From assembly GCA_977020255.1 (NCBI GenBank), contig CDROCS010000410.1, forward strand, positions 310,001 through 374,000: DNA of 64,000 nt, given 5' to 3'. The position numbers and the translations under genes were made by a program. The notes under the pieces are model-generated. The model ran no database searches and was not told where the DNA came from. It saw only the letters and a list, made by a program, of their open reading frames with translations. This DNA comes from Obrimoposthia wandeli. Its lineage: Eukaryota. Below, one piece after another: positions 1-64,000 of this stretch (positions within the stretch are counted from its first letter, which is position 1; every line of letters starts with the position of its first letter).

Positions 1-168
1 CGTATCGATTTTGGTATGAGTGCGGATGACAGCGGGTTCTTCCTGACGTTCACTGAAGCTTTCTAGTTTGAACTCGACACCTTAAATTTTAATAGATTAA
101 AAATCTGTTAATAAAACAATAGTATAAAAAAACAATTTGAATTTAACACTTTGGACTCTTGCAATACC

Positions 169-1269
169 ATGAAATTAACAACACTTGCTCTATTAACAAC
201 CTTAACTACCCCGCTTGCTTTTGCAAACGATGCTGAACAGTTAGATCCACAATCAGATCAAGAATTAGATCAAGAATTAGATCAAAAATCAGCGGTTACT
301 ACATTAACGCCTGAAACATCTGCAGCGATTGATTCAAGTAATAATGCTCCGTCATTCCCTGAATCATTTAAGCCTCAAGGCGAAGCGGTATTAGGGTTAC
401 AATCACTTGAGTCTCAAACTATTGCCATTCAAGAAGAACATTGGAGTGGCTTACCTTTCTTAGGTAAGAAAGCGCGTGAAATGGGTTATCAACTCCCTAT
501 CCCACTGGGTTTTAATGTTTTTTATAACAAGCAAGAAGTAGCTTATGTTGCGCAAGATGATTTCAAATTAGGCTTGAAAGGCGAAAGAGCCGGGCGACCA
601 ACACATCGAGATCCGACCCCTGCACCTAAAGAAATTTCTGGTGATATAGCCATTGCAGCAGACAAGATTTCAATCACAGGCGAAGATGAAAGTGTACAAT
701 TAAAAGTAGATGCTTGGATCTTACCTTTCTGGAATGTTTACGGATTATTGGGTTACACCAAAGGTAATAAAGATATAGCCATGGATTTATCATCAATTGG
801 TATATCCCAACCGCTTGTATTACCAATTGAATACGAAGCTTATAATGTCGGTATTGGCCAAGTACTCGCAGGTCAAGTTGAAGTTATTCCAGGTATGCAT
901 CCATTCGTTTTTACTGCTGTAACAGCATTTACCAATTCATGGACAACAACCACAGATAGCACGATTCAGACGTATATTGGTTCATTCCGCGCTGGTCAAC
1001 GTTACGCAGTACCGGGTGGGCAATTAGCTGTATTACTTGGTTATAACTATCAATTAATAAACCAAAATATCACAGGTTCTTACTCGTTTGACTTACCTGA
1101 TGGTTATCTTGATGTTGACTATGATGTTGCGCTTAAGAGCCAAGAAACCAGTAACATGTCTGTAAGCATGGTTTACGACTTTGGTCCAAAACAAGAATGG
1201 AACATGTTCTTAGAATATGGTTTCTTAAACTGGAACCAAGTGATCTTCTCTGTAGGTCGTCGTTTCTAA
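169..1269 (+). CDS. Secreted hypothetical protein, probable outer-membrane beta-barrel
   Basis: Signal peptide MKLTTLALLTTLTTPLAFA from ATG 169 (track starts at TTG 151); alternating beta-strand pattern and C-terminal Phe (FSVGRRF). Confidence 0.6.
   Translation: MKLTTLALLTTLTTPLAFANDAEQLDPQSDQELDQELDQKSAVTTLTPETSAAIDSSNNAPSFPESFKPQGEAVLGLQSLESQTIAIQEEHWSGLPFLGKKAREMGYQLPIPLGFNVFYNKQEVAYVAQDDFKLGLKGERAGRPTHRDPTPAPKEISGDIAIAADKISITGEDESVQLKVDAWILPFWNVYGLLGYTKGNKDIAMDLSSIGISQPLVLPIEYEAYNVGIGQVLAGQVEVIPGMHPFVFTAVTAFTNSWTTTTDSTIQTYIGSFRAGQRYAVPGGQLAVLLGYNYQLINQNITGSYSFDLPDGYLDVDYDVALKSQETSNMSVSMVYDFGPKQEWNMFLEYGFLNWNQVIFSVGRRF
241..287 (+). repeat. 12-bp in-frame tandem repeat encoding DQEL repeats
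   Basis: gatcaagaatta occurs twice exactly, with degenerate flanking copies; protein reads LDPQSDQELDQELDQK. Confidence 0.8.
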
Positions 1270-1296
1270 TATCGACTTTACGAATGTATAGATAAT

Positions 1297-1353
1297 AAAA
1301 AGCCGTTGTTACTCTACTGTTATTTTAATTTCAGTAAGTAACAACGGCTTTTT
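1297..1353. terminator. Bidirectional intrinsic terminator
   Basis: Inverted repeat aaaagccgttgttact...agtaacaacggctttt with A/T tails between convergent genes. Confidence 0.8.
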
Positions 1354-1386
1354 AGTCTTAGCTAAACACTCAAATAAGTTTAAACC

Positions 1387-2406
1387 TTATTTTGAATTCT
1401 GCTCAGCTTTCTTCTTGGCTTTTTCAACACGACGTTCGTCAATGATGTGTTTAATCCCACCACCGATGTGTGACTCGCCACGTTTTTCAGCTAATTCCAT
1501 CTGACGTTCACGTTCAGCAAAACGGCTACGTTGCTCATCAGTCACTTTATCGTGACAACGATGACAGCTAAGGCCCTTCACGTAATGCTCACTTTGCAAT
1601 TCGTCTTGTGTTAACGGATAACGACAAGCGAAACACTGGTCACATTCGCCTTGCTCTAGATCGTGATTCACAGAAACACGGCCGTCGAATACAAAGCACT
1701 CGCCTTCCCACATGGTTTCTTCTTTTGGCACTTCTTCAAGATACTTAAGAATACCGCCTTCTAAGTGATAAACCTCGTCAAAACCTTGCTCTTTTAAATA
1801 AGCAGTCGATTTTTCACAACGAATACCACCAGTACAATACATAGCAACTTTCTTGTGTTTTTCTTTGTCTAAGTTGTTTTTAACATACTCAGGAAATTCA
1901 CGGAAAGTCGTTGTATTCGGGTTTACTGCGTTTTGGAATGTACCGATTTCAATTTCGTAATCGTTACGCGTATCAATCAAGATAACTTCCGGGTCAGAAA
2001 TAAGTGCGTTCCAATCTTTCGGCTGCACATAAGTACCCACAACTTGGTTAGGATCAATCCCTTCCACGCCCATCGTCACGATCTCTTTTTTCAACTTAAC
2101 CTTAGTACGCAAGAACGGGTTCTCATCGTTATAAGATTGTTTAACAGAGATTTCGCCCAGACTTGGGTCTTGAGATAAAAAGCTTAATACTGCATCAATA
2201 CCAGCTTGTGGCCCAGCAATAGTACCGTTGATACCCTCAGCCGCTAATAACAGCGTACCGCGAACATCTTGGCTTTCCATTTTTGCTAATAAAGGCGCGC
2301 GTAACGCTTCGAAGTTTTCTAAACGTACGAATTTGTATAATGCACAAACTGTAATTTGAGCGGTATTATTGGTCGTAATTGGTGCTGACATTTGGTAATT
2401 CCCCAT
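1387..2406 (-). CDS. trhO: tRNA U34 hydroxylase TrhO (YceA, rhodanese-domain)
   Basis: Motifs [49 protein letters not shown]; start may be at MSAP. Confidence 0.92.
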
Positions 2407-2486
2407 TGAGCCAACTGGAACGTAAATCCAGAGCTGTAGATTAAGGCGGCGATGGTAACAGAAATGCGATATTACGACCAGTTAAA

Positions 2487-2500
2487 TTGATCTAGATCAA
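2487..2500. promoter_or_regulatory. FNR-type binding site upstream of trhO
   Basis: Perfect TTGAT-CTAG-ATCAA palindrome matching the FNR consensus TTGAT-N4-ATCAA. Confidence 0.65.
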
Positions 2501-2891
2501 TTCGATCGAATCGCAATGCCTCAACATCGCATCAATTAATAGTATGTTCTAGTCACGTCATGACTGTAATAATAAAATTAACATGTCATATTGACGATAT
2601 CGAAAGCATAATAATAACCACACAATTTACCTTACAGAATTTAACCCTGCTTTAACTCTACTTACAAATACACCTATTTACACCTTCATATGTAACCTTG
2701 AAACGAAACTTACACGTTCGCTTACGTATTTACACCAATGAAAAAACACGTAAACAGGTGATAAATCGAACAAATAGAACCTTTATTTGAGCATTTAAAC
2801 TTTCGAATGGTGATAATTCTATGCATGTCACATTTCGTTTATATAATCTCCCTTATTATCTCGCCATCATTTAGTTGCAGAAAGGTTAACA

Positions 2892-3641
2892 ATGAAAAGA
2901 TTGATTGCTCATCGTGGAATGTCATCACTGGCTCCAGAAAATACATTAGCCGCATTTTCTTTATGTAAAGAACATAATATCCAATGGTTCGAATGTGACG
3001 TGGATATTTTAAAAGACGGTACGATCATTGTTTCTCATGACGATACACTCGACCGTTGTACTGATAAGAGCGGTCAATTATGTAAAATCAGCCATGCCGA
3101 TATCGAAAATATCGATGCAGGTAGTTGGTTTGCAGATGAATTCATTGGTGAAAAACTACCGACCCTGCAAGAGTTAATTGCATTAGCCAATAAACTTGAA
3201 CTAAACATGAACATCGAACTTAAATCATGCGCGGCAAGTGCTGCGTTAAGTTATACCATGATTGATAACTTAATTGCCGGTTTGAAAGATCTGAACCCTG
3301 AGCGTGAGTTAATCGTATCAAGCTTCAACCACCTTGCACTTACCGAATTTAAACGCCGTAGCCCAGAGACACAAGTGGCTTGTTTATTTGAAAGCCATAC
3401 CTTGTGGGACGATTGGAACTCAATCCTAGATTGGTGTAATGCAGATTACATCCACCCAGAAGACAAAGGTTTGACGCAAGAAATGGTACACAAATTTAAA
3501 GCCGCTGGTTTTAAAGTAAACGTCTGGACGGTAAACGACCTTGCCCGTGCCAATCAACTATTCAACTGGGGCGTTGACGGTATTTGTACCGATATCGCTC
3601 ATAAATTCCCATCAAAATACAAAATGTTAGGTAATAAATAA
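2892..3641 (+). CDS. ugpQ: Glycerophosphodiester phosphodiesterase (cytoplasmic UgpQ type)
   Basis: IAHRG...APENTLAAF, ECDV, HDDTLDR, NIELK, VWTVN, GICTD; no signal peptide. Confidence 0.88.
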   Translation: MKRLIAHRGMSSLAPENTLAAFSLCKEHNIQWFECDVDILKDGTIIVSHDDTLDRCTDKSGQLCKISHADIENIDAGSWFADEFIGEKLPTLQELIALANKLELNMNIELKSCAASAALSYTMIDNLIAGLKDLNPERELIVSSFNHLALTEFKRRSPETQVACLFESHTLWDDWNSILDWCNADYIHPEDKGLTQEMVHKFKAAGFKVNVWTVNDLARANQLFNWGVDGICTDIAHKFPSKYKMLGNK

Positions 3642-4942
3642 TGAGCTTATTAAGCAAAATTGGTTTCGACTCAAAAAGCCGTTTTTACGGTTTCTTGTCT
3701 GTCGTGCTATCAGGACAAATCATCTACTCTGCTTTTGAAGCATTTAAAGGTACGTTTTATAACTTACTGCTAGAAGTGTTAAGCATCGACAATACACAGA
3801 TGGGTGTATTATTTACCTTAATCGGTTCTGCGATGTTCTTCTATATCCCAGCTGGTTGGGTAAATAACCGTTTCTCTGTGCGCTCTATTTTAATGACCAG
3901 TATGTTTATCCGATTCTTGAGCATGATGGTCATTATCATTTTCCAACCACAGTTTAGTGTGTTAATCGTGATAGCTGGTCTTTGGGGTCTAATCGACGCT
4001 ATCTTCTGGCCAGCGGTTGTTAACGGCGTGAACTTAATGTCAGGCGATAACAACAAGGGCATGGCATTTGGTTTATTAGAATCTATCCGTCGTGCAACAG
4101 AAATGAGCATGAACGCGATTATCGTTGGTATCATGGCGCTAGTGAGTGGTTCAATCTTGGTTTTCCAAGGTGCGATCGTATTCTATACCCTGCTTATCCT
4201 GCCAATGATTTTCTGTGTATGGAAATTCGTACCAGACAATCAACTAGAAGTTAAAGAAGGCGAAAGTAAAAACAAAGCGGCATTACAAGGTTTGTTCTAT
4301 GTTTTGAAAATGCCAACAGTATGGTTAGCGGCGCTGACTTCGCTAACAGTTTACTGGACTTACATTACGCTTATCTACACAGTACCGTACTTACAAGCAG
4401 TATTCGGTTTAACAACGGCAGAAGCGGCTATCTTCGGTATCATTAATACTGGTGCGATGGGTGTTGTTGCGGGTCTTGTTGCTGGTTCAATCGCTGACTT
4501 TGTATTCAAGTCATCGATTAAAATGATGTTGTGTGCACTGGGTCTTACCGTTATCTGTTTAGGTATTACCATTATGCTACCAAAATCAGCAGAAATGTTG
4601 GTAATGAACATGGTTCTACTTATGTGTTTCTCGTTTAGTATCTTCTTAGCAAAAGGCATTATCTTAGCGCCGATTGCTGAAGCAGGTGTACCAAAAGAAT
4701 TCAGTGGCGCGGCGATGAGTGTTGGTTCATTCGCAGCTTATGCTTCTGTATTCTGGGCTTACGCACTAAACGGTTGGATCATTGATACTTACCCTGCGAT
4801 TGAAGCTTACCAAATGATCTTTGGTATTGGTTTGAGTGTATCGGCATTTGGTATGTTCACTGCAATTTGTCTGCTGTTATTAAAACGCAAACAAGGTAAT
4901 GGTGATGGCGATATCTCTGCAGATGACGCAACACTAGCTTAA
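3641..4942 (+). CDS. MFS transporter, translationally coupled to the phosphodiesterase
   Basis: About 12 hydrophobic segments, MFS loop motif GWVNNRFSVR; TAATG stop/start overlap. Confidence 0.85.
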   Translation: MSLLSKIGFDSKSRFYGFLSVVLSGQIIYSAFEAFKGTFYNLLLEVLSIDNTQMGVLFTLIGSAMFFYIPAGWVNNRFSVRSILMTSMFIRFLSMMVIIIFQPQFSVLIVIAGLWGLIDAIFWPAVVNGVNLMSGDNNKGMAFGLLESIRRATEMSMNAIIVGIMALVSGSILVFQGAIVFYTLLILPMIFCVWKFVPDNQLEVKEGESKNKAALQGLFYVLKMPTVWLAALTSLTVYWTYITLIYTVPYLQAVFGLTTAEAAIFGIINTGAMGVVAGLVAGSIADFVFKSSIKMMLCALGLTVICLGITIMLPKSAEMLVMNMVLLMCFSFSIFLAKGIILAPIAEAGVPKEFSGAAMSVGSFAAYASVFWAYALNGWIIDTYPAIEAYQMIFGIGLSVSAFGMFTAICLLLLKRKQGNGDGDISADDATLA

Positions 4943-4959
4943 TATTTGCATCTAAAAAT

Positions 4960-4989
4960 AAAATAGCCGCAATAATTGCGGCTATTTTT
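4960..4989 (+). terminator. Intrinsic terminator
   Basis: aaaatagccgc-aataatt-gcggctatttt. Confidence 0.85.
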
Positions 4990-5056
4990 AAAGCGCTGTA
5001 CACTTAATAATTAAAAGACTCTTAATTATTAAAATAAAAAGTAGCGGCCAGACAAT

Positions 5057-5404
5057 ATGATATTCAATCATTTCAAAATTTTATTCATCTTTATTACTGC
5101 TTTAACACTTACCTCTTGTAGCTTATTCGATATCCAGCCACTCGATGACACAACCAACGTCATTAAGATTTATGATGCATACGCACACCTAGAACAATGT
5201 ACATTCGTTGATGAATTAGTCGGCTCTGAAGGGACTTGGTACAACTATCTATTTATTTCCAACAAAGACCTCACGCTTGGCAGTATTCATGATTTAAAAA
5301 ATCAAGCCAATTCTATGGGTGCTAACGCTATTCACATTCAATATAACTTGAGCTTTAATACATCAGTAACCTTTTTCGCTCAAGCCTATCATTGCGCGCA
5401 ATAA
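5057..5404 (+). CDS. Small lipoprotein (DUF4156-like)
   Basis: Lipobox LTSC; C..VDELVGSEG and DLKNQANSMGANAI..AQAYHC pattern. Confidence 0.65.
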   Translation: MIFNHFKILFIFITALTLTSCSLFDIQPLDDTTNVIKIYDAYAHLEQCTFVDELVGSEGTWYNYLFISNKDLTLGSIHDLKNQANSMGANAIHIQYNLSFNTSVTFFAQAYHCAQ

Positions 5405-5414
5405 TAATTATAGT

Positions 5415-5837
5415 TTATGCCACCGTCATGATATGTACCGTCGTTTGAATTAACAGTACTAGCATTGTCACTAAAGACAGCGCAAACGCGCGTAAACGAT
5501 ATGGAATATAATTAGTTCCGACATGTACATAGGCATGGATATACCTAAACACCACGTACGCAACTGACAATCCAATCGCAAAACTATTCACCGCGCCCAC
5601 CAGCACTGTAATGATACATAAGCCGTAAAATACCAGCGGAGATTCAAACTGATTATCTAAGTTATTAGATACTTGCACCACATCTTCCGGCCAAGCTTTG
5701 TTGTTTAACGCGGTTTTATTAAAATCGACGGCCTTGGCTTTAATCGCTTTTGATTTACGCATAATCAACAAAATATACAGTGATATAACTAACAGCATAT
5801 GCCCAAGTAGTGGATATAAAATGGCTATTCCATCCAT
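5415..5837 (-). CDS. MAPEG family membrane protein
   Basis: NNLDNQFESPLVFY, YVVFRYIHAYVH, four TM segments. Confidence 0.85.
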   Translation of the reverse strand: MDGIAILYPLLGHMLLVISLYILLIMRKSKAIKAKAVDFNKTALNNKAWPEDVVQVSNNLDNQFESPLVFYGLCIITVLVGAVNSFAIGLSVAYVVFRYIHAYVHVGTNYIPYRLRAFALSLVTMLVLLIQTTVHIMTVA

Positions 5838-5986
5838 CGTGCCCTTCCCTTTTGTCTAAATTAGATAGCACTAGATATAAAGTAAAAACCAGACGATGGG
5901 AAATGATTAATCACAATTGAATTAGATAAGTGAGGAAAAAGTGACCGGGGTCGAATAAAGAATTGAATAAATAGAAAGGTTTAAAA

Positions 5987-6019
5987 ACAAAAAAGCCCCA
6001 GTAAAAACAGAGGCTTTAG
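5987..6019 (-). terminator. Intrinsic terminator after grcA
   Basis: Minus strand aaagcctctg-ttttta-ctggggcttttttg followed by a U tract. Confidence 0.7.
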
Positions 6020-6075
6020 GGACGTAATTAAGTCATACCGTTAAACGGATCTTTAAACCACGTCACGAAATAGCA

Positions 6076-6462
6076 TTACATTGTTTTAGAGAATGTACGG
6101 CTGATAACGTCTTGTTGCTGTTCAGGTGTTAATGAGTTAAAACGCACAGCGTAACCCGATACACGGATTGTCAACTGTGGGTAAGCACTTGGATTTTTAA
6201 TTGCATCTTCAAGTGTTTCACGTGTTAATACGTTCACGTTTAAGTGTTGACCACCTTCAATTTTTGCCGGTTCTTCAATAGCCACATCACGTGACTCAAA
6301 GTTACCCAGTTCAGCTAAAGTAACAACTGCGTCTTGAGCAATAAAATCGTCTACCGTACCAATGCATCTTGCTTGTTCAGCACTGTTATCAATGAGCCAA
6401 ATTGAATTATTAAGACGCTGATCGTCAGCTTTAGTGATTTGAATACCTTGTAATTTACTCAT
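6076..6462 (-). CDS. grcA: Autonomous glycyl radical cofactor GrcA (YfiD)
   Basis: GGQHLNVNV...[31 protein letters not shown]; probable start ATG 6462 (MSKLQG). Confidence 0.95.
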
Positions 6463-6615
6463 TGTTCTACCTTCTTGTTGTATGGATAACCTCACCATAC
6501 AACAAGAAACCTTAGTTATACAAGGGTTAAGAGTAAATAAATTAATACTTTATGGGTAGTTTGAATTTCTGTGTATATTAAGTTAAAAATGCGTTAACCC
6601 ACAGTCTTCCCCCTG

Positions 6616-7185
6616 TTAAAATACACGTTTTCTAACACTCCTAAAAACATCTTGGCAGCTTACCAGCCAGTGTGGTACCGCAGCACCACACCCTGCAGAT
6701 TTTACTCGCGGATGAGTTTTCATTATTACCCTAAAATTATGTTCTTGAACTGGGTCAACATCGACAAACAAGATATGCTTACCTTTTTTTAGTAATTGTT
6801 GAAATCGAGCAAAGCGCGTATTCGGTTTCTTAAAACCTAAGAAGCCCCCTTCCCCAGTACAAAAAATGAAACTACATAATGCTATTAATATAAATATTTC
6901 CCAGCCAATAGCCGCTGTGTGCCACCCTGAAAAATAAGGTACGATTAATGTAAGCAGTGCAATAAAACCACCAATAACAGCGCCAAATCCCAGTCCTTGA
7001 AGCACGTTTTGTTTAAATACAGGCTCGACGTTATTTAATTTATGTTCAGAAATACTGACATTATCTAAGCTTAATACGTGGATTTGAGGTTCGGTAAACC
7101 CCTCTTCTTCAAGTTCCTTTTCAACCCTAACTAATTCATTCAGGTCATCTGCTATGTAATAGTGTCTTAACATATGATTCACCAC
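6616..7185 (-). CDS. Conserved hypothetical membrane protein
   Basis: Two TM segments with Gly-rich motifs, GKHILFVDVD; no function recognised. Confidence 0.6.
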   Translation of the reverse strand: MVNHMLRHYYIADDLNELVRVEKELEEEGFTEPQIHVLSLDNVSISEHKLNNVEPVFKQNVLQGLGFGAVIGGFIALLTLIVPYFSGWHTAAIGWEIFILIALCSFIFCTGEGGFLGFKKPNTRFARFQQLLKKGKHILFVDVDPVQEHNFRVIMKTHPRVKSAGCGAAVPHWLVSCQDVFRSVRKRVF

Positions 7186-7463
7186 CTAATACATCTGTAA
7201 TCATGACAATAAAACGTATTTACTTGCTAAACCTTAGTTTGCTTATGCGTATAAGTGAAGTATACGAGTAAAATAAATGCATTGCATAAATTATGTAGAC
7301 GACATTAACTGCTGTTATCTAACCGCATGAATACGCTTAATATCAATAATGTCTAAAATCTAGATTTTATTAAACATTTATTCCATATTTATAGCCTCCG
7401 TATTCCATACTTATTAAATAAACTGGGTGTAACCAAATAAAATATAAAGGAATGGAATCTAAT

Positions 7464-9008
7464 ATGATATTTAAAGCAAAGCAGCCGTTAACACTCGCAG
7501 TAATGTTATCCCTACCATTAGCGTTATCAGGATGTAACGACAGTAGTTCAGATAGCGAATCAAGTGGCAACAATATTGAACCAACTGAATCAGACATTTC
7601 ATTACAAACTGTCATCGATGATAAAAATCTTGCTCGTTCAGCGATAGCAAACCGCGATATTCCTTCTATCACGTCTCCGCTTGCTAACTTGGGTAAAAAA
7701 CTGTTTTTTAGTCAAAGCCTCGGTGGTGATCTTGATAGTGCGTGTGCCAGTTGTCATCATCCAACACTTGGTGGTGCTGATGCGCTGAGCCTGCCGATAG
7801 GGGTTGAATCTATTAACCCCCAGGTGCTGGGTCAAGGACGAGAAAACCATAGCGGCATCCCTGTTGTTCCTCGTAACAGCCCAACTATATTCAATGTCGC
7901 GTTATGGGATAGTAGTTTATTTTGGGATTCTCGTGTCGAAAGCTTAGGTAAAGAAAATAATCAAAATGGGGCCGCGTCTGGCATCAGTACACCTGACAGT
8001 GGCTTTGGTGTCGCCGATAGTAAAGCAGGGTCGAACTTAGTGACTGCTCAAGCAAGATTTCCAGTTACTTCAAATGAAGAGATGAAAACAGCAGGCTTTG
8101 AAGCTGGTAATAATAACGAGGTTATTCGCGAGCATCTCGCTGCACGTTTAGGTGATTATGACGAAGGCGCTGGCGAGTTAGCCCGTAATCAATGGTTAGC
8201 CGAATTCCAAACTGCATTTAACAGTAATGCCAACGCCGAAGGTTTAGTTACATTTGACAATATTGCAGAGGCGATTGGTGAATATGAACGCTCAATGGTC
8301 TTTATCAATTCGCCTTGGCGTAATTATCTCGATGGCGATATTGCCGCGTTATCAGAACAGCAAAAACAAGGGGCGCTATTATTCTTTAATGCACCTGAAG
8401 ATGGTGGTTCGGGTTGCTCAGCCTGTCACAGCGGGCCGCTATTAAGTGACGAACGCCATAACATTGTCGCCTACCCACAGATAGGTGTCGGTAAAGGCGA
8501 TGGCACAAACAGCGATGATGACTTTGGTCGTGAACGTGTCACCGGTGATAACCAAGACAGATATAATTTCCGTACACCGAGTTTATTAAACATCACTACA
8601 ACAGCACCTTATGGCCATGCAGGTGCCTTTGATTCACTTGAGAGAGTCGTGCGTCATTATAACAATCCAAATCGTAGTATTAGTGATTTCGTAAATGATA
8701 ATGAATGGTGTCAGTTAGTCCAATTTGATAATGTCGCCAATTGTACAAACCTGTACCCGAATGTACGAATGAATGGCCAACTTGCGTTAGATAAGCTCGA
8801 CGATGAGCGCCAAAATGGCACGTCACGACTGCCTAATATCAACTTAAATAATGACGAAGTTGATCAGTTGGTGGCTTTTCTTGAAAGTTTGACAGATCCT
8901 TGTATTGAAGACCGTGATTGTCTTGCGGCTTGGATTGCGGATGAAACCAATGATAACCCAGATGACCAGGTGCTGATTGCGACTGATGTGAATGGCAATC
9001 CATTATAA
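7464..9008 (+). CDS. Di-heme cytochrome c peroxidase / MauG-family lipoprotein
   Basis: Lipobox LSGC; two heme motifs CASCH and CSACH; PRNSPT, FWDSR, FRTPSLLN...APYGHAG. Confidence 0.85.
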   Translation: MIFKAKQPLTLAVMLSLPLALSGCNDSSSDSESSGNNIEPTESDISLQTVIDDKNLARSAIANRDIPSITSPLANLGKKLFFSQSLGGDLDSACASCHHPTLGGADALSLPIGVESINPQVLGQGRENHSGIPVVPRNSPTIFNVALWDSSLFWDSRVESLGKENNQNGAASGISTPDSGFGVADSKAGSNLVTAQARFPVTSNEEMKTAGFEAGNNNEVIREHLAARLGDYDEGAGELARNQWLAEFQTAFNSNANAEGLVTFDNIAEAIGEYERSMVFINSPWRNYLDGDIAALSEQQKQGALLFFNAPEDGGSGCSACHSGPLLSDERHNIVAYPQIGVGKGDGTNSDDDFGRERVTGDNQDRYNFRTPSLLNITTTAPYGHAGAFDSLERVVRHYNNPNRSISDFVNDNEWCQLVQFDNVANCTNLYPNVRMNGQLALDKLDDERQNGTSRLPNINLNNDEVDQLVAFLESLTDPCIEDRDCLAAWIADETNDNPDDQVLIATDVNGNPL

Positions 9009-9024
9009 CGGTTAACACTGGATT

Positions 9025-9070
9025 GTACTGAGTAGTACTGAGTAGTACTGAGTAGTACCGAGTAGTATTG
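9025..9070. repeat. 10-bp intergenic tandem repeat
   Basis: agtagtactg twice, then agtagtaccg and agtagtattg. Confidence 0.9.
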
Positions 9071-9311
9071 GATAACACTGAACTTTAATTTGTGCAGCTA
9101 GCTCAAACCATACAGAGCTAGGATGCGAGATAATATGTGAACTAAGGCGTAAATTGAACACACAGTTATAGCCTTAGATCACAAAAACAATGGCCACTGA
9201 AACAAGAAAAAACACACGTGACTCACGCTACAAATCTGAAATGACAGTTATGCTAAATTAACACCTTAATGGCTATTATATAAATACCCACCTCAATTTA
9301 AGGTTTAGAAC

Positions 9312-10073
9312 ATGGATGATTTCATTACGTCACTTGTAGATAATAATATTTTAACCTTAATCATAAATCGCCCTAAAGCGCGTAATGCGTTAAACCAAGC
9401 AATGTATTTATCACTTGCGCAGGGGTTAGAGCAAGCGCAACAAGACGAGTTCATTCGCGTCGTATTAATTAAAGCCACAAATGATATCTTTTGTGCCGGT
9501 AATGACATGCAAGATTTTCAAGCGATGTCAGAAGGTAAACCAGACCAACATGGCGCTCGGTTTATGCGCGCCTTAATTAATTGTGATAAACCCATCGTAG
9601 CAGCAGTTAACGGGCCAGCCATTGGCGTTGGCACAACCTTATTACAATTCGTCGATTTCCTATATCTATCACCAAAAGCAATGTTCCAAACCCCTTTCAT
9701 CGCGATGGGATTATGCCCTGAACTTGGTTCAAGTGAATTACTCGCTCAACATATTGGTATACGTAAAGCCAAAGCGATGTTACTTGCTGGCGAGCGCATG
9801 TTAGCAGATGAGGCGGTAACTCTCGGTTTTGCTAATCAGGTATGTGAATCGGCTGATGATATCGCTACGGCAAAAGCGGAAAGTCTTGCTAGGTTAGCGC
9901 CAATAGCGATGCGCACCAGTAAAGCAATGCTAATGAAAGCATCTCGACCTAAGCTGTTGGCACTAATCGAATATGAAAATAAAAACCTCGCGCATTTAGT
10001 CACCCAACCCGAGTCTCGCGAAGCGGTTAACGCTTTTATGGAAAAACGCCAACCAGACTTTAGTTGTTGTTAA
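9312..10073 (+). CDS. Enoyl-CoA hydratase/isomerase (crotonase family)
   Basis: INRPKARNAL, FCAGNDM, AAVNGPAIGVG, GLCPELG, AFMEKRQP. Confidence 0.9.
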   Translation: MDDFITSLVDNNILTLIINRPKARNALNQAMYLSLAQGLEQAQQDEFIRVVLIKATNDIFCAGNDMQDFQAMSEGKPDQHGARFMRALINCDKPIVAAVNGPAIGVGTTLLQFVDFLYLSPKAMFQTPFIAMGLCPELGSSELLAQHIGIRKAKAMLLAGERMLADEAVTLGFANQVCESADDIATAKAESLARLAPIAMRTSKAMLMKASRPKLLALIEYENKNLAHLVTQPESREAVNAFMEKRQPDFSCC

Positions 10074-10983
10074 CAGCCTGAGCTTCAACCGTCTCTAACA
10101 ACCATGTTTTAAAAGCCTGCACTTTTGCTAACGCATCATGTTCAGGCCGCCACACAATGTAATAAGCTAACTCAGTGCTGCTATCCAGTGCTGGGAATGG
10201 TTTAACTAAACGCCCACAAGCAAGATCATCTTTCACTAATACACTACGACCTAATGCAATACCCTGCCCAGCCACAGCCGCTTGTATTACCGACGCCGAG
10301 TTATTAATTTTCAAGCCTTTATTGGTGTCTACGTTATCAACACCTTGCACTGCTAACCAACTCGACCAAGTCGGAAAACCCGAGCTTACAGGCATAGAGT
10401 GATCATGTAATAAGGGATAATCCGCTAAATCTGTCGGTAACGCTAATCCCTGCTTAAGCAGATCGGGAGAACACACCGGAAAGATATCCTCTTCCATCAG
10501 TAGTGCTTGCGATAATCCAGGCCAATTACCTTTGCCATAACGTACGCCGATATCAATATCTTCAGCAAAGTAATCAACAGAGCGTGAATTGGTGTTTAAA
10601 CGCAGATCATAATCGGGGTGTTTAAGTTGAAAATCATCAATGTGCATCAATAACCATTTCGCCGCAAACGCAGGACTCACCGACACGGTAATGGCATTGT
10701 TGATAATCGGTTTTTGTAATAATGCGAGCCCTTGCGATATGTGCTCTAAACCGAGACTAATTTCCGGCAACGCCATTTTAGCCTGCGCCGTTAATGTAAG
10801 GCGTGAAGTGCCACTGCTCGCACGAATAAATAAGCTAACCCCTAACCACTGTTCTAATAATCGCACTTGCTGGCCAATAGCTGCAGGCGTGACATTCAGT
10901 TCTTTTGCCGCCAAAGAAAAACTAAGGTGCCTTGCTGATGCTTCAAAAGCACGTACTGCATTTAAATGGGCTATATTATTCAT
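10060..10983 (-). CDS. LysR-type regulator, GcvA-like
   Basis: LNAVRAFEASARHLSFSLAAKELNVTPAAIGQQVRLLE HTH; GIALGRSVLVKDDL. Confidence 0.9.
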   Translation of the reverse strand: MNNIAHLNAVRAFEASARHLSFSLAAKELNVTPAAIGQQVRLLEQWLGVSLFIRASSGTSRLTLTAQAKMALPEISLGLEHISQGLALLQKPIINNAITVSVSPAFAAKWLLMHIDDFQLKHPDYDLRLNTNSRSVDYFAEDIDIGVRYGKGNWPGLSQALLMEEDIFPVCSPDLLKQGLALPTDLADYPLLHDHSMPVSSGFPTWSSWLAVQGVDNVDTNKGLKINNSASVIQAAVAGQGIALGRSVLVKDDLACGRLVKPFPALDSSTELAYYIVWRPEHDALAKVQAFKTWLLETVEAQAVNNN

Positions 10984-11114
10984 TTATGATGTTACCTCGC
11001 CTCAACAAGCCACTAAAGAAAAACTATATCGACAGTATAGAAGTAGTGCTTTGTCATATGCAAAGATTAAATCCATAATTACAACATAAAGACACTTCAC
11101 CTGTGGAAAACAAT

Positions 11115-11810
11115 ATGAACATTAATAGCGATCTAACCCAGTCAGCCAAGGTATTCTTTAATGAATCGACTTGGGTACCCTCTCCATTAAAAGGTGTATC
11201 ACGTAAAATGTTAGAGCGTGATGGCGAAGAGTTTGCAGCAACACCAACCACACTGGTGACTTATGACGCTGACAGCTATTTCACTAATCATATACATACT
11301 GGCGGCGAAGAATTCTTGGTATTAGCAGGTGTGTTTGCCGATGAACACGGTGCCTACCCTGTCGGTACTTATAAGCGTAACCCCGTTGGTACAGAGCACG
11401 CGCCAATAGTAAAAGACGGCTGTATGATCATTGTTAAACTCGGTCAGTTCCAAGACGGTGACACTCAAGATGTAACGATTAATACCGCCAGCCAAACTTT
11501 CATTCAAGATGAACACCGCGCGGCAGTGCAATACCAAACACTGCATACTTTCAAACAAGAAACAGTACGCTTAGAACGTTGGGCGTGTAACTCACATATC
11601 ACTTTAGACAACACCGGCGGTATTGAAGTACTGGTGGTTGATGGTGAGTTAAATCATCAGGGTGATGTTTACAACAAATATGATTGGCTACGTTTACCGA
11701 TTGGTGAAGCACTTGATATCACCACTGCCGCTGACGATTGCGTTGTTTGGATCAAAACAGGTCATCATAGCTGTCGATTACAAGAAGCGTCTATAAAAAA
11801 TTGCTTATAA
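11115..11810 (+). CDS. ChrR-like double-cupin protein
   Basis: WVPSPLKGVSRKML, HIHTGGEEFLVLAGVFADEHG, KLGQF; start at ATG 11115 or GTG 11103. Confidence 0.8.
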   Translation: MNINSDLTQSAKVFFNESTWVPSPLKGVSRKMLERDGEEFAATPTTLVTYDADSYFTNHIHTGGEEFLVLAGVFADEHGAYPVGTYKRNPVGTEHAPIVKDGCMIIVKLGQFQDGDTQDVTINTASQTFIQDEHRAAVQYQTLHTFKQETVRLERWACNSHITLDNTGGIEVLVVDGELNHQGDVYNKYDWLRLPIGEALDITTAADDCVVWIKTGHHSCRLQEASIKNCL

Positions 11811-11845
11811 AAAACCTTATTAACGGGCACTTGGATACTTAAAAT

Positions 11846-12961
11846 ATGAAAACTGAATTTGTTATTGTTGGCGGTGGATTAAGCGGTTTATATGCAGCTT
11901 ATTTATTAGAACAACAAGGTAAAGACTATATTTTACTAGAAGGTCGCCATCGACTTGGCGGGCGAATATATACTGAAGACAAGTTTGATATGGGGCCGTC
12001 TTGGTTTTGGCCTGACATGCACCCGCGTATTACTCAGTTGATTGATGATTTGCAGCTACCAGTATTCCCACAGCAGGATAAAGGTGCATTCTTGTTTGAT
12101 AAAGTCGAGAACAAAGCACCACTACGTTATGAATCAGGTTATGCCGGTTCGCCACAATCCATGCGTGTTGCAGGTGGTATGCAAAGAGTTGTTGACGGCA
12201 TTGCAGCAAAGCTAACAAGCGAACGACTGCTATATAACGCCAAGGTTACTCAAGTAGCGCACTATACAAATGCAGCTGCAGAAGATAGTTATTCTATCGT
12301 TACCGCAGAAATAAACGGTGAACAACAAACAATTCAAACGCGCCAGGTCATCTTTGCGATGCCATTACGCTTACTTGCCAATAGTATTAAATTTACGCCT
12401 GCTTTGCCGAAGCAAGTGCAGAACAAGTTTGCAGCAACAGCGACATGGATGGCAGCGCACGCCAAATTTTTCGCTGTTTACGATACTCCATTCTGGCGCG
12501 AAACAGGTTTGTCCGGTTCTGCCAGCAGCCAAGTGGGTCCGCTAGCAGAAATACATGACGCCAGTACCATTGATGCGAAAAATAGCGCGAATAGCAGTGG
12601 CAAAGGTGCTCTATTTGGCTTTGTCGGTATCGATGCCCATACACGTCAGTCTGCAGGTAATGAGCTCATCAAATCGCTAGCGGTAAAACAGCTTGTACGG
12701 ATTTATGGTGAACAAGCGGCGCAACCAATTGATGTGAAGTTAGTGGACTGGAGCCAAGAAATACTGACAGCAACTGATGCCGATAAAAATGCACCGAGTG
12801 CCCATCCACACTATGGATTACGCGATATTCATTCAGCGCTAATACCTGTTAATCAACAAGGTTGGTACTTCGCGGGAACAGAATCTGCAGAAGAAAATGG
12901 CGGTTATATCGAAGGCGCACTAGAGGCGGCTGAAGCGGTCATGACACGAGTAAAGCTTTAG
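11846..12961 (+). CDS. Flavin monoamine oxidase family protein
   Basis: GGGLSG dinucleotide fold, LEGRHRLGGRI, DMGPSWFWP, FAGTE...GGYIEGALE. Confidence 0.88.
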   Translation: MKTEFVIVGGGLSGLYAAYLLEQQGKDYILLEGRHRLGGRIYTEDKFDMGPSWFWPDMHPRITQLIDDLQLPVFPQQDKGAFLFDKVENKAPLRYESGYAGSPQSMRVAGGMQRVVDGIAAKLTSERLLYNAKVTQVAHYTNAAAEDSYSIVTAEINGEQQTIQTRQVIFAMPLRLLANSIKFTPALPKQVQNKFAATATWMAAHAKFFAVYDTPFWRETGLSGSASSQVGPLAEIHDASTIDAKNSANSSGKGALFGFVGIDAHTRQSAGNELIKSLAVKQLVRIYGEQAAQPIDVKLVDWSQEILTATDADKNAPSAHPHYGLRDIHSALIPVNQQGWYFAGTESAEENGGYIEGALEAAEAVMTRVKL

Positions 12962-12964
12962 TCT

Positions 12965-13027
12965 TAAGCCTGTTTATAATTACTGTTATAGTAACTGTAA
13001 TAGCAACTTTCACTGTAAACAGGCTTA
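12965..13027. terminator. Inverted repeat between convergent genes
   Basis: taagcctgttta...taaacaggctta with a long AT-rich loop. Confidence 0.55.
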
Positions 13028-13053
13028 TCCATCCCGACCACTGATTATCAAGA

Positions 13054-14109
13054 CTAGTGATTATCAATCGCGGTTTTTAATAACTGCTTTCTCAGCTGAT
13101 CATGATAATAAAATACCCGCGTCATATCTTTTGGATACCAAGAAATATTCTCAAGTAAAATCATGCTGGTATCTGATTCTGGGTAATAACTTAGCGTTGA
13201 AATATAACCGAGTACATAACCGCTATGACTCCACTCTTGCACCGTACCAGTATCTGATAGCTGCAGGCCAAAACCATATCCTAGGTCACCCCAACGGTGC
13301 TGTCTTGTCGCTGCTTTCGATACCATTTGCAAGTGTGACTTAGCCGATAACAAATCACTATTATGTAAACATTGATTCCATGCAACCAAATCTTCGGCGG
13401 TAGAAATAATACCTGCACTCGGCGCGAAACTAGCAGGTAAATCTTTAGTCATCGCCACCAGCTCACCAACAGACTTTTCGTGATAGCGTACTGCATTATT
13501 GGTATTACTTGATGCGTTCGTATTATCCATACCACAACGTTTAAACATCTCAGAGGCTAACAAGGGATAATCTTCACCTGATACCTTAACGACTATTTCA
13601 CCTAATAGGTTATAGCCTGTATTTGAATAAGCGAATACTTCACCTGGGATCGTTTTAAGTGGCTTGTCGATAGCAACAATACCAGACAAATGATTAAGCA
13701 ATTGTCTGACAGTAATAACTGCATCCCACTTGCCGTTCAAGTATTCAAGATATTGGGTAATCGGGGCATCAAGTGTGATTCGACCTTGGTCAACTTCTCG
13801 CATGATTAACGCAGCCGTCATTTGTTTACTTAATGACGCGGTAACAAAAGGGGTTTGTAATGTAAATGCCGCAACCTCCAAGCCATCGACTACAGGCTGA
13901 GATGTCGATGCATAACTAAACGTAATATCACTCCCCTTTGCGATAACAGCTATGCCACTAAATGCTCTTGGTGCATTCGTACTCGTAAATACTGATTGCA
14001 GATCTGTCACATTATTTACAGCAGCAAGGCTTACCATTGGTAATGTCATAGCCAAGCTATACACCAAGCCATGTGCCAAACGACAGGCAAGTACGTTCGT
14101 TTTTATCAT
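13054..14109 (-). CDS. Serine hydrolase, beta-lactamase/PBP-like family
   Basis: SxxK (ASLSK), YxN (YSN), HSG motifs; N-terminal signal-like segment; start uncertain. Confidence 0.85.
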   Translation of the reverse strand: MIKTNVLACRLAHGLVYSLAMTLPMVSLAAVNNVTDLQSVFTSTNAPRAFSGIAVIAKGSDITFSYASTSQPVVDGLEVAAFTLQTPFVTASLSKQMTAALIMREVDQGRITLDAPITQYLEYLNGKWDAVITVRQLLNHLSGIVAIDKPLKTIPGEVFAYSNTGYNLLGEIVVKVSGEDYPLLASEMFKRCGMDNTNASSNTNNAVRYHEKSVGELVAMTKDLPASFAPSAGIISTAEDLVAWNQCLHNSDLLSAKSHLQMVSKAATRQHRWGDLGYGFGLQLSDTGTVQEWSHSGYVLGYISTLSYYPESDTSMILLENISWYPKDMTRVFYYHDQLRKQLLKTAIDNH

Positions 14110-14157
14110 TTTATAAGTCCAGTATAAAGGTTGTGAGCAATTATCTAAATTTGCTGT

Positions 14158-14589
14158 TTATTGACGTGACATATAAACAAACTGTTCATCACAGCTATCA
14201 ATCACAAAGCCAAAACGTGCATATAACTCACCTACTCGATTACCTTGTAAATGGCTTAGCTTGCAAGGTAATTGTTTCTCTTTGGCAAGAGTAATGAGCT
14301 GCTTTAATACCTGACTACCAATGCCTTTACCTTGATGTTCCGGTAATAAGAAAAAGCGACAGAAATGAATGTGGTTATTTTCCACTTCAATCTTATAACT
14401 GCCGACCGCTATGCCATCAATACAGATCAACATAGGCTTACCATCAGCCCACTCTTGCGCATGCATTTGCTGCTGGACGATTTCATCCCAACCAAAAATA
14501 GCTTTAATCGGTTCGTATTCCGCCGCTTTTTTTAACTTAAACGCGAAATCATAATCTTGCTCAGTCGCAAGTCGGTATGCAATATTCAT
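14158..14589 (-). CDS. GNAT N-acetyltransferase
   Basis: LPEHQGKGIGS acetyl-CoA motif, LYARFGF. Confidence 0.88.
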   Translation of the reverse strand: MNIAYRLATEQDYDFAFKLKKAAEYEPIKAIFGWDEIVQQQMHAQEWADGKPMLICIDGIAVGSYKIEVENNHIHFCRFFLLPEHQGKGIGSQVLKQLITLAKEKQLPCKLSHLQGNRVGELYARFGFVIDSCDEQFVYMSRQ

Positions 14590-14698
14590 TAGCCCTACAT
14601 TCTGAATGTATTTTAAGAAGTTTGATTGATAACTAAAAAACGAAGAATACCTATAAGTAATTAATATAACAAGCTTATTAGATTAGAATTCAGAAACA

Positions 14699-14736
14699 AA
14701 AAAGCCAACACAAACCTAAGTCTGTGTTGGCTTTTT
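14699..14736 (-). terminator. Intrinsic terminator after the NCS2 permease
   Basis: aaaaagccaacaca...tgtgttggcttttt. Confidence 0.85.
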
Positions 14737-14781
14737 ACTATAAGTTAATAACACTGTTATCGACTCATTCAGTACTCAATA

Positions 14782-16089
14782 TTAGTGGCTAGCGACTACC
14801 GAGAAGTAGTAAATCATCGCAAGGGCAATAACATATACTGACCAATGGTCTTCTTTCATACGACCAGTCACGATCTTAAGGAAAGCATACACAACCATCG
14901 CCGCAGCAATACCGTTACCAGAGTTAAAGCTAAAGATAGTCATAGCAACACAGATAAACGCTGGGAAGTATTCAGTAATATCTTCGTAGTTCACTTTCTT
15001 CATAGACGACATCATCGAGAAACCAATGTAGATAAGCACAGGTGCCGTGGCTACCGTTGGGATCATTGTCGCTAATGGCGATAAGAACAGCGTAAACAAG
15101 AACAAGATGGCCGTCACAACAGCAGTGAAACCAGTACGACCGCCCGCTTCAACACCCGCAGAACTTTCTAGATATGTCGTCAGTACTGGGCATGAAAAGA
15201 ATGAACCAAATGTCGTTGCACATGAATCAACGTGGAAGTTCTTTTCAATACCTGGCAAGTTACCGTCTTTATCTAAATAACCGGCTTGTGAACCCACACC
15301 CAGCAGCGTGCCTAGCGTCGAGAAGAAATCAGGAATAAAGAAAGCTAATAAGAAAGGTAAATACTTCGGGTCTAGTGCACCTAAAATATCAATTTCAAAC
15401 AGCATGCCTTCCATACTACCCGGCATAGCAAACAATGATTCAGGTACTTTAGCCAAACCAAACGGAATACTAATCGCCGTCGTGATCAAGATAGCTAAGA
15501 TGATACCGCCACGGGTTTTCTTCGCGACAAAGAACATCACCAAAAAGAAACCAAGCATCGACATCAGCGCTTTAGCAGAAGATAAGTCACCTAGGTTAAG
15601 TACATTCTTAGATGGATTAGCAATGACAATACCCGCTTGTTTCAAGCCTAGTAACGCAATAAACAAACCAATACCAACACCAACAGATACCTTAATACTG
15701 TGTGGGATAACGCGTACAATAAAGTCACGAATACCCAAGAATGATACAGCCATAAAGATAGCACCACTGATAAACACAATACCTGAGGCAATGCTAAGTG
15801 GCACGCCGTCACCTAATAAGGTAAACGAGAAGATAGCCACACTACCTAAACCAGGGCCAAGTACGAATGGACGGTTAGTATAAAATGCCATCGCCAAGGT
15901 TGTCAGTACAGTCATCACAATCGTTACCGTCATCGCAGCAGAGAAAGGTAAACCACCTTTACTCAACATACCCGGTACAACAGCAATCAGATAAGCCATC
16001 GTAGCAAACGTTGTAAAACCAGCAATTACCTCAGTCCTTAAGTCTGTATTGTTCTTCTCAAACTCAAAGAACTCCTTTATCTTATCCAT
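14782..16089 (-). CDS. NCS2/AzgA-type purine nucleobase permease
   Basis: EVIAGFTTFATMAY, PGLG, YLESSAGVEAGGRTG, TAPVLIYIG. Confidence 0.92.
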   Translation of the reverse strand: MDKIKEFFEFEKNNTDLRTEVIAGFTTFATMAYLIAVVPGMLSKGGLPFSAAMTVTIVMTVLTTLAMAFYTNRPFVLGPGLGSVAIFSFTLLGDGVPLSIASGIVFISGAIFMAVSFLGIRDFIVRVIPHSIKVSVGVGIGLFIALLGLKQAGIVIANPSKNVLNLGDLSSAKALMSMLGFFLVMFFVAKKTRGGIILAILITTAISIPFGLAKVPESLFAMPGSMEGMLFEIDILGALDPKYLPFLLAFFIPDFFSTLGTLLGVGSQAGYLDKDGNLPGIEKNFHVDSCATTFGSFFSCPVLTTYLESSAGVEAGGRTGFTAVVTAILFLFTLFLSPLATMIPTVATAPVLIYIGFSMMSSMKKVNYEDITEYFPAFICVAMTIFSFNSGNGIAAAMVVYAFLKIVTGRMKEDHWSVYVIALAMIYYFSVVASH

Positions 16090-16185
16090 TACCGATTTCC
16101 TTTCTATTTAAAGTTTATGCAAGATGTAAAAATTGTTGTATTAATCGTATTGCAGGCTGTCGAGCGCCATTACTAAACGTTACAG

Positions 16186-17319
16186 CTACGCGTTATTCAC
16201 GTAAATCTTGTGTTTCGATGCTGGATGTCGACGGTATTCAATCAAGTGCTCTGGCGCTATCTCAGGTTCTTGATCAATTTGAGCACGAAGCAAGTCAAAC
16301 TCGGCGGTCCATTGTGAGGTCCATTGCTTTTTAATTTTTTTCGGTAACCAACTCGCATCTATACTGTTAAGCATAAAATGTTTTAGACTTTCGATATCAA
16401 AACCAAAATCTTCCACCATCACGCGGTAACAGTTAGTGCTGTCCGTCGCATGCATGTGCCAATCATCAGTACAGGGAATAATATTTAATCCCGCTTTCGC
16501 CATGTCACGGATCGGATGCTTAACCCGCCATTCATTGTGTTCAGGCCATTGGCTTAAGAAATAGGTATTTGACGGCACCACGGTAAACGGAATACCTTGC
16601 TTAGCATATTGCGCCGTTAGCTCAGGGTTATCGATTATGCTGTAGCCGTGATCAATACGGTCAACTTCCACCAGCTCAATACCAGCAACCACATTACGCC
16701 AATGTAAACCAAACTCAGCACAGTGCGCAGTGAGCTTGTAACCATTGTCTTGTGCTAAACGGTAAGCTTGCCAAAATTGTTCAACCGATGCGTTATGCTC
16801 TTTATAATCAATACCAATACCCAGCACATAAGGATGCGGGTGTTGTAACATCATCTCAACCATTTCGACAGCAAGTTCTGGAGACTTTTCGCGATTGATT
16901 GATGGAATAAGGCGGATGGTGATATTAAATTGCAGTAAGGATTTTTCGATGCCTCGAACGAGGGCTTGGTTTACGTCTTCGTAGCTCAGGTGTGTATCAG
17001 AAGGGTTCCAAAAGGTTTCAATATAACGTACACCGCAAGCATGGGCATCTTCAGCGACTTCTAACAGCACCCGCTCGTAATCTTCGGCTTCTTGCATCAA
17101 TTCATACAAAAAGGTTAACGCTGCGATACCACCTTTCGTTGAACCCGTTTCAGCTTTATGTGCACGGTAATAACTTTTAGCTTCAAGTTCAGACAAGGGA
17201 TAATCATACTTTTTCGCAAAAGCTAGCATGGTCTCTAAGCGCACGCCGCCAAGCAAATGATAATGTAAGTCGGCTTTAGGAAACTGACTTAAAAACTGAT
17301 GAAATGATATTTGACTCAC
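16186..17319 (-). CDS. Adenosine/adenine deaminase family amidohydrolase
   Basis: PKADLHYHL, HCAE, DRIDHG, CTDD metal-binding motifs; GTG start. Confidence 0.88.
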   Translation of the reverse strand: MSQISFHQFLSQFPKADLHYHLLGGVRLETMLAFAKKYDYPLSELEAKSYYRAHKAETGSTKGGIAALTFLYELMQEAEDYERVLLEVAEDAHACGVRYIETFWNPSDTHLSYEDVNQALVRGIEKSLLQFNITIRLIPSINREKSPELAVEMVEMMLQHPHPYVLGIGIDYKEHNASVEQFWQAYRLAQDNGYKLTAHCAEFGLHWRNVVAGIELVEVDRIDHGYSIIDNPELTAQYAKQGIPFTVVPSNTYFLSQWPEHNEWRVKHPIRDMAKAGLNIIPCTDDWHMHATDSTNCYRVMVEDFGFDIESLKHFMLNSIDASWLPKKIKKQWTSQWTAEFDLLRAQIDQEPEIAPEHLIEYRRHPASKHKIYVNNA

Positions 17320-17380
17320 AACGACCTTCTACGCAAAGTGGCTAAGCCGTGAGTATCGCTGATTTGGCCTTAATAAAGAA

Positions 17381-17415
17381 ATGCAAAAAATGGTATGGCA
17401 ATGCAAAAACAGCAT
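17381..17415. promoter_or_regulatory. Probable LysR operator upstream of the deaminase-permease operon
   Basis: ATGC-N7-GCAT (T-N11-A) palindrome at 17401-17415 and a degenerate copy 20 bp away at 17381. Confidence 0.6.
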
Positions 17416-17453
17416 CACCGAAATGCAGGATCCATTATCGACACCTTGTCATC

Positions 17454-18377
17454 TTATTCAACCGTATAAAACGCCTGTGCGATCTGCCAATCTTCATCGG
17501 TCTTATCGCGTAAAGCACGCCAGAACTGCTCTGCTTCTATCGATAAACGCGCGCGATTACGATACAAACGAATCTGAAAAGGAATACGATAAACCTCAGG
17601 ATTAATTGGCACCAATTTACCCGATCTTAACTCATCTTTAATCAAACAATCTGGTAGCCATGCAATGCCTTTACCTCTTAATGCCATTTCTTTATGCAAC
17701 TGACAAACAGATGATTCAAATACCGGATGACAATTAAACGTCGGCTGTTGCATCAGCGCACTGCTAATAAGACGTGCGCTATAGCTTTCTGAGGAATAAC
17801 GTAAATACGGCACCGACTCTTCACCCAACTGATACATAGGTAAACCGACATCATCGGCTTTCGTCACCAGTAAAAAATCACCGCCACCTAAAAACAGGTT
17901 TTGATACGGTGGTTGTAACAAGGACAAAATATCAAAGGCAAACAGAAAATCACACTCGCCATTGGCTAATGATTTAACCGCTAAATCAACTCGTAAAATA
18001 TCGACACTGTAAGTCAAAGATTGCGGTGATTCAGCAATATCCATCAGCTCGATTAAGGTTGGTGAAGAAAGTGAATGTGGCGAGGCAATACGCAGAGGAT
18101 CTAGGATAGGTTGGTCAATGCCATTGATTTGATCTAAACCTTGGTTAAGCTGTTTTAACAAACTCTGTGCCAAACTGCGAAATTGCTTACCGGCTGGCGT
18201 AAAGCGGATCGGTTGTGAGCTACGATCGACCAACTGCTGGCCAACAGCCGCTTCAAGGGCTTTAATATGCCTTCCGAAAGCAGGTTGGGTAATGTGCCTC
18301 AATTGCGCCGCTTTGGAAAAGTTGCGAGTTTCATTGAGGGTTAGAAAATCCTCTAACCATTTACTGTCAAAACTCAT
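17454..18377 (-). CDS. LysR-type regulator (HypT/YjiE-like N-terminus)
   Basis: KWLEDFLTL...RNFSKAAQLRHITQPAFGRHIKALE. Confidence 0.9.
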   Translation of the reverse strand: MSFDSKWLEDFLTLNETRNFSKAAQLRHITQPAFGRHIKALEAAVGQQLVDRSSQPIRFTPAGKQFRSLAQSLLKQLNQGLDQINGIDQPILDPLRIASPHSLSSPTLIELMDIAESPQSLTYSVDILRVDLAVKSLANGECDFLFAFDILSLLQPPYQNLFLGGGDFLLVTKADDVGLPMYQLGEESVPYLRYSSESYSARLISSALMQQPTFNCHPVFESSVCQLHKEMALRGKGIAWLPDCLIKDELRSGKLVPINPEVYRIPFQIRLYRNRARLSIEAEQFWRALRDKTDEDWQIAQAFYTVE

Positions 18378-18450
18378 TCTGCAACTCCTTGCTAAATTGA
18401 ACCGCTGTTATACCGCTATTGTAGCAACACTCCCTCTCGGATAAAAACGA

Positions 18451-19716
18451 TTAACTACATAAATTATTACGTCCCTTCGCCTTACTGCGATAAAGTGCAT
18501 TATCAGCTAATCGTATCAGCGTTGAGTGATCAACATCCTCAGTGGCTTTTAACGTCGCGATGCCCAAGCTACAAGTAATATACTGAGAACAACTCGAGTA
18601 GGCATGTAAAAGATGTAATTCCTCGATCGAGATAATAAGTCTTTGCATAAACAAGGCCGCCTCTTGCTCGGTACAATCGACCATAATAATCGCAAACTCT
18701 TCACCACCATAACGCGCGACTGTATCTGAAGAACGTTGTACCTTCATCTTCAAACAATTTGCAACTTGTTGAATAACCTCGTCACCCGCTTGATGACCAT
18801 AATTATCGTTATATAATTTAAAGTAATCAATATCGAGCATGGCTAACGATACTGAACCGCCCTTACGGAAAGCGCGCTTCCATTCAATTGCAAGTTGATC
18901 ATCAAAATGGCGACGATTAGCCAATCCCGTTAAGCTATCGGTACGGGCTTGTTGTTCTAATTTTGATTCAAACGAACGCTCAACAATTCTCACTGCAAAC
19001 GTGCCGATCCCGATCATGAGTAACAGCGCGGGAATTATCACTGCACCAATTGCCATCATCACTTTTTCAGTTTTTTTATCCAGTACCTCAACATCAATGT
19101 GGATCCACAACGTTGCATCAATATCAGGCAATGGATATTGATAAATCGCCTCCATATAGCCATCGCCAGTATATTTGACCACACTGCGTGATGGTTGATT
19201 GTCAGTACTAAAATCAGCATCAATATCTGGCGTCATTAGTAATATATCGACATAGGCATGTTTCGAGACTAATACTTCTTGTTTAAGCTGGTAATTAATA
19301 TCAATCACATTACCCACAAACGAACTTTCCGGATGCGCAATCACCTCGCCGTTTTCATCAACAAGACAAACGTAGTTACTCGGGTCGTAGCTGCCGCCTT
19401 GAAAAATACCTTGAAATTGAGTGATAACATCTTCAGCTGCCATGCCCTGACGAATGCTTGTTTGGGTAAATGCCTCAAACTTTAATGCTTGCTGTTCATT
19501 TTGTTCCATCGCCACATCAAAAAGCGCATTCCACACCAAGTCATAGGTAACAGGGGTGGCAATGGCAACAACACTCGAAATCACTAATGCTAACGCGATA
19601 AATGTAGCGACAACCGCTTGCTTAGCATTATTAATCGAACATCTAAATGGTATTTTCAACATAACTAACCTAATCATAACAAAATATAGACTTAAAATAG
19701 TTTCGGATATTAGCAA
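18451..19716 (-). CDS. Membrane diguanylate cyclase with Cache-like sensor
   Basis: TM-periplasmic (VCLVDENGEVIAHP)-TM; DSLTGLANRR, DIDYFKLYND, RSSD I-site, GGEEF; start uncertain. Confidence 0.88.
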   Translation of the reverse strand: MLISETILSLYFVMIRLVMLKIPFRCSINNAKQAVVATFIALALVISSVVAIATPVTYDLVWNALFDVAMEQNEQQALKFEAFTQTSIRQGMAAEDVITQFQGIFQGGSYDPSNYVCLVDENGEVIAHPESSFVGNVIDINYQLKQEVLVSKHAYVDILLMTPDIDADFSTDNQPSRSVVKYTGDGYMEAIYQYPLPDIDATLWIHIDVEVLDKKTEKVMMAIGAVIIPALLLMIGIGTFAVRIVERSFESKLEQQARTDSLTGLANRRHFDDQLAIEWKRAFRKGGSVSLAMLDIDYFKLYNDNYGHQAGDEVIQQVANCLKMKVQRSSDTVARYGGEEFAIIMVDCTEQEAALFMQRLIISIEELHLLHAYSSCSQYITCSLGIATLKATEDVDHSTLIRLADNALYRSKAKGRNNLCS

Positions 19717-19918
19717 TATCTCTACTGTTAAACCATGATTTAAAACATCAGTTAAGAGTTATTATTCAATATGTTAGATTGATCATGCGAGTGATAATAC
19801 ATTTATAAAAATCAATAAAGTTACATAGTTAATTCATATAGTCAGATACACAATTCAATAACGAAGGGCAAAGCTGCTGTAGTGTCACTACAATTGTTAT
19901 AAGGCCATCATTTGTTAG

Positions 19919-20827
19919 GTGAAACCAGACATGCTGATATCGATTTGTATGTGTACATACCAAAGAGAACATGTCGTCAATACACTGCAAAGTATTGCGG
20001 CATTACGTCTACCTGATTACGTCAATCTAGAAGTGATTGTCGTGGATAATGACGAACAAGGTTATGCTGAAAGGCTCGTTAAAAATCAAGCTGACATCAT
20101 GAATATTCCGGTTTTTTATCGCCAAGAATCTGCAAAGAATATTGCTTTGGCACGTAACTGTTCCATCAATAATACCCAAGGGGAATGGATCGCGTTTATT
20201 GATGATGATGAAATTGCCGATCCAGATTGGCTCGCGAATCTATTGTCCACCGCGCAAACTTTTCAAGCTGATGCCGTATTCGGCCGAGTTAAATCAACTT
20301 ACCCGAGCAATACCCCACAGTGGATCATTGACTCCGGTGTATTTGAACGCCCAGCGGTTACGAACGGTCAAGAAGTAACGAGTGGTGCGACTAATTCTAC
20401 TTTAATCAGTCAAGCCGTAATAAAAAAATACCAACTCCAATTTGATGCTGACTATGGGTTAACAGGTGGTGAGGATGCTGATTTCTTTTACCGGTTGTAT
20501 CAATACGGTGGTAAGTTAGTTTGTTCAAATGAGGCATTTGTTAGTGAGGAAGTCGCTAATAACCGCTTAAACATTAAATATCTATTAAAAAGGGCTATAC
20601 GTATAGGTGAAACTTATACCCGTTATCGTATGCAGCAAGCACCTTTAGTGAATAAATGTGCCTATCTATGTGACGGACTTTTAAAACTGATTATATTGCT
20701 GTTTATCGTATTAATAAAACTCCCCTTTGGTCAGTCTAAATATGCTAAACCATTATTACAGCTGGTGGATAAGTACGGTAAAATAAGGGCCTTGTTCAGC
20801 ACAAATACAGTCAAGCTATACAGCTAG
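19919..20827 (+). CDS. Glycosyltransferase family 2 (ExoM-like)
   Basis: ICMCTYQR, VVDND, ARNC, IAFIDDDE, GGEDADFF. Confidence 0.9.
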   Translation: MKPDMLISICMCTYQREHVVNTLQSIAALRLPDYVNLEVIVVDNDEQGYAERLVKNQADIMNIPVFYRQESAKNIALARNCSINNTQGEWIAFIDDDEIADPDWLANLLSTAQTFQADAVFGRVKSTYPSNTPQWIIDSGVFERPAVTNGQEVTSGATNSTLISQAVIKKYQLQFDADYGLTGGEDADFFYRLYQYGGKLVCSNEAFVSEEVANNRLNIKYLLKRAIRIGETYTRYRMQQAPLVNKCAYLCDGLLKLIILLFIVLIKLPFGQSKYAKPLLQLVDKYGKIRALFSTNTVKLYS

Positions 20828-20857
20828 CACCTCTTATTTTCGATAAATAACGACCAA

Positions 20858-20896
20858 ATAAAAAGCGAGTCACTATCACAGTAACTCGCTTTTTAT
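20858..20896. terminator. Bidirectional intrinsic terminator
   Basis: ataaaaagcgagt...actcgctttttat. Confidence 0.85.
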
Positions 20897-20934
20897 TAAC
20901 TAACCCCTTCCCCGACAATACAGAGCAAAGCGGT

Positions 20935-20968
20935 CTATTCCTATTTCCTATTTCCTATTTAGCCTATA
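20935..20968. repeat. Short 7-bp tandem repeat
   Basis: ctatttc-type unit about 4 times, degenerate. Confidence 0.7.
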
Positions 20969-20985
20969 CTTACTGGCTTATTCTA

Positions 20986-22257
20986 TTAGCCCAAGCTAAC
21001 GCGTTTAAGCTGGTTTGATTCTAAGCGCTGCTTTTCCAATACCATTTCACTAAATCGTTGGCGTAATTCGCAACCATCTTTATGACCTAATATCTCCACT
21101 TGATGGAATAAGATTGGCTCCCCCTTATTTACATCAACGAGTAATGTCGCACCTGTTGCTAAGCCTAGCGGTAGCGCATGATCGGTAACAGAACGTTCAG
21201 CACTTGTCATCTCGCCGTAATAATCATAACCGCCAATACAATCAAGCTTGTCGCCCTTTTTCAGGTCTCGTTTAGCACGGGTGATAACATCAGATACTGG
21301 TACCCCCATTGGACGAACCACAGATTGATGCTCAACAACATTAACGTATAAGCCGTACAAAGCTTCAATACCCGGCATATGATACGGTAAATACAGCAGG
21401 TAATTAGGACCATCACCCATTTTATAATAAGACAGTGAATCTAATATTTCCGGTTTATCAGTAGAGATTACTGCAAATACACCACCGCTAGGCTCAACGC
21501 CACAAACAACTTCAATCACACCTGTTTGATTTAAAATACCGCCATCTTCTTTTAGCTTTAATAACCCAACAATATCTTCAAGCGTACCTTTGGCTAAATG
21601 CATGCCTGGTACATCGGCCACTAAGCCTGTGGCGTTAGACACTATCGTCATTTCCATCGACATCTTCGAGCCATCCGCAAAAGACGCTATCATCGTAGGT
21701 TTTTGGCCCGATTTTTCAGCCCAAGGTAATACTGAATCAGGGTTAGCAAAAGAATCATGAAAGCCTTTAAATTTACCCACAGCAACGATCCCAAAACCCA
21801 ATACATCGGCATAGTTATATAGGTGTTTAATTAAACCCGGTTCATCGCCCCACATATTACTGTAGATTAGGTCTTTTTCACGGAACAATTCTGCCAACAC
21901 AGGTCCAACAAGCGCATCAGTTTCCGCGCTGACCACAAAGTGTTTATTCGCCGCTAACGTCGCAAGAGCCAGTTCACAACCAAACTCGGTATCGCCCGTC
22001 AGTTCAACCACAATATCAGCGTCACTGTCGCAAAACTCTTCAATACTGTCAGCAATAATAGATAAAGGTAAGTTAGCATCTTTGAGTAGGGCGATAATAG
22101 GCGCTCGCGTTTTGGAGTAAATCGAAACGACATCAATAAAATCCAACAGCGAGATCTGTTGTATCAAGCCCTTACTGATATATCCAGCACCCGCGATGGC
22201 GACTTTGATATTGCCATGCTCTATTTTATACGCATCTAATAAATTTCGATTAATCAT
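20986..22257 (-). CDS. NAD(P)-dependent oxidoreductase with C-terminal SAF domain (homoserine dehydrogenase-like)
   Basis: GAGYISKG Rossmann motif, GDEPG, SFADGSK, AKRDLKKGDKLDCIGG, LPLGL SAF-type tail. Confidence 0.8.
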   Translation of the reverse strand: MINRNLLDAYKIEHGNIKVAIAGAGYISKGLIQQISLLDFIDVVSIYSKTRAPIIALLKDANLPLSIIADSIEEFCDSDADIVVELTGDTEFGCELALATLAANKHFVVSAETDALVGPVLAELFREKDLIYSNMWGDEPGLIKHLYNYADVLGFGIVAVGKFKGFHDSFANPDSVLPWAEKSGQKPTMIASFADGSKMSMEMTIVSNATGLVADVPGMHLAKGTLEDIVGLLKLKEDGGILNQTGVIEVVCGVEPSGGVFAVISTDKPEILDSLSYYKMGDGPNYLLYLPYHMPGIEALYGLYVNVVEHQSVVRPMGVPVSDVITRAKRDLKKGDKLDCIGGYDYYGEMTSAERSVTDHALPLGLATGATLLVDVNKGEPILFHQVEILGHKDGCELRQRFSEMVLEKQRLESNQLKRVSLG

Positions 22258-22280
22258 TGATTTTCCCCAGCAGTAAACAG

Positions 22281-23210
22281 CTACGCCATTGTTATTGCAA
22301 TTACATCGCGTAACTTACACCGCCAATCCGAAGGTCTAAAGATTGGTGAAATTTTACGGCAGTTTAAAATGCCATTTTTAGGCCTAGTGGCAATAGAAGC
22401 ATACTCTTCACTCGTCACCTCTGTTACATCTCGGCCCTGCTCACCAGGTTGGTATTTATCTAATTCTTCAAAAATAGCGCAAGCAAAATCGAACCAACTT
22501 ACCCCGCTATCACAGTTGTTATTTCCACCAAAACTGTTATTTCCACCACCACTGTTATCACCACAGAAATTATAATCACCAAATTGATAACGGCCAGTTT
22601 TAGCTTGGTGGTCCTTGGCCATATCAACGACTAAATTGGCTAAATCACCCGCATACGTTGGACAGCCAAATTGATCGTTAACGATGCGAATTGGCGCATC
22701 TTTGCGGCTAAGTGATAACATCATAGTGACAAAATTTAGCCCATATTCACTAAATACCCAAGAAGTGCGAATAATGATAAAATGGCTCAGATAAGCCTTT
22801 ATATATTGCTCACCTTGCAATTTAGTGCGGCCGTATACATTCAAAGGGGCTGGTGTATCAGTTTCCAGATAAGCACGATGACCCTGACCACTAAAAATGT
22901 ACTCAGTCGAAAAATGAATGAATAACGCACCTAAGTTATGGCACTGTATTGCTAATAAATAAGGTCCATAAGCATTGAGCGACTCAGCAGCTACCGCATC
23001 ATCTTCCGCCCTATCCACATCGGTATAACCCGCCGCATTAATCACCACATCAGGCCTGAATCTGTTAAACACATTCACAACCTGCTTTGCATTAGTAATA
23101 TCTAATGTGTCGATGTCAGTAAATAGCACATCCCAGCCTTGATCTTGTATACGGTCTTTTATCGCTTGGCCTATCTGCCCTTTCTGTCCAGTGACAAGTA
23201 GTCGATACAT
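22281..23210 (-). CDS. rfbD: dTDP-4-dehydrorhamnose reductase
   Basis: GQKGQIG, INAAGYTDVD, STEYIFSG, YGRTK, IRTSWVF, DQFGCPT. Confidence 0.93.
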   Translation of the reverse strand: MYRLLVTGQKGQIGQAIKDRIQDQGWDVLFTDIDTLDITNAKQVVNVFNRFRPDVVINAAGYTDVDRAEDDAVAAESLNAYGPYLLAIQCHNLGALFIHFSTEYIFSGQGHRAYLETDTPAPLNVYGRTKLQGEQYIKAYLSHFIIIRTSWVFSEYGLNFVTMMLSLSRKDAPIRIVNDQFGCPTYAGDLANLVVDMAKDHQAKTGRYQFGDYNFCGDNSGGGNNSFGGNNNCDSGVSWFDFACAIFEELDKYQPGEQGRDVTEVTSEEYASIATRPKNGILNCRKISPIFRPSDWRCKLRDVIAITMA

Positions 23211-23213
23211 AAG

Positions 23214-23747
23214 TTAAAACAAGTCCCTAAACTTCAGACCCATTTTATCTTTATCTGACAATAACGGATTATCACAAGGCCAGTTAATATTTAACTCAGG
23301 GTCATTCCAGATCAAACAACCTTCATCGCTATTGTCATAATAGTCCGTACATTTATATTCAAAATCTGCCAAGTCAGATAATACCAAAAAGCCATGGGCT
23401 AACCCTGGCGGTAACCAAAATTGCAGTTTATTCTCCGCATTTAATCGCACGCCATGCCACTGCCCATAGGTAGGTGAATCTAAGCGTATATCTACCGCCA
23501 CATCAAACACCTCTCCCATCACCACACGCACTAACTTGCCTTGTGGATTGGTTTTTTGAAAATGTAGTCCGCGCAACACGTTTTTTGAAGATCGAGAATA
23601 GTTGTCTTGAACAAAGTCAAACTGACCACCAATCACATCGCGATAACGCACAGCTTGAAATGTTTCCATGAAGAAACCTCGGTCATCACCGAATACATCC
23701 GGCTTGATCACCAAGGCACCCTCTATTGCGGTTTTTGATACTTTCAT
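23214..23747 (-). CDS. rfbC: dTDP-4-dehydrorhamnose 3,5-epimerase
   Basis: DDRGFF, QDNYSRS, LRGLHFQ, AHGF, YKC, LSDKD. Confidence 0.95.
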   Translation of the reverse strand: MKVSKTAIEGALVIKPDVFGDDRGFFMETFQAVRYRDVIGGQFDFVQDNYSRSSKNVLRGLHFQKTNPQGKLVRVVMGEVFDVAVDIRLDSPTYGQWHGVRLNAENKLQFWLPPGLAHGFLVLSDLADFEYKCTDYYDNSDEGCLIWNDPELNINWPCDNPLLSDKDKMGLKFRDLF

Positions 23748-24635
23748 CTACAGCTCCTCGCGAAGTAAACCGTAAAGGTATTGCCCATACTCGGTTTTCT
23801 GCAATAAACAAGCTTGGTCTTCTAATTGTCCACGCGTGATCCAACCTTTTGAAAATGCGATCTCTTCTAAACACGCGACTTTTAAACCTTGATTATTTTC
23901 AATGGTTTGTACAAACATCCCCGCTTTTAATAAGGAGTAATGCGTACCGGTATCAAACCAAGCAAAACCACGTCCAAAGCGCTCGACGTATAATTCACCA
24001 GCTGCCAAATATAGGTTGGTGATATCTGTTATTTCAACTTCATTCCGGGCTGAAGGCGTTAAAGATTTGGCCATATTAATCACACGGTTATCATAAAAAT
24101 ATAACCCAGTAACCGCATTGTTAGACTTTGGATGTTCGGGTTTTTCTTCAATGCTTATCGCATTACCTTCTTTATCAAACTCAACCACACCAAAACGTCC
24201 AGGGTCAGTCACTCGGTAACCAAACACCGTAGCGCCAGTATCCTTGCTTGTCGCATTTAATAGCTTACCGGTGAAATGCTGTCCGTAAAAAACGTTATCA
24301 CCTAAAATAAGGCAGACATTGTCATCACCAATAAAGTCTTCCGCAATAATAAATGCTTGCGCAATCCCCTCTGGCCGTGGCTGCTCTGCATATTCAATAT
24401 TGAGACCAAATGTACTGCCATCGCCAAACAACTCTTTAAAATGTGGTAAATCGTCAGGTGTCGAAATGATTAAGATATCTTGAATATCAGCCAGCATAAG
24501 TACTGAGAGTGGATAATAGATCATCGGTTTATCATAAATCGGTAACAGCTGCTTCGAGACAGCTTTAGTAATGGGGTGTAAACGCGTGCCAGAGCCACCC
24601 GCTAACACAATACCTTTGTATTTTTTATTACCCAT
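23748..24635 (-). CDS. rfbA: Glucose-1-phosphate thymidylyltransferase
   Basis: [40 protein letters not shown]. Confidence 0.96.
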
Positions 24636-25731
24636 TAGTACTTTCTCCTCGACGTGTTAACTGATAATCACCACTTAAAACACGCTGCCACCACTTGGTA
24701 TTATCTAAATACCATTGCACCGTTTTGCTGATACCAGTCTCAAATGTTTCTTGGGGTTGCCAGCCTAATTCACGCTGTATTTTACTGGCATCAACCGCAT
24801 ACCTCAGATCATGCCCAGGTCGGTCGCTGACAAATTCAATCAGGTCACGGTAATGCCCGACACCATTAGGTTTATCCGGCACTAGGATTTCCAGTGCATC
24901 ACACAAGACATTAACGACATCGATATTGCGTTTCTCGTTGTGACCACCAATGTTATAACTTTCGCCAACCTGCCCTTTTAGCGCCACCAACACTAACGCG
25001 CGAGCATGATCATCCACATACAACCAATCCCTGACTTGCAGGCCATCCCCGTAAACAGGCAATGCTTGACCATTTAACGCATTTAATATCATGTGTGGAA
25101 TGAGTTTTTCAGGAAAATGATAAGGGCCGTAATTATTTGAACAATTAGTAATTAATGTCGGTAGACCGTAGGTTCTTAACCAAGCTCGCACTAAGTGGTC
25201 AGCACTCGCTTTAGTGGCAGAATAAGGTGAACTCGGATCATAAGCCGTCGTTTCAACAAACAGGCCGCCTTGGTTATCTTTACTACCTTCCCCCGCTAAA
25301 TCACCAAATACCTCATCGGTCGAGATATGGTGAAAGCGAAAACCCGCTTTTTTTTCATTCGCTAATGACGACCAATAGACACGCGCTGACTCTAATAAGT
25401 TATAGGTGCCGATAATATTCGTTTCAATAAAGCAGTTTGGGTTTTCAATTGAGCGGTCGACATGCGACTCCGCGGCAAGGTGCATCACAATATCGGGTTG
25501 ATGCTGCATGAATACACGATCAACCTCTTCCCTGTTACAAATATCAACACATTCGAATATATACTGTGATGATAGTAAATTAGCAGGGATTGAATCTAGA
25601 TTACCGGCATACGTTAAGCTATCGAGATTAACCACCTGGTAGTCCGTATCAGTCAATATATGTCGAATAACCGCGCTGCCAATAAAGCCAGCGCCACCTG
25701 TTACTAATATCTTCATATCGCTATTGCTCAT
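24628..25731 (-). CDS. rfbB: dTDP-glucose 4,6-dehydratase
   Basis: [35 protein letters not shown]; start probably ATG 25731 or the next Met. Confidence 0.96.
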
Positions 25732-26590
25732 AATTAACGCTTGAAGCGCTTTGGTCTTGAGACTTTCGTGCTGTAGGTACACTCGGTTTTAATAAATACT
25801 GAAAATGGTAGATAAACGCATCGCGAATATGGAAACGTAAAACCCGATTACTAAAGACGTCCCTAAAACCACCATCACTACAGCGTAATCCATCAGCACC
25901 AACGACTATCTCACTCTCGTAATGCACTTTATAGCCAAGTTCCCAACACTTATAACAAATATCGGGGTCTGCCATAAAGATAAAATAACGATTATCATAG
26001 CCGCCAACTTCGTCCCAAACCTTACGACTAATCGCCATAAATGATGATTGCAACCAGTCCACATTCGCCGGTTTAAAATAATCAAATTCAACATACTCAT
26101 AGTGAGTAGCGATGCCTTTTAACAACGGCCAATTTCGAAGAGATGATCTTCGGACTATTTGAGCAAGCAAATTAGGAAAACGGCGCACCGTGTCTGGTGT
26201 AGAACCATCATCATTAAGCTGCCGGGTACCAACAATACCAACGTCCGCATCGCGTTTATAAATAGCGATAATATCGGCTATTATACTGGTAGATTTCCAT
26301 TCGATATCTGGATTAACAAACAATAGATAGTCACCAGTACATAAGTCGGCCCCTTGGTTAGAACCTCGGGTATAGCCATTATTTTGTTGATTAAAAATTA
26401 ACGTTACATTCTCAGTACCTTGATATTGAGACAGTATTTGTTGATTACCAGTATCCATTGAATTATCAATAATGATTACTTCAGTATCAAAATCGCCTTG
26501 CTGTGTCAGTATCCTTTCGACATTATTAACAACACGTTCCGCTTTAAAAAAATCAACAATAACAACAGAAATTAATATTTTCTTAGCCAT
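25721..26590 (-). CDS. Glycosyltransferase family 2 (possible rhamnosyltransferase)
   Basis: [29 protein letters not shown]; start probably MAKK at 26590. Confidence 0.85.
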
Positions 26591-27596
26591 ATGAATCTTC
26601 TCTTTGCTCAACGAATAATTTTTTATCGATAACAGCCGCAAAATCATGATTGGTGATATCAATTGTTTGGTCATATCTTGGTATAGCTATTAACTCAGCC
26701 ACTGTATACACAGGCAGTAACTCGTTAGGATAAACAACCGTCATATTAGGATTACTTAACTCTTTGGCAATTTGCAGTTGATGGTCATCAGAGAACTCAC
26801 CAAACTCCTGTAATCTCGGCACAAATATCACTCTCTTCTGATTAATAAGCATATGATTAATACTGCCAACACCACAATGACTAATCACCAAGCTGCTCTC
26901 CTTAACCAAGGCATCCATTTTGTCTTTACCAACCATATCGACTATTTCGCCATTGGCTGGCTTAACATCTACCTCAAAGTCACCCGTTTGGATAAACCAA
27001 CGCACATTTTTGTCGTGATAAATGTCAAGCTTTGCCAGCGCTGCAATCAGCCGTGGAAATGGGTAAGCGTTGGTACCCATAGTGACTAGCACTAATGGAC
27101 TCTCAGGCGGTGATAGCGGCGTCAATGATTTATTAGTTTTCCCTTCTAAATCAAACGTTTTACCCGCATAGTCGACATTATATTCGCGAGCAACAGCTTC
27201 CCATTGCGACATGAATTCATCATATAGTTTATATTTATGGATCAACTTACCGGTATTCGACAGTTCAACAACCCGTGACAAGGTATCCAAATAAACAAAT
27301 CTTAGTGGTAAAAATTTACACACCAAAGCAAAAGGTAAAACGAGTGGTCCACCCGTCGTAAATACAGTATGTGGCCTCTCTTTAGCAAGTACATACAAGG
27401 CATAGAAAATATTAACAAAGTGAATGAAAGCATTTTTTTGCGTCGACCAAATTGTATAAATTTTCTTTATTTTATCCTCATTAACAAGTGCCTTCGTCGT
27501 GACTAATACGATTTCATCTACATGATTACAAGCACATAATGCCTGAGTTAAATGCCCACCAGCAGACGCGATCACAAGCACTTTTTTATTTTGCAT
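26583..27596 (-). CDS. Fused Alg14-like/Alg13-like (PssD-PssE / CpsF-CpsG type) glycosyltransferase
   Basis: N-half ASAGGHL...TTGG..SNTGK..SQW; C-half VTMGT..FPRL..QTG..ISHCGVGSI..DDHQ in one frame; start MQNKK. Confidence 0.8.
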   Translation of the reverse strand: MQNKKVLVIASAGGHLTQALCACNHVDEIVLVTTKALVNEDKIKKIYTIWSTQKNAFIHFVNIFYALYVLAKERPHTVFTTGGPLVLPFALVCKFLPLRFVYLDTLSRVVELSNTGKLIHKYKLYDEFMSQWEAVAREYNVDYAGKTFDLEGKTNKSLTPLSPPESPLVLVTMGTNAYPFPRLIAALAKLDIYHDKNVRWFIQTGDFEVDVKPANGEIVDMVGKDKMDALVKESSLVISHCGVGSINHMLINQKRVIFVPRLQEFGEFSDDHQLQIAKELSNPNMTVVYPNELLPVYTVAELIAIPRYDQTIDITNHDFAAVIDKKLFVEQREDSYG

Positions 27597-28755
27597 TTGA
27601 ATACTCCAGGTTAAGACCATCAACTAAACATTGATAATGGTTAACGACTGTTTTTTTCTCGAAAATATCTAACGCGTGGGTTTCTAATGCGCGGTTGATT
27701 CGAGCGTGAAATAAATCGTGTTGTAAAATCAGCGATTCCACTTTGTTAACTAATTCATCTACATTTTGGTTATAAACTTTAACGCCAGCGTCAACCCCCT
27801 CTAAATAACCATCAATACCGGTATTAGCATGATATAAGATCGGTAGTCCGGAAAATAATGCTTCCACAAATACCATACCGAATGACTCGTTTTGACTCGG
27901 TAATAAAAATGCGGAATATTCGGTTAACTTTTCCTGTAAAACTTTATTATCAATACGTCCTTTGATCGTGACATGCTTATCTAAAGACAATGCTGATATT
28001 TTATCTCGCACTATTTTCATCTTACTTTCAGGTCCAGAACCGTACACATCTAGTTTAATACTCGGGTAATAAGCTATAAGTTTAGCGATAGCTTCTAACA
28101 ATGGCATTATTCCCTTGCGTTCATATTGCTCAAAACGAAAAACGGTAACAAAATTAGCAGCTTTTTTGGGGACATGCAGGTGAGATAATTGTTTCATTTC
28201 ACAGAGATTGGGCAGTAAACTCGATTTATTCGTATCATTGTTGATACTTGCTTTAAGTAATTCGGTTATCGGATCTTGCGCCCAAGCACTCACCCAAAAA
28301 ATATGTTCAGCTTCTTCCAACACTCTTTTCCAGTGTATTCTTAACCCTAATTTATAGCGTAAAATACGTACATCTGTACCACCTCGAATAGAGAGGAAAT
28401 AAGGGACTTGCGCTTGTTTTGCTAATGCCGCACCTAAAGTGCCATCAATGGCGAGCTTATGCCCATGCACGAGTTGATAATCGATGTGCTCATTCTTAAT
28501 GACACTTAATAGTAAATAGCGGGCAAGAAAGAGAGATAGCGTTAACGCAAGACCAAATGGCAATCCCCAATAGTAGATGGAGTAAAGTTGCGAATTATTC
28601 TGAATAACCTTAACTTGCCAAGGCCATGGGGTTCGATGAATAACAAAAATAGTGTGGGTAATACCAGACGTGGCATCGAGGAGTAATTTTACTGCGGGCG
28701 TACTTGAACTATTACGACCATCGGGATAATCTGAGTGTATGTGTAAAACATTCAT
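27586..28755 (-). CDS. Glycosyltransferase family 4
   Basis: EX7E motif ESFGMVFVE, ALFSGLP, DVYGSG; start MNVL. Confidence 0.85.
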   Translation of the reverse strand: MNVLHIHSDYPDGRNSSSTPAVKLLLDATSGITHTIFVIHRTPWPWQVKVIQNNSQLYSIYYWGLPFGLALTLSLFLARYLLLSVIKNEHIDYQLVHGHKLAIDGTLGAALAKQAQVPYFLSIRGGTDVRILRYKLGLRIHWKRVLEEAEHIFWVSAWAQDPITELLKASINNDTNKSSLLPNLCEMKQLSHLHVPKKAANFVTVFRFEQYERKGIMPLLEAIAKLIAYYPSIKLDVYGSGPESKMKIVRDKISALSLDKHVTIKGRIDNKVLQEKLTEYSAFLLPSQNESFGMVFVEALFSGLPILYHANTGIDGYLEGVDAGVKVYNQNVDELVNKVESLILQHDLFHARINRALETHALDIFEKKTVVNHYQCLVDGLNLEYSNAK

Positions 28756-28888
28756 ATCATAACAACCTACCAAAACGGCTTTAAATTAGCAGTTAACCAC
28801 TGTTAAGTAGGAATTATAGGCATTACATTCTGGTATTGGCCACATTAATGGATAAATATGATGAGGTAATTTCTAAGTACATAAAAAT

Positions 28889-28941
28889 AAAGCCAAGTTT
28901 CACATCATGTATTTTAGATACAATCAGCAAAACTTGGCTTT
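28889..28941. terminator. Inverted repeat downstream of the U32 gene
   Basis: aaagccaagttt...aaacttggcttt. Confidence 0.6.
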
Positions 28942-28986
28942 GATCATAGATTAAAGCGCTTGAGCTTCAGTCTATGATGTTAAGGT

Positions 28987-29158
28987 TTATAAACCTTGGT
29001 ACTATTTTTATAAGCCTGACGGCTCTATTTATAAACCTTGAGTGCTTTTTCTTACAAGCCCTGCGTACTCTTTACTATAAACCTTGAGTACTTTTTTTTA
29101 CAAGCCCTGCGTACTCTTTACTATAAACCTTGAGTACTTTTTTTTACAAGCCCTGCGT
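28987..29158 (-). repeat. Tandem array of about 23-bp units (46-bp dimer) copying the U32 gene 3' end
   Basis: Eight units; the 46-bp period is near-exact from 29030 to 29158; the six gene-proximal units read T-Q-G-L-stop on the minus strand. Confidence 0.9.
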
Positions 29159-31387
29159 ATACTGCGCATTAGTCGCTACAGGTACTAATTCAGTTAAAGC
29201 GCCTTTAGCTTCTTCATTGCCTGCAAGTAATGCTTCAAAGTGTTTAATTAGCTCGACTTTGTCTTGTTCTTTTTTAGAACCTGCACCGATGTTAGTTAAA
29301 TCAATGAAGAATTCATCAAACAAATGCGAAAAGTCATTGATTGCATCAAAGTTTAAGAATTGTTCGTCGTTGTAGATGCTTGGGTAGCCACCTTTTTGTT
29401 TATCAACCGCAAACGAAATACCCTTCACATTAGTAATTGTTGTCGCTTTCTCACATTTCAACATGCAACCATCTTCAATCGCAGGTTTCTTACAGCCAAC
29501 TGTTTGTTGGAAGAAACATTGACGACTTGTCATCATCAGAATTGGGTGATAGATGCTGTAGAACATTTTGAAGTTTTTCGGACGACTAATGTTTCTGATT
29601 TGAATACGGTTAATTTCATTAGAAATAAACGCACCTGCACAGTTTAACTCTTCTTGCAGCGTTAATAACGCGTGTGAATTCGTTGTGTTTAAGAACGGAC
29701 CAGCAACCCACTCAATACCCATTTCAAAGGCTTTATACGCGATACCGGTATTATTGGTCACGATACGCTTAGGTTTAACTTCTTCAAGGATCTTCACTGA
29801 CTCTAGGTAATCTTTACCAATCAGTACAGCTGGGAACCAAGGAATTAAGCGTGGGTTTTCTTGCAATAATTTAATGTGTTTAGGACAGTTCTTTTTCAAG
29901 CTTTCAGGGATCTTGAAGTAGATATCTGCATCCGTTACGTCAGCAAGGTGTAGATCTTTCGCATTCGCAATCATCAATGACAATTTAGGCTTGTCTTCTA
30001 CTTTCGGATGCTTAGGTAATGCAGGTACTTCTACATTTTTAACCACATCTCGAGAACCATTTAAAATAAACGCAACTTGATTTTTAAGGTCGCCTAACTC
30101 TTTAAACGGTACCGTTAAGTTAGCATCGAAGTGAGCAAAATCCATTGGCGCTAAATCAAACGTCGCATTGTTGAAACTGCGGAAACGTTTTTCAATAGTT
30201 TCAGGCGTAATTGAAATTTCATCAGCAGCGGCTAAAACAGAACGAGTTTGCACTTCAAATGCAGTATTTCCAGTTGTTACATTAATCGTTAATGGCGCAC
30301 CCAATTTTGCCGAGAATGCTAACGTTAATGCAATTTTATCGATGCTTAAGTCTTTAATCTTATCTGCTAGTTCAGCACCTAATGCATTTTTTTCTGTATA
30401 AAGATCTTGTTTCACATCATGAATTTGTACAACAGAGATAGCATCACTTTTTTCAACAGCATAGTTCACACTGTTGTCACGTGGGTTGTCCGTAAACATT
30501 TTTTTGTTTAGGTCACCCTGCAAGAATGAGTTAGTAAAGCTACGGTTAAATACTTTATGTAAGTTACCGTCGTCTGCTAATAATTTACCTGATTCAACAA
30601 AGTTGTTGATCTGTTTACGCCATGTATCAACAACAGTGTAAACATAGTGAGCGCCTTTAATACGGCCTTCTACTTTTAATGAATCAACACCAGCGTCAAC
30701 CAGTTGCGGTAAGTCAAAGTATGCAGAGTTATCTTTTAAGTTCAATGGGAAGCGATGGCCTTCCGCTGTCACTTCGTATTCGTCACGACATGCTTGGCTG
30801 CAACGACCACGGTTACCTGAATTACCCACACTTACAGAGCTTGAGTAACACTGGCCAGAAAAGGCAATACATAATGCGCCATGCACAAATACTTCTGTTA
30901 ATACGTCATGGTCATGCGCAACAGTCGTTAATTGTTTGATTTCAGTTATGTTTAACTCACGAGATAAGTTGACGCGCGTTGCACCAATTTTTTGTAAGAA
31001 TAACACCTGACCTTCATTGTGGGTTGTCAGCTGAGTAGAGGCATGGATGTGTAGCGATGGGAAATGCTTTTTAACAATATTGAACACACCTAAATCTTGT
31101 ACGATGATGCCATCAATACCACTGTTAACCAGTTTATTAAGCAGGCGCACTAAACTAACAATTTCGTGTTCTAAGATCACAACGTTCAGGGTTAAGAAAA
31201 CTTCGCAGCTGTGTTCATGTGCAAGTCGTAATACACCATTTAGCTCGTCAAACGAAAGATTGGACGCACGGTTACGGGCATTGAACATATCCAAACCACA
31301 GTAAACAGCATTTGCACCAGCAACAATCGCCGCTTTAATTGCTTCTACATCACCACCCGGTGCCAATAATTCTATTTTTCTACTCAT
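29144..31387 (-). CDS. Peptidase U32-family Fe-S protein with long C-terminal extension (RlhA/YdcP-like, probable RNA hydroxylase)
   Basis: ELLAPGG, HASTQ, EVFVHGALCIAFSGQC, NRGRCSQACR, SLKVEGR; probable start MSRK at 31387. Confidence 0.85.
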   Translation of the reverse strand: MSRKIELLAPGGDVEAIKAAIVAGANAVYCGLDMFNARNRASNLSFDELNGVLRLAHEHSCEVFLTLNVVILEHEIVSLVRLLNKLVNSGIDGIIVQDLGVFNIVKKHFPSLHIHASTQLTTHNEGQVLFLQKIGATRVNLSRELNITEIKQLTTVAHDHDVLTEVFVHGALCIAFSGQCYSSSVSVGNSGNRGRCSQACRDEYEVTAEGHRFPLNLKDNSAYFDLPQLVDAGVDSLKVEGRIKGAHYVYTVVDTWRKQINNFVESGKLLADDGNLHKVFNRSFTNSFLQGDLNKKMFTDNPRDNSVNYAVEKSDAISVVQIHDVKQDLYTEKNALGAELADKIKDLSIDKIALTLAFSAKLGAPLTINVTTGNTAFEVQTRSVLAAADEISITPETIEKRFRSFNNATFDLAPMDFAHFDANLTVPFKELGDLKNQVAFILNGSRDVVKNVEVPALPKHPKVEDKPKLSLMIANAKDLHLADVTDADIYFKIPESLKKNCPKHIKLLQENPRLIPWFPAVLIGKDYLESVKILEEVKPKRIVTNNTGIAYKAFEMGIEWVAGPFLNTTNSHALLTLQEELNCAGAFISNEINRIQIRNISRPKNFKMFYSIYHPILMMTSRQCFFQQTVGCKKPAIEDGCMLKCEKATTITNVKGISFAVDKQKGGYPSIYNDEQFLNFDAINDFSHLFDEFFIDLTNIGAGSKKEQDKVELIKHFEALLAGNEEAKGALTELVPVATNAQYTQGL

Positions 31388-31476
31388 GCGAAATAACCCA
31401 CTTAATGCTTTTATTGTAATTTTTTGAGGGGGCATTCTACCTGTATATGCAATTCAATGCTATGCATTAGAAATTA

Positions 31477-31490
31477 TTGATCTAGATCAA
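31477..31490. promoter_or_regulatory. FNR-type binding site upstream of the U32 gene
   Basis: Perfect TTGATCTAGATCAA; a minus-strand TAGAAT -10 candidate lies at 31434-31439. Confidence 0.65.
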
Positions 31491-31557
31491 TGTTTGAAAC
31501 GAAGGGGCATCTGTATTTAATTAGGCGTTAATGAAGAGTGTAACGAGGTCATTATGT

Positions 31558-31602
31558 TGATAATACCCAGGATTAAATGAACATAAATCTTGGGTATTAT
31601 CA
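31558..31602 (-). terminator. Inverted repeat after the membrane protein gene
   Basis: tgataatacccag...tgggtattatca. Confidence 0.65.
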
Positions 31603-31637
31603 CTGTTTTTTACACTATATTTAACGCTGTTCTAAAG

Positions 31638-32675
31638 CTATTTAGCATCAGGGACTAATTGTTTAATCGCATGAGGTAATAGCGTCACGATCTTACCGCG
31701 TACGGGGTGCCACAATGCCGATAGCAATAATAACGCCGCGCCAATGGCAATGCCAGTCATAGCAAAATTAGTACCGACATCACCATACATGCTCATCAGG
31801 CTTGATAGCGCATACAGCACATAAACCAACGATGACACCATAAACGCACGACGATCGATAATAAGAGAAATGAACGACATCAATATGTATAACGCAATGA
31901 TCACAGCAATACTGCTGAGACTTTCGTCACCATTTAAGATACCCACCATCAAAAAGACTGGGTGAATAATCAGCGGCGCAGAAAGTAGATGCAACCAAAA
32001 TGCGGTATCAGTTCTGTTCGTCACACGTTCGCGATCTGAAGAATCCCAATACATTGCAAACAAGAAGGTTAATAAACCACAGATTAGAATGACAACAAGT
32101 GACCAATCGGTAAGTACATTAATCATGTCTGGTGTTGCAAATGCCGATACAAAAGACGAAATGATAAAGCCGATTGTTGCCGCAGTACCCGCTGCAATCG
32201 TAATTGGCACATTGAAACGACGCCAATGGCAATATGCTGCAATAGCAGATGCGCCCGTTGCTGCAACCATTGCTTGTTCGCCCAACGATGAAAATACAGT
32301 CAATGATAAATTAAATACACCACCAATAAAGGCGAGTAAGAGCATAATCGCAGGAAAGGCCATTTTTCTTTTCAGCACAAAGAACTCGGCAAGAGCCCAT
32401 GACAACACAACAAAAGTAGCTAAGCCTAAACGAGGATCAATGCTTTTAACTGCCCACAATGATGAAAACAACAGTAGCGCACAAGCAATCACAATGAATA
32501 TGTCGTTAAACCCGCCGATTAAACGAATATTTTCTTCATCAGCACTTACCGCTTTTGTTGCAGACTGATTTTCTGACTGTGTTGCTAAATGTTGGTCACG
32601 TCGAAACTCATCAACGGACGAGGCTGTAAAAATTCCTTTATCTACTGCATTGTTAAGATCTTCATCTGTATACAT
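31638..32675 (-). CDS. Conserved hypothetical polytopic membrane protein
   Basis: Short soluble N-terminus (DEENIRLIGGFNDIF) followed by about 10 TM segments. Confidence 0.7.
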   Translation of the reverse strand: MYTDEDLNNAVDKGIFTASSVDEFRRDQHLATQSENQSATKAVSADEENIRLIGGFNDIFIVIACALLLFSSLWAVKSIDPRLGLATFVVLSWALAEFFVLKRKMAFPAIMLLLAFIGGVFNLSLTVFSSLGEQAMVAATGASAIAAYCHWRRFNVPITIAAGTAATIGFIISSFVSAFATPDMINVLTDWSLVVILICGLLTFLFAMYWDSSDRERVTNRTDTAFWLHLLSAPLIIHPVFLMVGILNGDESLSSIAVIIALYILMSFISLIIDRRAFMVSSLVYVLYALSSLMSMYGDVGTNFAMTGIAIGAALLLLSALWHPVRGKIVTLLPHAIKQLVPDAK

Positions 32676-32831
32676 AATGGTCCTAAAAGTGTTATTAATA
32701 ATGTAAATTATCTATTATAAAGTGCTGAAGTGTATTGGCTTTATTTATCAGGGACAACAAAACCGTTAATTAATTTCATAAAACAACTAAATAGAATGCA
32801 AATACAGCACACTACTACTCCGTTTTAGTTA

Positions 32832-32853
32832 AAGTGTGATCTAGGTCCAGCCA
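32832..32853. promoter_or_regulatory. Possible CRP site in a divergent promoter
   Basis: aaagTGTGAtctaggTCCAG versus consensus aaaTGTGAtctagaTCACA. Confidence 0.4.
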
Positions 32854-33007
32854 GCGAATATTTATTTATTCATAATGGTCGCCTAGTCACTGTCTATTTA
32901 ATAACAATGGCCCAATAAATAAACCGCAAAAATCAGAATAGCGTATGCATTCATTCAATGCTTAAACTGCACTTTCACCGTTATACGCTATTTCACAAGG
33001 AGATGTT

Positions 33008-34855
33008 TTGAATCCACAAGATTATTTTAACCAGCTTAACGATGACTATTTAGTGCTGCACCGCCGTAAAGAAGATTTATTCTGGCAAACATACATGGGC
33101 ACCAGTGACAACCATGACGGTTTTACCGCTGCAGAAGAAGCACTCAGTGCATTTATCTCAGACCCTGCACACATCAAAGCGACCCGTTGCAATCTTGAAG
33201 TGCTATTACAGCTAACCGACGAAGACGACGACCTTGTCAAAGGCCTTAAAGGTTGGTTAGCCTTTTTCGATGCTAACGCGATTGAAAGTGCCGACGGTAG
33301 AGATAAAATGGCAGCACTGATTCGCTCTGAATCTGCACTGTTTGCCAAACGCCAAGAATACCTGATGTATTGCAATGATGAGAATGGCAACAAACAACAA
33401 GCGTCTTTAACCGTACTCGCTGCCAATATCCGCACCAGTAACAATGAAGCTGTACGCCAATCTGCCCACCAAGCATTATTAGATCTTGAGCAATGGGTAC
33501 TGAATAACGGTTATATCGAACTGGTTAAGCAACGTAATGACTTTGCTCGCCAGCAAGGCTTCCGTAATTTCTTTGATTACAAAGTTAATAAAACCGAACA
33601 GATGACACCAGAGCAACTGTTCACTGTTTTAGATGATTTCGAACTACGTACCCGCGAGCGTAACCAAAGCAGTATTAGCAATTTAGCTGAAGCTAAAGGT
33701 GACAGCGCAGTGCAAGGTCATAACTTTAGCTTTATGTATGCCGGTGATGCTGCACGCCAACTTGACCCTTACGTACCATTTTCAAAATCATTACGTCGTT
33801 GGATTGAATCATTCGGTCGCCTGAATATTGATTATTCTCAAGCTGATATGACTTTGGATTTATTAGATCGTGCAGGTAAATACCAAAATGGTTTCTGCCA
33901 CGGCCCTATCCCGTCATTTTATAATGAAGATAAATGGCAAGCGGGTAAGATTAATTTCACCAGTAATGCCAAACCGGATCAAGTAGGTAGTGGCTATGAC
34001 GGTATTAACACCTTGTTCCATGAAGGTGGTCATGCGGCTCACTTTGCTAATGTGAAACAAAATTCACCGTGTTTCTCGCAAGAGTTTGCACCAACATCTA
34101 TGGCTTATGCAGAAACGCAATCTATGTTCTGCGATAGCTTATTAACAGATGGTGATTGGCTAAAACAATATGCTTACAACGCAGAAGGTGAAGTAATACC
34201 TGACGCTATTATTCAAGCATTAATTGCCGCTAAACAACCGTTCAAAGCTTATCAGGAACGTAGTATTCTGGTTGTACCGTATTTTGAATGGGCTGTTTAT
34301 AGCGCTGATGAAGACTTGCTCACACCGGAATATTTAACGACGCTAGCACGTGATACAGAACAACGTATTTTAGGCCTAGCTGCAAGTCCACGTCCATTAT
34401 TAGCAGTACCGCACCTACTGTCGCAAGAAGCAGCCTGCTCTTATCAAGGTTACCTACTTGCGCACATGGCGGTTTATCAAACCCGTGCTTACTTTACTGA
34501 AAAGTTTGGTTACCTCACTGACAACCCAGCCATCGGTCCACTACTTGCCGAACATTACTGGAAACCAGGTAATAGCATTAGCCATGATGCGACGCTGCGT
34601 AGCTTAACTGGCGAAGGATTCTCTGCGGCTTACCTTGCTGAAACTTGTAATCAAACCAGTGACCAAGCTTGGTTACAAGAACAAGCTAAGATTACCGCGG
34701 CACAAGCGAGAACGCGCGCAGAGCCTGCAGATCTAAATGCTAAGATCAGCATTGTTGATGGCGCTGAGACTATCGCTAACAATACAGTTTCTGATAATAA
34801 GCTGTGCGATGACTTCGAGACTTACATTACCCAACGTTATGGTAATGGCTGCTAG
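33008..34855 (+). CDS. M3-family metallo-oligopeptidase
   Basis: LFHEGGHAAHF zinc motif, AETQSMF, GKYQNGFCH. Confidence 0.88.
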   Translation: MNPQDYFNQLNDDYLVLHRRKEDLFWQTYMGTSDNHDGFTAAEEALSAFISDPAHIKATRCNLEVLLQLTDEDDDLVKGLKGWLAFFDANAIESADGRDKMAALIRSESALFAKRQEYLMYCNDENGNKQQASLTVLAANIRTSNNEAVRQSAHQALLDLEQWVLNNGYIELVKQRNDFARQQGFRNFFDYKVNKTEQMTPEQLFTVLDDFELRTRERNQSSISNLAEAKGDSAVQGHNFSFMYAGDAARQLDPYVPFSKSLRRWIESFGRLNIDYSQADMTLDLLDRAGKYQNGFCHGPIPSFYNEDKWQAGKINFTSNAKPDQVGSGYDGINTLFHEGGHAAHFANVKQNSPCFSQEFAPTSMAYAETQSMFCDSLLTDGDWLKQYAYNAEGEVIPDAIIQALIAAKQPFKAYQERSILVVPYFEWAVYSADEDLLTPEYLTTLARDTEQRILGLAASPRPLLAVPHLLSQEAACSYQGYLLAHMAVYQTRAYFTEKFGYLTDNPAIGPLLAEHYWKPGNSISHDATLRSLTGEGFSAAYLAETCNQTSDQAWLQEQAKITAAQARTRAEPADLNAKISIVDGAETIANNTVSDNKLCDDFETYITQRYGNGC

Positions 34856-34886
34856 TCGATAAGGCCACCGCTAGGTAATTTAATAC

Positions 34887-34920
34887 AAGTACGTGCCTTT
34901 TATCTTAAGGGTACGTACTT
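34887..34920 (+). terminator. Inverted repeat after the M3 peptidase
   Basis: aagtacgtgcctt...aagggtacgtactt; weak U tail. Confidence 0.5.
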
Positions 34921-35114
34921 CAGCCTCAAACCACCTCCCCCCTCTTTAACAGACTCTGTCGCTCATTAACCCACATAACTAAACGCAATGATGATAATAA
35001 CAACCTCCAATACTGATCTAAAACCCACCCTAGTACGTATGTCTAATATAACTCGAAGCATCTAGCTTACTTAAATACTTAAATAAGCGAATCAATAATC
35101 AGCGAGGAGACACC

Positions 35115-35540
35115 ATGACGTTAACAATATTTTATGATGGTCAATGTCCATTATGTTCTACCGAAATGAAACACCTGAAAGAGCACGATAAAATCGATGC
35201 CATTCATTTAGTCGACCTACATCAAATAGATTTTAGTACCCTCTATCCAGAGATAGATGTCAGTGAAGGCATGAAGATATTACACGGCACCTACCAAGGC
35301 GAGTTATTGCTGGGGCTTAAGGTCACTCACAGGGCTTGGACATTAGTCGGAAAAGGCTTTTGGGTCGCCCCACTTAACTGGCCAATCATCAGAACCCTGA
35401 GTCACTGGGTTTACTTAGTCGTCGCCAAGTATCGCCAACCAATATCTGCTTTTCTAGCGAAACGTTTGGGTATCAGCACTAATAACTGCAATTCAGGAAC
35501 TTGTTATGATAAAAAAACAGACACTGATAATCGGCGCTAA
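35115..35540 (+). CDS. DCC1/DUF393 thiol-disulfide oxidoreductase family
   Basis: IFYDGQCPLC; YLVVAKYR. Confidence 0.85.
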   Translation: MTLTIFYDGQCPLCSTEMKHLKEHDKIDAIHLVDLHQIDFSTLYPEIDVSEGMKILHGTYQGELLLGLKVTHRAWTLVGKGFWVAPLNWPIIRTLSHWVYLVVAKYRQPISAFLAKRLGISTNNCNSGTCYDKKTDTDNRR

Positions 35541-36255
35541 CAGCGTTATCGCTAAATCGATCGCCGCTAAGCTTCAACAAGATACAGAGGTAGGGTTAAT
35601 CCTCATCAGCCGTGATTTAAGTGATTATTCAGAGATACCCGACGACCGTATCAAGAGGATCACAGTGCCAGACTATGAATCACGGTCGATTGAACAAGCG
35701 GTCATAGCGTTAACGCAGTGCGACCAAGCACCTGTCAGCCAAGTACCTATCACCCAAGTGTTTATTTGCAACGGCGTATTACATAACGCGCAATTGCAGC
35801 CAGAAAAACGCTTAGAAGATTTCAGTGCTCAAGCATTTCAACAAGTCATGCAGATAAATGCGCTTATTCCGATGTTGTGGATACAGCAGTTAACGCCAAT
35901 ATTAACGGGTAAAACGCCCTGTACGCTAACCGTATTCAGTGCGCGAGTTGCCAGTATCAGTGATAATCACCTGGGGGGTTGGTATAGCTATCGCGCATCC
36001 AAAGCGGCGCTCAACATGATGTTAAAGACAGCCGCAATAGAATTATCTCGACGCGCGAAGAATATCAAACTCATAGCCTTTCATCCCGGCACAACTGATA
36101 CGCCACTATCGAAACCATTTCAAAAGAACGTACCCGCGGATAAGCTATTCACCAGCGAATTTGTTGCAGCACAACTGTTAAATATTGTGGCTAATATCGA
36201 ATTTGATAGTGAAGCTAGCTATGTTGATTGGCAAGGTAAATCTATTAGTTGGTAA
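35506..36255 (+). CDS. Short-chain dehydrogenase, C-factor (CsgA)-like
   Basis: SARVASISDNHLGGWYSYRASKAALN, HPGTTDT. Confidence 0.9.
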   Translation: MIKKQTLIIGANSVIAKSIAAKLQQDTEVGLILISRDLSDYSEIPDDRIKRITVPDYESRSIEQAVIALTQCDQAPVSQVPITQVFICNGVLHNAQLQPEKRLEDFSAQAFQQVMQINALIPMLWIQQLTPILTGKTPCTLTVFSARVASISDNHLGGWYSYRASKAALNMMLKTAAIELSRRAKNIKLIAFHPGTTDTPLSKPFQKNVPADKLFTSEFVAAQLLNIVANIEFDSEASYVDWQGKSISW

Positions 36256-36289
36256 GACCGGTTACGGTTAGCATCTAACTCGGTTATGC

Positions 36290-36793
36290 CTAAGACTCCA
36301 AAAACGCAATTCCAAACACCGACAAAGCAAAATCCCCTGCTTTGTGGTTATTTACTAAGAACCCGACTTCTCTCACATCTGACGAGACGAGTATCGGTGC
36401 ATTACTGATTAATCGTCCTCGGAAAGAAGCTTTAAAGCCGACAAGCGGAAATGTTAATGTTTGGCGCTGGCCTGCGACAGTATCAAAGTCCTGTTTGTAA
36501 GCTAAGCGATAGCCATTATCAAAAACTACCGCCCTTAATTGATAACATTTACCGTCACCTTGCACGTCTATTTGAATACTATGCAGTTTTGTCGGAACAC
36601 CTTCAACTGGCCGAAACGCCGAGCTAAAACCGCCATTATTTTCCAACGATATATTCCCAGTAAATATGCCATGGTCATGGTTGAATAACATTTGGCCTTC
36701 AGACACTCCGCCCATAACACCATCATTGGTTATTCGCCAAAGGGTCATGCTTTCTTCACTGCTTAAATCGACCATACGCGTTAAATCAATCAT
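36290..36793 (-). CDS. CIA30 family protein
   Basis: WRITNDGVMGGVS, SLENNGGFSS, GDGKCYQL. Confidence 0.88.
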   Translation of the reverse strand: MIDLTRMVDLSSEESMTLWRITNDGVMGGVSEGQMLFNHDHGIFTGNISLENNGGFSSAFRPVEGVPTKLHSIQIDVQGDGKCYQLRAVVFDNGYRLAYKQDFDTVAGQRQTLTFPLVGFKASFRGRLISNAPILVSSDVREVGFLVNNHKAGDFALSVFGIAFLES

Positions 36794-37689
36794 AATGTTT
36801 CCTTAACTTGCTCACTTTGAACACGTTCTTTCAAATATTTAATAAACAACTGCGTCCGAGTATGTTCATAATCAAGGGTTGGATAATAAGCACATACAGC
36901 GCCGTGATCAACCGTCACATCGGGTAATACCTGTATTAACTCACCAACATCCGTTAAATCTTTGAGCATTCTTTGATTCGCGAGTAACACACCCATGCCG
37001 CATTTAGCACCGTAAAATAATGCTTCAGGATTGGTCGTAGCAAAATTACCACGCAAGGTAATACGATTGCCCGTTGATAACTTCACATCGCGTATCGGCC
37101 GTTCACCCCAAATCAACATATTGTGCGATTCAAGATCATCAATACTTTCAGGTTTACCGTACTTGTCGATATAATCTGGCGAAGCAAAGAACTTGGCATC
37201 GTTTTTAAACAACTCAATGGCTTTATAGCTGTGGGAGTTTAATTGCTCTAAATCACGACTAATAAACACATCAACATGAGTTTCAGGCATTTGCCCTGGT
37301 GATGTCGTCAATAATTGAATTTGGATTTTAGGATACATCAGTAAAAAGTCGTTTAAATACTTGATGATGAATTTAGACCCCACCGCAGTGGTCGCACCAA
37401 TCTTCAACAAACCAGTCGGCGTTTGATTAACCGAACGTGCTTCATCCACCAGCGCCATCCACTGATCAAGTTGCAAACGTGAACGCTGATAAAACAACTG
37501 CCCCGCTTCTGTTTGATCTAACGAACGGGTAGTCCGCTTCAGTAACTGCACGCCAACTTTATCTTCTAGCCAATTGATACGCTTACTGATCGCTGAACCT
37601 GTGGTATTAAGCTGGTAAGCAGCACCATTAAAGCTGCCTTCTTCAACCACTTTAATGTAGCTACGTACACACGTAATCCAATCCATCAC
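36790..37689 (-). CDS. LysR-type regulator
   Basis: VVEEGSFNGAA...SKRINWLE..GVQLLKRTTRSL..TEAG. Confidence 0.9.
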   Translation of the reverse strand: MMDWITCVRSYIKVVEEGSFNGAAYQLNTTGSAISKRINWLEDKVGVQLLKRTTRSLDQTEAGQLFYQRSRLQLDQWMALVDEARSVNQTPTGLLKIGATTAVGSKFIIKYLNDFLLMYPKIQIQLLTTSPGQMPETHVDVFISRDLEQLNSHSYKAIELFKNDAKFFASPDYIDKYGKPESIDDLESHNMLIWGERPIRDVKLSTGNRITLRGNFATTNPEALFYGAKCGMGVLLANQRMLKDLTDVGELIQVLPDVTVDHGAVCAYYPTLDYEHTRTQLFIKYLKERVQSEQVKETL

Positions 37690-37773
37690 GACTCCCTCTT
37701 ACACAACATGCGACTGAACAAACACTCAGTCCTAATAAGAGTTAATCTAGCATGATTATATTATTTTATGGCG

Positions 37774-37829
37774 AAAAAAAAGCCTTAACCCGATAATCCC
37801 CTGTATGACAGGAATCGAGGTTAAGGCTT
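37774..37829 (-). terminator. Intrinsic terminator of the protease operon
   Basis: aagccttaacc...ggttaaggctt with inner cctgt/acagg stem and a U8 tail on the minus strand. Confidence 0.8.
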
Positions 37830-37848
37830 AATTTATAATCGTCTTAGG

Positions 37849-39054
37849 TTATTTCACCGCTTTCACTGCCGATTTCACCGCAGTTTTTACCGCAAAATAG
37901 TCCAATACAATTTTAGTTTTACCGGTTAAATCACCTACCGGTTTAAATTCAACATTGATGTTATCCGTGTCAATTTTGAAGGTATTCACTTTCAGGAATA
38001 ACGCATCGGTTTTAGCTGTATTGACGTCAATATTAACCGCAACAACGCGGCCATTAACGAACAGGTCAAACGCCGGGGTATTTTTATCCTTAGGTATTAC
38101 AAGTTCGATACTGTAGCTTGAACCTGCATTCGCATAAGCCATGGTTTTTAAACCACCGTCATCAGTCCAAAAGGTCTCAGACATACCAATATTTTCTGCT
38201 TTCCAATAACTGAAGTACGCATGGTAGTCATCTGTATTTTCTGGTGACGCAGCACTCCACATGACGTTATCTAGTTCCACTTCTTCAGTATAACTAAAGC
38301 CGTGCTCTTGCATCGCTTTATTAATCCATGGCAGTTTAACGGCCACGTCTTCAAACGTATCACTCCAGCCAAACTCGGTGTAATACTGCACGCCAATTTC
38401 ACCTAATAGATAAAACTCACCGTCTTTTTCTACCGTAATACCAGAACCACTATCGCCATGAATGATCAACCACTGCAGATCACTTTGTTTAAAGTGATCG
38501 GGTTTAAAGGAGTACTCAGACAGCCATTTCTGATCAACTTCATTGTACTCAACGTATTTTTGTCCCCCGTTACGGCCATTGTAATTCCCAAAGCCGACTG
38601 AATTTACTTCATAACGTTTATCTTTAGGAAACATTTCTTCCGTTGCTAACTTCGCGGGTTTAATGCCGCGAATGGGGGTATCCAAACGAACCAGTGCGAA
38701 ATCATATACGTCATCTTTAAACTCATATTCTCCGTACTCACCGTTAGGATCGGTTGATGCAGAAACGGACTTAACCGTGGTGTATTCGCCATTTTCATCT
38801 TTTTCAAACGAAGTACAAGTCACCGTATTACGATATGATTGTGATTTAGAACCGGATACATGATTTGCAGTGACCACCCAGAACGGGTCGATTAACGTCG
38901 CAGAACCCGCATTCATATGACATGCAAAATCAAACTTGCTCTGTAATGCAAAAGTCTTATGTTGAGATACTGAACGGTCATAACGCGCAAGCCCGGCATT
39001 TGCAGTCATCGAAATAGACGCTAGAACAGCTGTAGCAATAAGTAATTTTTTCAT
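37849..39054 (-). CDS. Secreted trypsin-like (S1) serine protease with C-terminal beta-rich domain
   Basis: Signal peptide; triad motifs VVTANH, DFALVRL, HGDSGSG. Confidence 0.85.
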   Translation of the reverse strand: MKKLLIATAVLASISMTANAGLARYDRSVSQHKTFALQSKFDFACHMNAGSATLIDPFWVVTANHVSGSKSQSYRNTVTCTSFEKDENGEYTTVKSVSASTDPNGEYGEYEFKDDVYDFALVRLDTPIRGIKPAKLATEEMFPKDKRYEVNSVGFGNYNGRNGGQKYVEYNEVDQKWLSEYSFKPDHFKQSDLQWLIIHGDSGSGITVEKDGEFYLLGEIGVQYYTEFGWSDTFEDVAVKLPWINKAMQEHGFSYTEEVELDNVMWSAASPENTDDYHAYFSYWKAENIGMSETFWTDDGGLKTMAYANAGSSYSIELVIPKDKNTPAFDLFVNGRVVAVNIDVNTAKTDALFLKVNTFKIDTDNINVEFKPVGDLTGKTKIVLDYFAVKTAVKSAVKAVK

Positions 39055-39734
39055 TATTTAACCTCACTTAAATTGATTGCTTCTAAGCTGTGATAGCCTT
39101 CTGACTGCGAGTAGTCCCACTGACGAGCAACACGTTTATAAGTCACGATTAATTGATCATCAATCGAGGTAGTGTTAAATACAATACTGTTCTGAACCCC
39201 TGTCATGTGCGTTGTAATGTCATTTTTGATGGTCACGCACTGCTGTTTAATACAAGCCGTTACATCCGCCGAAGACAACCAATTGTGCGTATAAAGATCA
39301 AGTTTATAACGACCAATACCTTGTGCTTTGACGTTAAAACTAAAACCACCATCACCCAGTGACATCGCATGATTAAATTGATCAGCATAGTCGGCATAAC
39401 TACCACCATCCCAGCTATAACGATTAGCGTGGACAGGTTCATCCCCAGGCATATGCTTAATAGAACCTATGTCTGTTAACGCGCCAATTTTATCGCTATT
39501 CGGTTTTTCAATAAATGTATCGACACCATAGAAAAACTGCCAATCAAGCCCTGCTAATTGAATATCTTTACGATGACCAGCACCCGACAATTCATAACCA
39601 TTAAACTCACTGATGATGGATAGATTATCTGTACCTACTTTAGAGATATTCGATAGGTTATTTAGATCTACCTCTATCTCACTGGCCGCAACAGAAGAAG
39701 AACATAGCAAGATTGCTAGCATTGATTTTTTCAT
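39054..39734 (-). CDS. Secreted hypothetical protein coupled to the protease
   Basis: Signal peptide MKKSMLAILLCSSSVAA; TAATG overlap with the protease start. Confidence 0.7.
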   Translation of the reverse strand: MKKSMLAILLCSSSVAASEIEVDLNNLSNISKVGTDNLSIISEFNGYELSGAGHRKDIQLAGLDWQFFYGVDTFIEKPNSDKIGALTDIGSIKHMPGDEPVHANRYSWDGGSYADYADQFNHAMSLGDGGFSFNVKAQGIGRYKLDLYTHNWLSSADVTACIKQQCVTIKNDITTHMTGVQNSIVFNTTSIDDQLIVTYKRVARQWDYSQSEGYHSLEAINLSEVK

Positions 39735-39791
39735 AACTTTTCCTTTGTAAGATGAAAGGCATAAGTTTATAGCTAGCTCTTTACGCCAATT

Positions 39792-39806
39792 GTAAGCTTT
39801 TGTAAG
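39792..39806. promoter_or_regulatory. Possible CpxR/OmpR-family direct-repeat site
   Basis: GTAAG-N5-GTAAG resembles the CpxR consensus GTAAA-N5-GTAAA; lies in the divergent promoter of the protease operon and the MFS gene. Confidence 0.35.
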
Positions 39807-39988
39807 AAATTATAGCGCACCTGTACTTATGCTAACCCCTTAACATAATTGATATTTATTCTTACCACAAAGACGATCTATGTATCACTTATGCTGTACA
39901 CAAGCTAATCAATTAAGTCCCACTAAGACTCAATGAGTATCCATAATAGAGGATTATCATTAATACAGTCTTAATATAAACTGTGTTC

Positions 39989-41191
39989 ATGAATATAAAA
40001 ACAACCCCATTTAACAAAATCCCACTTGCATTAGCCATGATGATCATCGCTACAGGACAAGTGGGTGTCAGCATTTACCTGCCTTCACTGCCATCAATAA
40101 GCCGTGATCTTGGCGTATCTCAAGCCGACGTACAGCAACTCGTCACTCTATTTTTACTGGGGTTTGGATTATCACAACTTTTCTACGGCCCGCTCTCTGA
40201 TGCGATTGGTCGTCGTCCAGTATTCTTACTGGGTCAAGGCATCTACTTAGTCGGGACGCTCATCTGTGTGTTATTCCCAGAAAGCTTTACCGCACTGATT
40301 ACAGGTCGGCTATTACAAGGTCTAGGTGCAGGTAGTGCATCGGTACTGGGCCGCAGTGTGCTCCGCGATAGTTACAGTGGCAGTCAATTAGTACAAGCGT
40401 TGTCTTATATGTCGATCACAGCCTCTATATTGCCGATTGTAGCCCCTGTTGTCGGTGGCTGGGCAGCATGGCATTTCGGCTGGCAATCCGTGTTCAGCTT
40501 TGTATTATTGTATCTATCGGCTATTTTGACGTTGGGTTATTTTGTATTACCAGAAACGCTACCCCATCCGGTCACCAAGTTTAAGATTAAAGACACAATA
40601 CGAGGCTATTGGCATTTATCTCGAAACTACCAAGTGATCTCATCGGCTAGCTATAACTGGATTGGTTATTTATCAACACTGGTATCTGTGTCGCTGCTAC
40701 CTTTCCTATTACAAGAAGGGTTAGACCTCAGTGCCGCAGAGTATGGTGAAGTCATGATCATTCCTTCTGCAGGTCTGTTGATCGGTAGTTTGACACTCAA
40801 TAAATTGAATAAACGTTTCACCACCAATCAATTGATGTACTTAGCATCGAGTATCATGATGATGGCTGGCTGTTGGTTGGTCTTCAATGAGATGTCGTTG
40901 GTCAATCTTATATTTGGCTTTACCCTGTTAACAATCGCACAGGGCATCAGTTTCCCACTATCAATTAGTATGTTGCTTGCCCCGCACAGTAAACAAGTAG
41001 GCGCGGTATCTGCATTATCAGGATCAGTGCAAATGTGTTTAGCAGGGCTTGTCGGTGGATTCTTGATTAATCACTTTATCGATAGTCAAATGAGTCTTGG
41101 TTTGTTTTATTTAATCACAGGCTCATCGATTGCATTAGTCCTCACCCATAGCCGTCATAAACAGCGCCTTGCTGCCCATACGGCATGTTGA
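39989..41191 (+). CDS. Bcr/CflA (DHA1) family MFS drug efflux transporter
   Basis: IYLPSLP, QLFYGPLSDAIGRRPV, GRLLQGLGAG, LPET. Confidence 0.9.
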   Translation: MNIKTTPFNKIPLALAMMIIATGQVGVSIYLPSLPSISRDLGVSQADVQQLVTLFLLGFGLSQLFYGPLSDAIGRRPVFLLGQGIYLVGTLICVLFPESFTALITGRLLQGLGAGSASVLGRSVLRDSYSGSQLVQALSYMSITASILPIVAPVVGGWAAWHFGWQSVFSFVLLYLSAILTLGYFVLPETLPHPVTKFKIKDTIRGYWHLSRNYQVISSASYNWIGYLSTLVSVSLLPFLLQEGLDLSAAEYGEVMIIPSAGLLIGSLTLNKLNKRFTTNQLMYLASSIMMMAGCWLVFNEMSLVNLIFGFTLLTIAQGISFPLSISMLLAPHSKQVGAVSALSGSVQMCLAGLVGGFLINHFIDSQMSLGLFYLITGSSIALVLTHSRHKQRLAAHTAC

Positions 41192-41297
41192 TAAAAGAGA
41201 GGCTCAATACTGAGCTGGGTGAGTAATGCATCGAGGGACGCTTTCGTGCTCATTTCTTGCTATTATTACTTCTTATCAAATTAACAAGGTAGGTTGT

Positions 41298-41774
41298 ATG
41301 TCAGTATGGAAGAGTCTGGTAATAGTATGTGTTTTGGTACTGAGCGGGTGTACGAACATACAAAATTTACGCGATCTGGATGTGAGCTTAATTAAGATCG
41401 AATCGATTCCATCAGTTGGATTATCGCCCCGCTTTAACGTGCATTTATTGGTATCAAATCCTAACGCACAAGATTTAAATATTGAAGGGCTCAGTTTACA
41501 ACTTAACGTGGCCGATAAAAAAATACTGTCAGGTGTATCAAACCAGCTACCAACCCTAAAAGCCTACAGTGAAACGCCAATCGAAGTACAAACCAACGTC
41601 AATTTATTTTATATATTCAAAGTCCTCACATCCTTAAATCAACAGTCAGGTGAAGGGATCAAGTATCAACTTAAAACAACCATAGATCCGCAAGGCTTTA
41701 TCCCATTAAATGTCACTAAAGAAGGTATTTTAGATGAGGATATTTTACAGGGGCTTTCTACAATAGCTAACTAG
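41298..41774 (+). CDS. LEA type 2 (WHy domain) lipoprotein
   Basis: Lipobox LSGC after ATG 41298; VSNPNAQDLNIEG. Confidence 0.8.
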   Translation: MSVWKSLVIVCVLVLSGCTNIQNLRDLDVSLIKIESIPSVGLSPRFNVHLLVSNPNAQDLNIEGLSLQLNVADKKILSGVSNQLPTLKAYSETPIEVQTNVNLFYIFKVLTSLNQQSGEGIKYQLKTTIDPQGFIPLNVTKEGILDEDILQGLSTIAN

Positions 41775-41837
41775 CAGTTAGACATAATGCCGAGTAAAAT
41801 AATCAACAATACGATGATGAAAAGTAAATATTGAGAT

Positions 41838-41875
41838 AAAAAAATACCGCTCACCATACAGTGAGCGGTATTTTT
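41838..41875. terminator. Bidirectional intrinsic terminator
   Basis: aaaaaataccgctcac-cataca-gtgagcggtattttt. Confidence 0.9.
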
Positions 41876-41920
41876 ATACTATGCGTAGATACGATATTTA
41901 ATACTACAGAAGCCTAGTCG

Positions 41921-43132
41921 TTATTTTTTAACTGGACGGCGACGACGTGGTGGCTGTGAACGTTTTGGTACATAACCTAAGATAGAATCAGGGATACCCA
42001 CTTTCGCTTCAAAACCTTCAACTTCTTTACGTTCGATAACGTGCTCTAGCAATTGTTCGATAGCACATAAGCTACGGAAATCATCACGAGATACTAGTGA
42101 AATAGCTTCACCCGTTGCACCAGCACGGCCAGTACGACCGATACGGTGAACATAATCAGCCGCTTCTTCAGGTAGATCGTAGTTAACTACACGATCTAAG
42201 TCATCAATATCAATACCACGAGAAGCAACACCAGTTGCAACAAGTAAGCCTAGCTCACCGGATTTGAATTCTGCAAGTAACTGCTCACGCATAGCTTGGC
42301 TACGACCACTGTGGAATGATTCCGCTTTGATACCGCGTTTTTCAAGCTGAGAAACTAATTTAGCTGCGCCACGTTTAGTCTCAATAAAGATCAACGCTTG
42401 CTTCCAGTCATTTTCAACAATCATATGGCTAAGCAATGCAGATTTAACATCTTTATCAACTACAGTTAACCACTGGTCAATTTCTGGTGCAGTTGTATTC
42501 TCTGGTTCAATCGAAATTTCCAGTGCGTAGTTAATAGCAGTTTTTGCTAAGAAACGTACTTTGTTCGATAACGTTGCCGAGAACAATAGGTTTTGACGTT
42601 CTTGCGGTAAACGCTCAATGATTTTATTGATGTCGTTAACAAAACCCATGTCTAACATTCTGTCCGCTTCATCGATAACTAATACTTCTAGTTCATCGAA
42701 ATGCAGCGCACGTTGGTGGATCATATCCAATAAACGACCTGGCGTCGCAACCAGAATATCAACGCCTTCGATTAGACGTTGTTTCTGTGGATCGATATCA
42801 ACACCACCGTACATCGCCATTGATGTAAGGTGTAAGTGACGACCATATTGCTCAACATTTTCAGCTACCTGAACCGCTAGTTCACGTGTTGGCGTTAAGA
42901 TCAGCGCACGAATACGCTTACCACGAAGTGTGTGCTTGTGGCTGAACATTTGTAATAGTGGTAATACAAAACTTGCTGTTTTACCTGTACCTGTTTGCGC
43001 AGCCGCGATCAGGTTTTTACCCGATAAAATAGCCGGTATTGCTTTTTGTTGAATTGGAGTTGGTTGCGTGTAGCCTTGTTCCGCTACCGCTTGTGTAATT
43101 AATTTGTTTAATCCAAACTTAGAAAATGGCAT
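41921..43132 (-). CDS. DEAD-box RNA helicase (RhlE-like)
   Basis: Q motif, AQTGTGKT, PTRELA, DEAD, SAT, RGID, HRIGRTGRAG. Confidence 0.95.
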   Translation of the reverse strand: MPFSKFGLNKLITQAVAEQGYTQPTPIQQKAIPAILSGKNLIAAAQTGTGKTASFVLPLLQMFSHKHTLRGKRIRALILTPTRELAVQVAENVEQYGRHLHLTSMAMYGGVDIDPQKQRLIEGVDILVATPGRLLDMIHQRALHFDELEVLVIDEADRMLDMGFVNDINKIIERLPQERQNLLFSATLSNKVRFLAKTAINYALEISIEPENTTAPEIDQWLTVVDKDVKSALLSHMIVENDWKQALIFIETKRGAAKLVSQLEKRGIKAESFHSGRSQAMREQLLAEFKSGELGLLVATGVASRGIDIDDLDRVVNYDLPEEAADYVHRIGRTGRAGATGEAISLVSRDDFRSLCAIEQLLEHVIERKEVEGFEAKVGIPDSILGYVPKRSQPPRRRRPVKK

Positions 43133-43256
43133 TTTTGATCTCAGGTATTTGATAAATAGGTAAAATAAATTTAAATAGATGAACTGCTAAAATTGGAATT
43201 AATAACAGTTTTATATTGGCGTGCATTCTAACACGAAGCAAGGCTTGCGGGGTAAC

Positions 43257-44237
43257 TTAACGTTTACTGTTTTTATTTTGGTACATCAACTGATCTGTCT
43301 GTTGAATCATCTCATCCAATAGTGTCATTTTTTCATGCTTAAACACACAATAACCATAACTAATCGACGTGCTGTCACTAATATCATATTTGGCTACCGA
43401 ACTACTGTAACAATCCAATATTCGCAATGATAAATTTTCTAAATGTTGCATATATTCATCCCCATCACAGAAAGACGTCATAATGATAAACTCATCGCCA
43501 CCAAGACGGGCAATAATGTCACTCTCGCGGCCACTTGCCTTAATCGCATCGGCAAGGATGATAATGCATTCGTCACCGATTTGATGCCCATGTTTATCAT
43601 TAACCCATTTCAAATGATCAATATCGAGATAAATAAAACCTATGGTTTGCTTTGAACGTCGCGCCTCTTTAATACGCTGTTCACCTAAAAAAGATAATCC
43701 GCGGCGGTTGTTAATACCTGTTAGCTCATCAGTTAATGCTAAGTCGCGAATATCTTGATAATCACGTAGCATCTTTAAATCTGCGGCTATCAGTCGGCTA
43801 AACTGGGCAAGTAACTTAATTAATACCGACGAATGATTCGTGGCTTTGGTATCAATAACGCAAATGGTGCCGAATAGTTCACCTGAAGGCCAAAATATCG
43901 GTAAGCCACAATAAGAACGTACTTTGCCTTCGAGTACTGCAGGCGAATATTTCCAATAGTTATCCAACTTCGCTTGTTGAACATCCAGCCCTTTTTGGGT
44001 TTCTATAATACGCCGACAAAAACTATTCATATCCCATGGCCATGCGTCATTACAGGATAAAAAGTTATCTTCATTTTGGCTTGCAACGACAACATTAAAT
44101 TCATTTTGTCGAAATTGCACAATCGTCCCACATGCAGAATCAAACAATTCAGAAATTAAATCTGCAATCTCCTGCCACTTATTTAAGTCGATAATGTTTT
44201 GTTGAGAGCGAGATAAACAAGCCTGATAATCCAGCAT
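43257..44237 (-). CDS. GAF-GGDEF diguanylate cyclase
   Basis: GAF (YCGLPIFWPSGELFGTICVID); DELTGINNRR, RESD I-site, GGDEF. Confidence 0.9.
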   Translation of the reverse strand: MLDYQACLSRSQQNIIDLNKWQEIADLISELFDSACGTIVQFRQNEFNVVVASQNEDNFLSCNDAWPWDMNSFCRRIIETQKGLDVQQAKLDNYWKYSPAVLEGKVRSYCGLPIFWPSGELFGTICVIDTKATNHSSVLIKLLAQFSRLIAADLKMLRDYQDIRDLALTDELTGINNRRGLSFLGEQRIKEARRSKQTIGFIYLDIDHLKWVNDKHGHQIGDECIIILADAIKASGRESDIIARLGGDEFIIMTSFCDGDEYMQHLENLSLRILDCYSSSVAKYDISDSTSISYGYCVFKHEKMTLLDEMIQQTDQLMYQNKNSKR

Positions 44238-44435
44238 ATAAAATTCCTTTTCATATCATAAAATAATCACTTCACTGTAAATAACAGCGAAATTTTATCC
44301 TGTTTCATTAACTAAAGCATAAAAACCAATATCTTGAATAAATAGTTCTCAATTTATGTCATATTATGATGACAGCGCTTAATTTTAGGATTTTTCTTGT
44401 GACATTCTCCAAATCAACCAAAGAGCACATAATTT

Positions 44436-45533
44436 ATGTTTGATGCCATTAAAGGGTTCATCAACCCAAGTAAAAACCCTGATATATCCAAAGCCTTCGA
44501 ATATCAAAATACGCATTTGCCAACATTATGGTTACTGGGTAAAACAGGCGCAGGAAAATCATCACTGATCCAAGCAGTGACAGGCGATAGTGATGTGGAA
44601 ATTGGCAATGGATTCGAACCTTGTACCATGACATCACATGCTTATAGTTACCCGAAAGCAACGCCCCTACTCCGCTTTCTTGATACACGCGGTTTATCTG
44701 AAGCTGATTATGACCCTGCAGAGGATATCCAGATCAGCGCGCAACAAGGCCACGCCTTACTCATCATTGCTAAAGCCGAAGAACCAGAACAACGAGATGT
44801 TATCAACGCACTCACAAAAATAAAAAAACAAGGTTCAATCAAGCAAATTTTAGTCGTACACACGGCGGTAAAACAGCTGAGCTTAGATGAACAAAACAAA
44901 ACGGTGCAATACAACCAACAGCAATTTGAAAAGACATGGGGAAGCAAAATAGCCCATGTTGAAGTCGACTTTGAACTTGCTAATGGTGAGATGTTTGGCA
45001 TACCAGCACTAACAGAAAAGTTGATTGAACTATTACCTATCATCCAACAGTTTAATCATGACCAACAACATGCCGACACTGAAGGCGCCAACTTTCAAAA
45101 ACTAAAAACTGAAATACTCTGGTATGCGGGGTCTGCTGGTGCTGCCGATGCCATTCCTGCCGTTGGTCTTGTCGCGGTACCAAGTATTCAAGCCAAAATG
45201 CTCCACAGTTTGGCAAATCAGTACGGTGTCGATTGGGATAAACAAGCCTTTGCTGAATTTATAGGAACATTAGGATCTGGCTTTGCCTTTCAATACGCAT
45301 CTAAGCTCGGTATTCGCCAATTAGTTAAACTCATTCCCGCTTATGGGCAAACCATAGGTAGTGCATCTGCCGCAGTGATTAGCTTTGCATCCACCTATGC
45401 TATTGGTCGCGCAGCTTGTAAATACATGTATCACAAGAGTAAAGGCGAGACAGTCTCGAATCAAGATATGCAGGACGTATACAAAGATGCATTAGCAAAT
45501 ATTAAAGAGGTAGCAAAAAGTGAAACGCGTTAA
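44436..45533 (+). CDS. P-loop GTPase with C-terminal DUF697/YcjF-like helical domain
   Basis: G1 GKTGAGKS, G3 DTRG; C-terminal AGAADAIPAVGLVAVPSIQAKML. Confidence 0.8.
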   Translation: MFDAIKGFINPSKNPDISKAFEYQNTHLPTLWLLGKTGAGKSSLIQAVTGDSDVEIGNGFEPCTMTSHAYSYPKATPLLRFLDTRGLSEADYDPAEDIQISAQQGHALLIIAKAEEPEQRDVINALTKIKKQGSIKQILVVHTAVKQLSLDEQNKTVQYNQQQFEKTWGSKIAHVEVDFELANGEMFGIPALTEKLIELLPIIQQFNHDQQHADTEGANFQKLKTEILWYAGSAGAADAIPAVGLVAVPSIQAKMLHSLANQYGVDWDKQAFAEFIGTLGSGFAFQYASKLGIRQLVKLIPAYGQTIGSASAAVISFASTYAIGRAACKYMYHKSKGETVSNQDMQDVYKDALANIKEVAKSETR

Positions 45534-47061
45534 AAACAGCTTAACCCAATTAGACAAGCTTTCAAGTGGCGTCACCGCCGTGCTTACTTTGGCCATATTG
45601 TTACCGATATTAGTACTGTGTGGCTTTGGTTTATACGCCATTATCCAATATGGTTATACCCTACACTTTGCCATTGCACTGGTTGCTAGTTTTTTCCTTT
45701 TCTACATACCCTTGTTATGGTTACGCCGTAAAGCCAACATTAAAGTAGCGACATTACCTGAGAATAAAGACAGTCTCGTTCAAGCCTCTGGCGACTGGTC
45801 CGACGCTGAAAATGCCATTTGGCAACGCCTTAATGAAAACATTGAAGCACAATTATCCGAAGATGATGCATGGGGTTCATTAAAAAGCCACGGTTTAGTT
45901 ATTGCCAACGCGACAGCACAAGCATTCTCACGTGGTGATCTGCAATTCTCGGTCACTGACGGTTTAAAGCTACTGGAAGAAGTCAGCAGACGTTACCGTG
46001 CAACCCTCAAAGACAACGTGCCTTTTGTTGAAAGCATTAAAGTCTCACACCTCAAGTTTATTTTTGACCATCAAGACAAAATAGAAACTGGTAAACAAGC
46101 GGCGGACTTACTCAGTAAAGCTTATCGAGTCTATCAATTTATCAACCCCATTGCGGCTGTCACGAAGGAAGTGCGTAACAAGTTGCTCGGCGATATTGCT
46201 GGTAACGTCGGCGATAATTTACAACTCAATATGAAACGGGCATTTTTGCAAGAAGTCGCTGCCGTCTCTATTGATTTATACAGTGGCCGCTTTTCGATTG
46301 AAGACCAAGACATTAAGAAAAGTACTATCGCAGTGGAAGATGAGCAAAGTGAACCTAAGCCACTAGAACCCTTACGCATTGCCGTTATCGGGCAAATTAG
46401 CGCAGGTAAATCATCGCTGATAAATACCATTAAAGGCGCGCTTGACGCAGAAGTAAGTGCACTGCCCTCAACCAATGCTGTGAATGTTTACAGCTGCGCA
46501 ATTGGGGATATAGAAGTGCTAAACTTGGTTGATTTACCGGGACTCGATGGTGATGAAAAAACCAATAAAACAGTACTCAAACATGTGACAAATGCAGACA
46601 TGGTGCTGTGGGTATTAAAAGCCAACCAATCATCACGCCAACTTGATCGCCAATTCATGCTCAGCTTAGAAGAGTTTTACGCGCACAAGGATAACTTACA
46701 CCGTAAGAAGCCTGTAATTACCGGTATTCTAAATCAAGTTGATAAGTTAAAACCGTTAGCTGAATGGTCGCCCCCTTATGATTTAAATCAGTCTGATTCA
46801 CCCAAAGTTGATACCATCAATAAAGCCATTGAGTACAATCAAAAACTGCTCAATTTGGATAATATCATCCCAACATCGTTTTCTAGCGAATCACAGGTCT
46901 GGGGGCTTGAAAGCTTAGAGCAACTGATTACCACTAATGTCGATGAAAGTATCAATGTGCAACGTAATCGACAACGCTTAGAAAGTGGCAATACTAGCGC
47001 ATCGGCACAATTTAAGCGGGTCTTCAGCGGGGGTAAAAGCCTGTTTAAGAATATGATCTAG
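45520..47061 (+). CDS. Membrane-anchored P-loop GTPase (N-terminal TM pair, C-terminal G domain)
   Basis: Two TM helices; G1 GQISAGKS, G3 DLPG, G4 NQVD; GTG start overlaps the upstream gene. Confidence 0.8.
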   Translation: MKRVKNSLTQLDKLSSGVTAVLTLAILLPILVLCGFGLYAIIQYGYTLHFAIALVASFFLFYIPLLWLRRKANIKVATLPENKDSLVQASGDWSDAENAIWQRLNENIEAQLSEDDAWGSLKSHGLVIANATAQAFSRGDLQFSVTDGLKLLEEVSRRYRATLKDNVPFVESIKVSHLKFIFDHQDKIETGKQAADLLSKAYRVYQFINPIAAVTKEVRNKLLGDIAGNVGDNLQLNMKRAFLQEVAAVSIDLYSGRFSIEDQDIKKSTIAVEDEQSEPKPLEPLRIAVIGQISAGKSSLINTIKGALDAEVSALPSTNAVNVYSCAIGDIEVLNLVDLPGLDGDEKTNKTVLKHVTNADMVLWVLKANQSSRQLDRQFMLSLEEFYAHKDNLHRKKPVITGILNQVDKLKPLAEWSPPYDLNQSDSPKVDTINKAIEYNQKLLNLDNIIPTSFSSESQVWGLESLEQLITTNVDESINVQRNRQRLESGNTSASAQFKRVFSGGKSLFKNMI

Positions 47062-47070
47062 GTAAAGTAG

Positions 47071-47104
47071 GTCGTCGATATGACTGAATAACCATATCGA
47101 CGAC
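47071..47104. terminator. Inverted repeat between convergent operons
   Basis: gtcgtcgatatg...catatcgacgac, no U tract. Confidence 0.5.
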
Positions 47105-47145
47105 ACGAGATCATAAGATCAGCATCTTACTCACTCATTTACTTA

Positions 47146-49023
47146 CTAGCTTACTGGCACAGCAGCTGAGACCAATTCAAGATGCGCCAAAAATTGCTGT
47201 TTATTCATTTCTCCGACAACCCGCAATTGTTGCAACTCCTGACCATCGGCATCAAAGAACAACATACTTGGCGGACCAAATAATTTAGCTTTTGCCATCC
47301 ACTCCGATTGCGCAGTGGTATTATCGGTAATATCAAACTTCATTGCATTAATGCCTGTCATTTTAGCGACAACTTCTGCATGCGAAAATACCTGCTTATC
47401 CATCACTTTGCATGATGTACACCAGTCTGCGTACAGATCCACCATAGTCACCGCTTTAAGCGCAGGTAAGTTATTAATTGCAGTTTCAATTTTAGTTACC
47501 GATGCTGTTTTCATAAATAACGGTTGTGAACCTTGTTCGGTACCTTTATTCATCACACCACGTTGGGTAATATGTTGCAGCGGATCGGCTAGATCATCAG
47601 CCCCCGTCACCACGCCAATCATAAGCATCGCGCCATAAACCAAGGACACGAACACCACCACATGACGTAACCACAATCGGCTTACTTGTATATCCGTCAT
47701 GTTATGAATGTACATCGCGCAACTGATTATCAACAGCGCCCATAATCCAAGTGTCACCGACGGTGCTGCAAAGCGGCTAATAAGTAAAATAGCAATCGCT
47801 AATAACATCACGCCAAAACCTTGTTTAACGCGGATCATCCAAGGGCCACTACGCGGTAAGAATTTCCCGCCTGATGTACCTATAATAACTAGAGGTACGC
47901 CCATGCCTAACGCCATTACAAATAATACACCACCACCGAATAGCCAGTCCTGAGTGGTTGATACATATAATAATGCCCCCGCTAAAGGTGCAGATACACA
48001 AGGTGAAACAACCAGAGCCGAGATCGCGCCCATCATGAACACGGTAAATACCTTCCCGCCAGATAAGCGTTGTGATTGATTATTTAACGCCACCTGTAAT
48101 CGAGACGGTAATTGCAGTTCATAAACCCCAAACATAGCTAAAGCAAGTAAGACAAACAGTCCAGCAAAAATCACCAATAACCAAGTCTGTTGCATCGCAG
48201 CTTGGATATTAATACCTTGACCCACAGTCGCCATCAGCACGCCAATCATGGCATAGCTCGATGCCATGCCAAGCACATACGCTAACGAAATATAGAAACC
48301 TTTCCACCCCGTCATGCCATCGCCTTGGCCGCCAATAATACTCGATAAAATCGGGATCATCGGCAACACACAAGGCGTAAATGCAAGCCCTAAACCAAGA
48401 ACGAAGAATAACAATAATGCTTGAGCACGCCCGGTACCAGCGAGCATGCTAGCCAAACCTTGACTGTCGTTCGCCGTATCAACAGCCGCGACCGACGCGC
48501 TATTTGATGCGGGCATGACTATGGAAGTGGCCTCAATCGCACTCACATTAATCGTCTTACGTTGTGGTAAATAACATAAACCACTATCAGCACACCCCTG
48601 ATAACTAACCTTCACACTGCCGCTGCCTGTGAAAGGTAACGTGACCGTTAACGCTTGATGATAAACTTTAACCAAGCCAAAGTTAGGATCCTGTTTCTGC
48701 TCTGCAACCACCGAAAATTGCGGCTTAGCTAAACTAATATCGCCATCAAGCTCATCATTAATAGCTTTAAACGAAAATCGTTTATGGTAAAGGTAATAAC
48801 CCGCTTGAGTCGCAAAGTTAAGCACCAGTTTATCGCCATCACTCGACCGTAATATTTCAGACGTGAATGGAAATGCCTCGTTTACCGTTAAAAATTTGGC
48901 CTGTGCATTACTGCTCGCTTGCGCCCAGGTTGATACGCAGATACTAATAATTAACATCAGGAAAATAATGCACTGCACTGCAGCCTTATTTGTCTGTAGT
49001 GATGTTTTTAAAAATGACTTCAT
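47146..49023 (-). CDS. dsbD: Thiol:disulfide interchange protein DsbD
   Basis: N-domain YQGCADSGLCYLP; TM FTPCVLPM and SPCVSAPL; C-terminal thioredoxin WCTSC. Confidence 0.93.
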   Translation of the reverse strand: MKSFLKTSLQTNKAAVQCIIFLMLIISICVSTWAQASSNAQAKFLTVNEAFPFTSEILRSSDGDKLVLNFATQAGYYLYHKRFSFKAINDELDGDISLAKPQFSVVAEQKQDPNFGLVKVYHQALTVTLPFTGSGSVKVSYQGCADSGLCYLPQRKTINVSAIEATSIVMPASNSASVAAVDTANDSQGLASMLAGTGRAQALLLFFVLGLGLAFTPCVLPMIPILSSIIGGQGDGMTGWKGFYISLAYVLGMASSYAMIGVLMATVGQGINIQAAMQQTWLLVIFAGLFVLLALAMFGVYELQLPSRLQVALNNQSQRLSGGKVFTVFMMGAISALVVSPCVSAPLAGALLYVSTTQDWLFGGGVLFVMALGMGVPLVIIGTSGGKFLPRSGPWMIRVKQGFGVMLLAIAILLISRFAAPSVTLGLWALLIISCAMYIHNMTDIQVSRLWLRHVVVFVSLVYGAMLMIGVVTGADDLADPLQHITQRGVMNKGTEQGSQPLFMKTASVTKIETAINNLPALKAVTMVDLYADWCTSCKVMDKQVFSHAEVVAKMTGINAMKFDITDNTTAQSEWMAKAKLFGPPSMLFFDADGQELQQLRVVGEMNKQQFLAHLELVSAAVPVS

Positions 49024-49895
49024 AGTAATAAAAAATCCGTATTTTGGTGAACGTTTAATTGTTCATCTACAAGTGCAAAACCAATCTCTTCAGGAACGGC
49101 TAAGCGAGGGTTAATTGTTAATGCGGTACTCATGATCCCAGCTTGTAAAGCCGTGTTCGCGACAACGGTTACCGAGATAACCTGTTTATGGGTATCCTGC
49201 GAAGCTAGTATGTGCGAGCTGTCATGATCAGAAAACTGCTCTCGCCTTGCATAGTGTGCCGACGTAGTCAGCGCTTGATTACGCAACGGTAAAGCAAACA
49301 ACGCTTGCGCTTGGTCATAAGGGTTTACGACTCCAACAATGAAATCATCACCATCTGCTTTATGACCTGCAACGCGAATATCACCACCAAAGTTAATCAA
49401 CACACCACTGCTTGAGGCTGATGCCATCGCTAACGCTTGATCAACAGCTACTTCTTTAATCACACCGCCAAGGTCTAACTGAGTAAGTGGAAAATGTAAG
49501 AGTAAGCAATCATCTTCAATCTCCCATGCGCTCAACCCCATATAAGGTGCCGCATCTTGATATATTTGCTCTCGAGTTAACGTACTGCGCTGTAATAATG
49601 CTTTCACGGTGCCAACGGTAATATCAAAAATACCCTGCGTTAAAGCACTGTAATCTCGCACCTTAATTAAAATATCACGAGTTTCAGCATCGACCATGAC
49701 ACGCTTACTCTCTCGCTGATTGATCAAGGTAGTCAGCATTGACATAGCAGAATAGAAATTAAACTTATCTTCCAGGCGCTTGGTATTCGCTTCAATATCA
49801 AGCGCAAGTTGCGCAGCATTTTCGGAAACCAAAGTCACTTCACAAGGCACTGTCATCGCCATAAAATGGTGCGTATAAGATTTTTTAGTAGTCAT
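49020..49895 (-). CDS. apbE: FAD:protein FMN transferase ApbE (no signal peptide)
   Basis: FDITVG, LDLGGVIKEVAVD, INFGGDI, TTSAHYAR. Confidence 0.85.
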   Translation of the reverse strand: MTTKKSYTHHFMAMTVPCEVTLVSENAAQLALDIEANTKRLEDKFNFYSAMSMLTTLINQRESKRVMVDAETRDILIKVRDYSALTQGIFDITVGTVKALLQRSTLTREQIYQDAAPYMGLSAWEIEDDCLLLHFPLTQLDLGGVIKEVAVDQALAMASASSSGVLINFGGDIRVAGHKADGDDFIVGVVNPYDQAQALFALPLRNQALTTSAHYARREQFSDHDSSHILASQDTHKQVISVTVVANTALQAGIMSTALTINPRLAVPEEIGFALVDEQLNVHQNTDFLLL

Positions 49896-51105
49896 AAGTC
49901 ACTCCCACTGCCCACCATTTGCTAGCATAACCATTACTTTGTTCGTAATAAGCGGCCAATGCATTCATGCGCCATTTAGACGACAACTTAATACTTGCAC
50001 CCAGTTCATAGGCATTGGCATTAAAATCACCTAAACGAATATCCGATGTGGCATAGCCTGTTGACGCAAATGTTGGATCTGCTGCTTTAGGGTCAATAAA
50101 GAAGCTAGCCCCTTGTTGTGTGTACCAAAAATAACCTGGCGCAAACGTTAACCAGTCAGTCACTTTGACACTCATCTTACCGCCAAGTTGATGTGACATA
50201 ACGCCCCAATCATCAGTAAAGAATTTATAACGAGGACGAACAACAACGCTGTCGCTAACGCTATAGAATGTTTGCACGTTTACGCCACCAGAAATACGAG
50301 TATCAGGGCGTGAATCTTGGCCTAAAAACACCTCATCATCACCAATCGAGCCATCACCATTAATATCGACTTCACGCAGTACAGTTAAATAATGATTACT
50401 TAAATAACCCGTTTTATAACCGCCATAAGCCGTAAACGTGGCATATAGATTAGGCGTGAATACCTGTGACATCCCCACTTCCATCGTCGAGGTAAAAATA
50501 TCTTCCCATGCTTGGGCATTCCCCCCATTTTGATATTCTTGGAATGCCAAAGTCTGATCAGTCAATACCGAACCACCAACACTAAACGAACGGTTTTTAG
50601 TACTGTCGGTATAAAACAGTGCTTTTGCATTCGCCCCCATGCTTTTGTAATCTTCCTCTTGTGAGTAGTTTACGCCTGCAGTCCATTCATCACGGTCTTT
50701 ATCACGATAAGTCACATTGGTTGATGCTGAATAACGGGTATCCTCGAGTTCAACAGGACGAATTTCATAATTTCCACGGTAAGGGTCATAACCTGCGCGG
50801 ATAACTTCCGACGTATTATTTTGGGCGTCTTGCGTTCGTTTGTCTGCGACGATACCAGAAGAAGGTGTCGTTGGAACCCAAGCTGGAGATGCGCCAGATA
50901 CTGTGTCGTAGCCCAACTCAGCCGTGATCGTCCAATCTAAACCAATATTTGTCTCCAATGATAAAATATTGTCTCCGGCTTTTACTTTATCGCCATACTC
51001 TTCAAAGTTCATATGGTGGATCGAGATATGATCTGCAGCAGAAACGGAACCAGCAACTAGGCCAAGTAGGGTTAATGGTAATTTTATATTCATTATATTA
51101 TTCAT
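49885..51105 (-). CDS. DUF3570-like outer-membrane beta-barrel protein with flavinylation motif
   Basis: Signal peptide; DTVSGAS motif; SQEEDY, PDTR, YKFFTDDWGVMSH, SDIRLG; aromatic C-terminus. Confidence 0.75.
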   Translation of the reverse strand: MNNIMNIKLPLTLLGLVAGSVSAADHISIHHMNFEEYGDKVKAGDNILSLETNIGLDWTITAELGYDTVSGASPAWVPTTPSSGIVADKRTQDAQNNTSEVIRAGYDPYRGNYEIRPVELEDTRYSASTNVTYRDKDRDEWTAGVNYSQEEDYKSMGANAKALFYTDSTKNRSFSVGGSVLTDQTLAFQEYQNGGNAQAWEDIFTSTMEVGMSQVFTPNLYATFTAYGGYKTGYLSNHYLTVLREVDINGDGSIGDDEVFLGQDSRPDTRISGGVNVQTFYSVSDSVVVRPRYKFFTDDWGVMSHQLGGKMSVKVTDWLTFAPGYFWYTQQGASFFIDPKAADPTFASTGYATSDIRLGDFNANAYELGASIKLSSKWRMNALAAYYEQSNGYASKWWAVGVTYDY

Positions 51106-51195
51106 CTTTAATTAGTTAAAACAGTGATTTAAAAGAAACACCTATAAACCACTCTCAATAAAATAAACTCAACTTACAGTCTTCAGTGTGGACCG

Positions 51196-51846
51196 CTAGT
51201 TACAGCCACAACCACCGCCACCAACGCCATTACCGCCAATAGAACCCTGTTTATAAGCAAATACTTTCTCGGAAAAAACATCAAATTCAGGCACCTCTCC
51301 TCCTGGTTTCATGGCCTTTTTCGCCAACGTACCTTTTTGCCAGGGCTTAACTGGTTTCACACTAAACCAATCACTTATCGCAGAGAACAATGACGATTCT
51401 TCCAGCTCTTCACTTTCTTCTTGGTGGGCTAATGCGCGGGTATTTAAAATGGGATTCACCGGTATCGTTGTAGGCATAAGCGGAGATGTGACCGATAACG
51501 GTACTAATACGGGTACTAATACAGGTACTGCAACGGGTAACGCGGCAGTATCAACGCCTGCACCAAGCCTTGGCGTTATCTTTAGCGGTAAAGGATGAAC
51601 AGTTCCTACTTGTTTGGTTTTAGCTTCCAACTTAACAACTGATTCCGTTATCACTACTTTAGGTTTATTGTGAAAAGGCTTAATCGTCACAGGTACCACC
51701 GATGGTTCGACGGTCGCTACCGCTTTATCGCCTTGGTAAACAACGCGAGAAACCGACTCGGCCATGTGAACAACTTCTGCTTGCAGGCTAAAGCTAGCGA
51801 GAAACACCACCGAAGATAACAAGGTTAAAAGAGAATAATGCTTCAT
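51196..51846 (-). CDS. DUF4266-like secreted protein with long Pro/Val-rich N-terminal region
   Basis: Signal peptide; C-terminal VKPWQKGTLAKKAM...YKQGSIGGNGVGGGGCGCN. Confidence 0.75.
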   Translation of the reverse strand: MKHYSLLTLLSSVVFLASFSLQAEVVHMAESVSRVVYQGDKAVATVEPSVVPVTIKPFHNKPKVVITESVVKLEAKTKQVGTVHPLPLKITPRLGAGVDTAALPVAVPVLVPVLVPLSVTSPLMPTTIPVNPILNTRALAHQEESEELEESSLFSAISDWFSVKPVKPWQKGTLAKKAMKPGGEVPEFDVFSEKVFAYKQGSIGGNGVGGGGCGCN

Positions 51847-52307
51847 TGACTTAATCCCATCGCTTTTAGGTCACTCATCACGACGTCACCGATATGGTTA
51901 ATCGCACCATAACGTACCTTAAGTACTTGCCCTTGATAAACGTAATACAAAGCAGGCATACCAATCGGTTGAAAGTCATCAACTAATGTTTGTTCATCGT
52001 CATTTACGACCCTGAAATTGAGCCCAAGAGATTGTTGAAATGCAATCCCTACAGCCATATCCTCATCAACATCAACGCCGACTACATCAACCCCTAATGC
52101 ACTCAATTCGGGGGTAAGTTCATTCACTTCCGGTAATTCCGCACGACAAGAAACACACCATTCGGCAAAAAAATCAATCAGCGATACACGGTTTGGATCT
52201 AACCCTAATTGCGCCTGTGCAGATGCTGATAGCATCTCACCTTCTTGATAAGCATGTGCTTGGCTAGACAATAATAATGTGAACACCACAAGCCATTTTT
52301 TAAACAT
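51843..52307 (-). CDS. TlpA-family periplasmic thioredoxin
   Basis: Signal peptide; FFAEWCVSC; GMPALY cis-Pro motif. Confidence 0.88.
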   Translation of the reverse strand: MFKKWLVVFTLLLSSQAHAYQEGEMLSASAQAQLGLDPNRVSLIDFFAEWCVSCRAELPEVNELTPELSALGVDVVGVDVDEDMAVGIAFQQSLGLNFRVVNDDEQTLVDDFQPIGMPALYYVYQGQVLKVRYGAINHIGDVVMSDLKAMGLSQ

Positions 52308-52354
52308 AACTACCTCTAATATAATAAATAAAACATTTCTTTAAAATTAAAACG

Positions 52355-53566
52355 CTACTGACCCAACACGAGCCTAGGCTTCGATTCAACCTTAAGTGCC
52401 GTCTCAAAATAATCAGCTAGATCGGCACTATCTTTAGCATCAAACACCGCACCAAGACCGCCTGCGCATTGTTGAAATTGCTTAATACGATTAGCCGATA
52501 CACCAAAACCGATAAAACTCACTTCAATGTTTAAGTTTTGTTGGATTTCGTCACACAAGCCCGCGTTCATTAAGTCATCAAAGTACCGACCTCCTCCGTT
52601 ATCAGACCCATCGGTAAACAAAATTAATCGTTGAGTTAGTGACGAAGACGTCACAGGGGTAATCTTCCACGCCTGCTGCCATTTTTCAGTAAGCGTTCTA
52701 ACGCCCCAAATCAAGCCTTGATAAGATGCGGTAGTACCACTGGTACTTAAGCTGTTAACATACTTAATCACGTTATTGAGATCGTTGGTAAGTGGTAAAA
52801 TAAATGCCGTCTGACTACAACGATCCAACCAAGGTCCAGGTGTAACTTCTTTGAAATCTAGGCTCTTGGGTGACGAATTTAACGACCTCACGGTTTTATC
52901 AGCATCAAAATTACTACCGCGATAGGCCAAACCATCAACACATTTAGGGCTTGCTTTAGAGTTCGCTAACCAAGGTGCTGCCATCACCCCTACTCCGGTT
53001 TGAAAAGGCACAATAGAAAAGCGAACTTGATTATTACTCGGGTCAATGTCGCTTATCACATCGGTAATGATTCTTTTTAATTCAGGTAAATCCGATCCCA
53101 TCGAACCTGAAATATCCAGAACGAGTGAAAAATCAGTCGGATTTTGAATAACATTCGCAACATTCTCCATTAATTTGGCGCTAGAACCGCTGTTTGATGT
53201 AACTAAGCTTGAACTGTTAACTTCAACTGGCAGTAATTTGTTCATTGCCGGTTTAAAACTATATTGCACTGATATATTGCAACCCTTGTCACCATCCAAG
53301 CTGACACTATTACCAAGCGCAGGCAGCACAAAATTAGGGCGGTAATAATCTAAAATACCGTCAATAACGGTTCGCTCATCACTTTGCTGATACCCGCAGG
53401 CAAGCCCTGCGGCTTCAGCAGCTTGACCCGTTCTAATCACAACTTGGCTGTACATCGAAAACCCCGCCGTCCGTAAGCTGCTAAAGCTCATAATCATGGG
53501 TAACATAAAACGTAGAATGTAGGTGCGCTTCTTACTTTTTCCACGTTGACGTGATATGGACATCAT
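52355..53566 (-). CDS. tadG: TadG-like vWA-domain pilus protein
   Basis: RQRG prepilin-like N-terminus; MIDAS DISGS, GTTASYQG, LFTDG; position at the end of the tad locus. Confidence 0.8.
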   Translation of the reverse strand: MMSISRQRGKSKKRTYILRFMLPMIMSFSSLRTAGFSMYSQVVIRTGQAAEAAGLACGYQQSDERTVIDGILDYYRPNFVLPALGNSVSLDGDKGCNISVQYSFKPAMNKLLPVEVNSSSLVTSNSGSSAKLMENVANVIQNPTDFSLVLDISGSMGSDLPELKRIITDVISDIDPSNNQVRFSIVPFQTGVGVMAAPWLANSKASPKCVDGLAYRGSNFDADKTVRSLNSSPKSLDFKEVTPGPWLDRCSQTAFILPLTNDLNNVIKYVNSLSTSGTTASYQGLIWGVRTLTEKWQQAWKITPVTSSSLTQRLILFTDGSDNGGGRYFDDLMNAGLCDEIQQNLNIEVSFIGFGVSANRIKQFQQCAGGLGAVFDAKDSADLADYFETALKVESKPRLVLGQ

Positions 53567-54177
53567 ATTTTACGCCCTATTAATAACGCCGAGCTTTGAT
53601 AATAACGGTCACTGAAGTTACGTATAAATAAAGGGGTAATACCATTACCAAAGCTCTCGATACCCTTAATACACAAAGTGACTTGAAATAGTTCAGCCTG
53701 CTGTCCAGCATTTATGCCGGGCTTTGTACCTAGCGGTGATAAATCCTTTAATAATGATAATGGCGTAGCCGCAGTGCATTCAGCCCCGACATTTATAGGA
53801 CCCGGTTGGGCAGTTAAAGGATCAAAGACTAATTGTTCAAGGTGGAGTCCAATATCAACTGACGACTTGACAATTAAATCGTTGAAATGCCGCTGTGCAA
53901 CTTGTAATAACTCATCCGCTAATTGCGTCGAAATGATAGGTTGAGTAGCAGGACTTGAAGCTGGTTTATTCATGCCATTATCACATTTAGCACAAACTAC
54001 AATTGATGTCAGTGAATAAGCTAACGCATTAAGTTGGTTCTTGTGGTTGATCCCTTGGTTTATCTTTAAAACAAATAACACCAGAATAACCATTACTAAT
54101 GTAATGATAGGGAATTCGATGACAATACTGCCACGCTGAACAGCATGCGGTCTGCGTTTAGTTCGCATAACTAGCAC
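53563..54177 (-). CDS. tadF: TadF-like pseudopilin
   Basis: QRG-SIVIEF prepilin motif followed by a TM helix. Confidence 0.75.
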   Translation of the reverse strand: MLVMRTKRRPHAVQRGSIVIEFPIITLVMVILVLFVLKINQGINHKNQLNALAYSLTSIVVCAKCDNGMNKPASSPATQPIISTQLADELLQVAQRHFNDLIVKSSVDIGLHLEQLVFDPLTAQPGPINVGAECTAATPLSLLKDLSPLGTKPGINAGQQAELFQVTLCIKGIESFGNGITPLFIRNFSDRYYQSSALLIGRKI

Positions 54178-54628
54178 TCCGCTCTACAGTCACTAACGTC
54201 GTGCGTTTAAAGTTGGATAAACGCTCAAAACTATCAGAAAACCCTGCAACAAATAGCGCTTTATACGGATACAACAAGGTAAACTCAGCGAAGTCTTGCC
54301 CATCAAAACTGGTTACAAAATCATCATTTTCTAATGCAACCAAACTGGTAAAATAATGAGTTTGAACAGTGATTTTGTTACCATTCAATAATGGTAATTG
54401 TTGTTCTGACAGGGTTAATTGTAATTTGGCGGTTAAATCTTCACGCGAACTATCAACCACTAACTCTCGCGTTGCTGAAGCTAAGGCAACATCAAGCATA
54501 CTGCTCACCATCATAAAGCGGCTAATTTCGATAAGCCCCAACAGCAATACAAAAAATGGCACAATCGTCACTGCAAATTCAATGCTAACGCCACCTTGCT
54601 GTCTATTTCTCATGTTAGACAGAATCAT
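54158..54628 (-). CDS. tadE: TadE-like pseudopilin
   Basis: QQG-GVSIEFA, TM helix, IEISR..LDVALASATR. Confidence 0.85.
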   Translation of the reverse strand: MILSNMRNRQQGGVSIEFAVTIVPFFVLLLGLIEISRFMMVSSMLDVALASATRELVVDSSREDLTAKLQLTLSEQQLPLLNGNKITVQTHYFTSLVALENDDFVTSFDGQDFAEFTLLYPYKALFVAGFSDSFERLSNFKRTTLVTVERSASYAN

Positions 54629-55434
54629 TGTTTAACCTGCTCTGTCAATAATGACCCTTGCTGTGATTGGCCTTGATAAAGCTGCTGATAATAAGCAAGA
54701 TTATTTTCTAATTCAGCTTTAGTTAGATCTTGTTTTGCAATTGTTTCTGCAGCTTCAACATCGCCCTTCATAGCAAAAGCTAAGGCCAAATTCTGACGGC
54801 TTTTAGACGTCGAGCTACCACGTAAGTAATGTGAATAAAGCACACCGATACCTTGCTGTGGTTGCCCATCTAGAATCCAAGCGAGTGCTAAATTATTACG
54901 GTATTCTAAATTGTCTGGCGCATTAGCAAGCGCACCTGTGAACGCGATTCTTGCTTGAGGGTAGTCCTTAAATAATGCGTAATTAATGCCTAAACTGTTT
55001 AATGCTTTAGCATCGTTAGGTAATAATTCAGCCGCTTTTTTTAAATCTAAAATAGCGCCCTCTAAGTTACCTAAACCTTGCTGTGCATTGCCTCGTTCAC
55101 GTAATATTTGACCACGTATCACAGATGACTTATTGGTCTCAATTAGCATCAACGCCTGTGCTTGATTAAGATAATACAGTGCTAAATCAAATTCAGACAT
55201 TTTGTTGTAAGCAGTCCCTATCGCTAACAACAGGTCGGTATCGTTTGGGTGCAAATCGAGTTGCTTACGATAAATAGAGATCGCACTGTCTGGTCGGCCA
55301 CTATCAAGTGCCAACTTTGCTAGATCACGATCCGAGTGCATTTCTTCGGTCTGGCTTAATTGATTAGTACTACAACCAGATAAAATAAGTAAGCCAAACA
55401 TAATAAACACTTTCACCAGTGATTTTTTCATCAC
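54625..55434 (-). CDS. tadD: TadD TPR lipoprotein (pilotin)
   Basis: Lipobox LSGC; TPR repeats; NNLAL..RQNLALAFA..NLAYY. Confidence 0.85.
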   Translation of the reverse strand: MMKKSLVKVFIMFGLLILSGCSTNQLSQTEEMHSDRDLAKLALDSGRPDSAISIYRKQLDLHPNDTDLLLAIGTAYNKMSEFDLALYYLNQAQALMLIETNKSSVIRGQILRERGNAQQGLGNLEGAILDLKKAAELLPNDAKALNSLGINYALFKDYPQARIAFTGALANAPDNLEYRNNLALAWILDGQPQQGIGVLYSHYLRGSSTSKSRQNLALAFAMKGDVEAAETIAKQDLTKAELENNLAYYQQLYQGQSQQGSLLTEQVKQ

Positions 55435-56327
55435 ATACCTCCAAGGCTATCTAATAATGCGATGATCGTAGGTGAAACAATCAGGACGACTACAGGCAAC
55501 ATGATTAATACCACCACAGGTAATGACATTTTCGCGGGGATCTTACCGACCCTCTCTTCTAGACGTAAATATTGATATTGACGGCTATCACTGGCGATTA
55601 AACGCATCGTTGGCGCTATCTTACTGCCATATTTTTCAGCTTGAGATAAGGCGATGACCATGTTTTCAACTTCCACTAATCCCGTTCTCTCCGCCAAGTT
55701 ATTTAATGCCGTAATACGAGAATCCAATAAACGTAACTCCGCTTCAGTGATTAACCACTCACGTGATAACTCGGGAGTAACAGTCGTCATTTCACGGCCA
55801 ACACGTTGAAATACGGCTTCCAAGGTTAAACCTGATTCAACACAAATAACCATTAAATCGAGCGCATCAGGCAGTGCTAGCGCAATACGGTAATTAACCG
55901 TGCGGGCACGCCATTTCAGCCATTGTTCAGCAACAAGTCCACCAGAAATAGCAAAGATCAAGGTCTTAGCCATGACAAATTTATCGGAATCAAAATCGAC
56001 ATACCACTGCCACGTCATCGCACTCGTCAGCATTAAGCTTACTTTGCACAATAAAAATATAGCGCTTGCTCTTGGGCCATGAAATCCAGCTTTAACCAAT
56101 AGTGCGCTAATATCAGGCGCGACAGTTAAACGGCGTAACCAGCCAATTTTTGACGCTGACTTACTTAAACCAAGGGACGAATATTGCTGTTGTGCCGATA
56201 CCGATGCTGATACCAACACTAATCGTTTTAATAGCTGCTCACGGCGCTGCGCTGGTGCACTAAATAACAGTGCTATAACCGCGCCAGTAATAAGCAAAGT
56301 AACGGCTATCCATAAAGATAAAGACAT
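55431..56327 (-). CDS. tadC: TadC inner-membrane platform protein
   Basis: LPDALDLMVICVESGLTLE, QAEKYG, KMSLPVV. Confidence 0.92.
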   Translation of the reverse strand: MSLSLWIAVTLLITGAVIALLFSAPAQRREQLLKRLVLVSASVSAQQQYSSLGLSKSASKIGWLRRLTVAPDISALLVKAGFHGPRASAIFLLCKVSLMLTSAMTWQWYVDFDSDKFVMAKTLIFAISGGLVAEQWLKWRARTVNYRIALALPDALDLMVICVESGLTLEAVFQRVGREMTTVTPELSREWLITEAELRLLDSRITALNNLAERTGLVEVENMVIALSQAEKYGSKIAPTMRLIASDSRQYQYLRLEERVGKIPAKMSLPVVVLIMLPVVVLIVSPTIIALLDSLGGM

Positions 56328-57259
56328 TAAGCTCTCACCTTCGTTAACAAATGAATAATAGCGAAACCAAGCGCCATACTGGTAACCACATAACCTAAGA
56401 CTAAATGTCCACTCGGGTTTTGAGTTAACGTAATAAATGCACTCGGATTTTTAAAAAACATCACCGAGATAAGAACTATCGGCAAACTTGCTAAAATAGC
56501 GGCTGTCATGCGCGGTTCTGCTGTTAAACTTCTGATCTTCATCTTAATAGCGGAGTTGTCATGCACTGTTCGACTCAAACTATGTAATACCTCACGCAGC
56601 TGACCACCATTCTCTTCGTTCAAAATTAATGCCACGCTAAAGAAATGAAAACTCACATAAGGCAAACGAATACGGGCCTGGTTTAGCGCTTGCTTTAGGC
56701 CTATACCAATCTCTAATTTATCGCGGATCAAACCAAACTCGCGACCCAATATCCCTTGTTGATAATCCGCTATTTGAGCGATAGCTTGCGGCACTGAAAT
56801 ACCTGCCGACACAGCCCGTGACATTTGACCTAATACTTGCGTGAAACCAGCATTAAATTCACTATGTTGACGCACAGTCATGATCCAATAGCTCACAGCC
56901 AACACCGAAAACATGATAATCGCAATAATCATCATTCTCATTGACGGCGTAAAAAAAGGTAACGTAAACCAGACAACAACAGCCAAAATAGCTAACAATA
57001 GTTGTATAAGACGCTTAGCTTTACGCCCAAATAAGGCGTCGACACGCGCTTTCAGATCGTGGCTATATTGCAATAAAGGGCTCGTTTTTTGCGCCCAATG
57101 AAATAAAGTTGATGTCGCTTTATTATCTGTACTGTTCACTGTTGATATCGAACTTAACCGACGCTTTAATACCTGTCGTTGACGCTGATGCTGTAAGGCT
57201 TTATAACTGCTAAATACAAACATAATCAATAACAACAGGCCTGTCACCATGACTGACAT
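56327..57259 (-). CDS. tadB: TadB inner-membrane platform protein
   Basis: RAVSAGIS, ENGGQLREVL, KIRSLTAEPRMTA. Confidence 0.9.
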   Translation of the reverse strand: MSVMVTGLLLLIMFVFSSYKALQHQRQRQVLKRRLSSISTVNSTDNKATSTLFHWAQKTSPLLQYSHDLKARVDALFGRKAKRLIQLLLAILAVVVWFTLPFFTPSMRMMIIAIIMFSVLAVSYWIMTVRQHSEFNAGFTQVLGQMSRAVSAGISVPQAIAQIADYQQGILGREFGLIRDKLEIGIGLKQALNQARIRLPYVSFHFFSVALILNEENGGQLREVLHSLSRTVHDNSAIKMKIRSLTAEPRMTAAILASLPIVLISVMFFKNPSAFITLTQNPSGHLVLGYVVTSMALGFAIIHLLTKVRA

Positions 57260-58614
57260 TATCGAACTCCCATGGCTTGTTTCAACTGAGATTCAAGTTG
57301 GTAGTAACGCGCCTTCTCACTAAAACGCGGCAATATTTTCGTGGATAGAAACTCCCCAACAAGATCACCGTTAACGTCCATTTGCTGATAATCAAAATGG
57401 AACAAATCATGAGTAAGGTATTGATCACCTTCAAGGCCGACGATTTCGGTAATATTAACCACTCGACGTTTACCGTCTCGCATACGTTCCACTTGTACAA
57501 CCACATCCAAAGTACTAGCGATTTGGCGGCGTAAAGCAGACACAGGTAAATTAACCTCTGCCATTAACAGCATGTTTTCTAAACGGATTAACGCATCGTG
57601 CGGTGTATTAGCATGCAGCGTTGACATAGAACCATCATGACCTGTATTCATCGCCTGCATCATATCAAACGCTTCAGCGCCACGGACTTCACCTAAAATA
57701 ATTCGATCAGGACGCATCCGTAATGCATTACGTAACAATTCTCGCTGACCAATGGCTGCAGCGCCTTCGACATTTGCAGGCCTTGTCTCAATACTCACCA
57801 CGTGTGGTTGCTGTAACTTTAATTCTGCGGCATCTTCAATCGTAATGATGCGTTCGTCGGGGGAAATACCAAACGACAATGCATTCAGTAATGTCGTTTT
57901 ACCTGCACCTGTACCACCTGAAATCAATACATTAACTCGGGAACGAGCAATAATATTTAGCACATCCGCCATCTCAGACGACATGGCTCCGAGCGCAGCA
58001 AGTTGCTGCAAGCTATGTTTTTGCTCATTAAATTTACGGATAGAAATACACGTACCATTTAATGCCAATGGTGGAATAAGCACATTCACACGACTGCCAT
58101 TGGGTAAACGCGCATCAACCATCGGCGTTGTTTCATCCACACGGCGACCGATACGGCTTACTATTCGGCGCGCTAAATTCAATACATGTTCTTCATCGCG
58201 AAAGCGAACATCAGCGCGCTTGACCTTACCGCGATACTCAACGAATACCTCGGTATGACCATTAACCATGATGTCTGTTATCTCAGGATCATCCATTAAC
58301 ACCTGTAAAGGCCCCAACCCCAACATTTCATCAACAAGGCGCTGGCTGATATTACGCTGCTCAGTCCCCCCAATTGGAAATTGCTGACGAGCAGCAATAT
58401 CACCGACGGCTTCAAACGTGCGAACTTCAAGTTCTTCAGGTGTCAGCGTGACAACGACAGCAGGAGCAATAATCGCCATTATCTCTTGCTGGATAACACG
58501 AAAACGTTGCTCTTCAACATTACTACTCGGTGTTACGTCCGCAGCATCTGCGGATACGGATAATGTCAGTAATGACTCCGTTGGCGTCGGTGTTACTGTA
58601 TTAGATCCAAACAT
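57259..58614 (-). CDS. tadA: TadA/CpaF pilus assembly ATPase
   Basis: GLGPL, SIRKF, Walker [38 protein letters not shown]. Confidence 0.96.
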
Positions 58615-59432
58615 TACGCCCCCTTACGCCAGCGAAACACACTCGGCTTTGATACTTTTGATTCACCACTAATAACAGCAACCAATTTTTTCAATGCTTT
58701 TGCACTGCGGCTTTTTTGATTAATAGCCAATAAACCGAGCGCATTACCGGTCCGCATATCCTCTGGAGAATACGGAATTTCAACATCCAATTTACGGTCC
58801 AAAGTCGCCGCGACATCATTAGCCGTAATTAAGGATTGTGCTGCGGGTTTCGTGTGATTAAGCACCACTATCGTGCGAGTATCTAATGAGCCTGTAGATG
58901 CTAACTTCGTCAATAATTGATTGCTACTGCGGATAGATGCTAATGTCGGTTCAACAATCACCACGCGAATATCACTGCGATTTAATGTTTCAAAGCCCAC
59001 TTTATCGCGTAAACAGAATGCAGGAATATCCCAAATAACATGGTTCGCTTGTTCTAGGCAAAAGTCAGACACTTTATCCATACTTGCAACATCAGGCCAA
59101 AAGTGCAGTTCAAAACCAGACGCATAACCGGTAAATAGGTATAAATCATCATTAACCTTAACCCCGCTACGTTGATAGATAACAGGCTCTAAGCGATCAG
59201 GGAATTGCAGCATTTCTAGCAATGCGTTATTCGCTTGTACACTGAATTGTAAGTCTAAATCACCGGTCAAAAAATCAAGGTCAGCACAAGCGACACTGGT
59301 CTGACTCAATTGAGATAAACCCCAAGCAATATTGGCGATTAACGAGGTTGTACCAGCGCCACCTTTGGCACTCACAACTGCGATCTTATTACGCTTTACA
59401 TGATCATTCGCGATTGGATTAGACGCTTGCAT
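58614..59432 (-). CDS. tadZ: TadZ/CpaE-like MinD-family ATPase
   Basis: Deviant Walker A SAKGGAGTTS, ADLD; no room for an N-terminal receiver domain. Confidence 0.8.
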   Translation of the reverse strand: MQASNPIANDHVKRNKIAVVSAKGGAGTTSLIANIAWGLSQLSQTSVACADLDFLTGDLDLQFSVQANNALLEMLQFPDRLEPVIYQRSGVKVNDDLYLFTGYASGFELHFWPDVASMDKVSDFCLEQANHVIWDIPAFCLRDKVGFETLNRSDIRVVIVEPTLASIRSSNQLLTKLASTGSLDTRTIVVLNHTKPAAQSLITANDVAATLDRKLDVEIPYSPEDMRTGNALGLLAINQKSRSAKALKKLVAVISGESKVSKPSVFRWRKGA

Positions 59433-59434
59433 TA

Positions 59435-60064
59435 TTACTGCCCTCCTAAGCTAGACGAAATACTACTGCTGTTATTTTTATCTGCTTGATCGCTATTGCT
59501 GGTCGTTGGCTGATAATAAGTATCCACTCTTGATACAGCTTTACGACCCTCTGTTGCATCGAGCGTACGCCCAATAGCAAGATCTCTTGGTGTTGCAACC
59601 ATTTGCGCTAAAGCACTCGCATTGGCGCAACCAAAGTTAGGGCTCGATTTAAATTCATTTAACACACTGTGTTTCTGCTTCCCTGCAGCACAATTCGCTA
59701 CTAGGCTACGATAAGATTCAACGAATAAGGCTACATCAGCTACCGTTGATGTTTCAGCTACTTCGCTTGTTACCTGAGATGGATACACACCGGCCTGTTT
59801 TAACAATGCCGTTAATGCAGGTACTGCACTCGCGCCTTTGCTGCTATAAGTGGCTATCTTTATCCGCAGTGCTGACGAATCACCTCTTTGATAAATAAAT
59901 TCATTCAACGCGGCCTGATCACTTTTTGATAATCCCTTTTGATCCAGCTGTAACGCTATTTTGTGCGTAACGGCTTCTACTTGAACTTCAGGTTGACGCT
60001 GCACAGAATCAATTGCACAAGCACTCAACAAACCACACATTATTAATATCGAAAATATCCGCAT
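59435..60064 (-). CDS. rcpB: RcpB/CpaD pilus lipoprotein
   Basis: Lipobox LSAC after ATG 60064; NFGCANASALAQMVATPRDL. Confidence 0.8.
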   Translation of the reverse strand: MRIFSILIMCGLLSACAIDSVQRQPEVQVEAVTHKIALQLDQKGLSKSDQAALNEFIYQRGDSSALRIKIATYSSKGASAVPALTALLKQAGVYPSQVTSEVAETSTVADVALFVESYRSLVANCAAGKQKHSVLNEFKSSPNFGCANASALAQMVATPRDLAIGRTLDATEGRKAVSRVDTYYQPTTSNSDQADKNNSSSISSSLGGQ

Positions 60065-60071
60065 AACTACC

Positions 60072-61469
60072 TCAGTAATAAAATCCGTTATCGCCAAGCA
60101 GTCGCGGTTGGCGATTGTCAGTACGATCTTCATTTGCTGTTGAACTTGTTGTTTGTTTGTCTATTGGCCAGGCTAATAAGCGTTCAACATCACTCATCGG
60201 GATCAAACCATCTGTTGGTAACGCGAATGTGTCAGAACGAGTCGGTTGCACTAAATAAGCCGTCGCAATAATAATGAGTTCCGTTTCTTCACGTTGAAAC
60301 TCAGTTGAACGAAATAGCGCACCAAGTACTGGAATATCACCCAACAATGGCATTTTTTGTAACTGCTCAATATCTTTTGACTGCAATAACCCACCCAATG
60401 CAAAGCTTTGACCACTAGCCAATTCTACCGTCGTTGCAGCGCGGCGCGTCACAAACGTAGGGAATGAAGAACTGCCTTCCCGTCCGCCAATTTGTACGCT
60501 TGTTTCCGAAGATACCGTGCTTACTTCAGAAAGTACTTGCAGGCTAATTTGATTCGCACTTAATACCGTCGGTTTAAAATCAAGCTTCACACCAAACTGC
60601 TTATACTCAACTGATGCTGTGTCGCTATAAACCAAAGGTAGCGGGATCTCGCCACCAACAAGAAACGAAGCTTCTTCACCACTCATCGCGGTTAAATTAG
60701 GTTCTGCGAGCACCGACATCATGCCGTTAGTTGCCAAAGCATCAACAATTACCGATAGATCAGCCCAACCAGCAGGGTTCACACCACCCAGTTTACCGCC
60801 GTAATTATCTAAAAAGGCAAATGTACCAGTACCAAAACCTTGTGAACCCCATTTGATGCCCAATTTGTTCGACACTTTACGAGATACCTCGGCAATACGA
60901 ATACGTAAATTAACCTGATTTGGCATAGTGACTTGTAATTGATTAATCAATTCATCGTCATCCGTTTTAGCGACTGGCGCGGCAGCAGGTGCCCCACCTT
61001 CCGAGCTAGCACCTTGCTGAACCTCACTTGATTGTGCTAACGCCGAGACATAACCTTCAGATAAACGAACTATCTTTTCCGCCATGCTGGCTGTCGGTAT
61101 TTGCCCTTTCAAAAACAACTTACCGGCGGTTGATTCAGCGTTAAATAATGCATCAGGAAATTCATCATGAATTAAATCGTTAAGCTCTGTGACATTATGA
61201 TTAACCTTCACTGTCGCTGAATAAATAACGTTTTCTTTAGCATCCAGTACATACAAAGATGTACTCCCTGTTTTCTTGCCGAACACCATGATCTTGGTAT
61301 TGGTTAAAGTTTGGTAATCGGCAATACCACTACTCGCAATGAAAATAGACTTAGCAGTACTTGGCAGTACCACTAATCGCGCTTTGTTTAATACCACATC
61401 CAAAGTCTGCGCTTGTAATACTGTACTCAGTAGTAATAACGACAATGCGCTCACTAATTGTTTAATCAT
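60072..61469 (-). CDS. rcpA: RcpA/CpaC secretin
   Basis: QVNLRIRIAEV, LAEPNLTAMSGEEASFLVGGEIP, LASGQSFALGGL, PLLGDIPVLGALF. Confidence 0.93.
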   Translation of the reverse strand: MIKQLVSALSLLLLSTVLQAQTLDVVLNKARLVVLPSTAKSIFIASSGIADYQTLTNTKIMVFGKKTGSTSLYVLDAKENVIYSATVKVNHNVTELNDLIHDEFPDALFNAESTAGKLFLKGQIPTASMAEKIVRLSEGYVSALAQSSEVQQGASSEGGAPAAAPVAKTDDDELINQLQVTMPNQVNLRIRIAEVSRKVSNKLGIKWGSQGFGTGTFAFLDNYGGKLGGVNPAGWADLSVIVDALATNGMMSVLAEPNLTAMSGEEASFLVGGEIPLPLVYSDTASVEYKQFGVKLDFKPTVLSANQISLQVLSEVSTVSSETSVQIGGREGSSSFPTFVTRRAATTVELASGQSFALGGLLQSKDIEQLQKMPLLGDIPVLGALFRSTEFQREETELIIIATAYLVQPTRSDTFALPTDGLIPMSDVERLLAWPIDKQTTSSTANEDRTDNRQPRLLGDNGFYY

Positions 61470-62328
61470 TTTCGGTTCCTGCATTACTCATCACTCGTTT
61501 TTCTTTAGCGCGAAATTCAACTAAACCAATATCCGGTTGGACTTGTTTAATTGCAGGTAAAATATCATCGACATTGATAGCTGCGATTACCGCATTATCT
61601 GTATCTAAGTTGTTTTTACTGCGTAAGACCATCGACAATGTACCCAGTTGATTGGCTAACGTAATTTGATTTGCTTGTGTCGGTGACACCTCTAACGTCA
61701 CGGTACTGTTATCTGGAAGTACGCCTTTATTGTTTTTTTGCTTTTCCATATAACGCGTAAGCTGTAAGGCGTCATTAAATGCCAACACTCGGACGTTCTG
61801 TGCGATAGTTTTAACGTATAAACTTTGGGTTTCATTACCACGAGAGCGAAGTTCTTGCTCTTTTGATGCCAGCAGTAATACATCAACATGATCACCAGGA
61901 CCAATTAAGCCAGAGTTAGCCGTTACTTGATCAACAGGTACTGACACTGCGCGATAACTGGGACGTAGCATGACTGACAAAAAGCCACCTTGTTCAGGTT
62001 TCAAAAAATCTGACGGGCTTAATATTTGTCCTGCGACAAAATCATCCGCAGCCACGGTATTTTTTAATGTCGAGATTAAAAATGTGGCTTTATCAATAAA
62101 ATCAACACGGGAACTAACATCCTGTTCATTTACCGTTTTCCAGGCAAATAACGAGGCACTATAAGGACGACCAATAGTGATATCCTGCGTGGTAACAAGT
62201 ACTTCATAATTCTTAACCAGATCCTGTTTAGACGTGCTTTGCACTGGTGCTGATAAGCTGAAAAATAGCCAAATCAACCCAAGTAAAGACGTACAAACAG
62301 ACAGATAAACTAAACGTTTTGCATGCAT
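61462..62328 (-). CDS. rcpC: RcpC/CpaB Flp pilus assembly protein (SAF domain)
   Basis: YRAVSVPVD..SGLIGPGDHVDVLL, VRVLA, VTLEVSP, LSMVLR. Confidence 0.9.
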   Translation of the reverse strand: MHAKRLVYLSVCTSLLGLIWLFFSLSAPVQSTSKQDLVKNYEVLVTTQDITIGRPYSASLFAWKTVNEQDVSSRVDFIDKATFLISTLKNTVAADDFVAGQILSPSDFLKPEQGGFLSVMLRPSYRAVSVPVDQVTANSGLIGPGDHVDVLLLASKEQELRSRGNETQSLYVKTIAQNVRVLAFNDALQLTRYMEKQKNNKGVLPDNSTVTLEVSPTQANQITLANQLGTLSMVLRSKNNLDTDNAVIAAINVDDILPAIKQVQPDIGLVEFRAKEKRVMSNAGTEND

Positions 62329-62344
62329 AATTGTTACTTCTATT

Positions 62345-62364
62345 AATACGGCCGAAACCGTATT
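62345..62364 (-). terminator. Stem-loop between flp and rcpC (mRNA-stabilising or partial terminator)
   Basis: aatacgg-ccgaaa-ccgtatt. Confidence 0.55.
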
Positions 62365-62383
62365 CTCTCTGAGTTAATGTTTA

Positions 62384-62563
62384 TTATTTATCAGCTTTAA
62401 CTGTATCCAGTTTCTCAATTACAGACTCATAGGTCTGCTCAATCGCATTCGAAAGCTTGCCGTCAGAACCAAAAAATTGCAGCATAATAAGTGACATAGC
62501 AGCCGCTAAAATTGCATATTCAATTGCCGCAGCACCACGTTGTTTTTGTTTGTTGTTTTTCAT
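62384..62563 (-). CDS. flp: Flp (type IVb/c) major pilin, 59 aa, absent from the ORF track
   Basis: Translated by hand: MKNNKQKQRG-AAAIEYAILAAAMSLIMLQFFGSDGKLSNAIEQTYESVIEKLDTVKADK; G cleavage site with E+5/Y+6. Confidence 0.92.
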   Translation of the reverse strand: MKNNKQKQRGAAAIEYAILAAAMSLIMLQFFGSDGKLSNAIEQTYESVIEKLDTVKADK

Positions 62564-62675
62564 TTTTTATCTCTTTTATTTTTATGGTTAATCTTGCTGT
62601 TATAATTAATCTTGTTTTTATGATTTCATTTGGCCGTTTCGTAATTACGAACTGCCAAATGAAAGTATCTATCTA

Positions 62676-64000
62676 TTATTCAGAAGCTGTTAAACGGTAG
62701 GCATATTCCGATCTCCAACTTGGCACCACTTTATCAACATCAGATTTACCTTCAGTGCTCATGTTGTAACATTTCTGTCGACCAAATTGAGCAGTATCAG
62801 CGCTCACATAACAAAGTGCAGAACCCGATTTTTCCATATTATTAAAACGGAACACGGTACTATCAACAGGACTTAAGCCCTGCAGTTCAGCCAAACTTGG
62901 TACACGCCAATTAGTCTTGTTACACAAGCCTTCATTATTAATTCGTTCTACTTCAGCTAATACCGTATCAACTTCAGAACTTGAGTTACCATGATTTTTA
63001 ATTCGTATCGCAGTATCTGCAGTATCAAACAATTGCCATGTTTGTTTTGACTCAGGTTGATAAGCACATACAGCCGCATCAACATCTGTCGTCATACCTC
63101 CAGCACTATCCAGCAATTGATATGTCAATTTAATTTCACTTACTAAACGACTTAGTACGACTTTATCCTCATCACCCTGTTTTGATGCCGAGTTGCTCAT
63201 CGCTGAGTTATTTTTGGTTTTATAGTGGTAAATTTTTGCATTTTTATTAACATCGTCAGCAGTCCAGTACCAAAATAAGGTTCCGCCACCAGTATAATAA
63301 TCAATGTCATATTCAGGTTTAAGCGCAAGATGATTTAAGAAAACATCAACATCAATCGTCTTGCCACTATTAACCGAGGCTGTTTCCAATGTCTTTAACT
63401 GATTTTTTTTTGGTAATGACCAATCACTACGACCACAAAACTGTACGTTATTTATCAGTTCAATAAGACCACCAGCCCCCATCACACTTGCAATACCAGT
63501 ACCTGAAGCATCAAAGGCTAAATCATCAGCCCCTTTTGGCAGTCCATCTTTAAGTAACGTCCAAGTACGTTGGCGAACAGAATCACGATTATCCATCACA
63601 CAGCGCCAACCTTCTTCGTACGTTGTAGCGCTCGGTAAATTATCTCCATTAATGTCTAACTTGATAAAATAATTTCCGATAACAGCGTCTGTATCCGCGA
63701 TTTTATAACCTGCTGTTGACGCTTGTTTTAACCCAGTAACAGCATGTTCAATAAGGACATCTACATCTGCAATGCTAGGTAAGCTATTAAACATGATAAG
63801 TAGCTTATCAAGTGCCGAAATAAGCGCTGTATTCGTTGTGGTTGGTAATTCGTCACTTGCTGACGCCAAGGCTTGAATAAGGCTAATATTAGCGTTAATG
63901 AAATCACTGATTGCTGCTGTTGCAGCAAATAATGCTAAGCTCTTAGCGTGAATTTCAGCGCTATCTGTTGCTGCGATTAAGGCATCTTTGATGATATTTG
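62676..64000 (-). CDS. DUF1566 (Lcl C-terminal)-like repeat protein, 5' end beyond the window
   Basis: Two modules ending FCGRSDWSLP and LCNKTNWRVPSLAEL; frame stays open from TTG 63869 to the window edge. Confidence 0.75.
   Translation of the reverse strand, partial: NIIKDALIAATDSAEIHAKSLALFAATAAISDFINANISLIQALASASDELPTTTNTALISALDKLLIMFNSLPSIADVDVLIEHAVTGLKQASTAGYKIADTDAVIGNYFIKLDINGDNLPSATTYEEGWRCVMDNRDSVRQRTWTLLKDGLPKGADDLAFDASGTGIASVMGAGGLIELINNVQFCGRSDWSLPKKNQLKTLETASVNSGKTIDVDVFLNHLALKPEYDIDYYTGGGTLFWYWTADDVNKNAKIYHYKTKNNSAMSNSASKQGDEDKVVLSRLVSEIKLTYQLLDSAGGMTTDVDAAVCAYQPESKQTWQLFDTADTAIRIKNHGNSSSEVDTVLAEVERINNEGLCNKTNWRVPSLAELQGLSPVDSTVFRFNNMEKSGSALCYVSADTAQFGRQKCYNMSTEGKSDVDKVVPSWRSEYAYRLTASE

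What the first reader, a model, noticed from the sequence alone, without database searches (positions are those of the whole stretch)
28987..29158. Array of eight units repeating the U32 gene's last codons in synonymous variants
On the minus strand the gene ends ACG CAG GGC TTG TAA (T-Q-G-L-stop). Following units, at about 23-bp spacing, alternate between that version (29098, 29052) and ACT CAA GGT TTA TAG/TAA (29121, 29075, 29029). The second version differs only at third codon positions and still reads T-Q-G-L-stop. Two decayed units follow (CCG TCA GGC TTA TAA; TAC CAA GGT TTA TAA), and the last sits in a 16-bp palindrome AAGGTTTATAAACCTT. Purely synonymous divergence is hard to explain by slippage alone. 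It suggests the 3' ends of two different alleles were captured and then amplified. The array lies at the border with the glycan cluster, so it may be a scar of repeated integration or allele exchange at a hotspot, or a reservoir of swappable gene ends. No integrase is visible in the window.
Basis: partly seen in the sequence, partly recalled or inferred. Interest (0 to 1): 0.7.

Follow-up and report, generated by a model that had tools for sequence, protein, structure and literature searches.

The report
Stacked spare copies of a gene's end
Just after a conserved Moritella housekeeping gene lies a short tandem array made of copies of the gene's own last five codons, and the copies differ only in ways that would not change the protein, which most likely records slippage plus recombination between diverged strains rather than a new genetic system.

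Summary
Window 28987-29158 (minus strand) holds eight 23-base units: six intact, alternating between two versions, and two decayed. They form a 46-base doublet repeated 3.8 times. Unit 1 is the real end of a 763-aa U32 peptidase gene. The array lies in that gene's 3' untranslated region, before a conserved terminator hairpin.

At the same site, twelve Moritella species and three metagenome contigs carry 1 to 9 units. Across all of them the non-coding units vary almost only at synonymous positions (8 of 16 distinct pairs fully synonymous, about 1 expected). Vibrio genomes show the same pattern after the orthologous gene, with a 16-base period and no glycan genes downstream.

The window's gene is a mosaic. 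Its closest relative changes about 250 bases before the stop and again inside the array.

Best reading: palindrome-rich gene ends duplicate by slippage. Ordinary homologous recombination between diverged lineages, crossing over inside the array, then places side by side ends that diverged while coding. The doublet was then amplified.

The integration-scar, hotspot and swappable-reservoir ideas are not. Read-level checks could not be run.

The parts
29144..31435 (-). U32 family peptidase gene (763 aa); its last five codons plus stop are unit 1 of the array
   Evidence: Pfam PF01136 at 3e-73 plus PF12392. The C-terminal Q-G-L-stop is kept in nearly all of 80 orthologues. The gene is a mosaic, with a breakpoint about 250 nt before the stop.
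29144..29158 (-). Unit 1, version A, the coding end
29029..29143 (-). Units 2-6 with their 8-base spacers: B, A, B, A, B, all non-coding and all still reading T-Q-G-L-stop
   Evidence: The 46-base doublets are 96% alike.
28987..29028 (-). Units 7 and 8, decayed by small indels. They are homologous to units 2-3 of species G005, and the last one sits next to the ancestral downstream flank.
28982..28997 (-). 16-bp palindrome spanning the last unit's stop region
28943..28978 (-). Small hairpin between the array and the terminator
   Evidence: inverted repeat I3 and the RNA fold
28889..28941 (-). Long conserved hairpin followed by a T-run, the likely terminator of the U32 transcript. It marks the 3' limit of the untranslated region that holds the array.
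   Evidence: 12-bp perfect arms, fold, present in all 12 Moritella species
28813..28842 (-). Promoter-like site (10 of 12 matches) ahead of the first glycosyltransferase gene. It lies outside the array and is conserved in relatives.
27586..28773 (-). GT4 glycosyltransferase, first gene of the glycan cluster (probable ATG at 28755). Two deep allele classes exist among Moritella species.

Best explanation
The array is a minisatellite in the 3' untranslated region of the U32 gene. It is built from copies of the gene's last five codons, its stop codon and eight following bases. Each unit carries two 8-bp palindromes, one at the spacer/unit junction and one over the stop region. Single strands of the array therefore fold on themselves, and replication slippage readily adds or removes units (inferred). 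Within a lineage, new units are fresh copies of the current coding end. The coding end itself can change only synonymously. When diverged Moritella lineages recombine by ordinary homologous recombination and one crossover falls inside the array, units from two lineages end up side by side, differing only at synonymous sites. In the window, a tract of about 250 bases of gene end plus units 1-5/6 from a T-Q-G-L-type lineage was joined to a resident K-Q-G-L-type array. The resident's former coding end and its two old units survive as units 6-8. The A+B doublet was then amplified to three copies. The mosaic, the copy-number variation and the synonymous pattern are shown. The order of events and the slippage mechanism are inferred. 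No function is required.
For: Copy number at the orthologous site is 1, about 1.5, 2, 3, 3, 5, 8 and 9 across Moritella genomes and metagenome contigs. One array consists of nine identical copies of its own coding end (L117). The last unit always abuts the flank that follows the single gene end in array-free relatives. In 10 distinct 23-mers, every first and second codon position is invariant and every synonymous position varies. Fully synonymous pairs number 8 of 16 against 0.7-1.3 expected (P <= 2e-7), with 0-1 in the off-frame controls. Five non-coding units equal the coding end of another sampled genome. The window's nearest relative switches from G008 (94%) to the G010/G002 clade in the last 250 nt (G008 falls to 75%; Fisher 8e-8), then to G007/G005 (90/89%) downstream of the array. 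Units 7-8 plus flank match G005 units 2-3. A homogeneous array folds as single-stranded DNA at -33 kcal/mol, z = -9.1.
Against: Most synonymous non-coding variants were not seen as coding ends in this sample of one genome per species. Version A occurs nowhere else. Five of the eight spacer positions are invariant although the synonymous sites look saturated. Plain neutral import from diverged lineages does not predict that, and it hints at constraint or at young spacers. The donor lineage was not identified (best identity 88%). No reads, within-species series or slippage rates could be examined.
Confidence: 0.58

Rival explanations
1. Selection in place through concerted evolution. Slippage often deletes leading units, so any downstream unit can become the coding end. 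Units with a changed residue or a lost stop are then purged, which keeps all units translatable while synonymous sites drift.
For: The synonymous-only pattern holds in orthologous non-coding units of different lineages: the second-position unit differs between the window and L118/L119 at three positions, all synonymous. Q-G-L-stop is strongly conserved in the protein family. Decay grows with distance from the gene in the window and in several Vibrio arrays.
Against: Two units in one genome cannot both be coding at the same time. Yet A and B differ at 5 of 5 synonymous sites while the adjacent spacers differ at only 2 of 8. Identical doublet copies show recent turnover, which should homogenise units rather than preserve deep divergence.
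Confidence: 0.2
2. A functional cis-element. Candidates are tandem promoters (a -35-like hexamer in A and a -10-like hexamer in B, 18 bases apart) making a short RNA or feeding the glycan operon, or repeated protein- or RNA-binding sites in the 3' untranslated region.
For: Two promoter-like matches of 9 of 12 fall on the doublets. Spacer positions 2-4 and 6-7 are invariant. Each B unit lies in a 6-bp-stem hairpin. Arrays recur after the same gene in two families.
Against: Promoter-like matches are barely above the shuffled background (6 found against 2.9 expected). A strong hairpin with a T-run lies between the array and the glycan genes, which have their own conserved promoter-like site. Period and copy number vary freely (16, 23 and 32 bases; 1-9 copies), and half of the Moritella species have no array. 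A binding site would not vary with a period of three. Rfam gives no hit.
Confidence: 0.1
3. A scar of repeated site-specific integration, in which each visit of a mobile element that carries a substitute gene end left one copy behind.
For: Spare gene ends with mostly synonymous differences are known at prophage attachment sites inside genes, for example icd/icdC with e14 (PMC13626634). One species (G009) has a 9.4-kb RTX/type I secretion insertion in this intergenic region.
Against: No integrase or transposase lies within about 9 kb. No DNA lies between units, and the spacing is a strict 23 bases. The G009 insertion lies beyond the terminator hairpin, not in the array. Site-specific excision restores one site rather than stacking them.
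Confidence: 0.04
4. An assembly artefact in unit number or order.
For: No reads could be laid on the region. The contig is a bacterial passenger in a eukaryote assembly.
Against: Arrays with the same unit phase and spacer occur in independent assemblies, including two single-contig chromosomes and three metagenome contigs. The array is only 172 bases long.
Confidence: 0.04

Closest known systems
Bacterial intergenic minisatellites (VNTR loci) formed by slipped-strand mispairing
   Same: Head-to-tail units, copy number that differs between related genomes, and higher-order doublet periodicity.
   Different: The unit is a copy of the adjacent gene's last codons with its stop. Unit variants differ almost only at synonymous positions. 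The same kind of array recurs after the orthologous gene in another family.
Spare 3' gene fragments at attachment sites inside genes (icd / icdC flanking prophage e14 in E. coli; PMC13626634)
   Same: A second, non-expressed copy of a gene's C-terminal coding end lies downstream. It differs mostly synonymously because it evolved as a coding end elsewhere, and it can replace the resident end by recombination.
   Different: Here there is no mobile element or integrase between the copies. Units are 15 bases, not about 160. There are up to nine copies in strict tandem, and swapping would not alter the protein.
Concerted evolution between a gene and silent partial copies by gene conversion (my own knowledge: pilE/pilS, tuf duplicates)
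   Same: Non-expressed copies that keep a coding-like substitution pattern through exchange with the expressed copy.
   Different: There is no diversity at the protein level, the copies are tiny and directly tandem, and exchange is by slippage rather than long-tract conversion.

Membership tests
Minisatellite / VNTR | Head-to-tail tandem units of 10-100 bases | tested here: met
   Period 23 and 46, 7.1 and 3.8 copies
Minisatellite / VNTR | Copy number differs at the orthologous site among related genomes | tested here: met
   1 to 9 units in 12 species and 3 metagenome contigs
Minisatellite / VNTR | Length variation within a population or strain series | not testable with these tools
Site-specific integration scar (duplicated attachment site) | Integrase or recombinase gene next to the repeats | tested here: not met
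   ORFs within about 9 kb on both sides are glycan enzymes, peptidases, a LysR regulator and oxidoreductases
Site-specific integration scar (duplicated attachment site) | Foreign DNA bracketed by the repeat copies in at least some genomes | tested here: not met
   Units are contiguous in every genome. The only insertion (G009) lies beyond the terminator hairpin
Dispersed repeat family (REP-like) | Many copies at unrelated loci | tested here: not met
   The motif occurs only at this locus in five Moritella genomes. In the host assembly there are only scattered singletons, at or below the control count
Known structured RNA | Match to an Rfam model | tested here: not met
   Only sub-threshold eukaryotic snoRNA/miRNA noise
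Sigma-70 promoter array | Transcription starts inside the array | not testable with these tools
   Only consensus matches of 9 of 12; no RNA data could be reached

The most novel reading that the evidence does not exclude
The non-coding copies are not passive. Because slippage keeps rotating units into and out of the coding position, selection on an essential C-terminus reaches every unit. The array is then a self-renewing stack of translatable gene ends that also records successive allele replacements. This process would recur at the same gene in Moritella and Vibrio because its stop region is palindromic.
Probability: 0.2. Interest if true: 0.65.

Novelty: new variant of a known kind. Interest (0 to 1): 0.48.

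Why it matters
The array shows that short non-coding DNA can carry a clean signature of purifying selection without being translated. That is a trap for gene finders and for dN/dS-style inference. It also gives a compact natural marker of recombination between marine bacterial lineages at a gene that borders a surface-glycan cluster. If the rotating-end model holds, it would be an unusual case of selection reaching non-coding repeats through their mutational dynamics. As it stands, it is an evolutionary footprint, not a new molecular machine.

Tried and rejected
- **Rfam scan of 28600-29300:** nothing relevant.
- **Further copies in the window or beyond the glycan genes:** none. The one 3-mismatch hit, inside rmlA, is at chance level.
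- **Dispersed-repeat idea:** rejected.
- **CsrA-type binding sites:** considered because the loops carry AAGG, but rejected. The GG-following base varies freely, which is the opposite of the GGA requirement (my own knowledge of the motif; for the variation).
- **DGR-type mutagenesis:** rejected. Differences are not at adenines, the unit is too short, and there is no reverse transcriptase nearby.
- **Read-through or frameshift extension:** every third unit is in frame, so a read-through product would again end in the same peptide. I found no evidence that this is used.
- **Spacer periodicity:** the spacer variation also looked three-periodic (Lys-Ser codons before each unit), but with three variable sites this is not significant (about 0.29 by counting).
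- **Literature:** a full-text search for this kind of array found nothing relevant.
- Cluster look-up gave only singletons.

Full report
**What the window is.** The window is G000:C410:310001-374000 of a 1.35-Gb assembly with 6912 contigs. Its genes are bacterial. The U32 protein at 29144-31435 (minus strand) is 93-94% identical to Moritella proteins, and at most 97% identical to any protein in the wider search. The contig is therefore a Moritella passenger in a eukaryote assembly.

**The observation.**
- Tandem Repeats Finder gives period 46 x 3.8 copies and period 23 x 7.1 copies at 28986-29159. This is the strongest tandem repeat in the window.
- On the minus strand there are eight units.
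- Version A lies at 29144-29158 (the true gene end), 29098-29112 and 29052-29066.
- Version B lies at 29121-29135, 29075-29089 and 29029-29043.
- Two units broken by small indels lie at 29008-29022 and 28987-29000.
- Intact units are separated by 8-base spacers, and each version has its own spacer type.
- A and B differ at all five third codon positions and nowhere else. Both read T-Q-G-L-stop.

**Where it sits.**
- The array fills the first 172 bases after the U32 stop.
- Next come a small hairpin (28943-28978) and a long hairpin with 12-bp perfect arms and a T-run (28889-28941). The long hairpin is present in all twelve Moritella species examined. The array is thus inside the U32 3' untranslated region.
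- Further on are a promoter-like site (28813-28842, 10 of 12 matches) and the first glycosyltransferase gene.
- The downstream genes are GT4, a GT28/Alg14-like enzyme, GT2, the four dTDP-rhamnose enzymes and more.
- No integrase or transposase lies within about 9 kb on either side.

**Relatives.**
- A family-wide genome search found the orthologous site in twelve Moritella species.
- Unit counts are one in six species and about one and a half in two. G012 has two units, G010 and G005 have three, and G002 has five.
- A pattern scan of metagenome contigs added three Moritella arrays.
- L117 has nine units identical to its own coding end.
- L118 has two alternating versions plus a fifth variant.
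- L119 has three different versions.
- The arrays share unit phase and spacer consensus, so they are homologous.
- In every array the last unit abuts the flank that directly follows the single gene end in array-free Moritella and Photobacterium. This is what tandem duplication predicts.

**The synonymous pattern is general.**
- Among ten distinct 23-mers from Moritella arrays, all first and second codon positions are invariant. The variable positions are 3, 6, 9, 10, 12 and 15, each synonymous for T-Q-G-L-stop, plus three spacer positions.
- One leucine codon changes at two positions at once and still encodes leucine.
- In a randomisation that keeps each pair's number of differences, 8 of 16 distinct (coding end, unit) pairs are fully synonymous. 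The expectation is 0.7-1.3, giving P between 1.5e-10 and 1.8e-7 depending on transition bias. Reading the same units in the two other frames gives 0 and 1.
- The pairs share ancestry, so these probabilities are indicative rather than exact.

**The same thing in Vibrio.**
- Scanning all 80 orthologous loci showed near-copies of the last 15 bases after the U32 stop in many Vibrio genomes (mostly relatives of V. splendidus). They have a 16-base period, and some have 8-base sub-repeats. One Neptunomonas has such a copy too.
- There, 6 of 26 pairs are fully synonymous against about 1 expected (P <= 4e-4).
- Downstream genes in Vibrio are a thioesterase and an ABC transporter, with an IS4 element in one strain. 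They are not glycan genes.
- Only 2 of 399 other long ORFs in the same loci have a near-copy of their end, against 8 of 75 U32 genes.

- The TAA form of version B is the exact native coding end in G012 and in Photobacterium L005.
- In Vibrio, four non-coding units equal the coding end of another sampled genome.
- Version A, and most other variants, were not seen as coding ends elsewhere in this sample of one genome per species.

**Mosaic structure.**
- Along the U32 gene the window is closest to G008 over nt 750-1950 (92-96%).
- In the last 250 nt, identity to G008 falls to 75-84%, while G010 and G002 stay at 84-91% (Fisher 8e-8).
- Downstream of the array, and in GT4, the closest relatives are G007 and G005 (90/89% and 87/85%), with G008 at only 73%.
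- Units 7-8 and their flank align with units 2-3 and the flank of G005. Unit 6 stands where G005 has its coding end.
- The array therefore spans a junction between DNA of different ancestry.
- GT4 has two deep allele classes (72-75% against 84-87%). Homology between lineages thus drops sharply right after the U32 gene, which would concentrate crossovers there (inference).

**Why it expands.** Each unit holds two 8-bp palindromes: GAGTACTC at the spacer/unit junction and TTTATAAA over the stop. The homogeneous array of L117 folds as single-stranded DNA at -33 kcal/mol, against -10 for shuffles (z = -9.1). In the window each B unit lies in a 6-bp-stem hairpin. Hairpin-assisted slippage between direct repeats is an established mechanism (my own knowledge). 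Its action here is inferred.

**Explanation.**
- Slippage copies the current coding end, and the coding end can drift only synonymously.
- Homologous recombination between diverged lineages, crossing over inside the array, juxtaposes ends that diverged while coding. Doublets are then amplified.
- This needs no integrase and explains five things: the polarity (oldest, decayed units at the far end), the mosaic, the homogeneous arrays, the alternating arrays and the Vibrio cases.
- Its weak point is the spacer. Five of eight spacer positions are invariant although synonymous sites look saturated.
- That suggests the array backbone is young and only coding-end variants are old, or that the spacer (part of the palindrome) is constrained.
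- The main rival is selection in place, because units rotate into the coding position. It fits the orthologous second-position units, which differ only synonymously between the window and L118/L119.
- That rival cannot easily explain deep A/B divergence next to nearly identical spacers.
- A cis-regulatory role cannot be excluded, but it has only consensus-level support.

**Comparison with known things.**
- The array is a minisatellite by structure and by variation between species.
- The nearest precedent for a spare, synonymously different gene end is icd/icdC around prophage e14 (PMC13626634). There an integrase-bearing element sits between the copies, and here nothing does.
- My searches turned up no description of tandem stacks of a gene's terminal codons with synonymous-only variation. 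That is weak evidence of absence.

**Limits.**
- Reads could not be examined, so the exact unit number in this assembly is unverified.
- Extra strains could not be fetched.
- All mechanistic steps are inferred from comparative sequence.

Noticed in passing
whole window; G000:C410: The contig is Moritella DNA (U32 protein 93-94% identical to Moritella species) inside a 1.35-Gb, 6912-contig eukaryote assembly. It is a symbiont, gut or contaminant genome carried along.
   Followed up: partly
window 29144-31435: The U32 gene is a patchwork. Identity to G008 runs at 92-96% over nt 750-1950 but 75-84% in the last 250 nt. A block at nt 900-1350 is only 74-83% identical to every species other than G008 and G006.
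   Followed up: partly
window 28889-28941: The long hairpin has a 29-base loop whose sequence, not only the stem, is conserved across all Moritella species. That is more conservation than a plain terminator needs.
   Followed up: no
window 28760-28842: A conserved promoter-like site is followed by a GGTAG-containing stretch just before the GT4 start. In G003 it reads as 7 of 8 bases of the ops/JUMPstart core, suggesting RfaH-type antitermination of the glycan operon.
   Followed up: no
L111:4483-13948 (species G009): A 9.4-kb insertion lies between the U32 terminator and GT4. It encodes a 1886-aa RTX repeat protein with its ABC exporter and HlyD-type fusion protein.
   Followed up: partly
window 27586-28773 and orthologues: The first glycosyltransferase gene has two deep allele classes among Moritella species (72-75% against 84-87% nucleotide identity to the window), while the flanking genes are far more uniform.
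   Followed up: partly
L005-L012 (Photobacterium): Photobacterium U32 proteins are 88-90% identical to the Moritella protein, while Vibrio and Aliivibrio proteins are only 70-79% identical. This suggests transfer of the gene between the two families.
   Followed up: no
L027, L034, L029 just after the U32 stop: There are other short tandem repeats in the same 3' region: three 8-base copies of the stop region in L027, a run of 7-8-base repeats in L034, and four 8-base repeats near the terminator in L029.
   Followed up: no
L003 near 9546 (+) and L034 near 3801 (-): Two unrelated genes also have one near-copy of their last 15 bases six bases after the stop. One of these copies is fully synonymous.
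   Followed up: no
window 241-289, 9025-9067, 22517-22558: Three other small tandem repeats (periods 12, 10 and 18) were not examined.
   Followed up: no

Follow-up and report, generated by a model that had tools for sequence, protein, structure and literature searches.

A candidate thiol-flavin relay ending in a predicted outer-membrane barrel, encoded at the 3' end of a Tad (Flp) pilus operon

The closest described systems are the gene clusters surveyed by Meheust, Huang, Rivera-Lugo, Banfield, and Light (2021; eLife 10:e66878, Fig. 4D; PMC8238504), in which ApbE and DUF3570 are encoded with a thioredoxin-like protein and DUF4266, in 227 clusters with a linked DsbD and in 316 without it. A hypothetical path from DsbD through the thioredoxin-like protein to DUF4266/DUF3570 was also proposed there, and a DUF3570 from Chlorobium luteolum was shown experimentally to be flavinylated by its neighboring ApbE at [ST]GA[ST] serines. 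In that experiment, the DUF3570 was coexpressed in the cytoplasm without its signal peptide and was recovered in the insoluble fraction. The survey did not call DUF3570 a beta-barrel or an outer-membrane protein, left pili unmentioned, and apparently did not discuss ApbE proteins lacking both an export signal and Asp285. An initial annotation of the locus described here correctly stated that its gene combination had been noted in surveys of flavinylation; it understated prior knowledge because an ApbE had already been shown to flavinylate its DUF3570 partner (PMC8238504). Both the combination and this flavinylation are already published, and what is new is the barrel model, the signal-less, Asp285-less ApbE subfamily, the linkage to a Tad operon, and the features of the Tad-linked form.

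The window, a stretch of 64,000 nucleotides free of N runs and with nothing resembling human sequence, encodes the five families of the DsbD-linked clusters in the order seen there. The initial annotation had described five co-oriented, mostly overlapping genes, and all five open reading frames were found as described, each scoring above the Pfam gathering score for its family (Table 1). The cassette (47146-52307, minus strand) has internal overlaps of 4, 11, and 4 nt, and a single 90-nt gap separates DUF4266 from DUF3570. As in the surveyed clusters, DUF3570 bears an ApbE acceptor motif. Unlike those clusters, the cassette ends a Tad operon, its DUF4266 is three times longer and is not a lipoprotein, and its DUF3570 has an EF-hand loop and one flavinylation motif rather than two (both of which had to be mutated in the C. 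luteolum test). We tentatively read the locus as a variant of the published flavinylation system that is integrated at the 3' terminus of a Tad (Flp) operon, with a relay that ends in an outer-membrane barrel, and we give this reading a nearly even chance of being right.

Table 1. Genes of the Tad/Flp operon and of the cassette that follows it, in order of transcription
Feature	Position	Strand	Details
flp, Flp/Fap prepilin	62384-62563	-	59 aa; PF04964, 33.8 bits vs cutoff 32.2; first operon gene
RcpC/CpaB	61462-62328	-	Pfam
Secretin	60072-61484	-	Pfam
CpaD	59435-60133	-	Pfam
TadZ-like ParA ATPase	58614-59432	-	Pfam
TadA	57259-58614	-	Pfam
TadB	56327-57259	-	Pfam
TadC	55431-56327	-	Pfam
TPR (TadD-like)	54625-55434	-	Pfam
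TadE	54158-54628	-	Pfam
TadF	53563-54177	-	Pfam
TadG-like VWA protein	52355-53566	-	Pfam
TlpA-like thioredoxin-fold protein	51843-52307	-	154 aa; signal peptide; WCVSC
DUF4266 protein, long form	51196-51846	-	216 aa; Pfam PF14086
DUF3570 predicted barrel	49885-51105	-	406 aa; Pfam PF12094
ApbE-family FAD:protein FMN transferase	49020-49895	-	291 aa; Pfam PF02424
DsbD, final gene of cassette	47146-49023	-	625 aa; Pfam and NCBIfam

The DUF3570 protein matches its family over the full length (PF12094, E 8e-79, profile positions 27-415 of 427) and begins with a signal peptide (aa 1-23, MNNIMNIKLPLTLLGLVAGSVSA). The AlphaFold model has 16 long strands (pLDDT 93.9, pTM 0.88), and every Foldseek match in the PDB is an outer-membrane barrel (BcsC, TM 0.53; PelB, TM 0.50). 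The protein ends in GVTYDY (49888-49905), with Y as the last residue, and a C-terminal F, Y, or W occurs in 161/176 family representatives. Together with the signal peptide, the model, the structural matches, and the C-terminal aromatic residue support the outer-membrane barrel that had been proposed, and we predict a 16-strand beta-barrel.

The acceptor motif D67-T-V-S-G-A-S73, which had been placed at 50887-50907, lies exactly there, in strand 3. It fits the consensus D-x-x-[ST]-G-A-[ST], whose last residue bears FMN (PMC12052999). Among all stop-free stretches of 100 aa or more in the six frames of the window, this consensus occurs once; of 20000 shuffles of the DUF3570 protein that kept its composition, 147 contained it. 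D67, G71, and A72 are conserved at 90% or more among 150 family representatives reaching down to ~20% identity; S73 is invariant in the clade alignment (n = 18 sequences), and 166/176 representatives carry at least one [ST]GA[ST] motif. Other DUF3570 members carry extra motifs 11 to 22 residues past the first, where the window protein has none. QQGAS (aa 330-334) was considered as a second site and rejected as unconserved, since the closest relative reads QQGAN. By strand parity, W58, I60, A62, L64, and Y66 fall on the lipid face of the barrel, and D67 and S73 fall on the polar face alongside the family-conserved R124, E150, R270, D298, and Q330. The termini of outer-membrane barrels are as a rule periplasmic; with strand parity, this predicts that Ser73 points into the lumen, within the extracellular half of the barrel. 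An EF-hand-like sequence, DINGDGSIGDDE (aa 247-258, 50332-50367), lies within the long loop 5. Because the barrel contains no cysteine and no cassette component has a heme motif, FMN is the only possible redox center of the barrel.

The ApbE protein is a clear family member (PF02424, E 2e-38, 133 bits against a cutoff of 25.6) that matches solved ApbE/Ftp sequences, nine in one comparison and thirteen in another. Its score against the NCBIfam ApbE equivalog NF007774, 46 bits, is below the cutoff of 498. With the canonical periplasmic enzymes (V. cholerae ApbE, E. coli ApbE, T. pallidum Ftp, and L. monocytogenes FmnB) it has in common the fold, the motifs FD-x-T-x-G, DLGG, and GGD, and an acceptor motif in the partner; it also retains the catalytic V. 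cholerae ApbE residues Ser241 (S212, 49260-49262) and His257 (H228, 49212-49214). In contrast to these enzymes, it has no lipoprotein or Sec signal, is shorter (~290 versus ~340 aa), and has Lys-Glu for Lys-Gly (K147-E148, with E148 at 49452-49454) and a Cys in the first strand (C18, 49842-49844), all three of these residues being invariant in the subfamily. Asp285 is replaced by glycine (G253, 49137-49139), as in 121/121 subfamily members. This last feature counts against the proposed role of ApbE, as the aspartate of the conserved Ser-His-Asp center is absent from the subfamily.

No export signal was detected in the ApbE proteins of 45 clade loci, five distant clusters, or the 121/121 subfamily members, which have no h-region. 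The window protein starts ~10 residues ahead of the first strand of the mature fold, and at the distant loci the in-frame stretch upstream of ApbE is too short for a signal. The initial annotation had assumed a periplasmic enzyme; judged by its sequence, ApbE instead appears cytoplasmic, and a signal-less subfamily with an altered center would place FMN attachment in the cytoplasm, ahead of Sec export. This location bears on how and why the flavin system works. We know of no precedent for Sec export of a flavinylated polypeptide. A Klebsiella pneumoniae ApbE likewise has no signal peptide and acts in the cytoplasm, on a soluble fumarate reductase that stays there (PMC12052999), whereas the window substrate has a Sec signal peptide and a predicted outer-membrane destination.

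The DUF4266 protein consists of a type-I signal peptide, a variable low-complexity linker of 140 residues, and a conserved C-terminal domain to which the family match is confined (PF14086, E 8e-17; aa 166-216, 51199-51351). At 216 aa and with this signal, it does not fit the common form of the family, a lipoprotein of ~70 aa; lipobox-bearing forms occur in the distant clusters L050, L053, L054, and L060. Conservation is very high over the last 50 residues, and GGGGCGCN (51199-51222), described earlier as C-terminal, proved to be the true C terminus. Its C213 and C215 are the only cysteines of the protein. The tail fits the family pattern G-G-G-C-G-C-[NK], with G210 to C215 invariant across 21 diverse sequences; GGGCGC is always terminal, and the protein ends one residue past the second Cys in 21/21 aligned sequences and in four further proteins. 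Modeled alone, DUF4266 reaches a pLDDT of 55 and is predicted to lack structure. A MYXO-CTERM or JDVT-CTERM identity for the tail was rejected, as no transmembrane helix or Arg cluster follows the Cys motif.

Two thiol proteins are encoded on either side of these genes. A 47-nt gap separates the tadG-like gene from the TlpA-like gene downstream, which encodes a periplasmic protein with a TlpA/ResA/DsbE-like Redoxin/AhpC-TSA fold and the active site W-C51-V-S-C54 (CVSC codons, 52146-52157); it reaches no named equivalog, scoring 33.6 bits versus 230 for the Bradyrhizobium-type TlpA (NF047696). DsbD is full length (alpha, beta, and gamma; Pfam DsbD_N, DsbD_TM, and thioredoxin), scores 565 bits against NCBIfam NF001419 (cutoff 330), and keeps all three cysteine pairs: C144/C150 (48574-48594), C218/C342 in two P-C-V membrane motifs, and C535-T-S-C538 (47410-47421).

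From these parts we infer the entire electron path, from TlpA through the Cys-Gly-Cys tail and FMN to the outside, as well as the acceptor and the role of the pilus. Before Sec export, the signal-less ApbE would modify Ser73 of the unfolded DUF3570 precursor with FMN taken from cytoplasmic FAD. The exported protein is predicted to fold as the 16-strand outer-membrane barrel, with FMN facing the lumen in the extracellular half beneath long loops, one of them a predicted EF-hand-type calcium loop. Family precedent suggests that DsbD takes reducing equivalents from cytoplasmic thioredoxin, brings them to the periplasm, and there reduces the CVSC site of the TlpA-like protein. The latter would in turn reduce the disulfide of the Cys-Gly-Cys that ends the Gly-rich, unstructured C-terminal tail of DUF4266. 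This tail may enter the barrel from the periplasm and hand two electrons to FMN in an Erv-like manner, and the flavin would then reduce some acceptor at the cell surface.

In Erv/ALR oxidases such as Erv2p, a Cys-X-Cys on a flexible terminal segment exchanges electrons with the flavin site (PMC3509050), much as is envisaged for the DUF4266 tail. There is no homology between the two systems: in Erv, tail and flavin reside in one soluble dimer with noncovalent FAD, a second CxxC near the flavin, and oxidative flow, whereas here they would reside on two proteins, with a predicted covalent FMN and a Cys-free barrel. The MtrCAB porin-cytochrome conduits share the concept of an outer-membrane barrel that houses a redox carrier fed from the periplasm. 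MtrB is among the generic barrel matches of DUF3570 (rank 50) but has no specific structural similarity to it; the MtrB barrel has 26 strands and is larger than the predicted 16-strand one, and the cassette would use flavin and thiol carriers rather than multiheme cytochromes.

Upstream of the cassette, the window contains the full set of genes expected of a type IVc Tad/Flp operon with TadE, TadF, and TadG/CpaL tip proteins (flp, rcpC, secretin gene, cpaD, tadZ, and tadA to tadG), of which the assembly genes at 52355-62328 are contiguous and co-oriented. The flp prepilin has a G/AAAIEY processing motif and no cysteine. TadG/CpaL-type pilin-vWA proteins have been modeled at the pilus tip (PMC12607857). 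In 45/49 clade genomes, a complete Tad/Flp operon has the cassette as its 3' end, and the linkage recurs in two more distant lineages, L057 and L059. Because the five genes extend a Tad/Flp operon and this linkage is conserved, they are not free-standing, a point that the initial annotation missed; its ApbE location also lacks support, while its gene content, motifs, and barrel are supported. In the searchable literature, no thioredoxin/DUF4266/DUF3570/ApbE/DsbD module was found in any described Tad operon. Tad genes are absent from the distant DUF3570 clusters L050, L053, L054, and L060, so the core function needs no pilus. Within the clade, the DUF4266-DUF3570 pair may nonetheless have been recruited as a Tad-pilus accessory, in which case the beneficiary is probably tied to pilus-mediated attachment.

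A possible, if rather doubtful, alternative keeps the same relay and denies the adjacency any functional meaning, the cassette simply riding a horizontally transferred tad island and working independently of the pilus. The tad loci count as mobile "widespread colonisation islands," every Tad-linked locus found belongs to marine Gammaproteobacteria, and Tad genes are missing from two Oleispira loci within the clade as well as from the distant clusters. Against such hitchhiking, the linkage is kept at DUF3570 identities of 32 to 37% and across several orders, and the Tad-cassette junctions are tight (-1 to about 100 nt among clade loci, with start/stop overlaps in Colwellia and L057). L057 retains only DUF4266 and DUF3570 after tadG, with a 4-nt overlap, even though TlpA, ApbE, and DsbD are gone. 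The Tad-linked forms also share derived features, namely a long DUF4266 without a lipobox and a single flavinylation site; an EF-hand loop is present in this form too.

It is unlikely that the cassette instead handles metals, with the terminal Cys-Gly-Cys as a site for Cu(I), Fe, or another thiophilic metal kept reduced by the TlpA-like protein, much as TlpA serves copper-site proteins, and the barrel FMN reducing metals, for assimilation or detoxification, in a reaction coupled to their passage through the barrel. The two thiolates carried on a flexible glycine tail would suit this role. Downstream of the cassette in Oceanobacter (L053) lie genes for a two-component system and for a protein of DUF411, a copper-resistance-associated family. 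In the published survey, 25 DUF3570 clusters include the VIT1 ferrous-iron transporter (PMC8238504). However, no metal transporter, chaperone, or regulator genes adjoin the cassette in the window or at the 49 clade loci, the modeled barrel interior is lined by conserved charged residues and appears to have no obvious open pore, and the Tad linkage is left unexplained.

Very improbable, in our estimate, is a reversed flow, in which an outer-membrane thiol oxidase would pass electrons from periplasmic or pilus thiols through Cys-Gly-Cys and FMN to oxygen or another external oxidant, making or isomerizing disulfides in the Tad tip proteins while DsbD and TlpA only reset the system. The nearest mechanistic analogue, the shuttle disulfide of the Erv family, does work oxidatively (PMC3509050). 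Four cysteines are conserved in the TadG-like VWA protein and two in TadF, but conserved Cys pairs of exported proteins are ordinary DsbA clients, and many clusters have no Tad genes. To our knowledge, DsbD and TlpA-type proteins supply reductant in all characterized cases.

Least credible is that the terminal GCGC serves as a processing or lipidation signal (compare MYXO-CTERM sorting and CXC prenylation) on a DUF4266 that would have a structural role, plugging or tethering the barrel. GCGC is frequent in MYXO-CTERM signals, and genes for JDVT-CTERM proteins sometimes neighbor those for DUF4266/DUF3570/TlpA (bioRxiv 10.1101/2023.06.07.544157). Both signals, however, depend on a transmembrane helix and an Arg cluster that follow the Cys, where DUF4266 stops one residue past its second Cys, no CPBP/Rce1-type protease gene is among the Pfam-annotated genes flanking the examined cassettes, and the constant CxxC thioredoxin partner, often with DsbD, points to redox chemistry.

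Finally, scans for consensus promoters and terminators were uninformative as to whether the cassette is cotranscribed with the tad genes. At its distal end, the DsbD gene faces a convergent gene that ends at 47061.

Five co-oriented genes encoding TlpA-like, DUF4266, DUF3570, ApbE, and DsbD proteins were found as minus-strand open reading frames (ORFs) at precisely the positions given by the initial annotation, and all five assignments were upheld by Pfam and NCBIfam. The 64-kb window has a G+C content of ∼41% and is free of N runs. Within the cassette, neighboring genes overlap by 4, 11, and 4 nt, with a single gap of 90 nt. The TlpA-like protein carries the thioredoxin active site WCVSC, DsbD contains all three of its cysteine pairs, and signal peptides are clear in the TlpA-like, DUF4266, and DUF3570 proteins. 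The nearest relatives occur in Moritella (88 to 93% identity), followed by Photobacterium and Vibrio.

Coordinates of the cassette, its neighbors, and related features; L numbers denote genomic loci compared with the window cassette
Feature	Locus	Coordinates	Strand	Basis or remark
flp	Window	62384-62563	Minus	First, upstream-most gene of Tad block
rcpC, secretin, cpaD, tadZ-like ATPase, tadA, tadB, tadC, TPR (tadD-like), tadE, tadF, tadG-like VWA	Window	52355-62328	Minus	
TlpA-like	Window	51843-52307	Minus	ORF, Pfam/NCBIfam
DUF4266	Window	51196-51846	Minus	ORF, Pfam/NCBIfam
DUF3570	Window	49885-51105	Minus	ORF, Pfam/NCBIfam
ApbE	Window	49020-49895	Minus	ORF, Pfam/NCBIfam
DsbD	Window	47146-49023	Minus	ORF, Pfam/NCBIfam
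DUF4266 E-[ES]-V-S-x-x-V-Y	Window	∼51700-51760		aa 29-45
DUF3570 DTVSGAS	Window	50887-50907		aa 67-73
DUF3570 EF-hand-type loop	Window	50332-50367	Minus	aa 247-258
ApbE C18	Window	49842-49844		First strand
ApbE E148	Window	49452-49454		
ApbE G253	Window	49137-49139		
Lcl_C protein	Window	62676-63869	Minus	397 aa, just upstream of flp
Two overlapping GTPase genes	Window	44436-47061	Plus	Converging on dsbD
GGDEF protein	Window	43257-44237		Follows GTPase pair
Giant Lcl_C-sharing protein	L041	11196-15845		
Giant Lcl_C-sharing protein	L044	10982-17098		
Giant Lcl_C-sharing protein	L045	10938-14270		
Giant Lcl_C-sharing protein	L046	11236-16509		
Gene in dsbD slot	L041	10161-11045		
Gene in dsbD slot	L044	10135-10848		
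Gene in dsbD slot	L045	10145-10813		
Protein without Pfam match	L060	3597-5429		610 aa
Response regulator, histidine kinase, DUF411	L053	12398-15077		After cassette
TetR and AhpC/TSA genes, Redoxin-DUF4266-DUF3570	L058	596-2727		

As initially noted, the gene combination features in surveys of flavinylation, and the published work goes further by including experimental flavinylation (PMC8238504). Meheust et al. (2021) described 227 clusters in which DsbD accompanies ApbE, DUF3570, a thioredoxin-like protein, and DUF4266, together with a further 316 such clusters without DsbD, and they already pointed out the C-terminal CXC of DUF4266 (PMC8238504). They also established that DUF3570 from Chlorobium luteolum is flavinylated by the adjoining ApbE at two [ST]GA[ST] serines; the reaction ran in the Escherichia coli cytoplasm, and the DUF3570 product landed in inclusion bodies (PMC8238504). 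Their proposal was a DsbD-fed hybrid thioredoxin/flavin system, with its function left open (PMC8238504). The electron conduit first read from this locus is essentially that published hypothesis, and the system as such was already described. The text of the survey does not contain the word "barrel," refers to the outer membrane solely in connection with TonB receptors, and mentions neither pili nor Tad (PMC8238504); the searchable literature holds no functional treatment of DUF3570 beyond it. The five-gene system is widespread, as clustering at 50% yields 2414 DUF3570 representatives, and it belongs to the small set of flavinylation systems still without an assigned function. This locus makes three testable additions: a topology for the barrel and its flavin site, an ApbE subfamily of cytoplasmic type, and conserved integration into a Tad operon.

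DTVSGAS lies at residues 67 to 73 of DUF3570, as originally placed, and matches the ApbE acceptor motif. The motif occurs once across the six frames of the window, and 0.7% of protein shuffles carry one. Its D, G, and A are ≥90% conserved among 150 family representatives (identity down to ∼20%), and the acceptor serine is invariant in an 18-sequence clade alignment. An AlphaFold2 model built from the 150-sequence alignment (mean pLDDT, 93.9; pTM, 0.88) confines disorder to the signal peptide, which is followed by 16 long β-strands. Foldseek comparison with the PDB returned outer-membrane barrels exclusively (FadL, OmpG, TonB-dependent receptors, BcsC, and PelB), led by the 16-strand BcsC (TM-score of 0.53) and PelB (0.50). 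Because identity in these matches was just 7 to 11%, the protein has no close solved relative. The protein ends in GVTYDY, and the final residue is F, Y, or W in 161/176 family representatives. DUF3570 is thus a predicted outer-membrane barrel with good support, and the structural model supports the barrel identity originally ascribed to it.

Topology was assigned from the universal rule that both barrel termini are periplasmic. Under this assignment, the long loops at aa 79 to 112 (helix containing), 234 to 268, and 331 to 360 are all extracellular. In strand 3 (aa 58 to 78), W58-I60-A62-L64-Y66 form the lipid face, while D67 and S73, several residues past the Y66 girdle, belong to the polar face across from it. 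Given this placement and the extracellular long loops, FMN would be expected to face inward, toward the lumen, within the barrel's extracellular half. Family-conserved charged residues are also found on polar faces (R124, E150, R270, D298, and Q330, among others). The barrel has no cysteines, and no heme motifs occur in the cassette; a flavin inside an outer-membrane barrel would represent a means of bringing a redox cofactor to the cell surface without heme. Where family members have two to four motifs, the extra ones come 11 to 22 residues past the first and fall in loop 2. The window protein has one flavinylation site, as QQGAS (aa 330 to 334) was rejected as a second for lack of conservation. 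The long loop 5, predicted to be extracellular, contains a canonical EF-hand-type calcium loop (DINGDGSIGDDE), whose pattern D-x-[DN]-x-D-G-x-I-x-x-[DE]-E is kept in Moritella, Photobacterium, Vibrio, and BD1-7; Colwellia and Pseudoalteromonas have a degenerate version, and distant members have none.

The ApbE of the window begins ∼10 residues ahead of the mature fold's first strand (MTTKKSYTHHFMAMTVPCEV). An equally signal-less start was found at every one of the 45 clade loci where an ApbE is adjacent, as well as in five distant clusters (a metagenome contig, Oceanobacter, a Campylobacterota metagenome-assembled genome, L051, and L060). Members of the subfamily retrieved by profile search are 277 to 319 aa long, and an N-terminal extension with a hydrophobic core is present in 0/121. 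On sequence grounds, a signal-less subfamily is predicted with good support. A hidden signal peptide or upstream start was rejected, since the longest ORF is already used; the longer ORFs at some loci are nonconserved and merely read through the DUF3570 3′ end in another frame, and in distant loci the in-frame upstream stretch is just 0 to 20 residues. A frameshift fusion of ApbE to the barrel C terminus was likewise discarded, as the two are 16 to 63 nt apart in Colwellia, Pseudoalteromonas, and three further loci (L050, L053, and L054) and are separated by a whole gene in L060.

Most ApbEs are lipoproteins, although Klebsiella has a cytosolic ApbE for a cytoplasmic substrate, and the conserved center is Ser241-His257-Asp285 in Vibrio cholerae numbering (JBC review, 2025; PMC12052999). 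Alignment to solved structures, including the H257G mutant (PDB entry 6nxj), set the register: S212 of the window ApbE corresponds to Ser241 and H228 to His257, and G253 occupies the Asp285 position. G253, the first-strand C18, and K147-E148 (canonically Lys-Gly) occur in 121/121 subfamily sequences; that Glu148 stands in for the missing Asp285 is speculation.

The simplest reading of the signal-less start would be cytoplasmic attachment of FMN to the DUF3570 precursor while it is still unfolded, followed by passage through Sec. This order agrees with three points: FAD is a cytoplasmic metabolite, Ser73 would become buried on folding of the barrel, and the C. luteolum protein was flavinylated in the E. 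coli cytoplasm, by an ApbE that may or may not belong to this subfamily. Tat export of preflavinylated DUF3570 was rejected, as a twin arginine is found in none of the inspected signal peptides. If correct, pairing a signal-less transferase with an exported substrate would sidestep the unsolved delivery of FAD to periplasmic ApbE, and cytoplasmic flavinylation would be a first known case of a cofactor-bearing chain traversing Sec.

The sequence GGGGCGCN, read initially as the end of the small secreted protein, is the genuine C terminus of DUF4266. Conservation is striking over its C-terminal 50 residues (VKPWQKGTLAK...GG.GVGGGGCGC[N/K]), where GGGCGC is invariant and in every case terminal; the two cysteines (C213 and C215 in the window protein) are the only ones in the protein. 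Folded alone with its alignment, DUF4266 was mostly coil (mean pLDDT, 55), which suggests a segment that would order only on a partner. A precedent exists in Erv-family oxidases, where a shuttle disulfide (Cys-X-Cys) on a flexible tail serves the flavin site (PMC3509050). Outside the clade, DUF4266 is a lipoprotein of ∼70 aa (lipobox ...SGC); within it, the protein has 121 to 253 aa, a type I signal, and a variable linker. Long forms from Moritella, Photobacterium, and Vibrio (L002 to L039) share E-[ES]-V-S-x-x-V-Y directly after the signal peptide, and RRNIELVKP is common to many Vibrio and Photobacterium long forms. The short lipoproteins have neither.

A contiguous, co-oriented Tad block lies upstream of the cassette, with 47 nt between tadG and the tlpA-like gene. 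Such a block precedes the cassette at 45/49 clade loci (Moritella, Photobacterium, Vibrio, BD1-7, Colwellia, Pseudoalteromonas, and Bacterioplanoides); two of the other four are too short to judge, and two, from Oleispira, have no Tad block. Junctions range from −1 to ∼100 nt, a spacing that makes cotranscription of tad and cassette likely. Consensus promoter and terminator scans of the window gave counts below shuffle expectation, and no Rfam match or riboswitch was found in it. Bacterioplanes sanyensis has tad, Trx, DUF4266 (121 aa), and DUF3570, with the rest of the cassette absent. In a metagenomic lineage (L057), tadG overlaps DUF4266 (150 aa) by 4 nt and DUF3570 follows, with TlpA, ApbE, and DsbD not nearby. 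Both retain the CGC tail and a single flavinylation motif. Clusters at still greater distance, which carry DUF4266 as the short lipoprotein, have no Tad genes. The Tad-linked unit is thus the DUF4266-DUF3570 pair, and the linkage goes with the long form of DUF4266. A plasmid-borne island was rejected, as the four "plasmid" matches are Vibrio replicons of 1.3 to 1.8 Mb and the record is unannotated.

In the scheme that we favor, DUF3570 would receive FMN ahead of export, the DUF4266 tail would enter the barrel, and electrons would flow from DsbD to the TlpA-like protein, the CGC tail, and FMN, and from there to an extracellular acceptor. We hold this core picture tentatively, as a whole falling a little short of an even chance. 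One rival is metal handling by the cassette; the response regulator, histidine kinase, and DUF411 protein at the Oceanobacter mangrovi locus (L053), where DsbD is divergently transcribed, hint at metal-responsive control there. A second rival reverses the electron flow, the system acting as an oxidase. The third takes the DUF4266 tail for a sorting signal, and a MYXO-CTERM-like motif was dismissed because a transmembrane helix and Arg cluster are absent after GCGC.

To the favored relay may be added a functional tie to the Tad pilus, which we judge evenly balanced against hitchhiking within an island. No literature linking thioredoxin/DUF4266/DUF3570 to Tad operons was found. Current models place TadG/CpaL-type pilin-vWA proteins at the Tad pilus tip (PMC12607857). 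Conserved cysteines, four in the TadG-like protein and two in TadF, are suggestive, yet they are also ordinary for exported proteins. It is unlikely, although conceivable, that DUF4266-DUF3570 is a dedicated redox accessory of a Tad pilus subtype, an outer-membrane barrel whose covalent flavin is installed in the cytoplasm, carried through Sec on an unfolded chain, and then fed by a thiol relay, so that the attachment organelle would have redox activity exposed at its surface. Such activity might serve to sense the redox state of the substratum, to reduce surface metals or disulfides where contact is made, or to control the TadG/TadF tip complex with its cysteines. The conserved operon fusion gives an orphan system phenotypes to examine (pilus biogenesis, adhesion, and biofilm), and cassette-carrying Vibrio species are candidate experimental hosts.

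The window protein just upstream of flp has the C-terminal domain of the Legionella collagen-like adhesin (Lcl_C). In Colwellia and Pseudoalteromonas, giant proteins that share this region (1110 to 2038 aa) are encoded immediately downstream of the cassette on the other strand; such proteins may be adhesins that travel with the island. In the same genera, an uncharacterized gene for 220 to 300 aa fills the dsbD slot directly after apbE, with weak OMP_b-brl or DUF2490 similarity at 2/3 loci. The slot gene (also in BD1-7) was rejected as a short CcdA/DsbD, having weak barrel-like matches alone and no DsbD_TM match. At L058, a TetR regulator and an extra AhpC/TSA peroxiredoxin-like gene precede Redoxin-DUF4266 (199 aa)-DUF3570, which hints at an oxidative-stress context; no Tad genes occur within the 3 kb covered. 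In a metagenomic cluster (L060), a 610-aa protein is encoded between DUF3570 and ApbE-DsbD. The GTPases converging on dsbD comprise a 365-aa protein (MMR_HSR1 plus DUF697) and a dynamin-like MMR_HSR1 protein of 513 aa with N-terminal membrane helices, and this GTPase/GGDEF arrangement beside the cassette is kept solely in Moritella (L001 to L003).
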